From Ramazzottius varieornatus (lineage: Eukaryota; Animalia; Tardigrada): a stretch of 64,000 nucleotides of DNA. Below, piece after piece: positions 1-64,000 of the stretch. The notes below the pieces were generated by a model. It had not been told where the DNA came from. It saw nothing but the letters and a program-made list of their open reading frames with translations, and did no database searches. Position 1 is the stretch's first letter. Every line of letters starts with the position of its first letter. The translations under genes were made by a program, and so were the position numbers. Location of the stretch: positions 817,971 to 881,970 of the forward strand of contig BDGG01000007.1 in assembly GCA_001949185.1 (NCBI GenBank). The letters are read 5' to 3'.

Positions 1-14
1 TTATACTGTAACAT

Positions 15-2403
15 ATGAAGCTGGCCGCAAAAACGGGTTGGGAACTCCCAGTCTGTTTGAACCTGCAGAGTTTCCCGCAGAAATTTTCCGTATTCCATTT
101 GCAGGGAAGATCTCGAAAGAAAGCTTGCGAACAGCTTTCCCCTTCCCACCAGGAGAAAGAACAGAGCTTTGTGAATGGCCTGTTCGCTGACTTGGACGGC
201 CCAAAGTCTACACCTGATCGTGAACCTTCTCCTGAAAACTATCTTCCCGAAGAATCACAGCAGCTGGATTTGCCTATGACGCAGGACAACGATTCGAGTC
301 TCGGTGAGGAAAACTCCGCCATAGCGAGACAGTCAATACCGGATCAAGCGATCATACCAACGCCGCTGTCAAGTTGCAGCACCGGACAAGGACGCGACAG
401 ACATCGTGAAGCCTCACCTGCCTCTCGCTTCACGTCTAATGGAGGACAATGGAAGTTTGATCCTTTTACTGGGCGCCGATTGACAGGTACGGACCCTCAC
501 TACCCGCATGACGTCACAAGTGTGTTTTTCGCTGCGAAAGAAAGTTATGACGTCAGTGCATCATTCACATGAAACGTCTGGATAACGCCATGTTGCTCGT
601 GGAGGCTTCTACGCACCACAGCTAACCCACATAGTGACGTCACAGCCAGCAAATCCGAAGGATTTTATCCTTATTCCTTTTTAGGTCTTCGTGAACGGTT
701 CTCCATCACGCCCGAGTAGTCACCAGAAAAACCACCGCGTCCCAGGATTGACTGGAGCGACGGCACCGAAGACAACGGACGAGGTATTTCAGTTTCACCT
801 TGGAAATTTCACCAGATTTCGATTGTCTATTTTTTTTAAATTTCTGTTTCTGTCCCAGTGGCGAGCCCGCATCGCAATGATCGATCAGCGCAAAACGGGA
901 ATTCCCTTCTGGAAAAGCCGAGAAGTTTGGCCTTGCGCGGTAAGCGCAAAACTTCCGTTGACGACAGTTTTCTAAGTGCAATGTTTTTTTCAGATGCACT
1001 TGGTGGCCGACCTGCTTCCAGACCCAGCTATCCGACGCAACGCAGACGTCCGGGTCAGGGAGTCGTCTGGAGCGATGAAGATGATGAAGAAGCTGAAAGT
1101 GATCGGAAGTCTCCAGTACATGGTACGCTCAACTTTCTGTCTTTATTTAACATCCGTACCAGCAGTATTTTCGCAGGCTCGTTGAAACCCACGGAGTCTC
1201 TCTCTCCTCATGCGATAGCATCATCGCATGGGCAGCGACAGATTTCAGATGGGAACTCTCTCTCGACCAAATCCAGAAACTCGAATGGTATGTTGAGACT
1301 TTCACATCGGACAATATAGCCATCATTCGAAGTTTGTACAGCAGATGGAACTCCACTCAACAGTACTCCGGATCCGCTGGCTTCAAGTACCGTTCCGTAT
1401 CCCATTTCAAATTGTATTGTAATTTTTCCATGCTAACCTAGTTCCAATGTCAGGAAAATACCCACATGCTTCACGAGGATCGAACCCAGCGTTCCCAAAG
1501 CCAGAGTACCTGAAGCCGTGGAAAGGAACTGGTGCCTCCAGGTACTGCAGGGATATTGCAGTGAAACTGCCTAAGACACCAGGTCAGAGCCGGCCTCAAC
1601 TTGCTGGTAACCCATTATAACCCGTTTTGATAATGTATTGGTTTCAGCCGCCGGCTCCAGTTCACTACTGGGGAACCGCATCTCGGACGGATATGGGAAC
1701 TCCCACCCTGTTTTAAAGCTGAAAGCTTCCTCGAGTCCGGCTGAAAGGAATGCTCGATCACCCTCCGGTAAGCAACGCCTTCAACAAATTTTAGTCCATC
1801 TGCATCACACAAAATAAAAATGTTTATCTTTAGGTGGTCTCACGCCTCTTCAAAAGAACCTGTTGCAACGTGTGAAGAACAGCATGGAGAATCCGGGATA
1901 TGGAAAGGAAGAAATGTTTCCGGGTAGCTTGCGGTGGGTCTTGACGGCTCGTTTCTCCGTCTTCAAGAAGCAACTCCGATCCAATCCGATGCTTGATGCG
2001 GTCGACCTCGCACTTCTCCTGTTCGGTAGCCACAAGACCGCCATGGCCATTTGCACCGGCCGGAACTTCGGGCTGCAGGCCGCTCTAGGCCGTGATACCG
2101 TCATCGATATCACGGGTACGCTTCCTGAACACATACTTGTGGATAGTTCTGACGGTGCTTTGGGGACTCCCTAACTGTTTTGGTTTCGCAGGCTGGATAA
2201 ACACTTATCATCCACACTGCGTGAAGAACCCGGCGGTTCACATCAGTGTCGAAGACCTTCTTGGAGCTTTCAGCAAGCGTCTGACGTACTATCGGAAAGC
2301 AAGCTCGACAAGTGACTATGATCGATATGGGGCTGGAGCCTCTACCAGTAAGGAAAGGGATTCTCCCGTACCGTACATCGACGAGGAGGAAGGAGATCTG
2401 TAG
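15..2403 (+). CDS. Multi-exon hypothetical protein (probably 5'-partial): S/P/E-rich disordered region plus a possible C-terminal BEN-like domain
   Basis: ORFs 15-572, 858-1319, 1863-2174 and 2092-2403 lie between GT-AG sites. Intron 2116-2191 joins ...RDTVIDITG|WINTYHP...AFSKRLTYYRK in frame; stop at 2403. Upstream exon structure is uncertain. Confidence 0.5.
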
Positions 2404-2793
2404 ACAGCAGTGTCGCTGTTCTCTCTGTCCGTTTGGGAACTCCCTGCCTGTTCTGCTTCTCAGCTAGATTTCCATTGGACAACGCGTTAGCTCCGTCTGT
2501 CATTCTAGTTTGTCAGTTTGAAAACGTCGTCGTGGATGTTACGAGAACCTCGAGTGCTGCCAAAGTAAAACTACCACTCAGATCCGTGCTACCTTCGTCT
2601 CAGTCGTTAAAAGCCCCCCGCGAACGTAGGAGCTAGGACGAACCGAAAAGCAGAAAATACTCCGTCTCTGTTGCCTAAACCGCAGCTTATTTCTGGATAG
2701 GGGATACCGTTCGAAACTTACGATCACATTATTCCATACCTTGCAGGCCTGGCCGGTGACCACTGTTTTCTTCGGTATGTTTTCCCTTCGTAT

Positions 2794-5639
2794 TTGGAAT
2801 ATCGATTTCAACTTCGCCACGTGCCGTTTTCCAAAAGCAATTTCTGGCCTCTATTTGCAGGAGATATGACAAATCTCTTTGCGTTGTCGTCGAATTTAAC
2901 CACTGAGGAAGAGCATGCTTGGAACTCAAGTTACTCAACAGGTTCGGGAATTATCGTACCCAGTACCACTTCTGCAATGACTCAGAAGATGGACGAGGTG
3001 GTCTTGCGATTCTTCTACATCGGTTGTCTGGTCCTGGTATCGAGCTTCATGCAGGTAGGGATAGGCGAACCACCTGATTCCCCCATTTCTTCAAATAGTC
3101 TATTCATCAACCTGCTTATGCCAAAGGTAGCTTGTTGGACTCTAGCTTGCGAGCGACAGATTCACAAGATGCGCAAAAGCTTCTCCATTCAGTTTTGCGA
3201 CAAGAAATGGCTTGGTTCAGCCGTCATCAAAGGGGATCATTGACTTCAAGACTTTCCAGGTACACGCGCGACGAGACGAGACGTTTATGGGCCTGTAAAA
3301 AATACGACAAGCTTTAGCTTTGGCCCAGTATCCAACACGTACGTACAGCAGTCCAGCCTTCAATGTTGGTTTTTACTTGTACCAAGAATCACCTACCCGT
3401 GCCGCCGTAGCGAAAAGGAATGACCAGTAATTTATACGGGCCCATAATATCTTGTCGTTCGTGTACAGAAATCTCGGGTGAGTGACGTCTCATCGTCGAA
3501 CTATCTGAATTGTCGATATGTGGGTAGTGACATAGAGCGGGTTAAGGATGGTCTCGGAGACAAGATGTCGTTTGCCATCTTCGGCTTTGCCCAGTTCGTC
3601 GCCGGGTTCGCCGTTGGGTTCTACAAAGCCTGGGACGTGACGCTGGTCATGGTTGCTTTTGTGCCGCTCTTGGGGATTGCTGGCGTTATGCAGGACCTGA
3701 ACAACAAGGCTCGCCACCGATGCCCCTTTGCTCAAAAGCGTGAGTGTTTTCACCCTTTGCGTTCGAGCTGGTCAGCAAGTGGGTCCGCGTAATGTCATCG
3801 CCTGCTGTAGGCAACAGGAATGAGACTTGGAATTATGGAAAACTCGCTAGTTGCTGCGAACTGCGCAGTCGCCATCGCGATGGCCTTCGGTTGGAAATTC
3901 GGTCTTGTAATCATCAGCACCACACCAATCCTTGTTCTGGCCGGAGTTATGAGCATGAAGTTTCAGAGTGGGGGAGAAAAGAAGAACACCGAACACACGG
4001 AAAAGTCTGGCCAGGTATTTACATGAGTGCGAGGCTGAAAGCCTCCCACGTATTCGTACTTTTGTAGCCCAGTTCCCGTAACGCCTGAGACACCACGCCT
4101 TTCAGATAGCTTCGGAGGCTATAGTAAACTTGCAAACAGTGCAGTCACTGTCGCATGAGCAGTTCTTCTACGAGATGTTTGCCAAATATGCACAGTTAGC
4201 TCGCCGAATCGATTTTCGCCGCAGCGCCGTCTACACCGTGTCGTACGGGTTTTCCCGGGCTGTAATCTTTTTCCTGTATGCTGGTTCCTTTCGCTTCGGA
4301 TACTACATAGTATCTAATGGAGAGATGTCGTTTGCCGACGTCTTCCGCGTGTTCTTCGGTATCACCTACGTGGCCATGACGTTCGGACAAGTTATCGCGT
4401 TCCTGCCTGATCATTCCAAAGCAAAGATGGCCGCTGCGCAGATCTTCAAGATAACAGATCAAGTGCCGCAAATCGACAGCTCGGATCCGAAAGGCGTTCG
4501 GTTGGTGAGAGACTGCAATCAACAAAGTGGCTGTTTTGTTTATGTCCAGATAACCAGCTTGCGTTCGTTTCAGAAATTTCGGGCCACATTGAGTTCCGCA
4601 ATGTCTCCATCGCGTCTGGACGTACCATCTTACGAAAACTCAGCTTTCCTCGTCTAGCCCGGACAGACTTTGGCCATCGTTGGTGCCAGCGGCTGTGGTA
4701 AAAGGACGATTGTCTCTTTGCTGGAGCGATTTTACAGTCCCACGAAAGGCCAAATTGTAAGAAACCTTTATTTCAACTTATCACCCATTCGTCTCTCTTT
4801 GACTGACACTAGCATCTTTGATTTACAGATGGTCGATAGTGTCGACATACGCTGTACGAACGTCCAGAATTTCCGTGCGCAATTAGCTGTGGTCGAGCAA
4901 GAACCCGTGCTGTTCAACAACACAATCAGGGAAAACATTCTGTATGCTTTGCCGGATGATCGACTTACCTCGGACGAAGAGCTTCACGCGGCCGCGAACG
5001 TCGCCAACATCCACGACTTCATGCTCAATCTTCCTGAAAAATACAGCACCGTGGTCGGTGAGAAGGTTGTTCAGCTGAGCGGCGGCGAGCGTCAACGGGT
5101 ATCTATCGTTCGAGCCGTCATACGCAATCCGAGAATCCTCCTGCTGGATGACGCTACTTCGGCGTTGGATTCGAACTCCGAAAAGGCAGCAATGGTGGCT
5201 GCTACTAATGCTGAGCGATACAAAGCGTAACAGTCATCGCCCAGGTACTACTGTACAGTAGAGCAAGCAGAGTAAAGCTCCAATCGTGCACTAGATCGTA
5301 AACATTCGTCAGACCCACACCACCTTCAACATCAGAGCAATGGCGGTAGAGCGACATCCAAATTGTCTGACTGTAACGGGGAAATCCCTAACGATTAACT
5401 ATTGGGTACAATCTTGCGGTCCAGTCTGAACCTTTCTCTTTCAGAATGTCCAGACTGCACTGAAGGCTGCTAGCAGTGGAAGAGCCTGCATTGTTATTGC
5501 CCATGGGTTGTCGACCGTCAAGAACGCGGATATCATTGCTGTAATGGACAGAGGTGAAATCATCGAACAGGGATCCCACGATGAACTTCTCGCAAAGAAC
5601 GGCCACAACGACCAGTTGACTCGTGGTAAAAAAAGTTGA
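2794..5639 (+). pseudogene. ABCB1/P-glycoprotein-like ABC transporter pseudogene, internally deleted
   Basis: TMD1 motifs (ERQIHKMR, LRQEMAWF, DIERVKDGLGDK) jump to TMD2 motifs (TRLATDA, IASEAI). One NBD follows: [37 protein letters not shown]. Frameshift near 3180; indels and TAG near 4610-4657. Confidence 0.85.
3263..3463. mobile_element. MITE family D copy 1 (TA-flanked, imperfect ~35-bp TIRs)
   Basis: TA|CACGCGCGAC..TTATGGGCCTGTAAAA ... TTTATACGGGCCCATAATATCTTGTCGTTCGTG|TA. Internal CCGTGCCGCCGTAGCGAAAAGGA matches copy 2 in reverse orientation. Confidence 0.7.
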
Positions 5640-5930
5640 TGACTTTAAAAGGAAAAGGACCAACCTGTGCATTTTCTGCATGATTGATCAGGAAGCTTCT
5701 TGGTCGTAGCTGTTTTGGCTCCCCAACAGTTGAACAAGTTGTTGTGGATATACGTCGGTACTGTACTCGAGAAACGCGCAACTTTTTTGTCTCTGTTCTT
5801 TAAATGAATTAGTCTTGATAGTGGTTTTATCCGCGTTGATTCGAGTACCAAAAGAAAGAAAATGCATAGAGTGCGAGTCGATTATGCTCGAAATCGGCAA
5901 GAACTAGGGAAGATGGATTGATCGATACAT

Positions 5931-8900
5931 TCAGTTGAACCGTTCTTGAAACGCAACACGATCAGTATTTCTGGCACTTCCGGTGCCGACAGCTTGATCG
6001 TAAGCTTGGTTGTTGAGACCTCGTGAGGCAGTCGAGTTGATCCTACTGGTTTGCAAAGAGGCTTTGAAAGCCTTATGTCGGCCAGTCACGAAGACGAAGA
6101 CGATACCGCCAATCAGCAGCAGAGCCAGTAGGACACCGATGACGATACCGGCTATAGCGCCACCCGACAGTCCCCCATGTCCCCCTAGCAGACAGGAAAA
6201 TATTCAACCAGTCACTCACATAAAGCGAAGCTGTGTATTTACCGTTAGGCGGTGCTGCGCAGATGAACGGCCTCGCTTCCTTACAAGAAGCCATTTGAAA
6301 TCCCTAAGAACACATCCAATAGTAGCTCCTCGGACTCGTCCCGATATTTGATCTTCAAATACCTGTGAGGTTATGACTCCGCAGTTAAAGTCATGAGTGT
6401 CGTTTGCGACGACTACAGATGTAGGCTCAATATACCAAGGCGTGTACGTCAGCGGGACATTTTTGTCGCTCCACGAAAATACGATGGGTCTCTTTGGACT
6501 GTCCAGTGAGTTCAGCCCAATCCAAGAACCAGATGGGAAAGTTATCGAGTCGTTGAGGTCTCTTTTGTGTCGAAGGCTGAACAGCTCGGCACCTTGTCGC
6601 TTGCACTCCGCATTCGCATCTTGCCAGGTTCTCTTATCCGTACTAATCAACACGCACCTTCCTGCTAACGAACTCCACCCCTTCGCGCAAGGAAAGACGG
6701 TAACTATAGAATCAACAACAACACTGAACAGACTGAATTTTATCTTGAGACATAGATGGTAGCAAAAGCGTTTAGTATCGTACATGAATCTGGTCCGTTG
6801 GTTGAGTTGAAGCTGGTCAGGGTTTCGTCGACAGGCTTCTTGCAGATGTAGCCTCGTTTGGTGGCACTTTGTGCAGATTTCCACTCGCCACCGGCATCGG
6901 TGCTACCATACACCGGCTCCAAGTATCCGCTTAGACGCTCGTTCTGGCCAAACGTCCGAGGATGGCCATCAGCCCAGTTGAAGACCACGAATGGAATGTA
7001 CCATGGTTGACGTTGTCGAATCTCTCTGTAGGGCCAATACCAGCCACCGCTGTCGAGCGAAGCGAGGTCGATCCAGTATGATACATCCGTCTCCCACAGT
7101 GACAGGTTCTTCTGCACGTAGTCTGAAAATCAAAACCACGGAATATTGATTTTGAAAGAACGGTTTGAAATGGATCGGAGTCGTACCTCGGATGAATATC
7201 TCCTCTTCTTTGCTGGTGATGTAGAGAAGCTCGGCAGCCGGGTCCGAGTTCTGACAAGTCTGTTTGGCCAAGTGCCATTCCATCGGTTTTTTCTTAACCT
7301 GGTAGCAGTAGTCACCCTTACGGAACCAACCTGGACCACATTCCCTGTCGAAGTTATCTCCGTGATTGTCTTCTTCTGGTCGAGGAGGCTTGGGCACTGA
7401 TTGAGCAGAACAGTCATTTGTATCTCAATTGTAAACGATAAGAGTCCTGGTCGAGGACAGTTCCATGTCTTACCTCCAGGTTGGTAACAGATAGCGGTTT
7501 GAAGCACGTCAGAACAGGCACGGTGGTACCACCGTCCAGGTTCGGTGTAGACTGCGGTCTGGTTGGGACCGTAATGGGAATTGATGTTGAAATCACTGTT
7601 CGGCCCGGCCATTACCGAGCAGTACAGACGGAATTTGTCCGGATCAACATCTAACGTTTGCACATCCGCAAAGTACATGTACGCCACGTCTTTGTTTACC
7701 TGAACATGACCGAGTTGACTATGCTTCCCAGTCTTTGCAGATAACGTCATAGAGATAAAACTTACCGGAGTGCCATCGCTGTACTCATATTCGAACGCAT
7801 CGAACCCAGTGGCCGTATGGTTGTCCCTGCCGACTATCTTCAAGCCCAACCAGGAATCCGTGTTGCCGATCAAGCCTACATGACAGTGCAGATGAACAGA
7901 GCGGTTATTGCTCAACGCAAGAGCATTGCTTCTTACTTTGGACAACATCGTTCTCTCCGTGGGTCTTGACATAAGCTAGGGTGGCTTTGTCGGCTTCACA
8001 CCTCTTTTGAGCGTCATCACGGTTGGATCCGCCATCAATCTTTTTGTAGCAGCCATCATGGATTTCTCGATAACCCGGCGGACACTCGAAACCCGCTAGC
8101 GAGAACAAGCCGCGACTCGAAATTTATCCGTCTCGGTGCAGCCAAAATGCTGTCGTACCTGGTTCTTGGTTGATGTACGGTTCAAGTTCCGCACTGGCTG
8201 GAGCTTTGCAGATGGCGCCCATCCTACTGTTGCAGTTTGATTTTCCCCATTTTCCTCTGCCGGTTTCTGCATAAAGCTCAATCGTTGTATATGGATGCCA
8301 GTCTGTCGGATACTCTGTGGTAGACCAGCACGATTTTATTGTACCTGTAGTATTTTTTCCTCCCAGATAGGCACATCCAGAACTGGCGGTGTTTCGCCAG
8401 TTAGTATAGCTGCTTGTTGAGCCGTCCTCCCACGTCAATGCGTACATGTCACCTGGGTGCCGACATATCCGGTAAAACCACAGCGCTGAAGCGGAGAGAA
8501 ACTTTCTGTCCTAGAAACTTACTGCTGTCTGTTTTCAGACCGATCCAGTAGCCTCCGTTTAGTGTCTGCCGATCAATTGCGGCCTCCAAGAATTTTTGGG
8601 TTGAAGGACTACCCATTGATCAAGATGTGAGGAATAGCATATCTTTAATGTGGTTAGGTGTTTGAACTTACTCTGGGATGGATACCAGGTCCGCTTTGAT
8701 ATTTTTGCAAAACCGTTGAGCTTGCTCTCTGGTCGATGGCTGTTGGTCAGCGTCGAGGAACGCGTAGCAATTCTTATCGAAATCCACCCATCCGTAGGGG
8801 CAAAGATCTAGATACAACAAAACCTGGCGTTTGCTACCGAGATAACGCGAAATCGTCTGCAACTTTACGGCTGGCCTTTAGGCATGCTGCACTTACTGAA

Positions 8901-10376
8901 TGGACTCTCGCAGATAAAAGGTCGCGGCGTCTCGCATTTATCGTCCAGTATCCATTGGTACTTGCCGTCGGCCTGTATAGCTTCCCCGCAATATCTCCTT
9001 CCATTCAACAAATACCTATATGGTACAGGAAGTCTTCTAGCTGTATCTTTCTGTGTGATACGATCATTGATGACCTCCATAAACGTGCCACAGCGTTGAA
9101 GCCAAGCATCCTTATAAGCTTACGTCAGATACAAGTTCAAGTCACTGTAGGGCCATGGCTGACTTGGGGAGTGTAGACCGTTCCATGCTTGTCCATCGGC
9201 CCATTTTACATCCTCAACAGTCGTGTTTTTTGATTTGTTTTCAATGCTGATTCCAAGCCAGACCTTGTCCGTCTTGACCGTGTCCTTCATCCAACGTCTC
9301 ATTCTTGCCTCTTCATCAGCAGAGTCAGGTACGATGATGTGACCTCCACTTGATCTAAATCGAAGCAGGGACCGTCAGCATCCTTCAGACCGTTATCTCC
9401 CAAGAATTTCAACCCTCCAACAACGACAGTACGTACAGACAGGAATGTGTCGCTTCGGTGAAAGTCCGGTTGGGCGGGTTGTACTGATAGCAGGCTCCGT
9501 CGCGGTAAGCCCAGCCGTCTTCTGTTCTGCATCGTGGCCTTGAGTCTAGAAGCACGACCACTGTTCTCGAACAAACAGCAACGGTGCTGTGTAAAGCCGA
9601 ATTCAACTCACGGTAATCGCCTTTGCAGATGTAGCCAAGTTGGGCGTCGGCTTTCACTTCTATGGCTTCGAAGGCCTTCACTTGGTTATTAAATTTAATT
9701 GCAGCTCTGGAGGCTCCATCCGTGTCTGGGTTCGCAGGAAAAGCAGCCGTGGTGCTGGGAACGAAACCAAACGATGGAAAGGGTGCTTTGGGTTTATGCA
9801 ATTGCCGCAGGGCTACAGGTGACTCACAAGTTTTTCAAGTCTCGTGGGTTGAAAAGACTGAACTCTCCGGTATCCGTGTTTTTCCACTCCCAACGGCCAC
9901 TTTCTCCCGTCAGACCAATGTAGAATGCTGGTCGGGTGCTGAGCTTATTGTATATCCAGTCCTGTGAAACAGAAACGACACTTTTTGCTGCGTAGACAAT
10001 TTTAATCCCAATTTCATCAGTTCTTACCAGCTCTCCCTGATCCACACTGGGTAAAAGCACTCCTCCCCTTGTTTTACATTCTTCAACAACGGTGCTGTAG
10101 TTCAAACGAACTGCCCAGGGGCCCAGTGTGTCAAAATCTATGTCTTGGTGGACCCCATATCCATAAAAAAAGTAGCAGCTGTCCGTCTCTCTCCGCCACG
10201 TCCATTCGGGACTAGGGCATCTCAGAGCGAAAGTTCCAGCACCTACGAAATATGGAGGATTGTTTCGGCATCCTCCGCTTTGTCAAGAACCCAGAGTGGA
10301 AGTTTATAGACCAATAATGGCACTTACACAACGTGAGAAGGAACAAGGAAATGCAATTAGATCGAAGGTGGTCCAT
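5931..10376 (-). CDS. Macrophage-mannose-receptor-like type I membrane protein with six C-type lectin domains
   Basis: Signal-peptide exon from ATG 10376. Six CTLD starts: CPSPEW, CRTEDGW, CPYGW, CPPGY, CGPGW, CAKGW, with WIGL/WLGI-type motifs. TM GAIAGIVIGVLLALLLIGGIVFVFV; NQAY motif in tail; stop at 5931. Confidence 0.85.
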
Positions 10377-11493
10377 GATGAGACCACTCCTGGCTGAGTG
10401 TTAGAAAATTTCAGGTGTAAAATCAGATCGAAAAGGTTGTCATTGGCGAGGAACTCTTTTCAACGTTAAGCCCCCGTTAAGCTGCCGAACTAAACCTATA
10501 ACATAAGTTTCATCCGGAGAGTTCTGGAACTCTGCCGATTGCGGTTATCTTGACCCTCGAGTTATTTAGGATAGCACGTGGCTTTTTAGTGGAATTCGGA
10601 TTTCCTCAATTTGAAGTTCGCTTCTTGGACCTGATATGCTTATCGGTTAGGTATTGTTCTTCAAGAATTGCTAGCCTTGACTTTCAACTCGTAATCAACG
10701 CTACCAGTCTCAGAATGTTTGGTCAGGTTACATGATCCTTGTTATGACTGGCATTTCAACATGCCATGATTGACCGATGCTAAGGTCCGTCGTCCGTTCA
10801 GTAATCAGCACTGGGTTGTTGGAAGCACTTGTGCTTCGGCTAGGAAAAACCCTTTGGTGTTGTTCAAAAACATTTTCACTGGTGATCCTTTCAAACACCT
10901 TGAGCACGACGCGTTTTCGTGCTCTCAGAATACGAGGCGGGAAGCTGCCTTTCACCTCATTTTGACTGGTTGAGGTCGGTGGGCGACGCCAGATTTGACT
11001 AATCACCACCTTTTCGACTGGCCAGAATTCGGGAATATGATGTATAGTTCTCCACCTACCACCTCAAAACGGTCAACCTTCAGAATTTCTTGTTGACCAC
11101 TGGGGAGGTCTTTTTACAAATCTAGAAATTTTACCAAGATAAAAAAATGTTTGAACTGAAGGTTCGAAGTTCTTCGAGGACGAGGCTCTGAGGGGAAAGC
11201 AATTCGGGATCGGCTTCGGGAAAGTAATTCCGGCCATTAGATAAGTCTCGGGGGAAAGGGTTCTTTGCGTCCGAGGCTGTTATGTTTGTCATCTAAGAGA
11301 AAGAGTATGTTAGGGGAAAATATCATTAGGGCTCCAGGTACGTTAGGACTCCAGGGCTCCAGGTGGCCTGAAACAAATCGGCCACGTCAATCCTTCCCAC
11401 CTGTTTTCGTGCATCCTCTTGTTGTCTCTCGCGCATTGTTAAGCCTTAGATTGCTTTACTTTACTCTGGTAACTGTTCAACAGCGAGGTTATA

Positions 11494-14400
11494 CTATATG
11501 TCATCTTCATTTCTCGTGTGAATCCTTGCTCTGATGAATAGTACAGAGACATTTTCGAAAGACATTGTGGAGGAGGCGTTTCGCCTTCCCCAGCGATTTC
11601 GCCCACAAGGTTGCTTGGGATGAATATCGGAAATTTCAATGACAATATGCAGCCATGTCTGGTCTAAGGTCCTGAAAACAAGCGACAAAATGTCTAAGAT
11701 GCGAAATCAGAGCAGAATGTGGTCACGGATTTAAGGCTGCTTTTACCTCCTGGCTTCTCGTCGTTGGTGTACAATACCCAGGACAATGACGAAGATCAGT
11801 AATGTGGACATTGCTATCATTGATGACCCAATCCGGTCGGCTCTTGCCGTGCGTGCTTGACAGATTTGACGCGCTCCTGTAAGCCCACAGAAAGGTTCGT
11901 CGGGCGGTGGAGTATTCTGGGCATTGCTCCAGTCGATGGTAGTACTGTTCTGGAAACGGACCAGCCTAGTCCTCGCATCATAGTGCAGAGCATTCTGTTA
12001 GGAGTTAAGAAAGTAAAAACGCACGTATGTTGAGCCAGAGTATTTACTGGAGAAGTAAATAAGTACAAACCGTTGTCCAGTCTCCTGTCTGGGGATCGAA
12101 GTCTTTGATGCAGAAGTCGACTAGCCTCCGGTTGTACTCGTCCGTGTTCCAAACCAGTTCCTCCGTGACGAAAGATCGGTTGCGGAACAGATCAGACACG
12201 GCGCGCCCGTTGCTCACATCCATACCGGTCTGCAATGCCTGATTTAAGACCTTGCCTCCGACTTTCATCATTTCGTACATGAGGAAGGCATTCGTAGGCT
12301 GCTCAGGAACAAAATCATGCGTTATTACACTCTGACCTTTTCTTAGTAAACTCTTCGACAACATTAGTCCAAGTACCTCTTCGGCCTCCCAGTAAATGCC
12401 ACCATACTTTTGAATGCTTTCATTTTTCAGCGCTTGCATCACTGTACTGTTGCGAAACCGTTCAGTCTGGCAGGTTGAAGTGATGTATAGTAAGGACCGG
12501 AAAGCTTCTCTCACAACCTGTGGAAAACGCTCATGAATGATTTCTGCCCATTGTCCAGGAATATTGACGCCAAGAAAAACGGCGTTGGTTGCTTGGGGGG
12601 GGGGGGGTTGTTCTCATTTCCGAGTTCGGACAGATCACCCGCAGCAACGACTAAGCAAGGTCAGCCATGTGAGTGCATAGCTTTGTATTGACATAATTTG
12701 ACAAATTACATATATCATGATTACGGTCTTAAGGCTGCAGATATGAATAGGCTCTTGTGAAAATTTTAAGGCGGTCCAAGTATCGGAAACCTTGGAACAT
12801 TACACCCCGCTTCTGTCGGAACAAGGCAGCTCCAAGCGCGCTCTAAGCCCAAGCTACTATGTATTAAAATTAGGTTTCAGATGCCACCCTCATTGCCTGA
12901 GGTCCTGGGGTTTTCTTTGCCTGGGGTCCTTCGCGGCATTAGAGTAAGCGCCAACCATTCGTGTCAACTAACCAAGTCATCCGTCTTGTTTTGCATCCAG
13001 GCCAGTCGTCCATAACGTCTTTCGTTGAAGAATGGATGAATAGTTAAATACACCTGAAGAAGCAACTTAATAACTAAACCAGTAAACATATGGAGAACTA
13101 ATAACACCGAGTAATGTTCAAACGAATGGCTATCGCATGCTTACGTATTCTCCGTTGGTCATAGACGCTTGCGACGCTTTGCTCTGCATAATCGAAAACG
13201 AATCTGATATTCGCGTTAAATAAGCCGGCGCAGACCATGTACCGCCAAACTTACAAGAAAGTCTCGGACCGATTTACTGTGCATCAGGAGAAATACAACT
13301 GCAATCAGTCAAGTATGATAGAATTAAATTTAGAATTAAACTAACTCCTCCGCACGTTTTGCTTCTACGATACTTCTGTCCTTCTACATCGGGAATATCA
13401 TTATATAGTTCTCCAACATCGTGTTGAGTGCAGTTTTTCGAAGGTGAGGGTGGAATCTCGATCGGTGGAGGTGTTGTGATTTGCAGGTCGAGTACTGCTC
13501 AATCAATCAACCGTACGAAATGACTCCTGTGGAAATCGCTGATTGGTGCACGTCTGTTGGAGACTTCTTCAAGACTGTCCAGACGAAAGTGTTTGCGAAA
13601 GATACGGCCAAGGTGAAGGAGGATATCCTGCTGCTGAGCTCCGGATTGCTTAAGGTGCAAGGATCGATTTTACGAATGCTGGCGGAGAAGATCGAACAGC
13701 TACCAGCACAGATTGAGGACGGCATTCGTAACGCTACAAAGCAAGCTGCACAAGAAGCACAGTCAACCTTCCGTACAACTGCTGTCAAAAACATGTTTGC
13801 TGACATGGTCAAACGAAACCCAAACGTCCTGATCCTGAAGCCTGTCGACGGGGAAGAGCAGAATGGCCACCGGAAGTCAAACCGTGAGCTCACTGAACTG
13901 GGCAGTAAAGTGAAGACAGCTTTGGGGCTTGAAAGTAATCAAGTCGAGCTAGGAGGAATTAGAACGACTGCGAACAACGGTGCTGTTTACGAATTTGCGA
14001 CCAGAGAAGATCGTGATAAGGCCAAGACTGCCCTTGAGAATTGTTCTGCTACGACGAAGTACACGGTAAGCCGTCCTCGAAAGCCTCAAGTGGTGGTTAA
14101 ATTTGTTCCGCCTGATGTGACGGAAACAGAGCTGCTGACCGCGGTCTCTGATTGTCCTGGAGTGGAGTCGGATGAATGTAGAAATGACGAGCAGTAGCCC
14201 TACAGCTTCATCGGTATGGTACGAATGAAGAAATGACGAGCTTCAGTACGGATCCGAAGGAAGTTGTGAAGCTGAAACGGAAGAGAAATATCGCGTCCGA
14301 CAATTTCAAACGATGCACGATGCCACCACTGAAACAAGCTCTTCGATTGATCTGGAAAGACAGCTCGCGGAAACTCGAGATTGCTATTGAGAAGGTCGAA

Positions 14401-17400
14401 ACCAGAAACTTGCTGGAAGTTGCAACCGCCTCTCGTCGTGACAGCGAGAAATTCTGGAACCACGTTCGCTCAAGTGTTGACAAGAAGCTCCTACCACCGA
14501 TCTCTGATATCAATGGTAACCTCCACTACGACGACGCGCAGCGTGCAGAACTTTTCAATTCTGCCTTCATCAACGTCATGTTGCCCTGCATTGGCCACTG
14601 TGCACAACGGCCAGCGATGCTGTCCTACAGCGACTCTGACGCAGTGTGGCCATCCATCACTGAAGATGAGGTCCTACAAGCAGTCAACAGCTTGGATTCG
14701 AAGAAGTCGAATGGACCCTTCAAACTTACTGTGGCTTTGCTGCACCGCACAGGTAATGCACTCTTGCCGTCACTTACAAAACTATTTAACCTCTGTTGTA
14801 GCGCCGGATATTTTCCCGACTGCTGGAAAACCCAGTATGTCAGCCCCATTCCGAAGACCACTAAAGACCCAACGTCAGCTTCTTCATGGCGACGCATTTC
14901 CATGTTGCACCCTCTTTCCAAATGTTTTGAAAAAATAATCGCTAAGCGATTGCGAAACTTTTTGGAAGATAGAAACGTATTTGGCACTAGTCAGTTCAAA
15001 TTTCGAGAGAGCCATTCAACAGAGCTAGCAAGTTTGCCGATTAGTCAGTACTGGGCAGATGTGTTACACAGTAAAGGGGAAATCGATGCGGTGTTTCTTG
15101 ATTGCACAAAGGCTTTTGATCGTGTCGATCACAAAGTGATTCTGCAGAAACTTGAGCGACTTCAGGTCCCTCTACAGTACAGAAGATTACTCGACAGCTA
15201 TCTCTCGAACCGAAAACAGGTGGTAGTTGTGAATGGTAAGTCGTCGGGTTATCTGCCAGTTACTAGTGGAGTACCTCAGGGTCCAATTTTGTTCATTGCT
15301 CTGATGTCGGACATAAATGCCGTTGTATCACCTGGCACCTGTCTTAGTCTGTTCGCAGACGATATTCTAGTATCCCGTCCTCAAGAAACTGCCGTTGACT
15401 GCGTTACTCTCCAAACAGATCTGAACAGCATCTCCGCCTGGGGCAGATCCAATCAGCTCACCTTCAACCCCACAAAGTCCTCTCACCTTCGCCTAAGCCG
15501 ATGAAGAAGTCCAGGAAGCGCTGGATACTAACTGGACGGAGTCGTCGTGCCTAGTGTATCCACCGTCAAGTACTTGGGTCTTCACATTGATGGCCGACTA
15601 AACTGGACAGCACACTGGTCTGCAAAATGTGCAACAGCTCGAAAACGCATCCGTTACCTGAATTCTATATTTAAGTACCGTAACTCGGCGGCTCGTATCA
15701 AGCTTTTCGATGCTCTGGTGCAGTCTCTTTTCGACTACTGTCCATCTGTGGTGTGGTCGCTACTGGTAGGTACCGTCAGAGAGATCGAAAAATGCGCCGG
15801 TAAGTTTCTCCGCACCGTTCGCCTTGGTGACAGTTCTAGCTGGTTAGACCATGAGCGCTACCAGCATAACGCTTCCGAAGTTGGGTGGAATAGTCAGCTG
15901 ATTCGTCGGGTGAACCTTTCTTTATTACTTGTATATAAATTTGTTGTTGGCTCTGTGCCGTTGGGCTTTTGTCTATTTCAGCCATGAGGAATACGGGAAG
16001 AAGATGGTCCCTCGACCTCGACGCGAAGTTTGGACCGAATACGTTCTCATCCCTGTCCCATCCAACCCACTGGGTCTTTTCTGAATGGTCGCAAGATACC
16101 CACCAGTCCTGATTCCTTCGTCGGGATCATACGCAACTTGTGGAATGCACTAGATTTTCCAGCTGCTGCCTTTGAGAATAAATGGAACTTTTACCTTGCT
16201 TTGAAATCTGTTGACTGGAAGCCCTTTTCGCTACTGAATCGTCTGTTTCCCTCAGAACTACTATTTTGATCTGCCTCGAGATCTCGAAAGGGTGGTCAAG
16301 ACAAATCTTATGGGAAAGTGGTATACGGAACCCTCCTGCGACAGTCACACTAATGTTGACCTAGCGATGGTTGATTGTAGACGGAACCACGGACCGGGGA
16401 AAACTCCTTAGTGAGTGGATCCGGTCGCCCACAGTTTCCGCAGCCCTGTTGGCAAAATGCGAACCGCAAATTGTCCTCTGACAAAGAAATATGGCAAAAT
16501 CAACATCCGCCAGAATGGCAAAATCACCAACCGCCAGCCCTAAAGTTTTTGAAGTCATTCTGACTGTTGAGGAATTTTACTCGAATCATCTACGATGTGA
16601 GACGTCTTGTGGCCTTGATGGGACTTGTTCCCGTGCTGTGGGACTTTAAACAATAAACCTAAACCTAAACCTAAATGATAGCATTCTGCAACACACAATG
16701 AATGTTCAGAATTAGTGGCCATACTTCGAGCACTAGCCTTGACTTGGGGCAGCAAATCTTGGCCTCGATCGGTGAAGTTCCGTGGTAGAAGGAATGTCGT
16801 GATAGCCAGCTTATCGTGTATATTTTCGTTCAGCGAACCCAGCACCTCGGCCAAAGTCCTGAACATTGAGTCATCGTCTCGGACGATCGCGATCGTTGTC
16901 CAGGAGAAGTACTTGAGCACTTGTCGCAGCATTCCGTGTATTTGCGGAAAGTCGATGACTGTCGAGGAGATTTGATTGCGGAAAACGTCCAGGGATTGCA
17001 ACGGGTTTGGTGTTACCATTCCTACACTAAAGCCACGCAACCGGAAGGATAATACAATAGGAAACTTAATTGTCAATGCTCCAGGCCTAGAATTTGTATA
17101 AACTCATACCTGCTGAGAACGAGCGTATTCCATTCTACGAAATTTGTTCATTATAACTTCGACGTAGATTATCACTAGAAAATTACTGAAAAAGTTACCT
17201 GAGCTCATCGCGGAGAGCTCGTAAATTTCAGAGCATCCGCTATGAAGTAGCAGAAAGACCGATCCATCTTTCGGGCGGCTGTAGTAGTACTGAGGCACCA
17301 AGTCCAAATACTGTTCCAGTTCGTCGCAGTTTCGGGAATTGTTCGACTTTGCATCAGTCAAAATGGTAGTGGTCGTACTGAAGAAATACTGAGACGAGAT

Positions 17401-17580
17401 ACTGTCCAAACCGGCAAGGTATCCGGGAAGCGTATATGGAAGTGCACTCAGAACATAAGGCTTGCTCAAGCCAAAGACTGTCACTGTCACGTTGAGCCGA
17501 GGTCGCAAACTCACCGCCTTGATACTAACGAAAGCCATCAAGGGAATAATCCACTTCCAGTTCTGCCGCGAAGAACCCAT
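11494..17580 (-). CDS. Natriuretic-peptide-receptor / receptor-guanylate-cyclase-like ectodomain protein (ANF_receptor + TM, short tail, no kinase or cyclase domain)
   Basis: Exons join in phase across the LINE: ...VKASAR|IVFLLMHSKSVRDFL (13255-13298)|SKASQASMTNGEY (13145-13183)|VYLTIHPFF..W..DDL (12973-13053)|VVREAFRSLL...|...PPPDEPFCG, TM, then a short tail ending at 11494. Confidence 0.8.
13481..14197 (+). pseudogene. LINE ORF1 (gag-like: coiled coil plus RRM-like region), 3'-truncated
   Basis: Lies upstream of the RT inside the element; VVVKFVPPDVTETELL is typical of ORF1 proteins. Confidence 0.6.
14233..16269 (+). pseudogene. LINE ORF2 reverse transcriptase, no endonuclease domain, interrupted by stops
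   Basis: Motifs FPDCWK..PIPK, FLDCTKAFDRV, GVPQG-PILF (S-x-L-G missing), LFADD, KYLG. In-frame stops at 15502, 15529 and 15985. Confidence 0.92.
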
Positions 17581-19734
17581 GGCGTCGAATGTTCTGCAAC
17601 GATTTAATGTTTAGGACATATGAGAACGAGTATTTAAAACTGTAAACGCTCAACGGAGTCAAATCGAATAGAACTACGTGAAACACCCTCCTGAACAAAA
17701 TCCCGCTCGGCTCCGAGATTCCCCATGAGAAACAACGTCCAGACAAAGCAGGAACGGACAAAAAGAAGATTCATCCCCCGCCCCCCGCTCCCCATCTTTC
17801 CACCTCTTGTTTTCAGCCTGGGCCGAGGATTAAATGTGGGTTATTCCTGAGCTATCAAGCAACAGACCACTTGACATACTTTGCGAGCTATGTTCGTCCT
17901 TTGTCCTCGCTGAGCATAAGCAGAAGAAAACGTATGAATGTTTGAGAGGATGGTAGTGCCAACGTCGCACGTAACAGACAAACGTCCTCGTTATGGTAGC
18001 ACGCAAGCGTCATTTTCATCTGCGTAACCGAGTAGGGAACAACGTTTAGAATTTAACCTTTTCTTTGAAACTGTAGACGGCACACTGATCTCGTTTCCGG
18101 CAACAAACACAATAATGGGATTAAAACTTCCTTGGAAGGTTTCCGGTTTCGTCGAATCCCTAGTCGAGACGGTCTGTGTACGCTTGCCAGTGTCGTCTAA
18201 TAGTTCTTAGCAGAATAATTTGAGTGACATATGGGTTTCGCCGGCCCAGTTTCCACAACATTATTTTTGCTACCAAATGGCTATCTTCATATGAGAATGC
18301 GTCCAAAGCATTTCCGGTTGCAATTGGCTTTTTATGACGTCAAGTTCTTTGGAATATTGAACCGTACCATAGGTTCAATTTGCCGCACTTTGCTGCGGTG
18401 ATGAAACCAGAACGAACGGTTGAAAGATTCGAGCTAATAAATCAGAAACCACAGGGGTGTTGAGGGGCAATCTTAGTGTCGGCAACGCACTCCAGCCGGA
18501 GACGCGCATCAGCGACTAGGTCCGATGCATGTTGTCCGACTAAAGCTAGTGTTTGATTAACTGATTAAACACAGCTGCGCACATCGTATTTGACCATTGC
18601 GCGTGCCGATTCATGCACCACACAATCTTCCCGCTCTTTTGGGTTGGCGCTTGTGACTTTCTGATCTGTGGTAGGAACTTGATTCTGACTTCACGTGTTT
18701 CTGGGGATCTGTTTGATGTAGGCGTAAGTCTTATTACAGTGAGACTCTAGGGTCCAGAAATTCTAAAACGTTCTCCTGAACAATTTGGTCAGACACACTT
18801 TGGACGCATTCTCATATGGAGATACCAAAATAATCCTCTTTTGACATGGCGTGATGACATAGATGGCAGAACTATCGAGGGAATACAGTACACGAAGAGA
18901 ACCCCGGAATAGGGAGGCCAAAACTCTGTCGTACCCATCTCCTCCTATATGGAACTGGTCTGGGCAGACGATGGATCGAAGTAGAAAATACGCGGAGGTA
19001 GGGAATGGGGTGACACACCCAGTATTAGTGTACAGTAAGAACATCTGGTTCCCATCGATGAGGCACTGCTTTTACTTGGTTCGGCAAAACGAATTCCCCC
19101 TCTCCACCAATTAAAGTCGCCAGATGTGGTGAGTGACTCCAAAAGAACAAATTTACTCTGCCAGGGATGCCAACGGCAATTTTTTCTTGGAGGTAGGTAC
19201 CGGTCCTACTACTGTAGCTTTCCGTGGCGGACCCAACTTAAGGGCAGAGGTCCTACCGACCAGTCTTTTGCGCCTAATTGTTCCAGTCTCTCTCTCATAT
19301 CCTTTCAGATTCGTCTTCAACGGATTGGTCATTTAATTTCTAATTTGTCTTAAAGAAGTCATCGGAGTCGCTCTCATAACCCAAGACTGATTGATCACTG
19401 TCGAGAAGATTTGGGACTCGTTATGAGATTCACCAATCGAAAATTCTAATCCTTTCAAAATGTGGCAGATGCCAAGTAAAGCGTGTACAGACTTAATTTC
19501 CGGTTGTTGTCGTGATACTTAAAAGTAGCTTCTAGCAGCTCTCCTCCAACATCCTGAGAGGAATCACGCTGTAATCTAAATTTTCAGTAATGATGTTGGT
19601 CAGTTATACAGCGCTACCTTGAAGCGCAATGCCGGTACAGGAGAACGATCGGTGTTATCAAAGGAAAAGTGCTGAAACGGTTACGAAACAGGGCCATACC
19701 CGATCTGATGGACACTGAGACCCACAGGACGTAG

Positions 19735-19850
19735 TGCTGCCCTTTCGTTTCTGAATCAAAGTCTTTGACGCAAAAGTCCACAAGCCTTCTGTTATAGCTA
19801 TAGGTTTCCATTTCATCTCCTCTGTGACGAAAGATCGGTAACCATGACAT
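19735..19850 (-). pseudogene. Orphan fragment paralogous to the ANF-receptor-like gene
   Basis: YNRRLVDFCVKDFD here versus YNRRLVDFCIKDFD at ~12100-12140; no coherent flanking exons seen. Confidence 0.6.
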
Positions 19851-20113
19851 AAACGTTACTACAGTGCGATGCTGAAGTCGACGCAGTAACCAACTCGAGT
19901 AATTCACGCGACATGCAAAAAGCTGGAAAAATTACAGTCGTAATGTCGTTACACGCCTATAACTACGCCGTCGGAGTATCGGTCTCGGCAGTGAGCTGCC
20001 CTGTCTAATGTTTGCAAACCACTCAGTAAATAAAATAGCAGAAAAGTACAAAATGGAAGAAAGCAAACTCAACTAAGAGTAGATCCAGAGCTGATAATTT
20101 CAACGAACGGAGC

Positions 20114-20710
20114 TTATTTTCTGCCGTTGGGAGGTGGGCAGGCAGTTGCGCAGGTCAACGTAGGGGATGGAGTTCCGACACCGGTGTACGTGCATCCTCG
20201 TGGAGGACCGTTCACTTTGTTGGTGCACAAGCACTGATCAATGATGGTGCCGGCTGTTGGGTCGCAAGCTTCAGTGGGTTGTGGTGCGCAAGTGATGCCG
20301 CAAATTGGTGGGCTACGCTGACCAGCGCCGTTGAAGGAGCAGCGAGGTGGGAGGGTTGCAAAGTCGGGACCAGCGATACAGGCAGCGATCTGGGCAACGA
20401 TGGTCGCTGGAGGAATCGTCGTTGTGGTGGTCCGTGCCGTCGTGGTGGTGGTCCGTACCGTCGTGGTGGTGGTTGCTGGTGCAGCGGTGGTAGTCCGGGC
20501 GGTCGGAGTCCCGGTTCCTCCTCCAACAGTGGTTGGCGCTGTGGAATACGTGGGGTATCCTCCGGTGGCCATGGTAGAATTGAGCGGCATTTGGTAGTAG
20601 CCTCCGTGGCCAGCGTTACCGGACTGACCCGACATCCCGTAATTACCCTGGCCTTCCGCAAAGTGGAGACTTGCCACAAGGGCGAGAATTGCAGAGAAAA
20701 TCATGGCCAT
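20114..20710 (-). CDS. Secreted protein: signal peptide, Gly/Tyr segment, Thr-rich linker, two Cys-rich repeats
   Basis: Single ORF of 198 aa; MAMIFSAILALVASLHFAEG signal; repeats PPRCSFNG..CGITCAP and PPRGCTYTG..CATACPP. Confidence 0.8.
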   Translation of the reverse strand: MAMIFSAILALVASLHFAEGQGNYGMSGQSGNAGHGGYYQMPLNSTMATGGYPTYSTAPTTVGGGTGTPTARTTTAAPATTTTTVRTTTTTARTTTTTIPPATIVAQIAACIAGPDFATLPPRCSFNGAGQRSPPICGITCAPQPTEACDPTAGTIIDQCLCTNKVNGPPRGCTYTGVGTPSPTLTCATACPPPNGRK

Positions 20711-21665
20711 TTTGAGCTCGAGTTCCTTGATAGACCCAGCAGCCAGAAATTCGAAAGTGGCTTACAGATATAGGCAAAGACCTAGCGATTTGAAATACTG
20801 CAAGGTTTGCGTTTTATAGCTTCTTCGGATAGTATCGAGTTAGGTTACAGAAGCAAGGAAGGTTACGCGTAGGGTGGTCAATCATAACACGTTATAACTT
20901 TTAGTCTATCTGTTGCTCTTTGTTTCTGCCTAAAAGCAGCTGATGCCAGCTCACCTTTTACGATCCTTTCTTTGTGGCGCACTGCTTCGATGTCTTAGAT
21001 CTGACGTTGTCTTGCATCACTTCTGCCTTTCTTTTGATCCATCTGACAAACGGTTGCAATACTAAAAAGTTTAGGTAATGATTGACGGATCTGTACATTC
21101 TGTATCTATAACTTCATGTGTACAGGTGTGGTAAAAGTAGCCGCTGACTTAGCGGTAACACCCATCGCCGCCAATTGTCCATAGTGCAAGATAGCACCTG
21201 CATGATGGAAAAGATGAGGTGTAGCGGTAACAATCGCCGTGGGCTGTTCCTTTGCACTTTCCGATTATTCTGTGTGAGCAGCGTTTATAACCAATGTCTG
21301 CGGTTTTGCAAAATTCGTAACAACGCAGACGGCTCGAGACTAATACAATGGTTACATCGGTATAGCAGTGTTGCGAAGAACTGCTCGTGTGGACGCCTTG
21401 GAAAAAACGGTTGTTCATTTTTGCTGCTTTATTCCTTACGGCGTTCTTCCATCTCAGTAGCCTTGTATTGTACTTATGTCGTGGACAACAAGTACCCTGT
21501 GCGGGAGAGTACAACTTCGCGCACTTTCCTGGTACGTCGCAGACTTCGAACCAAAACGCGCACCGCGTGGTTTCGGACAGCCCAAAATAATGAAGCGAGA
21601 TCACGGTCTGCAAAACAACGCCAGCAAAACTAGCAGTATCGAACGTGCACTCGTTCAAGTGGCGT

Positions 21666-22988
21666 CTAACGTCTTTTTTTGCTGCTTTTTCGACCACTTC
21701 CCCGACTGGTACTTCTTTTTGGACTTTTCTTCCCACTCCCTCCACCCTTCGCTTTTCCTTTACTCTGTAATCAACAGGGAATTTGGATGATGTTAGAAAG
21801 CTAGATTATCGGTAACACTGATTTTTTCGAACCGGTCATACTTGCAGTCCGTCACTTACGCTGACTTACAGTGCTGCGACGCCGCCCGGAGCCGCGAGAA
21901 CCCCCTTTAGAGCCTCGCGACCCACTCCGGCGTCCACGTCGGCCTTTTCCGTCCTTGTACTCTTCGTGCAGCTGATCGGCGGAATCTCCAGAGATGTGGG
22001 CCGGATTCTAAAGTTAAATGAGACTGTTTAGTATCCTCGTAGAAGCTAATGGCAGAAAATTTACTCACCGTGTAATCGGTGCTGGGTACGTGACCGTGCG
22101 CCTTGGCAGGAGTTTCGTGGTCATCGGTCAGAGCCTGGGTGCCAAAGAACTTCAAGGGGAAATCGGTGTGGTGTCTGTGCAAGTAGTGTTTGATATCCTC
22201 CCAGTACACAGCCAGCTGCGAAACGAGGTACACCGCCAGGATATTGATCACCAGCGTAAGGCTCGGCATGGGGGAAAATTTGGTGTGCAGAAGAACCATG
22301 GCGGGAACGGCGGCGATTGAAAGAGACTGAACGGTATGGTTTACCATCATTTGTCCGGATTTCGTCGCCCACAAAACCGCGCCAGCCCTGTGTAGAAGAA
22401 AAGATGTATTTCGATCATAACGCAAAATTCTGAAGACGTTCGGACGGTCGAGGTTTGAAAATTATATACGAGCTTTGTTGAAAAACTCGATCAAATCGTT
22501 TCCTTTGGGTGGCGCACAGTTCCATTAGTATTGGCTAGAAGTTTGCTCGGGAAGACGATTTGGTCGAGTTTCTTTGCCGAGCTCTTATATTATGACAATT
22601 TTGAACATCAGTAGAACAGAAAACATAGCGTCTCGAACAAAATCAGCTCCTTCGGTTTTTCTTACACCATGCTAGCGGGAGTCATCCACATGGCCGCCGC
22701 TTTCGGTAAAGCTTTGCGATTGAATGCCAGCTGGAAGATCATGTCATTGGCTAGTGCGCCTAAGATGACCGTCTGGACAACGAACAAGCCTTTGAGCATC
22801 AGCATTCGAAGAGCCGACTGGTTAACGCTTGGATGGTCGAACAGCTTTTGCCAGCAATAACGTGCAGCCGGAAGGGTCAGGCAGAGCGAGAGGAATGCGT
22901 ACATGGCCACATTGGGCAGCTGCATGTTGAGTTCGGCCAACAGCGACGACCCAGGTGGCCGATCAACATCGATCGGCTTGGCCGGCAT
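21666..22988 (-). CDS. Four-exon multi-pass membrane protein with a strongly basic Gly/Ser/Arg/Lys C-terminal tail
   Basis: Phase-consistent exons 22988-22666, 22429-22069, 22007-21870 and 21764-21666. Several hydrophobic helices, then ...KGRRGRRSGSRGSKGGSRGSGRRRST|SKGKAKGGGSGKKSPKRSTSRGSGRKSSKKRR*. Confidence 0.65.
22471..22583. repeat. Family A palindromic element (outer arms intact, inner right arm eroded), intronic
   Basis: AGCT..AAACTCGATCAAATCG..GTGGCGCAC ... CGATTTGGTCGAGTTT..AGCT. Confidence 0.7.
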
Positions 22989-23339
22989 GATCCAGGCAAG
23001 TAGCGCAACCCAATTATCGCAAAGTTTAGTAGCTAGAAATACAACAGACAAGAACGGCAGATAATATAGTACAATCCTACGTTTACTGGCTAACGATTTA
23101 CGGAAGGTAGTGATGAAAGCTAGCTTGCTGTGAAAGAGATGCTGTTTGATCGAGAACCTTAGCAACTTCCCGTTTCCGCTTCTTGCCTGGAACGAGGTAG
23201 AAAACGATAGTGTGGAGGGTTATTCTGGCACTAAACCAGCCATCTGGAAACATGACGGACATAGAGGCTGTCTCAGCCCCCGCTGTCAGTGAAACATCGC
23301 TGAAAGCATCTCGTAGCTAGGTCGGCAAACGAAACGTTC

Positions 23340-23410
23340 AAGATTTCCGTCCCGAGCGGCGCACCCTTCCACTGCTTCTGGCTTGACGAGTGCGCCACAG
23401 AAGATGGCTG
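23340..23410. repeat. Family A palindromic element
   Basis: GCGGCGC(23356)-29 nt-GCGCCAC. Confidence 0.7.
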
Positions 23411-23662
23411 TCTTACGCGTTTCGCCTGCCGTCCTCCCACCTGAACTCTGAAACAACCCGGGCTTTTGATCGTCTCTGGTAATCCGTATATCTAGGTGCC
23501 CACCGTTTCAAAAACTGACGGAAAGAAGTAAACAGATCGTGACGTTTAACAGTGAAACAACCAACAAGCCGAACAAATAACATTTAGGTACCAATAATAA
23601 ATTTTGAGCGGTCAAACAAGATCGTCTTTGCAATAAGTTGAAATTAATCTTTTGGTTTCCGA

Positions 23663-25116
23663 TTATGATCCGATTTGTTCCGGGCAGTCTTTGCGATGAG
23701 GTACGGAGTCACAGCGACATGGTCCACAGGGTCCTTCGTCGAAGTTCCTGTTCGGCTGCAGGTTGAGAGGACCAAGACCAAGGCCGCGCTGTTGGGGTCT
23801 TTCTCCATTCCCAGTGATATAGTCCATCTGAACATATGGGATATCCTTTAGCAGCTCTTTGGCTCGATCACGGATGAATTCGATGTGTGCGGGCTTGGAT
23901 GAGCACAGCCAAACGTAGATGCGATAGAACTGGCCCTTGACCGTGATGGACACTCCGTTGACGAAGCCGGAGTACGGAACCCAGCGTTCCTCAATGCAGT
24001 GAACCATCAGGTCCCGCCAGAAGTTGTCCACGATTTGCGGGAGCTCAGTTACCCGGAAGATAATTTTCCAGCGTCCACCTTCGACGTTTTCCGTGTCGTT
24101 CCAGTCGGGCCATACTGGCCGGCGTCCGAAACCGCCACGGAAGAGAGCGAGTTCGCGCTTGGCCGATAACTCGGACGGGGGCTTGACCGAGTTCCACATG
24201 CCCCAAAATTGCTCCTTGTAATCGAATGTGCACATTGGTTTCATTCCTGTCAAAAGTCAACAGGCACTCACGTGTTGAAGCTTTTGCAGAAACAATAACA
24301 GTGGTGCCTGATTCCTCATGTCATCGTACTAACTAAAACGGTCAGACAGTGAACTTGGTACATGCACAACGAGAAATTATGGGTCAGTAAAAATTATGGA
24401 CTAGTCCTTTTCGCTACGGCGGTACGGAATAACGTCGTACGCGACTGATTTACAGCATTACACTCTTGGCCACTTTTCTACGTTCGAATTTCAATTTACC
24501 GTTTTCTCCGCCTGGCGCAAAAGTTTTACTGGCCCAAAATTTTTTCGTCATGCGTGCACTGTACGTCACAGCGCCTGCCACCTCACTCAGAACTTTGGCA
24601 AAGCGAACAGGATATGCGGGAAACTTACTGACTATAGTGCACTGACGGGAATAACTTACCCTCTTTCCAGTCGGCTTCGGTGCCTCCTTCGCTCGAGATA
24701 TGCCAGTACATCCACGACGATCCTAACTTGACTCCCTTCTGCGTCGGTTCCGGCTTGGACACCAACCGTTTTGATGCTTGATCAAACTGGTCACCAGCTC
24801 GACGTTGCGGCACCAGTTGGTTAGCTTTCTTCATCCCATCCATCGGTCCGTAACTCGGCACGAGACGATCCAGGGGTCCGGCATTACCATACTGCTTCAT
24901 GTCTATGGGCGGACCATACTTGAGGCTTTCGCGATGGGTGTTGTGCATGGGCCAAGCGCCATCTGGATGGAAGCGGCCATATCCCATGACCATTTCCTGG
25001 TCAAAGTCGGAGAAACGCGCAATGTCCGCACCCGGGTACAGGTCGCCTGTGCTGCAGCTGTCGTACGAGTTGCTGGTTTCCGCCCTCATCGACGGATTCA
25101 AAACGTTCATATTCAT
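23663..25116 (-). CDS. Divergent eIF4E-family protein with a long N-terminal extension (two exons)
   Basis: Intron 24659-24247 joins SSWMYW..DWKEG|MKPMCTFDYKEQFW..LFRGG..PDWND.EN.EGGRW..W..GVSITVK..RIYVW, which is the eIF4E Trp pattern. Confidence 0.85.
24361..24556. mobile_element. MITE family D copy 2, in the eIF4E intron
   Basis: TA|CATGCACAACGAGAAATTATGGGTCAGTAAAA ... TTTTACTGGCCCAAAATTTTTTCGTCATGCGTG. Internal TCCTTTTCGCTACGGCGGTACGG is the reverse complement of the copy 1 segment. Confidence 0.7.
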
Positions 25117-26990
25117 TTCTTTCGACGGCGAAATTATCTTATGGGGTTGGAATTAACTAAACACGCTACTAAAGACTTAATAGAACAACAGCAACATGCT
25201 TCCTCATCTCACCAACAGGACAAAAACCTTCAAAAACAAGCTTACTACACCAACAAGAACTTTCCCAATGTTGCTTCGTAACGTGACCTTTGCAGCACTT
25301 TAAACTAACCGGTGTCCACCTGAAAAATAATAGGTTTTCGTGGCCTGAATCCGCCCTTCCGCTGCGAAGAGATGCTCGACGGAGAATGAAGGTACAATAG
25401 CGCTATCTGTATGCTTGACTCATGGATCGATAGGTACCGACACACAATCCGGTTTACTTCCTTGTTCAAAGTACGCACATGCGTGCCAGGCTAGTCAAGC
25501 ATTTCTGCCTCGAAAATCAATTTTACAGCAGCATGGGCAATTTAACTGCCTTGCCTGGATAGTTGTTCACGCTGAAGTTGCTTCGTCGGCTTCTATGCGT
25601 AATAGTACTGAGCACACTTGGAGGCTACATCGTTTGAAATTTCACCCAGTTCACAGCGTAGGTTAGAGGAAAGTCGAAGCCATCTGCACTACGGCACATG
25701 TAACAACCACAACATCCTTTTCTCACTCCCCGATTCTTTGCATGTTTAACGCGAAGAAGCACGCTGTGGTCTAGTTTAATCAGTCTAAAAATATCCCGTG
25801 TTCATTTCAACCACAACAAATCGAAGCCGTTTGGATTACCGACTTTGAGGTCAAAATATTCCGTTGTATTGATCCGGTCGGAATATTGATCACATTTATT
25901 ACCAACTGAGAAGATCGTATCAAAGTTTCTGTGAGCAAGGGTAAGTTTCATAATTCATAAGGAGTTCTGCTAGCCGGAAATTTTCCGAAGATTTTTCAAC
26001 CTGCTTTTACCAAAGTCGAGGAATGTGTCAGTAGTATCTCTTGATTAGCTTTCTGTCTGAAAGACTTGTCGTTAGGCAAGACCGGTTTCATGATTTATGG
26101 TGAGAAATCATCATGGCTTGTTCACGAGCAAGACTGAAATGGAACGAACAAACGCCGGCAAACTTCAGCACAGTATGGTGAACGAGTAGGTATTTTGACG
26201 GTGAGTCAACTGTGGAGATATTTTCGTAGTTTGCAATCACAATCAAAGATTGGCTTAGCAGGGTGTACAGATGTGCTGGACGACTTTCCATAGTCCGGCA
26301 CGCATGCCCAAGATGCTGACCATCAGCCGCGAGAAGGTCTATATTCTACACCATAAGCCCATAACTGAACTGCATCAGCATTGAGATGATCGACTAAGCC
26401 AGAGTCAACACCAAGCCTCAATTCAAATCACTTGACTTCGTGATAACAATAACACGAAAAACGCCGATGCCGCAGCCAGAGAGTCCGGCACGAAGCGGAA
26501 CTGGTGACGGACTCTAAGCTACTGAAGGCTAACTTAATTAGCATTCGCTTTGAGTATCCAGAACTTGCCGTCGCATAAAGATTATTCTCTAAAGCTTAAC
26601 GTGGTGTCCGTTTCATGATGAGACGAGGATACCTCAGGTATTTGAGCGGATTTGCCGCTTTCCTACGATTTTTTGCGGCTTTGGTGCGGCAAGGTTAACC
26701 TTGGCTGTGGGGATACAGTCAGTACCGTACTGCCGTATCTCGCCTATGACGTAAGCCCCACCGTACCGCAAGAGCCGGACCGAGCCAGACGGCCTCAACT
26801 TGCGGTATGAATGACGTCTGGTTTGCACTGTATGGTTTAAATTCAGTTGGTCTTGTTTGTGCTATCGTTCCATTCAGCATTTCCTCCTTTCCGCTTACCG
26901 TATTTCCGAGTTGCAAAACATCCCTTGATCTGATCTGATTCAGGTTGTTCTGTTTACAGGTATCTGACCATCGGCAAGTGATCGGGCAAG

Positions 26991-29900
26991 ATGGCAACGG
27001 AGCCCGAGCCAGTCAACCCCACGCAGATTCGTGTCCTCGAGACGGTGGAGGATATCCAGAATCGCCGTCATGAAGTGCTGTCCCACTATGATGAATTCAA
27101 GAGAGAGACCATCGAGAAGCGTCACCGACTAGAAGATGAACTGCGCTTTCAATATTTCCGTCAGGATGCCAACGAGATGGAATCATGGCTGTATGAAAAG
27201 CTGCAAGCTGCGTCAGACGAATCCTTCGTCAAAGACTCCACCAACATCAACGCCAAACTGGTCAAGCATCAAAACTTCCAGGCTGAAGTCGAGCAGCAGT
27301 ACAAGATTCAGATTGCTCTAGATGGTGAAGGTGGCAAGATGATTTCAGGCCAGCATCTGCGGTCGCAGTTGATCCAGGTATGATAATTTGATGTTATACG
27401 TATGGGTTTTAAGGGGTGGAGGCTTGTATGTACGTGCATGTCGTTTTGTCGAATGCGCGCACGCGCACCTTGTGAGCATGGCGTGCATCTGCACATTTTG
27501 TGGATGCACATACCGGAACCTTCGTCCCCTCATTTTGAACTTTCGACGCGCGTTAATTGAAACAGCTGCACTGACGTCACGTTTACAAGGTTTCCATTAT
27601 GGAAAACGCACGATTTCTAATGTGTCGTTTCATCTCGGTTGTAGGAACGGTTGGACCAACTCCACCGTCTTTGGGATCTTCTTCGCCAGAAGCTCAGCGA
27701 ACGGAACATCCGGCTGGAGCAGTCCCGGAAGTTGGCCGAGTTCTTACGCCAATGGGAAGAAATGATGTATTGGATTCGTGACAAGGAGACATGGTTAATG
27801 ACAGACGATGCAGGGCGCGATTTGGAGCATGTCATGAACATGCAGCGAAAATTCGATGACTTTCAGAAGGTACCATTGCGCAGTTCGCACACAATACACA
27901 TTCCTTATCAGTTTAGAATGGAATGTCAACTTTATGGGTGCTTGCTGTAGGAATTGTCCGGGCAAGAGCGACGCGTCGTGGATATTGAAAACCTAGCAGG
28001 CCGTCTGATAGACCAAGAGGCTCACCCTGATAAGGACCTGATTGATGAGCGCCGTCGCACATTGCGTGAGAGCTGGAATCGCCTGCGTGAGCTGTCAGTC
28101 CGCAAGCAGGCCAAGCTACTGGGTGCTCAGGAAATTCAGCGCTTCAATCGGTAAGGCTCTCAGTGATCCTGTCTCCTTATCCCAAATTATCGATCCGTTT
28201 TCCCTTTCTGAACTGGCTGAAAAGCACTTCCGTGAATCATTGCCCGGTCAGTTTCGCTGTTTCAATGTCACACCCCGGGGGAAATTTGCGACGACTGATC
28301 GCAAAGATCGCCATCTTAGGTGGCGCGCGGCTCGAGCCAACGCCAAGGAAAGTGTGCGTCACTTGAGATGACGATCGTGTGCGTAACGTCTGGCGACCTC
28401 GCAATTGCATTATACATTACCAGACTTGCGTTCTTACATAACGCACACAACAAGTCTTCATTATTCACGAGTTAACCACAGAAAAGACGAAGTTAGATAG
28501 CGCAAAGGATAATCTTTCACAACACAGCAAGTCGAGGTACTTTCTTGAAGGTGTTAGGTAAGCCCCATTGTTCAGGTTTGACAAAACGATGCCTTCGATC
28601 TTGCGGAATATTCAGCTCAGGCGGCTGCTCGGTTGATGGTCCGAAAAGGGCAGATGAAAGCGGTGGTATAGTGAGTTCTGTTGGGGATGAAGTAGCAGTT
28701 GAGTCTGGGTCTGAACTCGACTTTTGGACTTCGGACAGGAAGCTCGTCACGGGCAGATCATTCGATGACTGGACGTCTGAGACATTTTTTGAGGATGGGT
28801 CGAAATCGTCTTTGAATGATTTAGAGATAAGAGCAACGATTGAGCTGGGCGGAAGTGAGACCGGTGTGGTGGTAATTGTAACCGTTACTTCGAACAGCGG
28901 ATGGTTAACATTTTCCTTCCTAGCGAAAGTTCTTCGGGAGGACATTGTCGTAGCGTCGTCAGGATGAACGATACTTGTCTTCGCAGTAGGGAGGTTTTTC
29001 ATGAAATCAGATGGTAGATCACGGGAAGGATATTCAGTTAACATGTAACCGTACTCGTCACCCTCGTAGTCAGGCGGAGATGTTGTGGTGTGGTATCGGG
29101 GTCTTTGTCGTGTTTTCGGTCTTTGAGTATACGTATCATCTTCGGTTACGATGGAGAAAGGGTTATCGAAACCGTCGTTTTGTAGTTCGACAGAAGTGGT
29201 TATGATGACGGAGGATTTCTTCCGGTGGATGTGTGGACGACGGTAGCGGCGCCTGGTGCTCAGGATTTTTTCTTCGGACTCGTCGTACTCTTCGGGATTA
29301 GTTTCTTTCGAGTCTTCGTAGTCGTCTGGTGGTAGGGTAGTGGTTCTTCGTCCCCGTTGGCGTCGTTGTCTTTTTGGGGAGGGCGCAGTGTTCTCTGTGG
29401 ATGGTGACGGAAACCGTAGAGTCTCTGTCGAGGGAACTACCGATGCTGAACGGGTCGAGGTCGAAAAGGTGGAAGCAGTTGTGGTACGCGGTTTTGTCGC
29501 TCTTGTGGGGGTGATACTGGAAGTTGGGCTAATGTCTGATGATGTATCTGGCGTAGCTATCGAAACTGATGACGAAGTTGAAACTGTAGCGCTTGTTAAA
29601 TGTGATTCTTGGCTGATTTCCTGGGTGGCCCGTAACCTCAAGGAAAGTCCCGATGATCTTCTGGCGGTGCCCTGATCTCCGCTGGAAAAGCTGGGCTCCT
29701 CGGTCGTCTGTATATTTTTCCGCTTGTTCTTACGTCGCTTCGTAGTGTCAAAAATCTCGATAGGCGGAACTGTCACCTAATCGACGAAGAAAAACGTTTT
29801 AAAAGTAGTTTGGTGGCATAAATTTGGTGAAAGAAAGCATCGTTTCACCTCGTCTGGAGCAGCCGCGGAGAAGGGCGGCTCGGTCGTGGTCTCACCGGTG

Positions 29901-32900
29901 TCCGCTACCTGCTGCATCGGTACTTCGGCTATGGTGAACGTCGTTGTTACCTCGATCGCGGCGGCGACACTTGCCTTACTCCCATCTGAGTTCTTTATAC
30001 TTGTCGGAATGGCACCGATCTTTGCTTGGATTGGCTCGTCCCCTTTCTTTTTATCTTTGTCGGAGCCTTTGTTCGTCACTGTGGACGTAGTGGTCGTCGT
30101 AGTTGTTGGCACAGAGGTGGTAGTTATGGGTGCTGTAGTCGTAGTCTCGACGGTCTTGATCTTTCCTGGCTTGTTGGTCGCTGTAGTTTCGGGAATAGCT
30201 GGCGCTACATAAACCCCGGTCGTTGTATCGTCTGAAAATAATCCATACACCGGTCTTCCACTCGGCACTCCACTTCCCTCGTAGCCAGTAGTACCACCAT
30301 ACGACGACCCATACTCTGACATGGGTCGATGAGGTAACACTCCATAAGGTCCCGGTGTCGTTTCATACTGACCATACTGACCATTCGGTGGATACACCGG
30401 ATATTGCGGGTATGGTTGCAGGTACAATGGTGGTCCGATAGCGTAGGGTATTTGCAGTGTGTTCTGAAGGTCCTGCGGGAGTTGATTGGGTGGCACGTAT
30501 CCAGGGTTGGTTATGATGGGGTAAGCTAAGTTGGTGGGTGCTGGAGGATACGGAGGAAATCCGTAGACTGGAGGTGAGGTAACGTATGGGGAAGAAGGTC
30601 GTTGGGGAGAGTAATACCATTGGGAGTTTTGGGAAGGTGGTGGGTAGGATGGTGGGTATGGAGAGAAGGTGTTGGGTGGTAGTGGGACCGTGAAGGTGAC
30701 GGTGCGGCCATCGGAGCTGTTGGTGATGGAGAGGATTTGGCCTGGGGGGACGGGTGGCATGTTGACGAGTGAAGCTGTGAGGCTTCCTGCGCCGTTGAAA
30801 TTGGCGGAGAAGAGAGGGAATAGGGTGTTGGGAGGGTCGCGAGGGATGGAAGTAGGCAGGAGGAGCGCGTTGGCTAGAACGGAGGACTCCACTGCCGAGA
30901 CTATTTTAACGGAAAAGCGAAAGAGTGATATAAAGAAGAATAACGAATTGAAACGCAAAGAAGTGAATCGAGCCATGATGTCTTGCTTATATCGGTCTTG
31001 ATAAACTTCGTTTCTGTGGTCAGGCAGAAGACAATCGTTTGGAAGAAGATAGATTGACTTGAAATGAGAGACTTTTGCCCGGTGGCGATGACTTGGTCCG
31101 AATAAGCGTGCGAAGATCCAAATACGAAAATGTTGTCACGGAAGGATAGTAAAGTTTTCTTCGCGATTTCGAAGGCGAAAAAATAAAATCCAAGCTTTTT
31201 ATTGGTTTTGAGTAATTTTGGAATAGTATTTGAATTTTATTTCAAATTTAGGGATGCCGATGAGACGTTGATTTGGATTGGTGAACGCGAAGTGGCGGTG
31301 CAGTCCGATGATTTCGGCAAAGATTTGCCGTCGGTCCAAGCACTGCTCCGGAAACACGACGCGGCGGAACGTGACTTGTTGGCGTTACAAGAAAAAGTGA
31401 CGTTGTTGATGGAAGATGGCGCACGCATGCGCGATTCGCACCCAGATGAAGCGGCGCAGATTGACGAAAAACTGGCTGAAGTGACGCGCCGCTGGGAGGC
31501 TCTGCGCTCCCGAGCCACTGCTCGCAAGCAACGACTGGACGACTCGCAGCTCGTTCATCGCTTCTTGTCGGAGTACCGCGACTTGATTGGCTTCATCCAC
31601 GATACACAAGGTTTGTCAAAAACAGCACGTTTAGAAATCGAGACGTCAGAAAAAAATATCACGCAAATCGTTGTCGCAGTGGCGCAGATTTCCAGCCAAT
31701 ATTAATCAAAACGTGCGGCACTTGAGGTAACGATCTGTGTGAGGTCATTTTCCGACGTCCCAAATTGTGTGTCTTGTAATCAAATTTGTAGCGTTACCGG
31801 AATGTTCAAGTGTCTCTGTGTTAATCCTGGGCATGTCTCTAGGGGCAATGAAGGCCGACGAGCTGGCAAAGGACGTCTCTGGCGCGGAAGCCATCTTGGC
31901 TCGCCACAATGATCGCAAGTCACAGATCGACGCCCATGAAGAGTCCTACCACAGCACGGTACAGTTGGGAGAAAGTCTCATTCAGACTGGTCATCACGCC
32001 GAAGCCGACATTCAAGACAAGGTAAGCTATGAAGTTTCTCGCCCTTGCTCAAAATTAGAACGACTCCTTTTGATAAGAGAAAGACGTCGTCTGAGAAATG
32101 GGCCGAAAAAATTGTCGAAAATCTGGTTGAGCGAAAAGTCTGTCGAATTTTTGATAGCTTTACTACATTTGGACCAGCCACATGAATAATCTTTTTTCAG
32201 TTGAACAACCTGCGTGCAGAGTGGCAGTCTCTGCAAGACTTGTGGCACGAACGCCGCATCGCCTTCGAGCAGAACATGGACTTGATGCTGTTCTACCGGG
32301 ACACGGAACAAGCCGAGACTTGGTTGGCCAAACAAGAGGCTTTCTTGTCCAACACGGACATTGGCGAATCACTGGACGATGTCGAGTCGCTGCTGAAGAA
32401 GCACGAAGACTTTGAGAAATCTCTGGAGGCACAGGAAGCCAAAGTCCAAGCTTTGGATGATTTCGCTGGCAAAGTAAGCAGTCATAGGAATCGCTAACAA
32501 TTTCGAATTAATTTCACTGGTTCAAATTTTGTTTTAGTTGATCGAAAATCAGCATTACGCAGCTGACGAGGTCTCCAAGCGTCGAACTGAACTTCTCGAG
32601 CGTCGAGAGGCCTTGTTGGAGCGAGCCAGCAAGCGCCGACAGTTGCTGGAGGAAGCTGCCAAGGTTCAGCACTTCCTCCGGGAGTCAGATGAAGCTCGAG
32701 CTTGGATCAACGAGAAGACCAAGATTGCTTCGGACGAGAACTACTTGGACCCGACCAACTTGGCTGGCAAATTGCAGAAACATGCCACGCTGGAAGGCGA
32801 AATCCGCGCCACTCGAAGTACTATTCCAGAAATCCAATCAAATATTTGCTAGTTAAGGGCCACAAAACAAACGCGACAAGATTGTTTTCCCAGGTGCTAC

Positions 32901-35900
32901 ACGCTTCCGCCAATAATAACAGAAACGTGCATCACTTGGAAGAAAAATCTTACCGACATTTTTTTTCAAGTGGCGCTCAACGTCGGTACAAGCTGAAGAT
33001 ATGCGCCACTCGAAAGAAAGATCTTGTCGAGTTTGCTTGCCGAGCTTCCACTTTTCCGTCTAATGATTTTTTTTATTTGTTTTTCTTCGTTCTAATGTTT
33101 TCTGGATTTTGTCCTGTAGGTCGGATCGATGAAATTAATCAGCGTGGGCAAGAGCTAATCAACCGTGGACATTACGCGTCCGACCAAGTTCAGCGAAACT
33201 TGGATGACTTGAACTCTTCCTGGACTAACTTGGAGAGACAGGTGGCAAACAAGGGTGGGCGACTGCAGGAGGCCAACGAAGGCCAGTCCTTCAACCGCGA
33301 TGTGGATGATGTGGAAATGTGGCTGGCGGAGGTGGAGGCCCAACTGGCTTCCGAAGACCTGGGCAAGGACTCTGCCTCGGCTTTAAATCTCCAGAAGAAG
33401 CATGACTTGCTGGAACAGGTTGGAGAAAAGACCAAAATCATATTCTTTTAGGAATATAGTAAGGTTGGTTTGTCGTTCAAACAGGATATCTTGGCTCATC
33501 AAGATCGCATCGATCGGGTTTCAGCGGAAGCCGACAAGCTCGTCCAGGCTAACCATTTCGATGCTCCCAATGTGGCTAGCAAACGGGACCATATGTTGCG
33601 TCGCTTCGAAGCTCTGAAGGTACATTACCCAACTCACAACTCCGAGAGCGATTTTCGTCGTAAACAGAGAAGTCGATGGACTTTAGTTTCTTGCGTTAGT
33701 GCACCTGCATTCTCAGTGCCTTACGTTTACTATGGTGCGCCGTACGCATGTGCATGCAATTTAGGATTGTTTCTCAACCTGCATACCGCAAGCTGTGGTT
33801 TTACTGCGCTGTTTCAGTGTGCAGGTCATGCGAGTCCTCTTGTGTTTGAGAGTCCATTGGACCTTGCTATAAGTCATTTTTATCATCTCCAGCCATGATC
33901 GTCCTGAGAAGAAGTTGACTCAGTACATTGGATAATAATTCGGACTTGTGTTTTCAGGAACCCATTCGACGACGTCGTTCTCGCTTGGAAGATTCACAGC
34001 GTCTTCACCGTCTCTACCGCGACTTGGACGATGAAGAAGCGTGGGTGCGAGAGAAAGAGCCGGTGGTGTCTTCTCAGAACCGTGGAAGAGACTTGATGGG
34101 CGTGCAGAACCTGATCAAGAAGCACCAGAGTGTCATGAGCGAGATCGCGGCTCACGAGCCCCATGTTGAAGCTGTGGCTCGTGCTGCTGACGACCTGGTG
34201 GACCAAGGACACTTCGCCGCTCCCGACGTCCGGGATCGACGCAACGCGCTGGTTGAACACTGGAACTACTTGAAGAACAAGTCGGCACAGAGGAAGCAAG
34301 ACTTGGAGGACTCTCTGCAGGCACATCAGTACTTTGACGCCGCCAACGAAGCCGAGGTAAGACAGTTCCTTATCTTGCACGTACCTGCATACATTCATCG
34401 CCGTATAAATAAGAGAAGTCACGTATTCAGGTGCTGGCAAGCTTAAACGTTTTCCTGCTGATCTTCCAGATATGTTGTTCGAACACGCAAATTGTTCGTC
34501 CAGTCTGAGTTTCTTTATAGGCTAGAATGGCTGAGTGGCAGCCCGTGGTGCTGAGTCGTGATATCGGAAGGGATGAGGACTCGTCGGAGGCTGCGTTGAA
34601 GAAGCACGAAGCAGTCATGGTGAGCTCCGTCTCAATGAGCTGACAGTCTGCATGCTTAGGTGCTGAATTATGATGTTGATGAGTGTTTTTGCTTTTGTAG
34701 GCCGATGTGGTGGCGTATGGATCGACCATTCAAGATTTGAGGAACCAGGCTGAGGCATGCAAGCAGCGGGACATCCCCGTCCTGCTGCCTTATGGACGCG
34801 AAGTGGCTACGGCCACCTTCGACTACACGGAAAAAAGTCCACGAGAAGTGTCCATCAAGAAGGGCGATATCGTCACGGTGCTGAACAACCGTGATAAGAA
34901 TTGGTGGAAGGTTGAAATCAACGACAGGTGATTCTTTATTACGTCAGAAAATATTCGTAAATAATTTGATGTTAATTTTGTGCCGATGTTTTCCAGACAA
35001 GGCTTCGTTCCGGCGAGTTACTTGAAGAAAACCGACTCGAAATTATCGGCCAGTGAGCAAAGCCTGATGGACCAGAACACCATCAACGCCAAGCAGCGCC
35101 GCATCGAACAGTTGTACGAGACGCTGCTCACTTCCGGTCGTAGTCGCAGTGATAAGCTGAAGGAGTCGCTCAACGCCTTCGTCTTGGCTCGAGAAGCCCA
35201 AGAATTGGCTCAATGGATCAAGGAGAAGCAACAGTTTGCAGCGCATCAAGAAATTGGTGAAGACTTGGAACAGGTCGAAGTTATGCAGAAGAAGTTCGAC
35301 GACTTCCAGGTAAAAAGATGAATGAATGTTTTGTTATGTTCAACTTTGGGTTTACAAAATAACTTGAAAAATTTCGCGTGGTACTGACAATTGCCGAAAT
35401 TGCTGGGATGAATGCGACAATGTTTTGCAGCGTATAGAGGAATGTTAGTAACTGATCATGACTAAAATAGGAGCTCCGTTAGTGGCGCACGCTTTCAACC
35501 AGTGACACCGATGATATGCGCCACTTGGAAAAACAGTCTTGTCGAGTTTGTTTTCTGAGCTGTTACTGAGGATGGAGGGGAATTTTTCCTAAGTCTGAAT
35601 TCTGATGTTTCTTATGATTGTAGGCCGATATGCGAACCCATGAGGAACGTCTAAAGGAGATGAACCAGGCCGCTCAGCGTTTGAAGGATCTTGGTCACAC
35701 CGAGGCGGCCATGCGCATCCAGACGCAGATCGAAGAGCTCAACCAGCAATGGACCACTCTGCAGACCATCACCAAACAGCGCGCTGTCCAGTTGGGCAGT
35801 GCTCATGAGGTGCAACGCTTCCACCGAGACGCGGATGACACCAAGGACTGGATCCACGAGAAGCAGGAGGCTTTGGACAGCAACGATCTGGGACATGATC

Positions 35901-38900
35901 TGCGCTCTGTTCAGACACTTCAACGCAAACATGAAGGTAAAATTTCCGGCCAAACATTTTCGATTCGATTTTACAAGAAAGAAGTGAAATATTAACCAGA
36001 AAATTTTTCAAAATAAAAAAAGTGAAAATGTTCCAAAAACCAACAGAGTTTTTTAAAAAAGGGAATGAAACTCGCTGGAAAGAATCCGACCAGATCATTT
36101 TCTCAAGTGGCGCATCTCTACGGACTGTTGACTGAAAGCGCGCGCCACTTGGAAAAGCAATTGCGTCTAGTTTGTTTTCCAGAGTGGCGCACATCCTGGG
36201 ATTTCGGCTAGAGGCGTGCGCCACTGGGAAAAGATCTGATCAAGTTTGTCAGCCGAGCTATCAGACATTAGGTCTTTTGAATTTCTTGGGTTATTTTGGG
36301 AATTTTTCGCTGTAGGTTTGGAGCGCGATTTGTTCGCCTTGGGTGAGAAAGTTCGCCAGCTTGACGAACTAGCTACCAAGCTTCTCAACACGCACCCGGA
36401 ACAAGCTGAGAACATTTACGGTAAGCAGAAGGAGTTGAACGAGGACTGGTCGGCCTTGACGCGCAAGGCTGATGCCAGGAAGGAGCAGCTGCTGGAGTCA
36501 TACGACCTACAACGCTTCTTGGCTGACTTCCGCGATCTGACTTCGTGGATCAACAGCCAGCTGGCTCAGGTCTCTTCGGACGATTTGGCTAATGACGTGA
36601 CGGGTGCGGAGGCCCTGCTGGAACGTCATCAAGAACTGAGAAACGAGATCGACGCAAGATCGCCGGCCTTCCAACAGTTCGAGTTGTTTGGTCGACAGCT
36701 CATCCAGAAGAAGCACTATGCGACGCCTGACATCCAGGACGCTCTGGACAAAACCAAGGAAGCCAGGTAAGCCTACTAAGAGAATTTAAGCCCTCCTGCA
36801 TACTCTGGTCCACAATCATGTTGCTGCGATTTCCTAGTATGCAGGTGGATGAAAAGGTGGTCAAGTCGCTGTTCACCCACCTGCATGCAACTAGTCACAC
36901 TTTTGTCAAGGAGAGCGAGTATGTAGGTGCGTGAGAGTTTGTCAGATTTCTGCTCTGTATGCTGACCGGTTGTTTTGTTGGCAGGGATGAACTGAACAAG
37001 GAATGGGCGCTACGACAGAAGCGCTTGGATGACTGCTTGGAACTGCAGTTGTTTAACCGCGACTGCGAACAGTTAGACACATGGATGAAGAACCGCGAGG
37101 ACTTTGTCAGCGCTGAAGACGAAGGCGATGGAAAACAGAATGTGGAGACTCTCATCAAGAAATACGAGGTAAAAAACTGTTGGCTGTGTTCACGTACCTG
37201 TGTACACACGCATGCTCACAGGTACATGAACGCAGGTTCTCGACCAATTCTTCATTCTGACCGTTTTTTTCATGTTGCTTGTAGGATTTTGACAAGACGA
37301 TTCGGTCGCAAGAGCAGAAGATTGGACAGATGAACCAGTTTGCCGATCAGCTGATCAGTGGTGGTCATTACGCGTCGCCGGAAATCGACCGCAAGCGTAT
37401 GGATGTCCTGGACCGTTGGAAGCGACTGAAGGAGGCCATGATTGAGAAGCGCAACCGTTTGGGCGAGTCCCAGACCTTGCAGCAGTTCTCTCGGGACGCT
37501 GATGAAGTGGAGAACTGGATCACGGAGAAACTCCAAACCGCCACGGAACAAACCTACAAGGATCCAGCTAACATTCAGAGCAAGCACCAGAAGCACCAAG
37601 CCTTCGAAGCTGAGCTGGCCGCGCACGCTGACAGGATTCAGAGCGTGTTGAATACCGGCAAAAGTACGTAGAAAAATGCTCAAATCCTGCTTGTCTGTCT
37701 TTGTTATCATGCTGAAAACTGTTCAAATGAAAATTGTAAATCTCGAAAAAGAAATCAATGAAGAACGAAGTGGGGAAATGTTTTAGACGAGGTTTCGGTG
37801 ACGAGGACTGACCACGATTTTTGTTTCGTAGATTTGTTGGACAAGGGTGGCGCAAGCGGAAGTGAGACTGCTGTAGAGCAGCGTTTGAAGGCGGTGGCTG
37901 AACAATGGGAGCTTCTGACCCAGAAGACTTCGGAGAAGACTTTCAAGTTGAAGGAAGCCAACAAGCAGCGAAGCTTCAACGCTGCTGTCAAGGATTTGGA
38001 CTTCTGGTTGGGCGAGGTAAGAATGAGATAGTCCTTTGCTTTTCTAGGACTGACTTCTCTCTCGAGCTACGAACCAGGTGCATGGATGTAAGAATAATCT
38101 TACTGGCTTGATTTCAGATGGAAGCTTTGTTGAGTTCGGATGAGTACGGCAAAGATCTGCCATCAGTCCAGAACCTGCTGAAGAAACACAACTTGATCGA
38201 GGCGGATATCACGGCTCATGACGACCGTGTCACCGACATGAATGCACAGGTAAGCTCTTCCCATGGATATTTCCGATGGATTTGACAAATCCGCATTCAT
38301 TTCTTGCACTAACCTGCATACACACGTCGTTCAGACTGGTTAGAGTCTGGTGTATGCAGGTGTATGCAGGTGGCTGCAGTAGCTCTAAATTTTGGATAAA
38401 GTACCGCGAATGTTTTTAATGTCATTTTTTACGACTATCTGTTCGCAGGCCGATGATCTGGTAAGCAGTGGTCAGTTCGATACGCCCTCCATCCAAGATC
38501 GTCGCAAGTCCATCAACCAGCGCTTCGAGCGTATCCGCAATTTGGCAGAACATCGTCGCCAACGCTTGAACGAGGCCAACACACTGCACCAGTTCTTCCG
38601 CGACATTGCCGATGAAGAGTCCTGGATCAAGGAGAAGAAGCTGCTGGTGGCTTCCGATGACTATGGTCGAGACCTGACGGGCGTGCAGAACCTAAAGAAG
38701 AAACACAAACGCCTGGATGCTGAGTTGGCTAGCCACGAGGGCGCCATCCAGAACGTCCAGAAAGCCGGAGCCAAACTCATGTCGGAAACCTCACAGGTAT
38801 GAATATTCAACACTTGAAACGTCGGCAAATGATTTTACCCAGATCGTTGTATCAAGTGGCGCACGTCTTCATTGTTCATGTCTGGAAGCGTGCGCCATTT

Positions 38901-41900
38901 GGACGATCGATGGTCCAAGTGGTGCGCGTTTTTAACTAGTAACAAGGGGAAAGCGCGCCACATGGGAAACGACCTGTGAGAATTCATTTGCGGGCATCTC
39001 ACTTTCGGTTTTGACTGTGAACTAATGGGTAATTCTATGTAGGGTGGGCCTGAGATCGAGCAGCGTATCCAAAACTTGGAGCAGAACTGGGAAGACTTGA
39101 AGTCACGCGCTGGTGAACGTGGATCTAAGCTGGACCAGTCGAATGCCTTCCAGCAGTTCATCGCGAAAGTCGATGAGGAAGAAGCCTGGATTGGCGAGAA
39201 GGCCAACTTGATGCAGGTAAAGTGGAAGCTAGCTTGAGTATGGGTCTGGTGGCTAATGAAGCTGCTTTGTATGCAGGTGGATGATTTCGGTGACACCATC
39301 GCTGGCGTCCAAGGTCTGTCCAAGAAGCACGAGGCTTTCGAGACGGACTTGGGTGTCCACGTCGATCGCTGCCGGGAACTAGAGGCGGAAGGTGATCGCT
39401 TGCTGGCTGAAGGCAATCATCACCAGCCGGCCATCGAAGCAAGGTTGAGGCAGTTGAGAACAAGAATCGATCAGCTGGCCACCGCTTCGCGAGCTCGCAA
39501 GATGGCGCTGGACGAGAACAGCGCTTACCTGCAGTTCAACTGGAAGGCGGACGTCGTCGAAGGATGGATCGGTAAGACGGTAGGAACGCAAAGTCGTCAC
39601 GAGGGTTCGCCAGTTCAGAGAGCTTGCTTTCCACGCACCTGCATTCATCGAACTCCGAAGTTATTGTGGGCTGTCGGTGTGCAGGTGTGCACAGGCCGTC
39701 AGCGAAGAACCCCAGCGGTCTTTCACACTCCTGCGTACTCCCTGTTCGCACTAAATTTCTGGGTCGCTGTATACAGGCTGACGACGGGATGTTGTACGGT
39801 TATGTTGTGTCCCCACATACTGAAGTGTCGCGTGGTTGTTAAAAGTGAATGTATGGAGGTTGATAAAGTTTGCAATTGGCTGTTTTTGCAGCGGAGAAGG
39901 AAGCCCATGTTCGTTCGGACGATTACGGTCGGGACTTGAACTCGGTGCAGAACCTTCTGGCCAAGCAAGACACGTTTGAAGCCTCTCTTGTGGCCTTCGA
40001 ACAAGAAGGTATCCACAGTCTGACAGCCATGAAGAATAGGCTGGTGGCTGATGGTCATCGTCAGACTCAGGCCATCGTGAACCGCCATACTACCGTCATC
40101 CAACGCTGGCAGAAACTGCTGCAGAACGCGGCGTCTCGCAAAGAACGCCTGCAACAGATGCAGGACCAGTTCAAGAACATTGAAGAACTGTACTTGCTCT
40201 TTGCCAAGAAGGCTTCGGCCTTCAACTCGTGGTTCGAGAACGCCGAAGAAGACTTGACCGATCCAGTGCGATGCAACAGTGTCGAGGAGATTCGCGCTCT
40301 GCAAGATGCCCATTTGCAATTCCAAGTAAGTCCTTTTTCCAAAGGAAAGCAGGAAAATTTCGCTTGTGTGGTACCGTTCGTAAAGTGGCCCTCACGAGAG
40401 GCCACAAAATTCAAGATAGGTCTTACTGGTATTTATTTTTGCGACCCCCGTCTGAGATTCTCGTTTTAATGGCGGTTTTTATTTTCAGGAGTCGTTGACG
40501 ACCGCCGAGCAAGATTTCCGCCAGCTGGCTGACTTGGATCGTCGCATTAAAGAATTTGGAGTAGGACCAAATCCGTACACTTGGTTCACTATGGAAGCGC
40601 TGGAAGATACTTGGCGCAACCTGCAGAAGATTATTCGCGAGCGCGATAACGAGCTGAAGCGCGAATCGACTCGCCAAGAACGCAACGACCAACTGCGCGG
40701 CGAGTTCGCTCAACATGCTAACTCCTTCTACCAATGGCTCACTGAAACCCGCACCTCCATGATGGAAACGAGCGGCTCCCTGGAAGGCCAACTGGAACAA
40801 ATCCGCGTAAGTCTAGTTCCGAAGTTGCGACGTCGGATCATAAATCTGCCCAGATCGTTTGCCAAGTGGCGCACTCTTCCAGCCAATATTAGTGGAAACT
40901 GCGCCACTCGAGGTGGCGGTTGTAAGTGGCGCACGTTCCCAGCCAGTACCTATCAGAACATGCGCCGCTAATGACCGCGATCCTCGCTGAGTCTTTTGCC
41001 AACGTTCCACTTTATCGTGGAGATACTTCGAGGTAATACTTTTGATTCTTTGGTTGGTTGCAGAGAAAGGCAGCTGAAGTGCGCGCTCAACGTGATAGGT
41101 TAAAGAAGATTGAAGACTTGGGCGCCATGCTGGAAGAGCACCTCATCCTGGACAACCGCTACACCGAGCACAGCACGGTGGCCCTGGCCCAGCAATGGGA
41201 ACAACTGGATCAGCTAGGCATGCGCATGCAACACAACCTGGAACAACAGATTCAAGCCCGAAATACCTCCGGTGTCACGGAAGATTCCCTGCGAGAATTC
41301 AGCATGATGTTCAAGTAAGCAGAGTTGAGGTTGTGAATTTCCAAAGTGGAATATTAAACTCTTCAAACTCGCTCTACAGGCATTTCGACAAAGACCGTGT
41401 CGGGAAACTCGACCATGAACAATTCAAGTCCTGTCTTCGCGCTCTGGGCTACGACCTTCCGATGGTCGAAGAAGGCCAGCACGATCCTGAGTTTGAGGCT
41501 ATCCTTGACGAAGTCGATCGCAACCGGTGAGCTTTACCTTTTCTCAGTTCGATATTGTGCTGTCTTTGCATTCAGTGATTGACTAGGCAATGTCTTGTCG
41601 TTGCAGCATCGGCTACGTTAACCTGCAAGACTATATGGCTTTCATGATCAGCCGTGAGACGGAGAATGTCAGGTCCAAAGACGAGATTCTCCTTGCCTTC
41701 AAAGCCTTGTCGGCCGAGGAGAAACCCTACCTGACGCCCAACGAGATCTACGCGGTAAGAACCGCTCAGAGAAATCGAACAATACCTGATACCATTTCGC
41801 AGACTGGCAAACGAAAGGTGCAAGATCGTTATTTCCAGTGGCGCATGTTTCCATTTTTATCGATCCGAAGCGTGCGCCAGTTAACATTTTTATCCCAAGT

Positions 41901-42163
41901 CGCGCACGTTTCGTTGCTGCTGCCGGAACTGTGCGCCACTTGGGACAACGCTCCGATTGCCGACCTCCTAGTTTGTTTTTCCTCGATTGTTTCGGATTTT
42001 GTTACGGGAAAGAATAATGTGTCTTTCTTTGTAGAATTTGAGCAAGGAGCAAGCGGACTACTGCATGTCTAAGATGAAGCACTATGTGGACCCGAAGACC
42101 GGTCGCGAGGTGCCCAACTCCTTCGACTACCAGGACTTCACGCAGCAGCTCTTCCAGAGCTAA
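26991..42163 (+). CDS. SPTAN1: Alpha-spectrin (about 28 coding exons; spectrin repeats, SH3, C-terminal EF hands)
   Basis: N-terminus [18 protein letters not shown]; tandem spectrin repeats; SH3 [30 protein letters not shown]; EF hand [13 protein letters not shown]; ends FTQQLFQS* (TAA 42161-42163). Confidence 0.97.
28306..28376. repeat. Family A palindromic element (spectrin intron 3)
   Basis: GATCGCCATCTTAGGTGGCGC-29 nt-GCGTCACTTGAGATGACGATC. Confidence 0.8.
28517..30976 (-). CDS. Nested antisense gene: secreted Pro/Tyr- and Ser/Thr-rich mucin-like disordered protein (~795 aa, two exons)
   Basis: Hydrophobic N-terminal signal; 72-nt GT-AG intron 29848-29777 joins ..APDE|VTVPP.. in frame; lies wholly within spectrin intron 28151-31251. 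Confidence 0.8.
31665..31736. repeat. Family A palindromic element
   Basis: GTGGCGC(31679)-29 nt-GCGGCAC. Confidence 0.75.
32874..33046. repeat. Family A dimer
   Basis: Units at 32894 (28-nt spacer, degenerate) and 32970 (26 nt); outer arm ATCTTGTCGAGTTTGCTTGCCGAGCT. Confidence 0.75.
33704..33825. repeat. Family B dimer
   Basis: CCTGCATTC-29-GTACGCATG; CCTGCATAC-30-GTGTGCAGG. Confidence 0.7.
34384..34431. repeat. Family B monomer
   Basis: CCTGCATAC-30-GTATTCAGG. Confidence 0.75.
35471..35561. repeat. Family A monomer
   Basis: GTGGCGC(35482)-29-GCGCCAC plus outer arm TCTTGTCGAGTTTGTTTTCTGAGCT. Confidence 0.8.
36091..36259. repeat. Family A dimer
   Basis: Units at 36107 (28-nt spacer) and 36184 (27 nt). 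Confidence 0.85.
36795..36927. repeat. Family B dimer
   Basis: CCTGCATAC-33-GTATGCAGG; 34-nt linker; CCTGCATGC-30-GTATGTAGG. Confidence 0.8.
38313..38370. repeat. Family B monomer with a duplicated right arm
   Basis: CCTGCATAC-30-GTATGCAGG-T-GTATGCAGG. Confidence 0.8.
38840..38975. repeat. Family A dimer
   Basis: Units at 38856 and 38919, both with 29-nt spacers. Confidence 0.85.
39638..39859. repeat. Family B trimer
   Basis: Units at 39638, 39730 and 39812, each with a 30-nt spacer. Confidence 0.8.
40851..40982. repeat. Family A dimer
   Basis: Units at 40866 (28-nt spacer) and 40926 (29 nt). Confidence 0.85.
41822..41950. repeat. Family A dimer
   Basis: Units at 41838 (29-nt spacer) and 41899 (27 nt). 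Confidence 0.85.
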
Positions 42164-42730
42164 GCTGCGATGAGGAGGGACCAGCAGTGCAGCAGCAGTG
42201 GCATACCTTCTCTTCTACGTGAAATATTCCTTTTTGCACGGCATTTTGTGTCTTTGTCTTTTCTTGTCATGAACCGATTGCAGTAAGTGTACTAGTTAGT
42301 TTGCTTGCCCATCACGACGGGTATTTCTTCTTTTTAGTGTCTGTAGACTGTAGTCTCTGTACTGTGTAGTATCGTCTTGTTCGCGGAACCTTCTAGTGGA
42401 TCAAGTTTGTTCGCCGTCATTTTGGTTTGATTCATCCCCCTCTGTCATACTTTCTTGGCTTCTTCGTTCCCGTGAACACTTCTGCCGTTTAGTAAAAAAC
42501 AAACAAAGAAACTGTAGGCGAACCAAAACTAACTTTTGACTGCGCACCGTCGGTTCCTAAAACTGTGCCGTGTTATAAGTATAGGACGACTTACGTACAG
42601 TACAGCCGCCACTAGAAGAAAACTCAACACCAAAACCTTAGGTTAAAAGAGGAACGAAGAAAGTTTGTATCAAATGAGCTGAAGCGAAAACAAAAAACTA
42701 AAGACACTACAGAAAAAAACTTCAGACGTC

Positions 42731-44950
42731 TTAGCCCGTTGAGGTTTCGGCGTTAACGAGGAACTCGCCCAAGTTGGCTACGTCAGGCTCGGCCACACTT
42801 ATTCCGTTCCTCGTTTTGTGCTTCTTGCCTTTGGCATTGCTGGGCCGTCCCTTTAGCTTGTGTTCGGTGCGTTCAACCCCGTGTTCCATCAGGTGCTGCT
42901 TGAGCGTCGTCAGCTGAGCTTCGGACACGGAGTAAATGGCGTGGAAGGACTCTTTGCACAAGGGGTGATCTTTGTCGAAACGGTACACAGCCATTCTCTT
43001 CTTCTTTGGATCTGCAGTAAAAGCATTCCTGAACTATTTCTATTTGCCTTCGAAATCTTTCGATGGCATACGGTAGCTCTGCAAGCAAACTCGAGAAGAG
43101 TGTTCTCCCAAGTGGCGCACATTCGGGGTGTTCTTGGCTGAAAGAGTGCGCCACTTGCCAAAAACGACCCTATCGAGTTAATTTGCAGAGCTCTCGTACT
43201 TCCTTGGTTTTTCAGCCGAAAAACACTTCGGAGAACGGAAAGATTCTTTAGAAAGCTTTGAGCTGAACTCATGATATTCGAGAGAATATTAAAAAAAGAA
43301 CGCCGAAATCCCATTTCTACTGGTTTTGGGAAAGCTACTTCTTACCAGTTTCCCTTTCATTGAAGTGGGCGGCTTGGACTAAGCCGACACCACCCGACAG
43401 TTTACCCAGCAGGAACATGTGTCTATTACTCGACTTGAGCTGCTTGATCTGGCTTCGTGTCTCTTCGATAACATCCCTGGGTATCATCTCGACGCACTTC
43501 TTCTTACAGCAGTCCTTCTCGTTCAGGACGAGACTTGCCGTGTGGCTCAGCTTCCCTGCTTTGGGGGTGACTTCCCCTTCCCCTTCCGCGCCCTCGGTCT
43601 CGGCCTCCGTCTCGTGTGCGACGGCCTTCCGTTTACGCGAGGCGACTGCGGCCGGTTCTTGGCCGAGCTGAGGAGTCTCGATGCCGGGAAGCTGGAGCGA
43701 GATCCCGTTCTCGAAGAGACAGTAACGAATGCGACGCATCTGTTCGGTTGTCAGATCGTGAATATACTGGAAACACGGCGAACAGACGATGGTGTCGCGG
43801 TCGAGAACGTACATCGCGCGTTTACCACCTGCGAAAGACTTGCCTGAGCGATATCCATAGTTTGGGAATCGGCAACCGAAACATACAAAATTGTCATCTC
43901 AAGTGGCGCACGCTGCCAGCCAAATTACAAACGAAAAGCTACGCCACGTAAGAAACGATCTCAACTGGCGTGGTTTCCCGTCAGTAACAACGGTACAACG
44001 CGCCACTTGAGATAACGATCTACGTTTCATTTGTCGACTCCCCATTCCTAACTGAAGCCGAAGTGCTGCTTACCTGTGACGATTTCGGTCTCGGGAAGAA
44101 GGGACACCGAATGGCTCATCTTTCCCAACAGGTACAGTTGTTTCTCCTGTTCCGTCAGTGCGCGCATCTGGACGCGTGTTAGGGCGATCAGCGGGGCAGG
44201 GAGTTTGGACCAGCAGTTTTGATCACAGCAATAGTTTCCCACAGCCACCTCGACGTCTTTCATCTCTTTGACCGTTTCAGCCTGGACATCTATGCGTAAA
44301 GGAGGTTCGACAGGAGTTGACTTCACTGTCGAAGATCCTGGTGACTTCTTGTAGGGTTTGCCTTTCATGTTCAGAGCTGGCACAGGCTCGTCTTTTTGTT
44401 CGATCAGGTGGCTCCGCAGGACACGGAGCTGCCTTGGGGAGAGACTGTAGACTGTTTCGAAGGCGACGCGACATAGGACGTGGTTCTTGTCGAAGCTGTA
44501 GTACGTCGGAGTGCCTTTTCCAGCTGAAAGAGACGAGAAACGACCAGTCTGCTCACGGTATGGATTGACAAAATCAAACTCCCAACCGCATATGATAGGC
44601 TGTACGGTTCACCCTTAAGACGCCAAATCAAGTGAACCTTCGAATGATTGACGAACAATGCTTGATTCTGATTTTTTTTCCCGATGCTCACCTCTTCCCA
44701 TCAATTCGCCTTTGATGTCCAACTGATCAATAGACGTAGAGATCTTCCCCAGCAGGAACATGTTCTTGTCTTGTGGGGAGAGAGCTGCGAGGAGTCGGTG
44801 AGTGCGATGGAGAAGAGTGATGGGGAATTCAGCCAGGCATCCTTTTCCACAGCAGGTGCCTTTCTTCGCGACGGTTGTGACGGTGTCATCGTCGTCGGGA
44901 ACAGTAACTGTCTTCCTACGGCGAGGAGTAGCAACTGTTGGTTCCGACAT
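42731..44950 (-). CDS. Protein with three tandem CCxxxC...LLGKxS...Y-x-F/L-D...L/V-C..F repeats, resembling a transposase N-terminal domain; no catalytic core seen
   Basis: ATG 44950. Repeats CCGKGC..FLLGKIS..YSFDKNHVLCRVAF, CCDQNC..YLLGKMS..YVLDRDTIVCSPCF and CCKKKC..FLLGKLS..YRFDKDHPLCKESF. An intron falls at the equivalent position in each repeat. Stop at 42731. Confidence 0.75.
43075..43193. repeat. Family A full-length monomer (~120-bp palindrome)
   Basis: AGCTCTGCAAGCAAACTCGA..CAAGTGGCGCAC..GTGCGCCACTTG..TCGAGTTAATTTGCAGAGCT; spacer 29 nt. Confidence 0.85.
43888..44021. repeat. Family A dimer
   Basis: Units at 43903 (31-nt spacer) and 43965 (28 nt). Confidence 0.8.
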
Positions 44951-45617
44951 CCTTCCGGCTGGAAGTGAGCTGCAACAAGACAACAAAGGAGGTATTTTCG
45001 AACGAGAAGGAATCGCTGGAAAACGAACAAAGATTTTGCACTGGGTGCCGCACCACGTCACCCGTTTCAGTTGACGATGGTTCAAATGACGTCACAAAAT
45101 GGCGAAAGGAATAGTAATAGTCCAGAAGTATCTGTAGATTACCAAAAGTACTTGAGTACTACTTACCGCACTTTTATCATTCTCCGTTTTGATCAGTCTG
45201 GCCAGAATACTTTGTTTTTCAAATACCAAAAACGTCTTTGATAAATTTTATTCTTCATCTTGATGAATGGGAGTTTAAAGTCGGATCTGTCTGTCTTGAA
45301 GTGACGCTCCACTATCACTTGCTGGTCGAATTCAATCGTAGCGAGGACGAAGCTGGAGTAACTGCGCGGCGATTGGCCTTGTACATGAAGAGCTATGACA
45401 TAAATTGTGATAACAGGTGCGCAAATTATTATCGTCCACTTCGATATCCATAGATAACCAACCGTTCCTAAACAAGGTCTCCGACTACATGATATCTCGC
45501 CGACGAGCAAGCAATATAAGTTCCACGGTAGCTCGATTAGGTTGTCGGTGCTCTCCAGCCACTGAGGCACTGTTTGCGACTTTTTAGGGTTCGTCATTGT
45601 GGCACCGTGCTTTTTCC

Positions 45618-48600
45618 ATGCAGTTTAAGTCGTCCCTAGGTGCTTGGCTGGGAGGAGCCTTGCTGGGTATTCTCTTTGCCATCCCTGTCGCACTTGCCAT
45701 TGTATTTGGTATACTGTACGGGCAGGCTAGCAGTGATCTGGAACAATGCCGCCAGCCTGTAACATCTACGCAGTCCACCTTGTCCACTAGTTCCGTTCCA
45801 TCCGGTAACTCCGGCCCATCCACAGCAGCGTATACCAGCGAAGGACCAGCGATAAACTTTACTTTGCGCCTTCCCGCAAGTATTGCGCCCATCCATTATG
45901 AACTCACCCTCCAGGTCTTTCTTCCCTTTGACCAAACTGAAGAAAGCCTCCCAAACACCTTTCGGACCGTCGGTACCGTCGAGATCACACTTAAACCTAC
46001 TGAAGACGATGTTGATCGCATTACACTTCACGCCAGAACGCAAGCTCCGTCCGGTAGCGGTAAGATATCGTTCTCGCCATCCCAGGTCCAGTTGCGGATG
46101 GGATGGAGTCAGCTACCAGTTGACCGGGTAGAGTTCCAACCGGAATCCGACGTTGTTGTGATCTTCCCAAGAGATAGACTATACAACGGTACGGAGTATA
46201 TTCTAACAATACGAGACTATGAAGGCGTTATCGCAAGTGACACTGAAGGACTGTATCGAAGTAGTTCTGAACGCAATGGTAGAAGGAACTGGCTGGCGGT
46301 GGCCAAGTTCCAGCCTCATAAAGCGCGGCGTATGCTTCCCTGCTTTGACGAACCAAGCTTCCGGAGTTCCTTCAGCGTGACAGTGAAGCACAATAGTCGG
46401 TTCACAACAGTAAGGAGCAATGGTGCGGGTGGCATCGGTAGACCTATTGGAGATGGGTGGACGGAAACGCGGTTTAGTACTACACCCAGTATGCCGGTAT
46501 ATCTGCTGACCATCTTGGTCAGTACTTTTGGACAGAGAACGGTGAACTACCAGCAAATGAGAAACTCTACTGTGAGTCGACGTGTCCGTTTTGAATATCC
46601 GTCAAGTCTCAAAAATCTTTGTTTGAAGACAATAGTCCACGCTCAAGATCTGAAGAGGCAGCGATGCAAAAATAACAAACCGTCTGTCAAGTTTCATACG
46701 TGATGATCCGAATTTTAATTAATAGATTTCGATTTTGGGGGTCGAAGATATGCTGCTGAAGCACGGTAATGTCACGTTTTCTCTTCAACAAAGCGAAAAG
46801 GCATTAGAGTGGATGGACGACAGATTTCAACAGCCCTATTTCAACTTCATGTCAAAGCTCGGTATTTGTCACGAATACTGTACTCCCGCGATACACACGC
46901 CATACTTCCCTCTGTATTAGGAAAAGTAGTACTGCAAGTAAAAAAGTGACGAAGTGGCGGAAGATTCCTCTTTAGAGTACAGCTTTTCGACTGATTATTG
47001 ATTCAATAAAGTTCAAATTTTCTGCCCCCGGGAGGTGCACATTCCTGACGTACGTACGAGTATGGCGTGTGTATCGCGGGAGTACAGTATTTTACCAACG
47101 TATCCACTCTCGTAGAAAAAACGCTCTGAGTAATTTTATGTTGCAGATCAGGCAGCTCTGCCTGATTTTCCAGCGGGTGCTACCGAAGATTGGGGATTGG
47201 TGCTTTACCGAGAAGCAAACTTGCTCTACGAGCCAGGTGTCACATCGGCTGATAATAAGCGGGCAATTGCTGGAGTGATCGCCCATGAGCTCTCTCACAT
47301 GGTTTTCGGGAATTTACTTACCTGTAAGTGGTGGTCCGATACATGGATGAATGAGGGATTCGCCAGATTTCTCCAGTACGAAATACTACACGATACAAAC
47401 CGTCAGTGGGGACTGGTAAGACGGAGAAACATCTATTACAAAAACTCCAAGTCTCAGTTCTTTTATTTTGTACTGTAGAACGCACTGGTGCCGTACTTGT
47501 CGACCCAAGTCGCAATGCAGTTGGATGCGTACGATACCGCGCATGCCTTGTACAACCCCAACGTCGAAACTATTCCACAGATTGAAAATATGTTTGGCAC
47601 CCTAAGTTATGCGAAGGTGAGCTTCCACGTCGAATCGTTCTGCGACGCTCCTTATTGAATCCATTTCTTCGGAACAACAAGCTATGTTTTGTAGGGAGGC
47701 TCCATTCTTCGGATGATGAAGGGTGTAATGGGGAGCGCGTTTTACGGCGCGCTGAGGAGATACGTGGCCAGATTCAGATTTCAAAATGTGGAACATGACG
47801 ATCTGCTGACGGTGTTGAGTGAAGAGCCCATCTCCGTCGGGTTCCCCGCTACTAACAAACATATTGACTTCAACAGCCATATGAAAACCTGGATAGTGAG
47901 CAACGGTTATCCGGTAATCACACTAAGACGTGTGGGTCCTGGACCTCGAGATATCACTTTCGAACAAAAACGGTTTCTGCTTCGGGCGGGAAACAGCTCA
48001 GCACATGCGGGGGTGGATAAAACTCGGACGTGGCACATTCCCCTCGTCCTATCTTACGGCTCCAGTGGAATTGACAGTGTTGGAGCACCCGGTTGGGATT
48101 ACGGTTATGGAGCCGACAAACTCTGCTGGATCACTAAAGCCACAGGCGGGATCATAATCTGAATAATTGTATATTGTGTGTGGAGGATTTTTGTTCAGAA
48201 TGTTTTTTTTGTCTGTGCAGGTCGTTTACTATCAGAATGCCCAGGTGAGTGGGGTTCCTATGTGTCTTGGCCACCACTGCCGCCATCGGACAACTCCTCT
48301 ACCAATTTTATCATCGCCAACCCTGGCCAGACCGGAATGTACCGGGTTAATTATGACAGAGAAAACTGGCGTCGCATTGCGCTTTATCTCAACGCCGGTC
48401 CTGATGGCCATCGTGTGAGATCCGAAAATGATTTACTATGTGTCGAACCAGTTACAGTATTCCATGCCAACTTTTGCTGACAGATGATGTATGAAGTGAC
48501 CAGAGGTCAGTTGATTGACGACGCATTCAACCTTGCCCGGACAGGAGATTTCGATATCTCATATGAAGTCGTATTCGACCTGATGCGATATCTTCCATAC

Positions 48601-49827
48601 GAGATGCAATATGGTCCTTTCGCTACCGCCATGGACAACATGCGCTACTTGGATCAGATGCTACGAAGTACTGTAAATTACGGAAACTTGACCGAGTATA
48701 TGCGCAACCTGTTCGACCTCAAGTACCCGGAATTCGGACCGATCAATTCCACGAGATGGAGCTCGTCAGTTTGGTCCGATGACCAAAATGGCTACGAACA
48801 AGGATCGTATACGACTCTGCAGTTCAATAACGTGGTACTGGACAACGCTTGTTACTACGAACAGGCGGAGTGTCTAAACGATGCGACCAGCAAGTTCAAG
48901 CAATGGAAATTAGCCAACCGAAGCCTCAGCTTACCGTAAGTGCCTAAACTTATGATAACATGCGAGCATACGGGCGTACACTGTACGTCATGACCAATTT
49001 TCGAGCTTTTGGTTTCCAGGTACGAATACAGTACGGAAAATGCCGCTTACGTGACGAATTTCCCCCAGACCAGGAACATGATCTTATGTTACGGTATCAG
49101 AGCCTCTGAGAATGCCACCGAGGACTGGATGTTTCTGAACAGCATGCACGACAGGGAGACAACGCCGGCGGCAAGGGCTTCGATTCTTCGAGCACTTGCG
49201 TGCAGCAAAGAAGGCTCCTTGCTACAGCGGTCAGAAGCTTCATATTCAAACACTTCCAGACTATAAAACTGAAGCGCTGTTCACATGTGTTTTTTTGGGG
49301 CGATAGGTTGTTGCAGAAAACTCTGGATGGTACAGTTCGTGAGCAAGACAGCAACTCTATTTTTTTCTACATGACCCGCTGGCACCTTGGAGAGCAGCTG
49401 TCTTGGAATTTCCTTCGCCAGAACTGGGGTCGCTTAACTCGCAGGTGCGCACACTATAGCCCTGCTGCGCTTTAAGAGTGGCATCTCACAGGATATTTTG
49501 TTGGCATTTCAGGTCTTCGATCGTTGCGGACGTCACTGCATCCTTCAATACTCGCCAGCAACTCGAAGAAGTATTTTTATTATTTTTTTCTACTGGAATT
49601 TAGAGTAGAAAGACGTGCTCAGAACTGCGTGTAGTACAAAGTAACAGCGGTACTTGTCGTTGCAGGTGAGAGAATTTCGGACATCATTAGGTCCTGACGT
49701 CGCGGAAATTCCTGCCTTCGAAAAAGCTATAGACAAGATTTTGGCCAATATTGAATGGATGGATGAAAGCGTCGATGATGTCGTCAGCCAGCTTAAAATC
49801 CAGTATAAAAACTTCCCTATTGCTTGA
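45618..49827 (+). CDS. M1 family aminopeptidase N-like type II membrane metallopeptidase
   Basis: N-terminal TM; RLP..PIHY; FQPHKARRMLPCFDEP; GATEDWGL; HELSH-18x-E (WMNEGFA); YAKGGS; YRVNYD; RGQLIDDAFNLA. Stop at 49827. Confidence 0.92.
46876..47089. mobile_element. MITE family C with perfect terminal inverted repeats, TA-flanked, intronic
   Basis: AATACTGTACTCCCGCGATACACACGCCATACT (46874-46906) is the exact reverse complement of 47059-47091. Confidence 0.85.
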
Positions 49828-50585
49828 AGTTTGACTTTCCATCTGTCACTCGAGCTGTGGCTCCATACATACTCGCGCGCTTGGGCTTTCGAAAGTTTTT
49901 TACAGGCACGAAGCGAAAGGTTGAAGCAGTAAAAAGTTTGCATCAGACGGACATACGTCTGTTCCGCTATTTCTACTGCTCCAAACTTTACCTTCGTGCG
50001 TGCAGTGGAAGTAACTTACCTATCTCTGGAGGGCCCGTAGTATCACGCCTAGGACATTTGCGTTTAGTTTAACGGGGCATAGCGTAATATTCTAACCAAG
50101 AATGCGGCCGGCGGCACAAATTTAAACGTAGAATCGGGGGTTTCTGGAAGGTGGTTCAGTGGTCGGAAGAGCCTGATCCGTCATCCTCCTCATTTGTTTG
50201 CTCTTTTGTTATCATCGCATTCACTCGGCCTTCCCAGTGGTCAGGACCACTAGCTAGTACATAGTATCAGTTGCTTGCAAAAGCGGAGAACGATGCATAA
50301 TATCTTACTAGCTAGTGGTTCTGACCACTGGGATGGCCGAGCAGAAGCAAAGAAGCACAAGTTTTGCGAGTAAAAACTTTTGCTACTCGGATCAAGTTGC
50401 GCACTTGATTTCAGTACTGAGGTTGCGATATCTGAAAGCTCGAACAATCTGATCGTCCATTGAAATCTCGACAAGCTTAAAAGGGCCTCGCTGCGCTCGG
50501 CCTGACAATCGATCCAATTTCTTTTTTATACACTGCGGAGGGTTAGTGTTCAAGATGGCGGTCGAAAGCTCTGCCCACATCTGTG

Positions 50586-51260
50586 GAAGAAGATCTAGTA
50601 CCAAACTGGACTTTGGATATGCCTGGGTAGTTTGTTTCTGCAATTTGTTATCAATATCGCGACCGACGGCTTCTGTTTTACGTTGGGAGTCATCTTCCCT
50701 ATCTTCCTCATCTTCCACACCCGTTATGAAGGTTCAGCCACCTCAACTTCCTGGGTTGGTGCTATTCTAACAAGCACAAGGTACCCAACAGGACCGCTGG
50801 TCGGACTACTACTGATAAAGTTCGGATCGCGAGTGGGAGTTTTGCTGGCGGCCATCGGAGTCTCACACCTTATATTTTCTCTTCCTCAGCCTTGGGGGCC
50901 TCACAGGTAATTCAAAAAGGTATCCGACTCAGATTACAGTTTAAAGAAGAGTTTTCCAATCAGACTCCTTAGATTCCTTCGCTTCACTGGCAATCACTGC
51001 CGCATACCGCGTGAGTTCAGCGCTGTGGTAATACGGGGCACAAAATGTCTCCCTACTCGTGGTCAGGTGACCGGGACTACCGTTGATTAGTTCTATAATT
51101 ATATAGGACCACGGGTACGATGTGCACTGTACGAGAGGCGCACTGCACCGGTAATTGAGGAACCGGTAAAGCAAAGCGTCTTGTTCGCAGATTTAAGCAT
51201 CGGGCAGGTCGTTGGAGGAGTGTCGGCTTCATTACCGTTGATATTATGTAGCCTGGCATT
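50586..51260 (+). pseudogene. SLC16/monocarboxylate-transporter-like MFS remnant
   Basis: DFGYAWVV (cf. DGGWGWVV) is frameshifted from DGFCFTLGVIF..TSWVGAI..GPLVGLLLIKFGSR; stops downstream. Confidence 0.65.
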
Positions 51261-51920
51261 TCTCATTTATTTCCGGTACGAACTGGTGAGCCTTGATCGG
51301 CCTGAAGATTACCAAAACAACACTTGACGCCTGGATCACTTTGCCATAAGCGCTTTTATGTTGGCAGAAAGACCAAGCGGCGTGAGGATCGCACTTGGTG
51401 GATAATTGAAACCGAGACTGTTGACAGGCCAAATTTTCTTGGAGGTTATCTGGCTTCGGGTGTCCGTCTTGGGCACGACGGTCGTTGTTTGGACCAAAAC
51501 AAACACTATAGCAAACTGCAATCTGAAGTGTTGGCCGGTGTATGAACTATGGTCTAGGTTCAGTAGATATCAAATCTTGAAATTTTAATTGTTAAATATT
51601 AATTGTTGAAACATCTTATCTTTGACGGTCTGAGATCGTCATTTCCCGAAATTACAGTAAACGACGGAAACTGAACTGTACGTTTCCCTAAAACCAAAAG
51701 TAGATGTGGTTTCTCAAACCTGCCACAAGTGCTTAACATGCTTAACTTAAATGAGCCGGTATGATGCGATTCGATTTGATGCGCAAGAGTTAAATGTGCG
51801 AAACAGAAGATACTCATCGGACAAATTAAAAAGGCAGATAGCTTATGAAGCTCAGCAGATATTGTTCCATTTTCCATTTCTGTGTGATTCAGTTACCGGC
51901 AGATGACCTTACTGAAAGAT

Positions 51921-51924
<4 letters not shown>

Positions 51925-51952
<28 letters not shown>
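51925..51952. repeat. (AG)14 microsatellite
   Basis: Perfect dinucleotide run. Confidence 0.95.
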
Positions 51953-51955
<3 letters not shown>

Positions 51956-52242
51956 TTATTGAGCCCCGACAATCTAAGCGACGTCTTCCTCGATCGTCGG
52001 AGGATAAAGAAACATTCCAGTACAGAAAAGTAAGCTTTCGGCAAGAGAATGTGATCAATGATAACTTGGAGATCCGTACACGGAAGTTACAGCTCGAGGA
52101 CAGGTGTCAGACGGAAAACTCATTAAACCATAAGTCATCGCAGGAGCAACTAGATTCACAAAGACGAAAACGGAGTTACTGAGAGATACAGATAGGTAAT
52201 CAAGCTCAATAAATATGGCTGAAATTTCCAGACCTGTGTGGT

Positions 52243-54436
52243 TCAGGTACCGGCAGATGACGTTACGGATATCCCATGTACCGGATGCAAATGGTTCGCT
52301 CTCTGGTGAGCATGGAATAGGTCCAGAACATGCCGCCGTATTAATGGCATAATGGGGCGTCTTTTTCTACAGAAACAATCTTTCATCTGAGGACGCCATC
52401 TACAGTCTTCCATAAAATCGATGTCATTGAACCAAATCAAGATGGCGACTGCCGTCAATACAGTAGCCAAACCGCTCAAAAGCGGGGTATACATCGGTGC
52501 AATTTCCACCTAAAGACGGATTGTTCAGAACCAAAACAGCGAGTGTTGTGCAGTTCTGCGTATCGCGGCGTACCAGTTTTACGTAATACATTCCGACCGC
52601 TCCTCCCGTCGTGGCGCACAGGATCATCCAGAAAATAGCTCCAGGCTGGCACTCCTCGCCTCGGATTTCCGCTGACTGAAGCCGGAGAATGCCTAGCATG
52701 CTGAGCGTGGTCATTGCTGTCACGCAGTAAGATGTACTGCGGATGGTATAGCTCGTCGTCATCCTCGACAGTCCCAAACCTGATGAAAACTTCAATGTCT
52801 GTCATTCCCTCAGCAATTCCCGATAGAAGGAAGGCTACAGATCAGTACCTTCTGTTGGCATAACATACGCATCCACAAGAAAACCAGTGCTGCCCGAGAA
52901 AAGGAACGCTACGATGATTTCCATTTTCTTGAAGAATCGCAACAGCATTTGTGTCAGCACTCCCCCGAGCATAGCCATTACACCAATTATGGCAAAGTTC
53001 CAGCGCAGTGAGAAAGGGTAAACGGCACGGGTGATGGAAACAGATACCCAGATATAGTTCACTACAAACCTGCGTCGAGAAAGAGTAGTATACCTCTTTT
53101 GTCATCACCTGATCAGATTTCTACTCTAGAAACGAACCAGGTTAATGTGACGTACAACCAGCGACGGAAGATGAACGGGTTGTACATTATCTTCGTCCAC
53201 GATCTGATCAGATATCCTTGCCACCTGGGAGGCGTTCTGGTCAGCGAGTTCGTCAACAGAGGCGACGGCTCCACACAGAAATCGAGAGGAAGTTTTACCG
53301 CGTTCCATCGTGCGATACGTCCGACTACGCTGTCAGCTTCTTTTTCTCGATTGACATTAACCACCCAAAAAAGAGGTGACTCAGGGAAAAAACTGCAGCA
53401 GAAAACCATTGTTCAGCCATGGTCCAAGAGGAACGGTTGCTACTGTAAGGCCTTGCGGAACTTACAGAATTACGACAGGTGTCCAAATCAACGTACTCAT
53501 TGCTAGCGCATAGACCACCTTGCGCCAGTTGGAGCTGAAGAGCCAGTCCAGAAGGATCAGAAAAGGCAGACCGGCTGCGTAACCTGTCACGGTTAACGCG
53601 ATGGTGCAGTGACGTTCGTCGATAGGATGTAGTTCCACAATGTGTCTGGTCAGTGCCAAATAGGCAATCTGAAAATTCCATTTGACTGAGTCTTTGAACA
53701 TGCTTGTGATGATTAATTAGTTCAGGACAAACCTCCTCGTTACCTGGATGAATATCCGCTGTAAGCAGCGTATGACCCACATGTTCCAGTAAGTCGCGAC
53801 ATAGGGGGTGATTGCAAGGATGATCCCCGATAGAGACAGTGTAACACATAGCACAGATTTCCTGCCCAGCTTATCCATGAAAGGTAAAGACAAGGGTTGA
53901 AAGGGCCAGATGGCAACACTTGACAATCCAGGGAACGCCGAGCTAAATACATGATTGCAAGTCACGTTGAGCTGCAACGAAGTAACATTACTGTAAAGCG
54001 CAGTATCCGAAACATGGAGGGGGGGGGGGTGTCACTTGAAGCTTACTTTTTGCGAAAGTGTAGGTCCAAAACGACGCGAGATGGGTTTAGCGTCTTCTGT
54101 GAGCGCAAAGTCACTGGTGTCTTCCATGTATTCGAAGTGGTCGGAACACGATTGAAGAGTTTTACTTATCTTATAAGAACCGTTAACTGCATGAAACTTG
54201 TACATATCGCAACTTGCGTACATGGATTTATTGTCGGCAGTAACGTCGATTTTTCTTATGAAGTCAGTCCATTTGGCGCCAGGTGGCGTTCGACAGCGAT
54301 GAAGTGGACTGTATGCAATGGTTATGTTGAGATAAATATGGGCGCAACAAATGGCTAATAAAGGGATGGTTACGGTGTAATACATAACATGCCAGTTCCC
54401 ATAACCAGCCGTCTTCAACGCATCGATCAACAACAT
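52243..54436 (-). CDS. SLC22/organic cation transporter-like MFS protein (multi-exon)
   Basis: TM1 plus Cys-containing ectoloop (HRCRTP, SCDMY, CSDHFEY); DKLGRK; VELHP..R; FPESPLFW; TM-rich 3' exons. Confidence 0.8.
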
Positions 54437-54953
54437 ATCGGTCAGGACGATTTAGGGGATCAACCATGCAAAACAATGGCTGATGCCTCAGAATTCGCGA
54501 CTCCATCTTGCAGATGACGAAGCATTGCTCTGATGTTAGCGTAAGTGCCCGCTCGATTACCGTCTTCCGGGCTCCTGGTAGACCATTAACTTTGTTGCTA
54601 TGCCTGTGACGGTAACTCCGTTCGAATGGATATCAGCATCAGTTCTGAATGAAAAAATTCACCCATCACTGTCTGAATCAAGCCCGTCAGTGATCTGCAC
54701 GGTGAAAACCCAAAGCAGCCTCTGGCTCTCGTTTTCAGGGTCGTTGGTCCAATAAAGTGTCCGTCTGGTGCTATTTCTGTCGTAAGTGGGTCTAGCATGT
54801 CTCATAACGTGCAAGACTTCAATGAATCAAAGTCAACTGTTGGAAAACTTACAAAGAAACTGTACCAAGAAGCAAAATTAATTCAGACGTAAAGTAACTT
54901 ACAGGAGAACGAGAAAGCAATCAGTCTGACAAGTAACTTTAATTTGTCGAAGC

Positions 54954-55733
54954 TTAAAATTCTTCGATTTCTTTAATTAAACTACGAGACCGATTGTCCT
55001 GATAATTCTGAGCGTTTTCATTTGCTCGGGAAAATCCCGGGTTTACTTCTCTCTGTACTGAAGCTGGCAGCCACTGCGGCACATCCTGCTTGGACTGCGT
55101 ACACATCCTGCGAATCCAATAAGGCAACGTTCTCCTGGTACAGGCGACTGTTGGACTAGTTTTCGAACTGACGCGATAGCCTACAGTCGACGTTGCAAAC
55201 CAGTCGCAAACCAGTCGCAAACCAGCGTGATCTGGTTGAACTGAGAAACAAAATCGTGACATGTTGATGCAATGTGATTTATGCCCAGTGCTCTGAATGC
55301 CAAAGTGGGCATGCAGTTAAGTTCTGCAGCAGAAGAGAGATAGCCTTACGGTCATATTGGGGCATATGTATCCGGTCAGGACGCCATTGACGTCACATCG
55401 GAAGAAGACCTGACAGTCCCCTTTGACGGTATCAGCGTAAAAGCCGGGCTGGTCGAAAACAACGCACTCCAGTGTGTTCTGTGGGATCTCAGAATGAAGC
55501 GGGTAGTCCTGACCAGGCACTGCATTGGCTATAATGTTCTGAATGGTCTCCGTATCAAGTGGTGCACTCGCGCGCAGCATGTCCAGCGCATCCCACACCT
55601 TGGGCTGTTGATCCCCGTTCCCCCGCCGAAAGCGGTGGAGAGAACCTGTGGTAACATTAGCCACCAGAATGGTAAGTACGACGAAAACCTTTGTAGTGAT
55701 GGAGCAGTTTATTCGCTGAGCGGTGAAAAACAA
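54954..55733 (-). pseudogene. Chitin-binding type-2 (peritrophin-A) domain gene, apparently disrupted
   Basis: DYP..IP...C...PGFYAD..CQVFFRC..YICPNMT|FNQITLVCDW..NVDC. An 11-bp tandem repeat at 55195-55225 breaks the frame, and a TAG follows. Confidence 0.65.
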
Positions 55734-57508
55734 CCCTGCAATCGCCTCACTTGTCGTTCTCTTATGGATGAGTGTTAAATCTTGGCCAAAAGACGACCGA
55801 GCCTTCAGCGACCATCAGTTGACCGAAGGTTTCGAACCTAGTTTGCGTGTTGAGACAGTTGAAGTCAGCACATCGTTCGCTAAGTCGGTGAGAGCTTGCA
55901 ATTAGGTATGCACAATGAATTAGTTATGGGTTCTGTTGCCCTTGAATTTCATGATACTGAGCGAGCTCTTCGTTTCCTCGCTCATTGAGTTAACTCATAC
56001 AGAGTGCAACTTCGTTGATTGACGCATCAAATTAGCTCGCGTGCATTCAGTTGTGTTGATCCATTTCATTGTTTTGTCTGCAGAGTGGAAGCAATATATC
56101 AGCAAAGGCGCCAGTTTGACACTCCTATGCACCGGAACCTTGAAACGAGATAATATAGAGATTAGGTTACCACTCCCGTTCGCTTCCCCCTGTAGCCAAG
56201 GCTAGCTCTGCCCCTTTTGTAACATGTAACTACAATTTGCTTTCCGGAGTTTCCATTATTTTCGAAAAATAGCGTAATCAGATTTACGATAAGCTAGCGT
56301 TGTGAAGCATGGTGGCTGCCCAACTATTTAGAATTGTGGTCAGCTGCTCCGCTTATAAGTGATGTTGAGGCCCACTCTAGCTACAGTCCGACCTTACTCC
56401 GGCGGTGCCAACTTAATCTCTGTAATAAAATTATGTTGTTGGCCGACTTTCGACTTCAGCCGACGCTGGTTTCGATGCCTACTTAAAATATCATTCAGGT
56501 ATTGCACCCGTTAAATCAGCAGGCAACCAGATTGTTGATTTTGCACTACGACCTCCATGCGGGTTTTCCGCCTGTCTCCGCCCTTACATTCTCCGGACTC
56601 ATGACGATCTCGGGTTTCCAGATGGGGCAGCAGGGGTTAGCCAGGGTTAGCCTGATCAAAGAGAATATTCAGAAAAGTTCAAAACCTATACACAACATAT
56701 ATACATCCTGTATTTTACTTAAATTTTATCTACCGATATTTATTTACTGTAATGCTTCTTGAATCTCACGCATCTACGTCTCATCACGTGTGCACTACAT
56801 GCGTCATTATACCCGTAAAAATTGCGCGCATTATGACGCCAGTGCGTGAGATCCAAGAAGCATTACAGTACCCATACTTACCCATAACCTCCCTCCAAAG
56901 GCAAGAAATCAAACCCCAAAGTCTCTCTCTCTGAATCGCCGTCGCGTACATAGTATTAGCGGATAAATCGATGGTCTTCGAATGACTCGATGATACGCAT
57001 GTACATCATGAACAGTCCTTTCGCTGTTAGCGGCCGGGGGCACGCCATACATACAGCGGGTATTGCGAGCTGGGCCGCTGGGTACCGTATGGGTAATCTG
57101 GCTGCCCCCAAATACAACGCCTCGGAAGATGCGATTAGCGGATTTTGATCGCTATCTGCCAGATCTGTACCAGCGTACACTCCCACTCACTTCATGGAAG
57201 CCTTCCATACCTTTATGGATGCTTTGACCCTCCATGTCAGTTCATGATGCCAAAGCTCATCGCGAAAATAGAACAAGTCATCATACAGGTTTGGTTCCAC
57301 TTTTGGTATGTTTATATTTTTGCTAGCTTCGCAAAAGAACAAATTACAAGCTCCACATAATCACAAAGAGATTCTTCCGGCAACGGCTAAAGTTGAAACA
57401 AAAGGTAGCAGATCGTTGGTTAGAACTGCATGGAGTGACACCGCTCACCTTAACGTTTCCTCCCGACTTTGTCGACTTTGCTGGTAGATGCCGACTTTCT
57501 GAGTTGAG

Positions 57509-58210
57509 TCACTTGAACGTCATATCAGCTAGTCCCAAGAACATATCCTCATCCACCCAGATTGCTTCGTCTTCCGTCTCTCCTTGCCACTTGACCAAAA
57601 ATTGTCGCTTCGTTCGAACATCTAAGATTCTTCCAATTTCAGACTTGTCATCGATCCCGTCCGTTTCACACTCCTCTCCATGCTTTGAATACTCCGCAAA
57701 ATTGGCCGACTCCGGTTCGGACAATAGCTCGACAGGATCTGATGACCCGATGGCCTTCCTGGACGACTTCTTGGTCGCGGTTTTGATGGCCATGCTGCGA
57801 TCCACAACCTGGTTGACAGCCGCGAGTTTTTCAGGCCGGAAACCGGCATTAATCAGATAATTCTTCAGGGTTTGCTCACTGTAGCTGTAGAGCTTGGCAG
57901 CTGCTTTGGTAGTCATACCCTTCCTTACAACCGCATCGACCGCATTCTGAGCTTCTAATGCAATTTTCAGGAGGGGTTCCGATCTACAACAAACAAAGTT
58001 TTATAGCACGGCTACGCACGACCCGGATCTGAGCCATATTAGATTAGGTAGTTTGCCATGCAGTCTCAAGCGCACTATCCGTTACCGTTTTCGCTTCGGA
58101 ATGCATTGGACAACGGTAGAATTGTTTCGAAGTTTCATTCGCAAGGCGCGTCCCGGACCAGCGTCTCGAACACCGACCTCATCTTCCTCGGGAGGGTTAA
58201 TGTTGGCCAT
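57509..58210 (-). CDS. HTH (Psq-like) plus chromodomain protein, paralogue 1
   Basis: ATG 58210, then intron; AVDAVVRKGMTTKAAAKLYSYSEQTLKNYL; EIGRILDVRTKRQFLVKWQGETEDEAIWVDE. Confidence 0.7.
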
Positions 58211-59789
58211 GAAAGCTAGTGGATAAATAACAGACTGTAGGCGCAACTGCTCACGTCGATGTAACTAGAGAGGTTGACACGGAACTCGAACAGCGCAAGA
58301 AATCCGAGTAGCGTAAGACTTTGACCCCTCCCATTCCTTACTCTAATCGGCTGAGGTTGAGACCCGCTACGCGATCCAGCCGATTAGCGTGACTTCTCCG
58401 GAAGGTTTTGCAAAACCTCGATCAGTTTTCGTATTAATGACTGTTTGGTAAGATGCGATGTCAAATCAGACAAAGTTTCCAGTTCTGATACAGCAACGGA
58501 AAGAGTGATGTCCAGTTCCGACTGCTTAAAGCTCAAGTGAATCTTGATACGAAAAGCAGCAGTTAAAGGCAAAGTAAAATGCAGAAAGTGGCAAAGCCAA
58601 AGTTAGAGACACAGTTCTTATTGTGGCGAAAGTCACAGTTGAAGTTGCAGTCTCATCGAAGTTTCGAAACCGCAGTTACACCCACAGTCAAACTGAGATT
58701 TTCGTTGTTTTCTAGGTTGACAAAGTCACAGTCAAGCAAGCAGTCGTTGCTACAGTTTGACGACTAATTAATAACCGACGTTAAACCCTGAAAGATGCAG
58801 TAAGAGGGGCAATTTGCACCTCGGTGGAACGTCTTGAAAGCAAATCTGAGGTTCTGAGAAACTTTTGGGAAGAAATACCCACAGAAAAGCTCAGTTGGAC
58901 CGTTACTCGGATTTCTTACGCACTCGAGTAACGGCCCGTATGCCTTACTCGGGAATTAAGCACCGAGCACATTAGTAGGTTCAGTCGCTTCGGCTCCGCC
59001 CACGTGCTCCCTTTCAATTGGCTCATTCCTACGCTAATCCGATTTCTTGCTCTGCTCGAGCGCCATATCAACCTCTGGAATGTGCTGTAAAACGAGCGAA
59101 AATCAGAAAAGCGCCCCTGCTGTAGAAATCTCTCTGCTAGAGGGGATTTTACCACGTGATACCTCATTTTTTTTCCTACTGCTCGTATTCGTAAACCGTC
59201 CCCGTGGGTCGGAGGGCTTCGCCCTACGATCACCCGGGGCAGATTTCCCGTACTTACAGGTACTGATGTGCACCGCTTCGTATCGCACACTGCTTCGTGT
59301 CCCTGATGTCCGTTCGAGGTGCAAGGCGCAGTATTCATATGGCTGTGTATCAATGTTCCCCGAGCTACTTTGCGACAGACATGATTCAGAACTTCAGTTC
59401 TTGTGGACGTAAGCCCAAAACAGATACGGATCAGAATTAAGAAACGATCAACGGCTGCTCCAACGCGCATTTGACCATGATGTTTAGAGAGCAAATTCAG
59501 TTCCCGCTACTCCAGGTAAGACAGTATTAGTCGGCAACCAGGTAACATCAGGCAGACGAGAGCGTTCACCCCAAACATGCAGAGGTACGAAAGTAGTCGG
59601 CACGAAAAGTAGACACAAGTGAAAAGGAACTGAGTTTTCGATTCCAACACCGCTCCGTCACCTAAAATGAGCACCCGCACCGTAAAATCCCGATAGCGGA
59701 CACTCGTACTCAATGGACGGATCCGCTGGCAGCCAGTACGTCCTTGCCCGCCACTTCTAGATTTGTAACGTTAGCAAATGATTCCACCC

Positions 59790-59865
59790 AGATTTGCTAT
59801 CCGAAGTGGCGCGCGTTCTCAGTCTCATTGGCTTGGAGCGTGCGTTGCTTTGGATTACGATCTGG
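59790..59865. repeat. Family A monomer (degenerate, intergenic or 3' flank)
   Basis: AAGTGGCGC(59806)-29-GCGTTGCTT. Confidence 0.6.
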
Positions 59866-59971
59866 CTAAATTCATTTACCCACATCTCATTTAATAAACA
59901 CAAAACAGTAGGTTCAGCTGGTTTGCGAGGAAGTACACTAAGCGCTGAGGTAACTATAGGTAAAGGTCATG

Positions 59972-60525
59972 TTATTTGGTTGATAGTTTATTCAGTTCCA
60001 GGAAAATATCCTCGTCCACCCAAGTCGCTTCCTCTTCCGTTTCTCCTTGCCATTTAATCAAGTATTGTCGCTTTGTGCGAACATCCACAATTCTCTCGAT
60101 CTCTGGGGTCGATTCTTCCACTGCGGCGTTCGGCTGTCCGGACGATGTTTCTGTGGTTGATTCCACAGTCGGTTCTTCGGGTTCGCCATCAGTCCACTCT
60201 TTCTCGGAGTTGACTTCCTCATTTCGGTTTGCCGTAGCTAATTTAGCAGTTGATTGTACCAACCTTGAGCACTATTGCAATTAATGCATCCGCTCTGATA
60301 CCATGGATCGAAACAGCTGACAGGAACAGCAACGACTTACAAGTTTCGTTCCTTGAGAGTTTTTGACACACTCCTGCAGCTCACATTACGCACCTTAGCT
60401 GCAGCTTTGATAGTCATATTGTTCTGCGTCGTGCAGCCACTAGTCGCCCTAGATTGCCCACAGTTCAGCAGAATAATTCCCCGCGCCAAAAGAAGACGGA
60501 ATTCAGTACTCGTAGCCCTACTCTA
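59972..60525 (-). CDS. HTH-like plus chromodomain protein, paralogue 2 (5' end uncertain)
   Basis: MTIKAAAKVRNVS..TLK exon, intron 60340-60264, then EIERIVDVRTKRQYLIKWQGETEEEATWVDEDIF. Confidence 0.65.
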
Positions 60526-60917
60526 TTGTTCCTCCATAAGAGAGAGATGCATTGAGAGAATGCATTCATCGGCTGGAAAACACTCGTCAAGGGGTGGACA
60601 CTGGACAACAGCTTTCGTGTACAAAGCAAATTCTGCTGGAACCGAGACCAAGTTGACCAAATTTTGGTTCAGACAAGACTGAGAAAACTATGTATCTTGT
60701 TTCGTTTGACGTACAAAATGTAAGACAAGATTGCGAAACCATTGAATAAAACATATAATAAAATATAGCCAATAAATTACACATTAGGACAATCTGCAGG
60801 AAATGCTTGACTTGAGGTTTACAAAACAATTTCTTTCACGACAGACTGCGCGAATCAAATCACATTTCATCAAAGGACGGCGAGGCCTGAATCAAAGACT
60901 CAAAGCTCAACATCTTC

Positions 60918-63900
60918 TCACAATCTGGCCGAATTCTCTTCACTCCCATGATGCGAACTTCTCAGCGGGTGATCCAAAGCCGGCTCGATGGGCACAATCT
61001 CCCTCATCTGAGGCCTTGGGCCTTTCGTCACGTAATCGTACTGTGGAACAGGCTGCACCTTCAGCTGGTTCTTGCCTTTCTTGTCAAACGTCCCTTTGAC
61101 CTTCTTCTCGTTGGCTTCGTTCTCTTTGATGAAGGCCGTGTTGGAGTATCCACTCATCTCCCAGCTATCCTCGTTGTCTTCGTAGTACGGGACGTAAGCG
61201 TGTGATCGAACTGTGGCAGTTGAGCTGGGTGGTGGGTAATCTACGGTGTAGAGAGCCAGTGAACTGTCGCGTGGAAGAGTGTTGAGCGTCGTCAAGGTTT
61301 TGACGGGCACCGCCGGAGCAGAACCGTGGTTGCGCACTCGGACGCATATCATCCAGATGAGAAGGATGAGCAGTATGAGGAAGAGGACTGTGCCAGCGAT
61401 GCCCCCTGCAACAACAACATTCGATAACTTTGAAAGGCAATTGAGTGCGTCGGTTGATGCCTTACCGGCAATGTAGGCTGTTTCCGATTTGGATTGGCAC
61501 CGTTCGCCGTAGAAGGAGGAGAGGCACTCGCAGAAGGGGTTGCCACGAGCGTCTTTGGAGCACTTGCCTTGGTTGAAGCAGTAGCCGACGCACATGTCTT
61601 CGCACTGCTCCATACCGTCACCCCGGAAGCCGCTCTTACACAGGCACTTGAAGCCATCGCCATTCTTCAGGCACTGGGCGTTTTGATGGCAGACAATCTC
61701 GCCATTCTTGCACTTGTTAGTCGATACACACCTGCAAGGACAAGTCCACCTTTTTGTCCAGTCAAAAAATTACTGTCTATTCACTTGTCCCAAACAACGA
61801 ACGATCGGTAGAATAATTTGAAATCAGTCAATTTATTTTTCAAGAACTTGTGTATCTTATACCTACACCAATGAACTCAGCCAAACACCTTTATACAATT
61901 TTCTGTATCGCGATACAGTCAGCGAAATGCTGAAAATTTCACACAGGCCAGATAATATACAGGCTTCGCCCGACAAGATATTTTAGACTTACTGGTCGAG
62001 ACTGAGAGCTCCATAGCGAACGGTCGTCATATCATCCGGACAAGGAATGCAGTTCTTCTGTTCGGCGTTCGGTTGATAGAACCCGAACGGGCAAATGACG
62101 CAGACATTACCACCCTCGTCGAAGAACGACCCGGCCGCGCACGACGGAACGCTGCACTCCGTGGCCGCCATACTCCGGTTCCCCATGGTCGTGAAGCCCT
62201 TCGGACAAGGGAGGCAGCTTGGACCCATCCCTCGTGACCTATCAAGAAAACTGATCGTTGAACGAACTGTTAGCTAACTATTAGCTCTAGAGGAGAAACC
62301 GTACCTGTAATTTCCTCGTTGGCACGTTCGGCAGACAAACTGCGGCATCAGTTCCTCCCCATCGTCACAGTCGGCAATACAGCTGCTCGGACTGAGCGAC
62401 GTCTCATTTGTGGTAGTCATGTGTGGTGGACAGTGCAGACATTCGAACTGCCCTGCCAGCGGTTGATACAGCCCGAATCCGCACGGACGACATTTGGACT
62501 TGGACAGGTCAAAGTAGTTTCCAGCGGAGCAGACTTCCTTGCAGTCGGAAGGGGAAGTCGAACCGGTCGTTAGCGTGATGGCATGCTTCTTGTTGACTGC
62601 AGAGCAGATCTTGCAACTGGACTGAGCGCTTCCTTCCTGATAGTAACCTGCAAAGTCCGCATTAGGGTCAGAATGTACACTTCAGATAGAAAACCTGGTA
62701 CTGTGACATTGCTCATACGGTGGTGGTCACTTGGTTTCTATCGGGATGTCTCATATTTTCAAGTTTGAGTTGGCCTACTTCGTGAAAATTGGAATAATCA
62801 CGTTTCGAAATTTGATTGGTACCTTGAGGACATCGTTGACAGGCCACGCCGTTATGGAACGTCCCAGCCGGACAAGGAGCACATCCGCGGTCTTTCAGGA
62901 CGTTTCCACTGGGGCAGACGAAGCTCTCCCCAACCTTGATATCGCTGTGCTTCGCAATTGCATTCGGTAACTGCGTGTCGAAGTTCAAACCTTTGCTGAC
63001 GTAGGCGAAGGTATCCAGAATATTCTTTACACTGGCTTCCTGCTTGGTGGCGGCGTTCCTCACTGGATCGTTCACAGCGGGGAAAGTCAGGTTGAAGATG
63101 ACGCCAAACGGCTCGACAGCCTGTCTTCTCCTTCTGGCGTTCGCTTGATTGTTTGAATTGTTGAATGTCATTTGTAAAGGCATTGGAGTCGTCGTACCGA
63201 ACTGAGCGGAATCTGATGCTGCAATGGTGATTTCAGCTGTTGTTTCGGTCACTAGTGGTTGCTTAAGCGATGGACTGGACTCCGAGGAAGACGTCAGGCA
63301 TCTGGACACGATGTTCAGCCCCGGACAATTTGTCGCCAAGCATGTCAACCAGTCCAACTGCAACTCCAGGAATTTCCTCTGAATGGCGCTACTCAAGAAC
63401 TGTCTCGTCTGGTCATTACAGGCGATGTTGGGGTACGATGCAGACAGACTGAACATTCTCTGCGGCTGAACCACGGCTACACACGCAGGTACCTTCATCA
63501 GCGTCGAGTTGAAGGAAGGGTGCCACAGTCCGTCCGCTTCACATGTATACACTCTGGGCGCGTCTTCGGCAAAGTCGTACATGGGGTTACAGCTAGCCAA
63601 ACACCGTCGGTACAGGTTGTCCGGACCGTAGTCGGAACAGTCCAACGTACCGCTGACGGGCGGCTCCAGATCGCCACAAGGCTGACCATGGACGTACAAG
63701 TCAAAGTGACACATTACGCCACCAGCTTGTACAATCGATACTGGGTACCGACCGGGTGACAGGGGACGACCGTTGGGGACATTGGTCATCAACGAGCCGG
63801 AAGACTCACTCAACAACCGTTTACCCCAGGTGACGTTGGCGTAGCCCTGTACAGCCAAGTATTGCTTACTGATTGGGCACTTCAACGGACTGGTCGCAGC

Positions 63901-64000
63901 GTCGTCATCCGTGCGTGCTCGAGCGTCGTCCATTGGTCGTTGACATTTGGAAGGCCGGACAAAATCCACTTTGGCGTTGTGGGACATGTCAACATCGATG
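60918..64000 (-). CDS. uif: Uninflatable-like large EGF/CCP/HYR/GCC2-GCC3 type I membrane protein, 3' part
   Basis: CCP module; CPxGxY/F (GCC2/3) repeats; two EGFs; TM AYIAGGIAGTVLFLILLILLIWMICVR and tail YYEDNEDSWEM, which resemble arthropod Uif as I recall it. Confidence 0.8.

What the first reader, a model, noticed from the sequence alone, without database searches (positions are those of the whole stretch)
33704..39859. Family B: CCTGCATAC-N30-GTATGCAGG units with dissimilar fixed-length spacers in mini-arrays
Seen, as unit start (spacer length): 33704 (29), 33778 (30), 34384 (30), 36795 (33), 36880 (30), 38313 (30), 39638 (30), 39730 (30), 39812 (30), plus a degenerate unit at 37197 (22). 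Seven of ten spacers are exactly 30 nt and look mutually unrelated by eye; linkers between units are 27-44 nt. Alternating inverted arms around constant-length unique spacers resemble a cassette or array architecture. This does not look like a simple satellite. Inference: a spacing-constrained binding site or recombination/processing signal that I cannot assign to a known family.
Basis: partly seen in the sequence, partly recalled or inferred. Interest (0 to 1): 0.85.

Follow-up and report, generated by a model that had tools for sequence, protein, structure and literature searches.

The report
Tiny palindromic repeats in tardigrade introns
Ten short mirror-armed DNA units with a mostly 30-base variable core lie in introns of a tardigrade alpha-spectrin gene and match an unclassified repeat family of that species; they are likely old miniature DNA transposons, not a CRISPR-like cassette.

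Summary
In detail: 10 units, 7 of 10 spacers exactly 30 nt, linkers 27-44 nt, far beyond chance. All lie in six introns of an intact alpha-spectrin gene of Ramazzottius varieornatus. The same arms, with 29-32 nt cores and in doublets, stand in the published repeat library of this species as uncurated 'Unknown' families and inside non-autonomous hAT elements. A sister family in neighbouring introns, with the same design and a 25-nt core, is a catalogued 123-bp non-autonomous DNA transposon labelled Sola. The spacers are not wholly unrelated (weak residual identity, p 0.002-0.03), match nothing foreign in the one array tested, and the arms show no compensatory pairing. Best reading (0.55): an old, diversified miniature DNA transposon family in which mobilisation preserved only arm and spacing. 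Main rival (0.25): the host keeps the dyad as a protein-binding site. What stays unusual is that arms and core length are kept while core sequence is nearly saturated. No transposase, secure target duplication or genome-wide count was obtained.

The parts
26991..42163 (+). Host gene: alpha-spectrin, 28 exons, 2420 aa, all 27 introns GT-AG, no internal stop
   Evidence: hand-built exon model translated; spectrin and SH3 domains; not checked against RNA
33704..33750 (.). Family B unit, 29-nt core, intron 9 (first of doublet)
33778..33825 (.). Family B unit, 30-nt core, intron 9 (second of doublet; linker 27 nt)
34384..34431 (.). Family B unit, 30-nt core, intron 10; outer arms extend to about 34374-34441 (68 bp), candidate 4-nt target duplication outside them
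36795..36845 (.). Family B unit, 33-nt core, intron 15 (first of doublet)
36880..36927 (.). Family B unit, 30-nt core, intron 15 (second of doublet; linker 34 nt)
37197..37236 (.). Degenerate family B unit, 22-nt core, intron 16; boundaries uncertain
38313..38370 (.). Family B unit, 30-nt core, intron 19 (38313-38360), with a 10-nt tandem duplication of the right arm to 38370
39638..39859 (.). Family B triplet in intron 22: units 39638-39685, 39730-39777, 39812-39859, all 30-nt cores, linkers 44 and 34 nt; candidate 4-nt target duplication 10 nt outside the triplet
31639..31761 (.). Comparator: one full 123-bp copy of sister family A (25-nt core) in intron 4, flanked by a perfect 4-nt direct repeat
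   Evidence: library length and 4-bp TSD

Best explanation
The units are copies of a roughly 68-bp inverted-arm repeat family of Ramazzottius varieornatus that is likely an old, non-autonomous miniature DNA transposon (MITE-like), inferred to have inserted singly or as doublets and triplets into short introns. Shown: two arms of about 19 bp (inner 11 bp well kept) face each other across a 29-33 nt core; the family recurs in the species' repeat library; the arms behave as a kept DNA sequence, not as a kept hairpin. Inferred: a transposase supplied in trans recognises the arm pair at a fixed distance, so over many rounds of copying only arm and spacing were preserved while the core, probably once palindromic, drifted into many subfamilies. 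Each copy would then have decayed neutrally after insertion (about 9% in the arms). The spacers would be inherited cores, not acquired DNA.
For: Species: an eIF4E-like ORF is 194 of 194 identical to R. varieornatus GAV01440.1. Library (PMC11071193 supplement): the 9-mer stands at 10 places and its complement at 6, all in the R. varieornatus sheets; raw 'Unknown' consensuses ramVar3-55 and ramVar4-421 are doublets with cores of 29/29 and 30/29 nt and linkers of 27 and 31 nt, ramVar1-111 has a 32-nt core, and one unit with a 29-nt core is read in full in ramVar1-362 and -144 and in part in the hAT/MITE elements ramVar1-394, -356 and RV-B-G14 (lengths counted by eye). Several library cores are partly self-complementary (by eye). 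Sister family A has the same design (10 of the 16 units analysed have 25-nt cores); it is ramVar1-7, curated as DNA/Sola, 123 bp, 4-bp TSD, and 3 of 9 window arrays have a perfect 4-nt direct repeat at the distance that length predicts, 3 more 3 of 4 (cross-pairs 5 of 72, p 0.04). A's library has tandem multimers too. B arrays: 3 of 6 have a 4-nt direct repeat 10-12 nt outside the core arm (cross-pairs 2 of 30, p 0.024). B introns are longer than element-free ones (p 0.01) and shrink to 56-196 nt without the array, against a median of 81. Arms: 68 of 81 pairs intact, 0 compensatory, as independent decay predicts (0.837 expected, 0.84 seen).
Against: No transposase or autonomous partner was found or searched genome-wide. 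The B target duplication is weak: the distance was picked after scanning 58 distances with one base of slack, and 3 of 6 arrays lack it. Outer-arm and core similarity do not co-vary (Mantel r -0.12 for B, -0.09 and -0.03 for A), so no subfamily tree is visible in the window. No window spacer has a near-copy in the window (best 15-20 matches of 22-33). All B units lie within 6.2 of 64 kb (p about 4e-4 for five independent introns), which needs local hopping or retention. In A the core motif (0.89 to majority) is better kept than its flanks (about 0.58, from the column counts) although the library consensuses share those flanks, which host selection would also give. Three other curated A consensuses are listed as 'DNA, TSD unclear'. 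Library consensuses may average unlike cores and come from the same species, so they are not independent.
Confidence: 0.55

Rival explanations
1. The units are transposon-derived but are now kept by the host as a fixed-spacing, two-fold binding site for a dimeric or multi-domain DNA-binding protein (regulatory, chromatin or chromosome-pairing role), as CERP2 motif pairs are used by HIM-17 in Caenorhabditis.
For: Sharp inner edge of conservation; arms 0.84 pairwise against 0.29 in cores and length kept in 7 of 10; nearly every strong arm is paired; clustering in one gene; core of A better kept than its flanks; A's core is the enriched upstream motif MRv-8, 312 sites (PMC11609603 supplement).
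Against: Arm decay of 9% with no position-specific rescue tested; the same pattern follows from selection during transposition; the B motif was not among the exact strings found in that motif table (0 places; degenerate letters could hide it); no binding, chromatin or conservation data were available.
Confidence: 0.25
2. The units spread like bacterial REPINs: as single-stranded hairpins copied by an HUH-type enzyme, with selection on arms, spacing and fold rather than on core sequence.
For: Same layout as REPINs: inverted conserved ends, less conserved spacer, fixed distance, tandem clusters (PMC3116915 passages). 5 of 9 units fold with z below -2.5. Several library cores are self-complementary (by eye).
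Against: No compensatory pair in 81 core positions; in-register core self-complementarity is at chance (0.27-0.29 against 0.25, p 0.13-0.40); 3 of 9 units fold no better than shuffles; the sister family shows target duplications, which point to a cut-and-paste enzyme; no HUH gene was seen.
Confidence: 0.08
3. The units work as RNA: intronic hairpins, small-RNA precursors or splicing signals (the right arm reads as CAG|GT).
For: All are intronic; 6 of 9 are predicted to form 60-70 nt hairpins with z of -1.8 or lower; the real acceptor of intron 21 equals the right arm.
Against: 0 compensatory changes; G-U to A-C mismatches (18 of 29 G-U) equal the intron strand skew (expected 0.595, p 0.85); no Rfam family reaches its gathering score in 26-45 kb (best E 0.015, 28 bits against 99); hairpin folding follows from any palindrome. 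RNA reads were not available.
Confidence: 0.05
4. The arrays are cassettes that capture foreign or genomic 30-nt pieces between recombination arms (CRISPR- or integron-like).
For: Constant core length with nearly unrelated sequence; alternating arms in arrays.
Against: Residual core homology; defined cores in multi-copy library families and inside a hAT element; only chance-level phage hits for the one array searched (4 records, E 0.2-10); no recombinase or Cas-like domain among 25 window ORFs scanned; linkers differ, so there is no repeated direct unit.
Confidence: 0.03

Closest known systems
R. varieornatus raw repeats ramVar3-55, ramVar4-421, ramVar1-111, -144, -362 ('Unknown'); Peona et al. 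2024, PMC11071193
   Same: Same arms, 29-32 nt cores, doublets with 27-31 nt linkers; same species (lengths by eye).
   Different: They are uncurated consensus strings; the main-text parts I read (1-3 of 6) do not describe them, their ends, their target duplication or their constant core length.
R. varieornatus family A: ramVar1-7 (DNA/Sola, 123 bp, 4-bp TSD) and ramVar1-23, -6, -39 (DNA, TSD unclear)
   Same: Inverted core arms around a fixed-length core, tandem arrays, intronic in the same gene.
   Different: Different arm sequence, 25-nt core with clear homology (0.41-0.43 against 0.27), long outer arms and defined ends; B is shorter, its ends are unsure and its cores are nearly saturated.
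C. elegans CERP2/CELE2 MITEs with m1m2 motif pairs bound by HIM-17 (bioRxiv 10.1101/2022.01.21.477252)
   Same: MITE-borne motif pairs with characteristic spacing and no known autonomous parent.
   Different: There the pair joins two different motifs, and promoter function and binding are shown; here one motif faces itself, copies are intronic, and no function is tested.
Bacterial REPINs/BIMEs (PMC3116915)
   Same: Two inverted conserved ends, less conserved spacer at a fixed distance, tandem clusters.
   Different: REPINs keep a hairpin and are tied to RAYT tyrosine transposases; here no compensatory pairing and no such enzyme were seen.
Plant SIRC elements (bioRxiv 10.64898/2026.03.27.714674)
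   Same: Short repeats with diverse spacers, proposed to be internal MITE structure.
   Different: SIRC repeats are direct; these arms are inverted and the core length is fixed.

Membership tests
MITE / non-autonomous DNA transposon | Short and non-coding | tested here: met
   About 68 bp per unit, wholly intronic
MITE / non-autonomous DNA transposon | Inverted repeats at or near the ends | tested here: met
   Arms of about 19 bp; 111 of 171 positions pair, 68 of 81 in the core. Whether they are truly terminal is not established.
MITE / non-autonomous DNA transposon | Target site duplication | tested here: inconclusive
   3 of 6 arrays, cross-pairs 2 of 30, p 0.024, distance chosen after looking
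MITE / non-autonomous DNA transposon | Many interspersed copies in the genome | tested here: inconclusive
   Implied by several library consensuses; no genome was held, so no count
MITE / non-autonomous DNA transposon | Homogeneous internal sequence among copies | tested here: not met
   Half-cores 0.28-0.29 identical; uniform length is met in 7 of 10
MITE / non-autonomous DNA transposon | Autonomous partner sharing the ends | not testable with these tools
   No eukaryotic genome available; no transposase domain among 25 window ORFs scanned
Sola1 non-autonomous element | 4-bp AWWT-type target duplication (PMC3845634) | tested here: not met
   The three B candidates are not AWWT. For family A two of three perfect repeats are AWWT and one differs by a base.
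REPIN | Hairpin kept by complementary changes | tested here: not met
   0 compensatory pairs in cores; 10 in 19-bp arms against 8.2 by permutation, p 0.27
REPIN | Linked RAYT/HUH transposase | not testable with these tools
   None seen in the ORFs scanned; genome not held
CRISPR-like array | Identical direct repeats with foreign-derived spacers and cas genes | tested here: not met
   Arms alternate in orientation, linkers differ, chance-level phage hits for 1 of 6 arrays searched, no Cas domain in ORFs scanned
Known structured RNA (snoRNA, miRNA, Y/sbRNA) | Rfam match at gathering score | tested here: not met
   3 matches at E up to 1 in 26-45 kb, none at gathering score
Co-opted MITE regulatory element (CERP2/HIM-17 type) | Factor binding and orthologous conservation | not testable with these tools
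   No chromatin data and no related genomes available

The most novel reading that the evidence does not exclude
Ramazzottius carries a long-lived population of minimal dyad elements in which only an 11-bp motif and a 29-30 bp spacing are under selection, and the host now keeps them as fixed-geometry protein-binding marks concentrated in introns of particular genes: an animal counterpart of REPINs that has been co-opted for chromatin or gene regulation.
Probability: 0.2. Interest if true: 0.65.

Novelty: new variant of a known kind. Interest (0 to 1): 0.3.

Why it matters
On the best reading it is a modest gain: it gives ends, design and a likely class to an unclassified repeat of a model extremotolerant animal, and its conservation profile maps which bases and what spacing a small element needs in order to persist. 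It also warns that a reported upstream motif (MRv-8) is the core of an abundant transposon. If the host keeps the dyads, they would be a ready, testable case of transposon co-option in a species with a working expression vector.

Tried and rejected
Deep conservation across tardigrades: first assumed when the best named hit was Paramacrobiotus (79%); dropped when the ORF proved identical to a Ramazzottius protein. The Hypsibius sheet of the library has no exact arm 9-mer (cells are cut at 400 letters). Prokaryotic or viral origin: exact-pattern scans gave 3 metagenome, 2 viral and 1 prokaryote-genome locus, each a lone match without an array; the family A pattern gave 0 viral loci; a spectrin exon gave none. 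Intron-generating element: distances to splice sites vary (28-85 nt from the donor to the first unit, 33-133 nt from the last unit to the acceptor), although 3 of 6 arrays start 28-29 nt from the donor. Recent tandem duplication as origin of the arrays: neighbouring cores are at most 15 of 30 identical. Simple satellite: not called. Subfamily structure inside the window: not detected. A 10-bp internal repeat in the arm is hinted (0.48 identity at offset 10, 0.44 at offset 4) but was not tested against a null. Earlier scan notes: three look-ups, nothing held. The protein-representative search added nothing. No read data were obtained, so splicing, expression and strain polymorphism stay open. 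Library cores were compared with window cores by eye only.
Full report
Observation. Seven of ten cores are 30 nt; the others are 29, 33 and 22. The arm 9-mer with at most one mismatch occurs 23 times against 9.1 expected, and none of 100 shuffles reaches that. A scan that knew no motif found only two dyad families in the 64 kb, this one and a sister family, and nothing comparable in 10 shuffles. A profile built from nine units scores them 27-48 bits per pair against a null maximum of 19 in four shuffles; this is circular for those nine, but the tenth (37197), left out of training, scores 28.5, and no pair outside 33.7-39.9 kb exceeds 15.

Setting. The units lie in introns 9, 10, 15, 16, 19 and 22 of an alpha-spectrin gene that I modelled by hand: 28 exons, 27 GT-AG introns, 2420 residues, no internal stop (domains). 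The model was not checked against RNA. An eIF4E-like ORF nearby is 194 of 194 identical to Ramazzottius varieornatus GAV01440.1, so the window is from this tardigrade. My earlier guess of Paramacrobiotus was wrong. The six B introns are 116-338 nt, the 13 introns without either family have a median of 81 nt (p 0.01), and removing the arrays leaves 56-196 nt. That fits insertion into short introns.

Anatomy. Over 18 arms, conservation covers about 11 bases strongly and 8-10 more outward weakly, and stops at once on the inner side. Arms are 0.91 identical to consensus and 0.84 pairwise. Half-cores are 0.28-0.29 identical, against 0.25 for letter shuffles (p 0.002-0.004) and 0.264 for random intron pieces (p 0.028; the bootstrap interval 0.24-0.35 includes the null). 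So the cores are close to saturation but probably not unrelated. One ancestor decaying neutrally cannot give this contrast (p below 1e-15 for the arms), and 7 of 9 unchanged lengths has p between 0.09 and 4e-7, depending on an indel rate that I assumed and did not measure. Something preserves arm and spacing.

It is sequence, not pairing, that is preserved. Of 81 core arm pairs 68 are intact, none is compensated, 5 are G-U, 3 A-C and 5 other. Left-right identity is what independent decay predicts, and the G-U share equals the intron strand skew. Five of nine units fold with z below -2.5 and three no better than shuffles. No Rfam family reaches its cut-off in 26-45 kb. Cores have no near-copy in the window, the one array searched against phages gave chance hits, and collection scans gave six lone matches without arrays.

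The sister family. Family A has an 11-bp arm facing itself across a core that is 25 nt in 10 of the 16 units analysed; one weak unit at 20972 and alternative pairings of the same arms were left out. It fills eight other spectrin introns and never shares one with B (p 0.09). Its cores are clearly homologous (0.41-0.43 against 0.27).

The library. Peona et al. 2024 (PMC11071193; main text parts 1-3 of 6, supplement searches and part 52 of 60 read) published repeat libraries for this species. Family A is ramVar1-7, curated as DNA/Sola, 123 bp, 4-bp TSD, with many sister consensuses (59 places for its arm), three of them curated as 'DNA, TSD unclear', and some tandem multimers. The 123 bp predicts a duplication 38 nt outside the core arm: 3 of 9 window arrays have a perfect one there and 3 more have 3 of 4 (cross-pairs 5 of 72, p 0.04); one perfect repeat encloses a doublet. 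AWWT is the Sola1 target (PMC3845634 passages). Family B is there too, uncurated: ramVar3-55 and ramVar4-421 are 'Unknown' doublets with cores of 29/29 and 30/29 nt and linkers of 27 and 31 nt, ramVar1-111 has a 32-nt core, and one unit rides inside non-autonomous hAT elements. These lengths, and the partial self-complementarity of several library cores, are read by eye. All arm hits are in the Ramazzottius sheets, none in the Hypsibius sheet; cells are cut at 400 letters, two supplementary files were unreadable and the supplement store did not answer, so hits may be missing. For B, 3 of 6 arrays have a 4-nt direct repeat 10-12 nt outside the core arm, where the arm profile ends (cross-pairs 2 of 30, p 0.024), but I picked that distance after scanning 58.

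How it most likely works. I infer an old non-autonomous DNA transposon of about 68 bp (0.55). A transposase in trans would need the arm pair at a set distance; lineages that lost either stopped spreading, while cores drifted into subfamilies; copies then decayed after insertion. Against it: no partner enzyme, a weak duplication signal, no subfamily signal inside the window (Mantel r -0.12 for B, -0.09 and -0.03 for A), and tight clustering in 6.2 kb (p about 4e-4). The main rival (0.25) is host selection on a two-fold binding site. In its favour, A's core is kept better than flanks that the library consensuses share (0.89 against about 0.58; a search by outer arms alone found few copies with a decayed core, but that profile was trained on the same copies), and A's core is the enriched upstream motif MRv-8 of Ishikawa et al. 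2024 (PMC11609603; parts 1-2 of 5 and a supplement search). The two are not exclusive, and one window cannot separate them. A REPIN-like hairpin replicator (0.08), an RNA or splicing role (0.05) and a spacer-capturing cassette (0.03) fit worse. That the outer end of each arm is an E-box-type hexamer is a recalled label, not a result.

Comparison and novelty. It works like a MITE, but I do not file it as one: internal homogeneity is not met and the target duplication is inconclusive. The closest analogues are C. elegans CERP2/CELE2 (bioRxiv 10.1101/2022.01.21.477252, parts 1-2 of 5; its supplement with spacing plots is closed), bacterial REPINs (PMC3116915, passages) and plant SIRCs (bioRxiv 10.64898/2026.03.27.714674, part 1 of 3). 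Ten literature searches (listings only, apart from the papers named) and a term search of the genome paper (PMC5034306, passages) showed no description of this family's design; the library lacks most subscription papers. The sequence family itself is already deposited. Verdict: a real, previously unclassified variant of a known kind of repeat; interest 0.3; the co-option reading has probability 0.2 and would deserve 0.65.

Noticed in passing
window 20972-59850 (mostly 23354-43948): Family A: about 17-19 inverted-arm units with a 22-29 nt core (mode 25), in eight spectrin introns and nearby; equals library ramVar1-7 (DNA/Sola) and relatives; its core is the reported upstream motif MRv-8.
   Followed up: yes
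window 39217-39276: Spectrin intron 21 (60 nt) has an 8-nt direct repeat spanning both junctions, the longest of 27 introns; it looks like a gained intron, and its acceptor equals the family B right arm.
   Followed up: partly
window 28517-31135, minus strand: Long Thr/Pro/Ser-rich ORFs nested antisense in the 3.1-kb spectrin intron 3; no Pfam hit.
   Followed up: partly
window 18282-18824: Element with 27-nt inverted ends that resemble, by eye, the start of library ramVar1-792 (DNA).
   Followed up: partly
window 46874-47091, 50224-50341, 56745-56870, 58269-59076: Further elements with long, near-perfect inverted arms (28-50 nt), probably younger MITEs.
   Followed up: no
window 14188-15987: Reverse transcriptase ORF pieces of a non-LTR retrotransposon (RVT_1).
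   Followed up: no
window 42910-45091, minus strand: ORFs with a thrice-repeated Cys-rich segment and no Pfam hit.
   Followed up: no
window 23663-25152, minus strand: Divergent eIF4E-like gene with close relatives only in tardigrade-like records (79-98%) and others at 28-44%.
   Followed up: partly
window 57509-58000, minus strand: ORF with weak HTH_psq and chromo matches below Pfam cut-offs, overlapping a 110-nt repeat also found at 59994.
   Followed up: no
window 34384, 36795, 37197: Three of six B arrays begin 28-29 nt after the splice donor; may be a minimum tolerated distance or chance.
   Followed up: no
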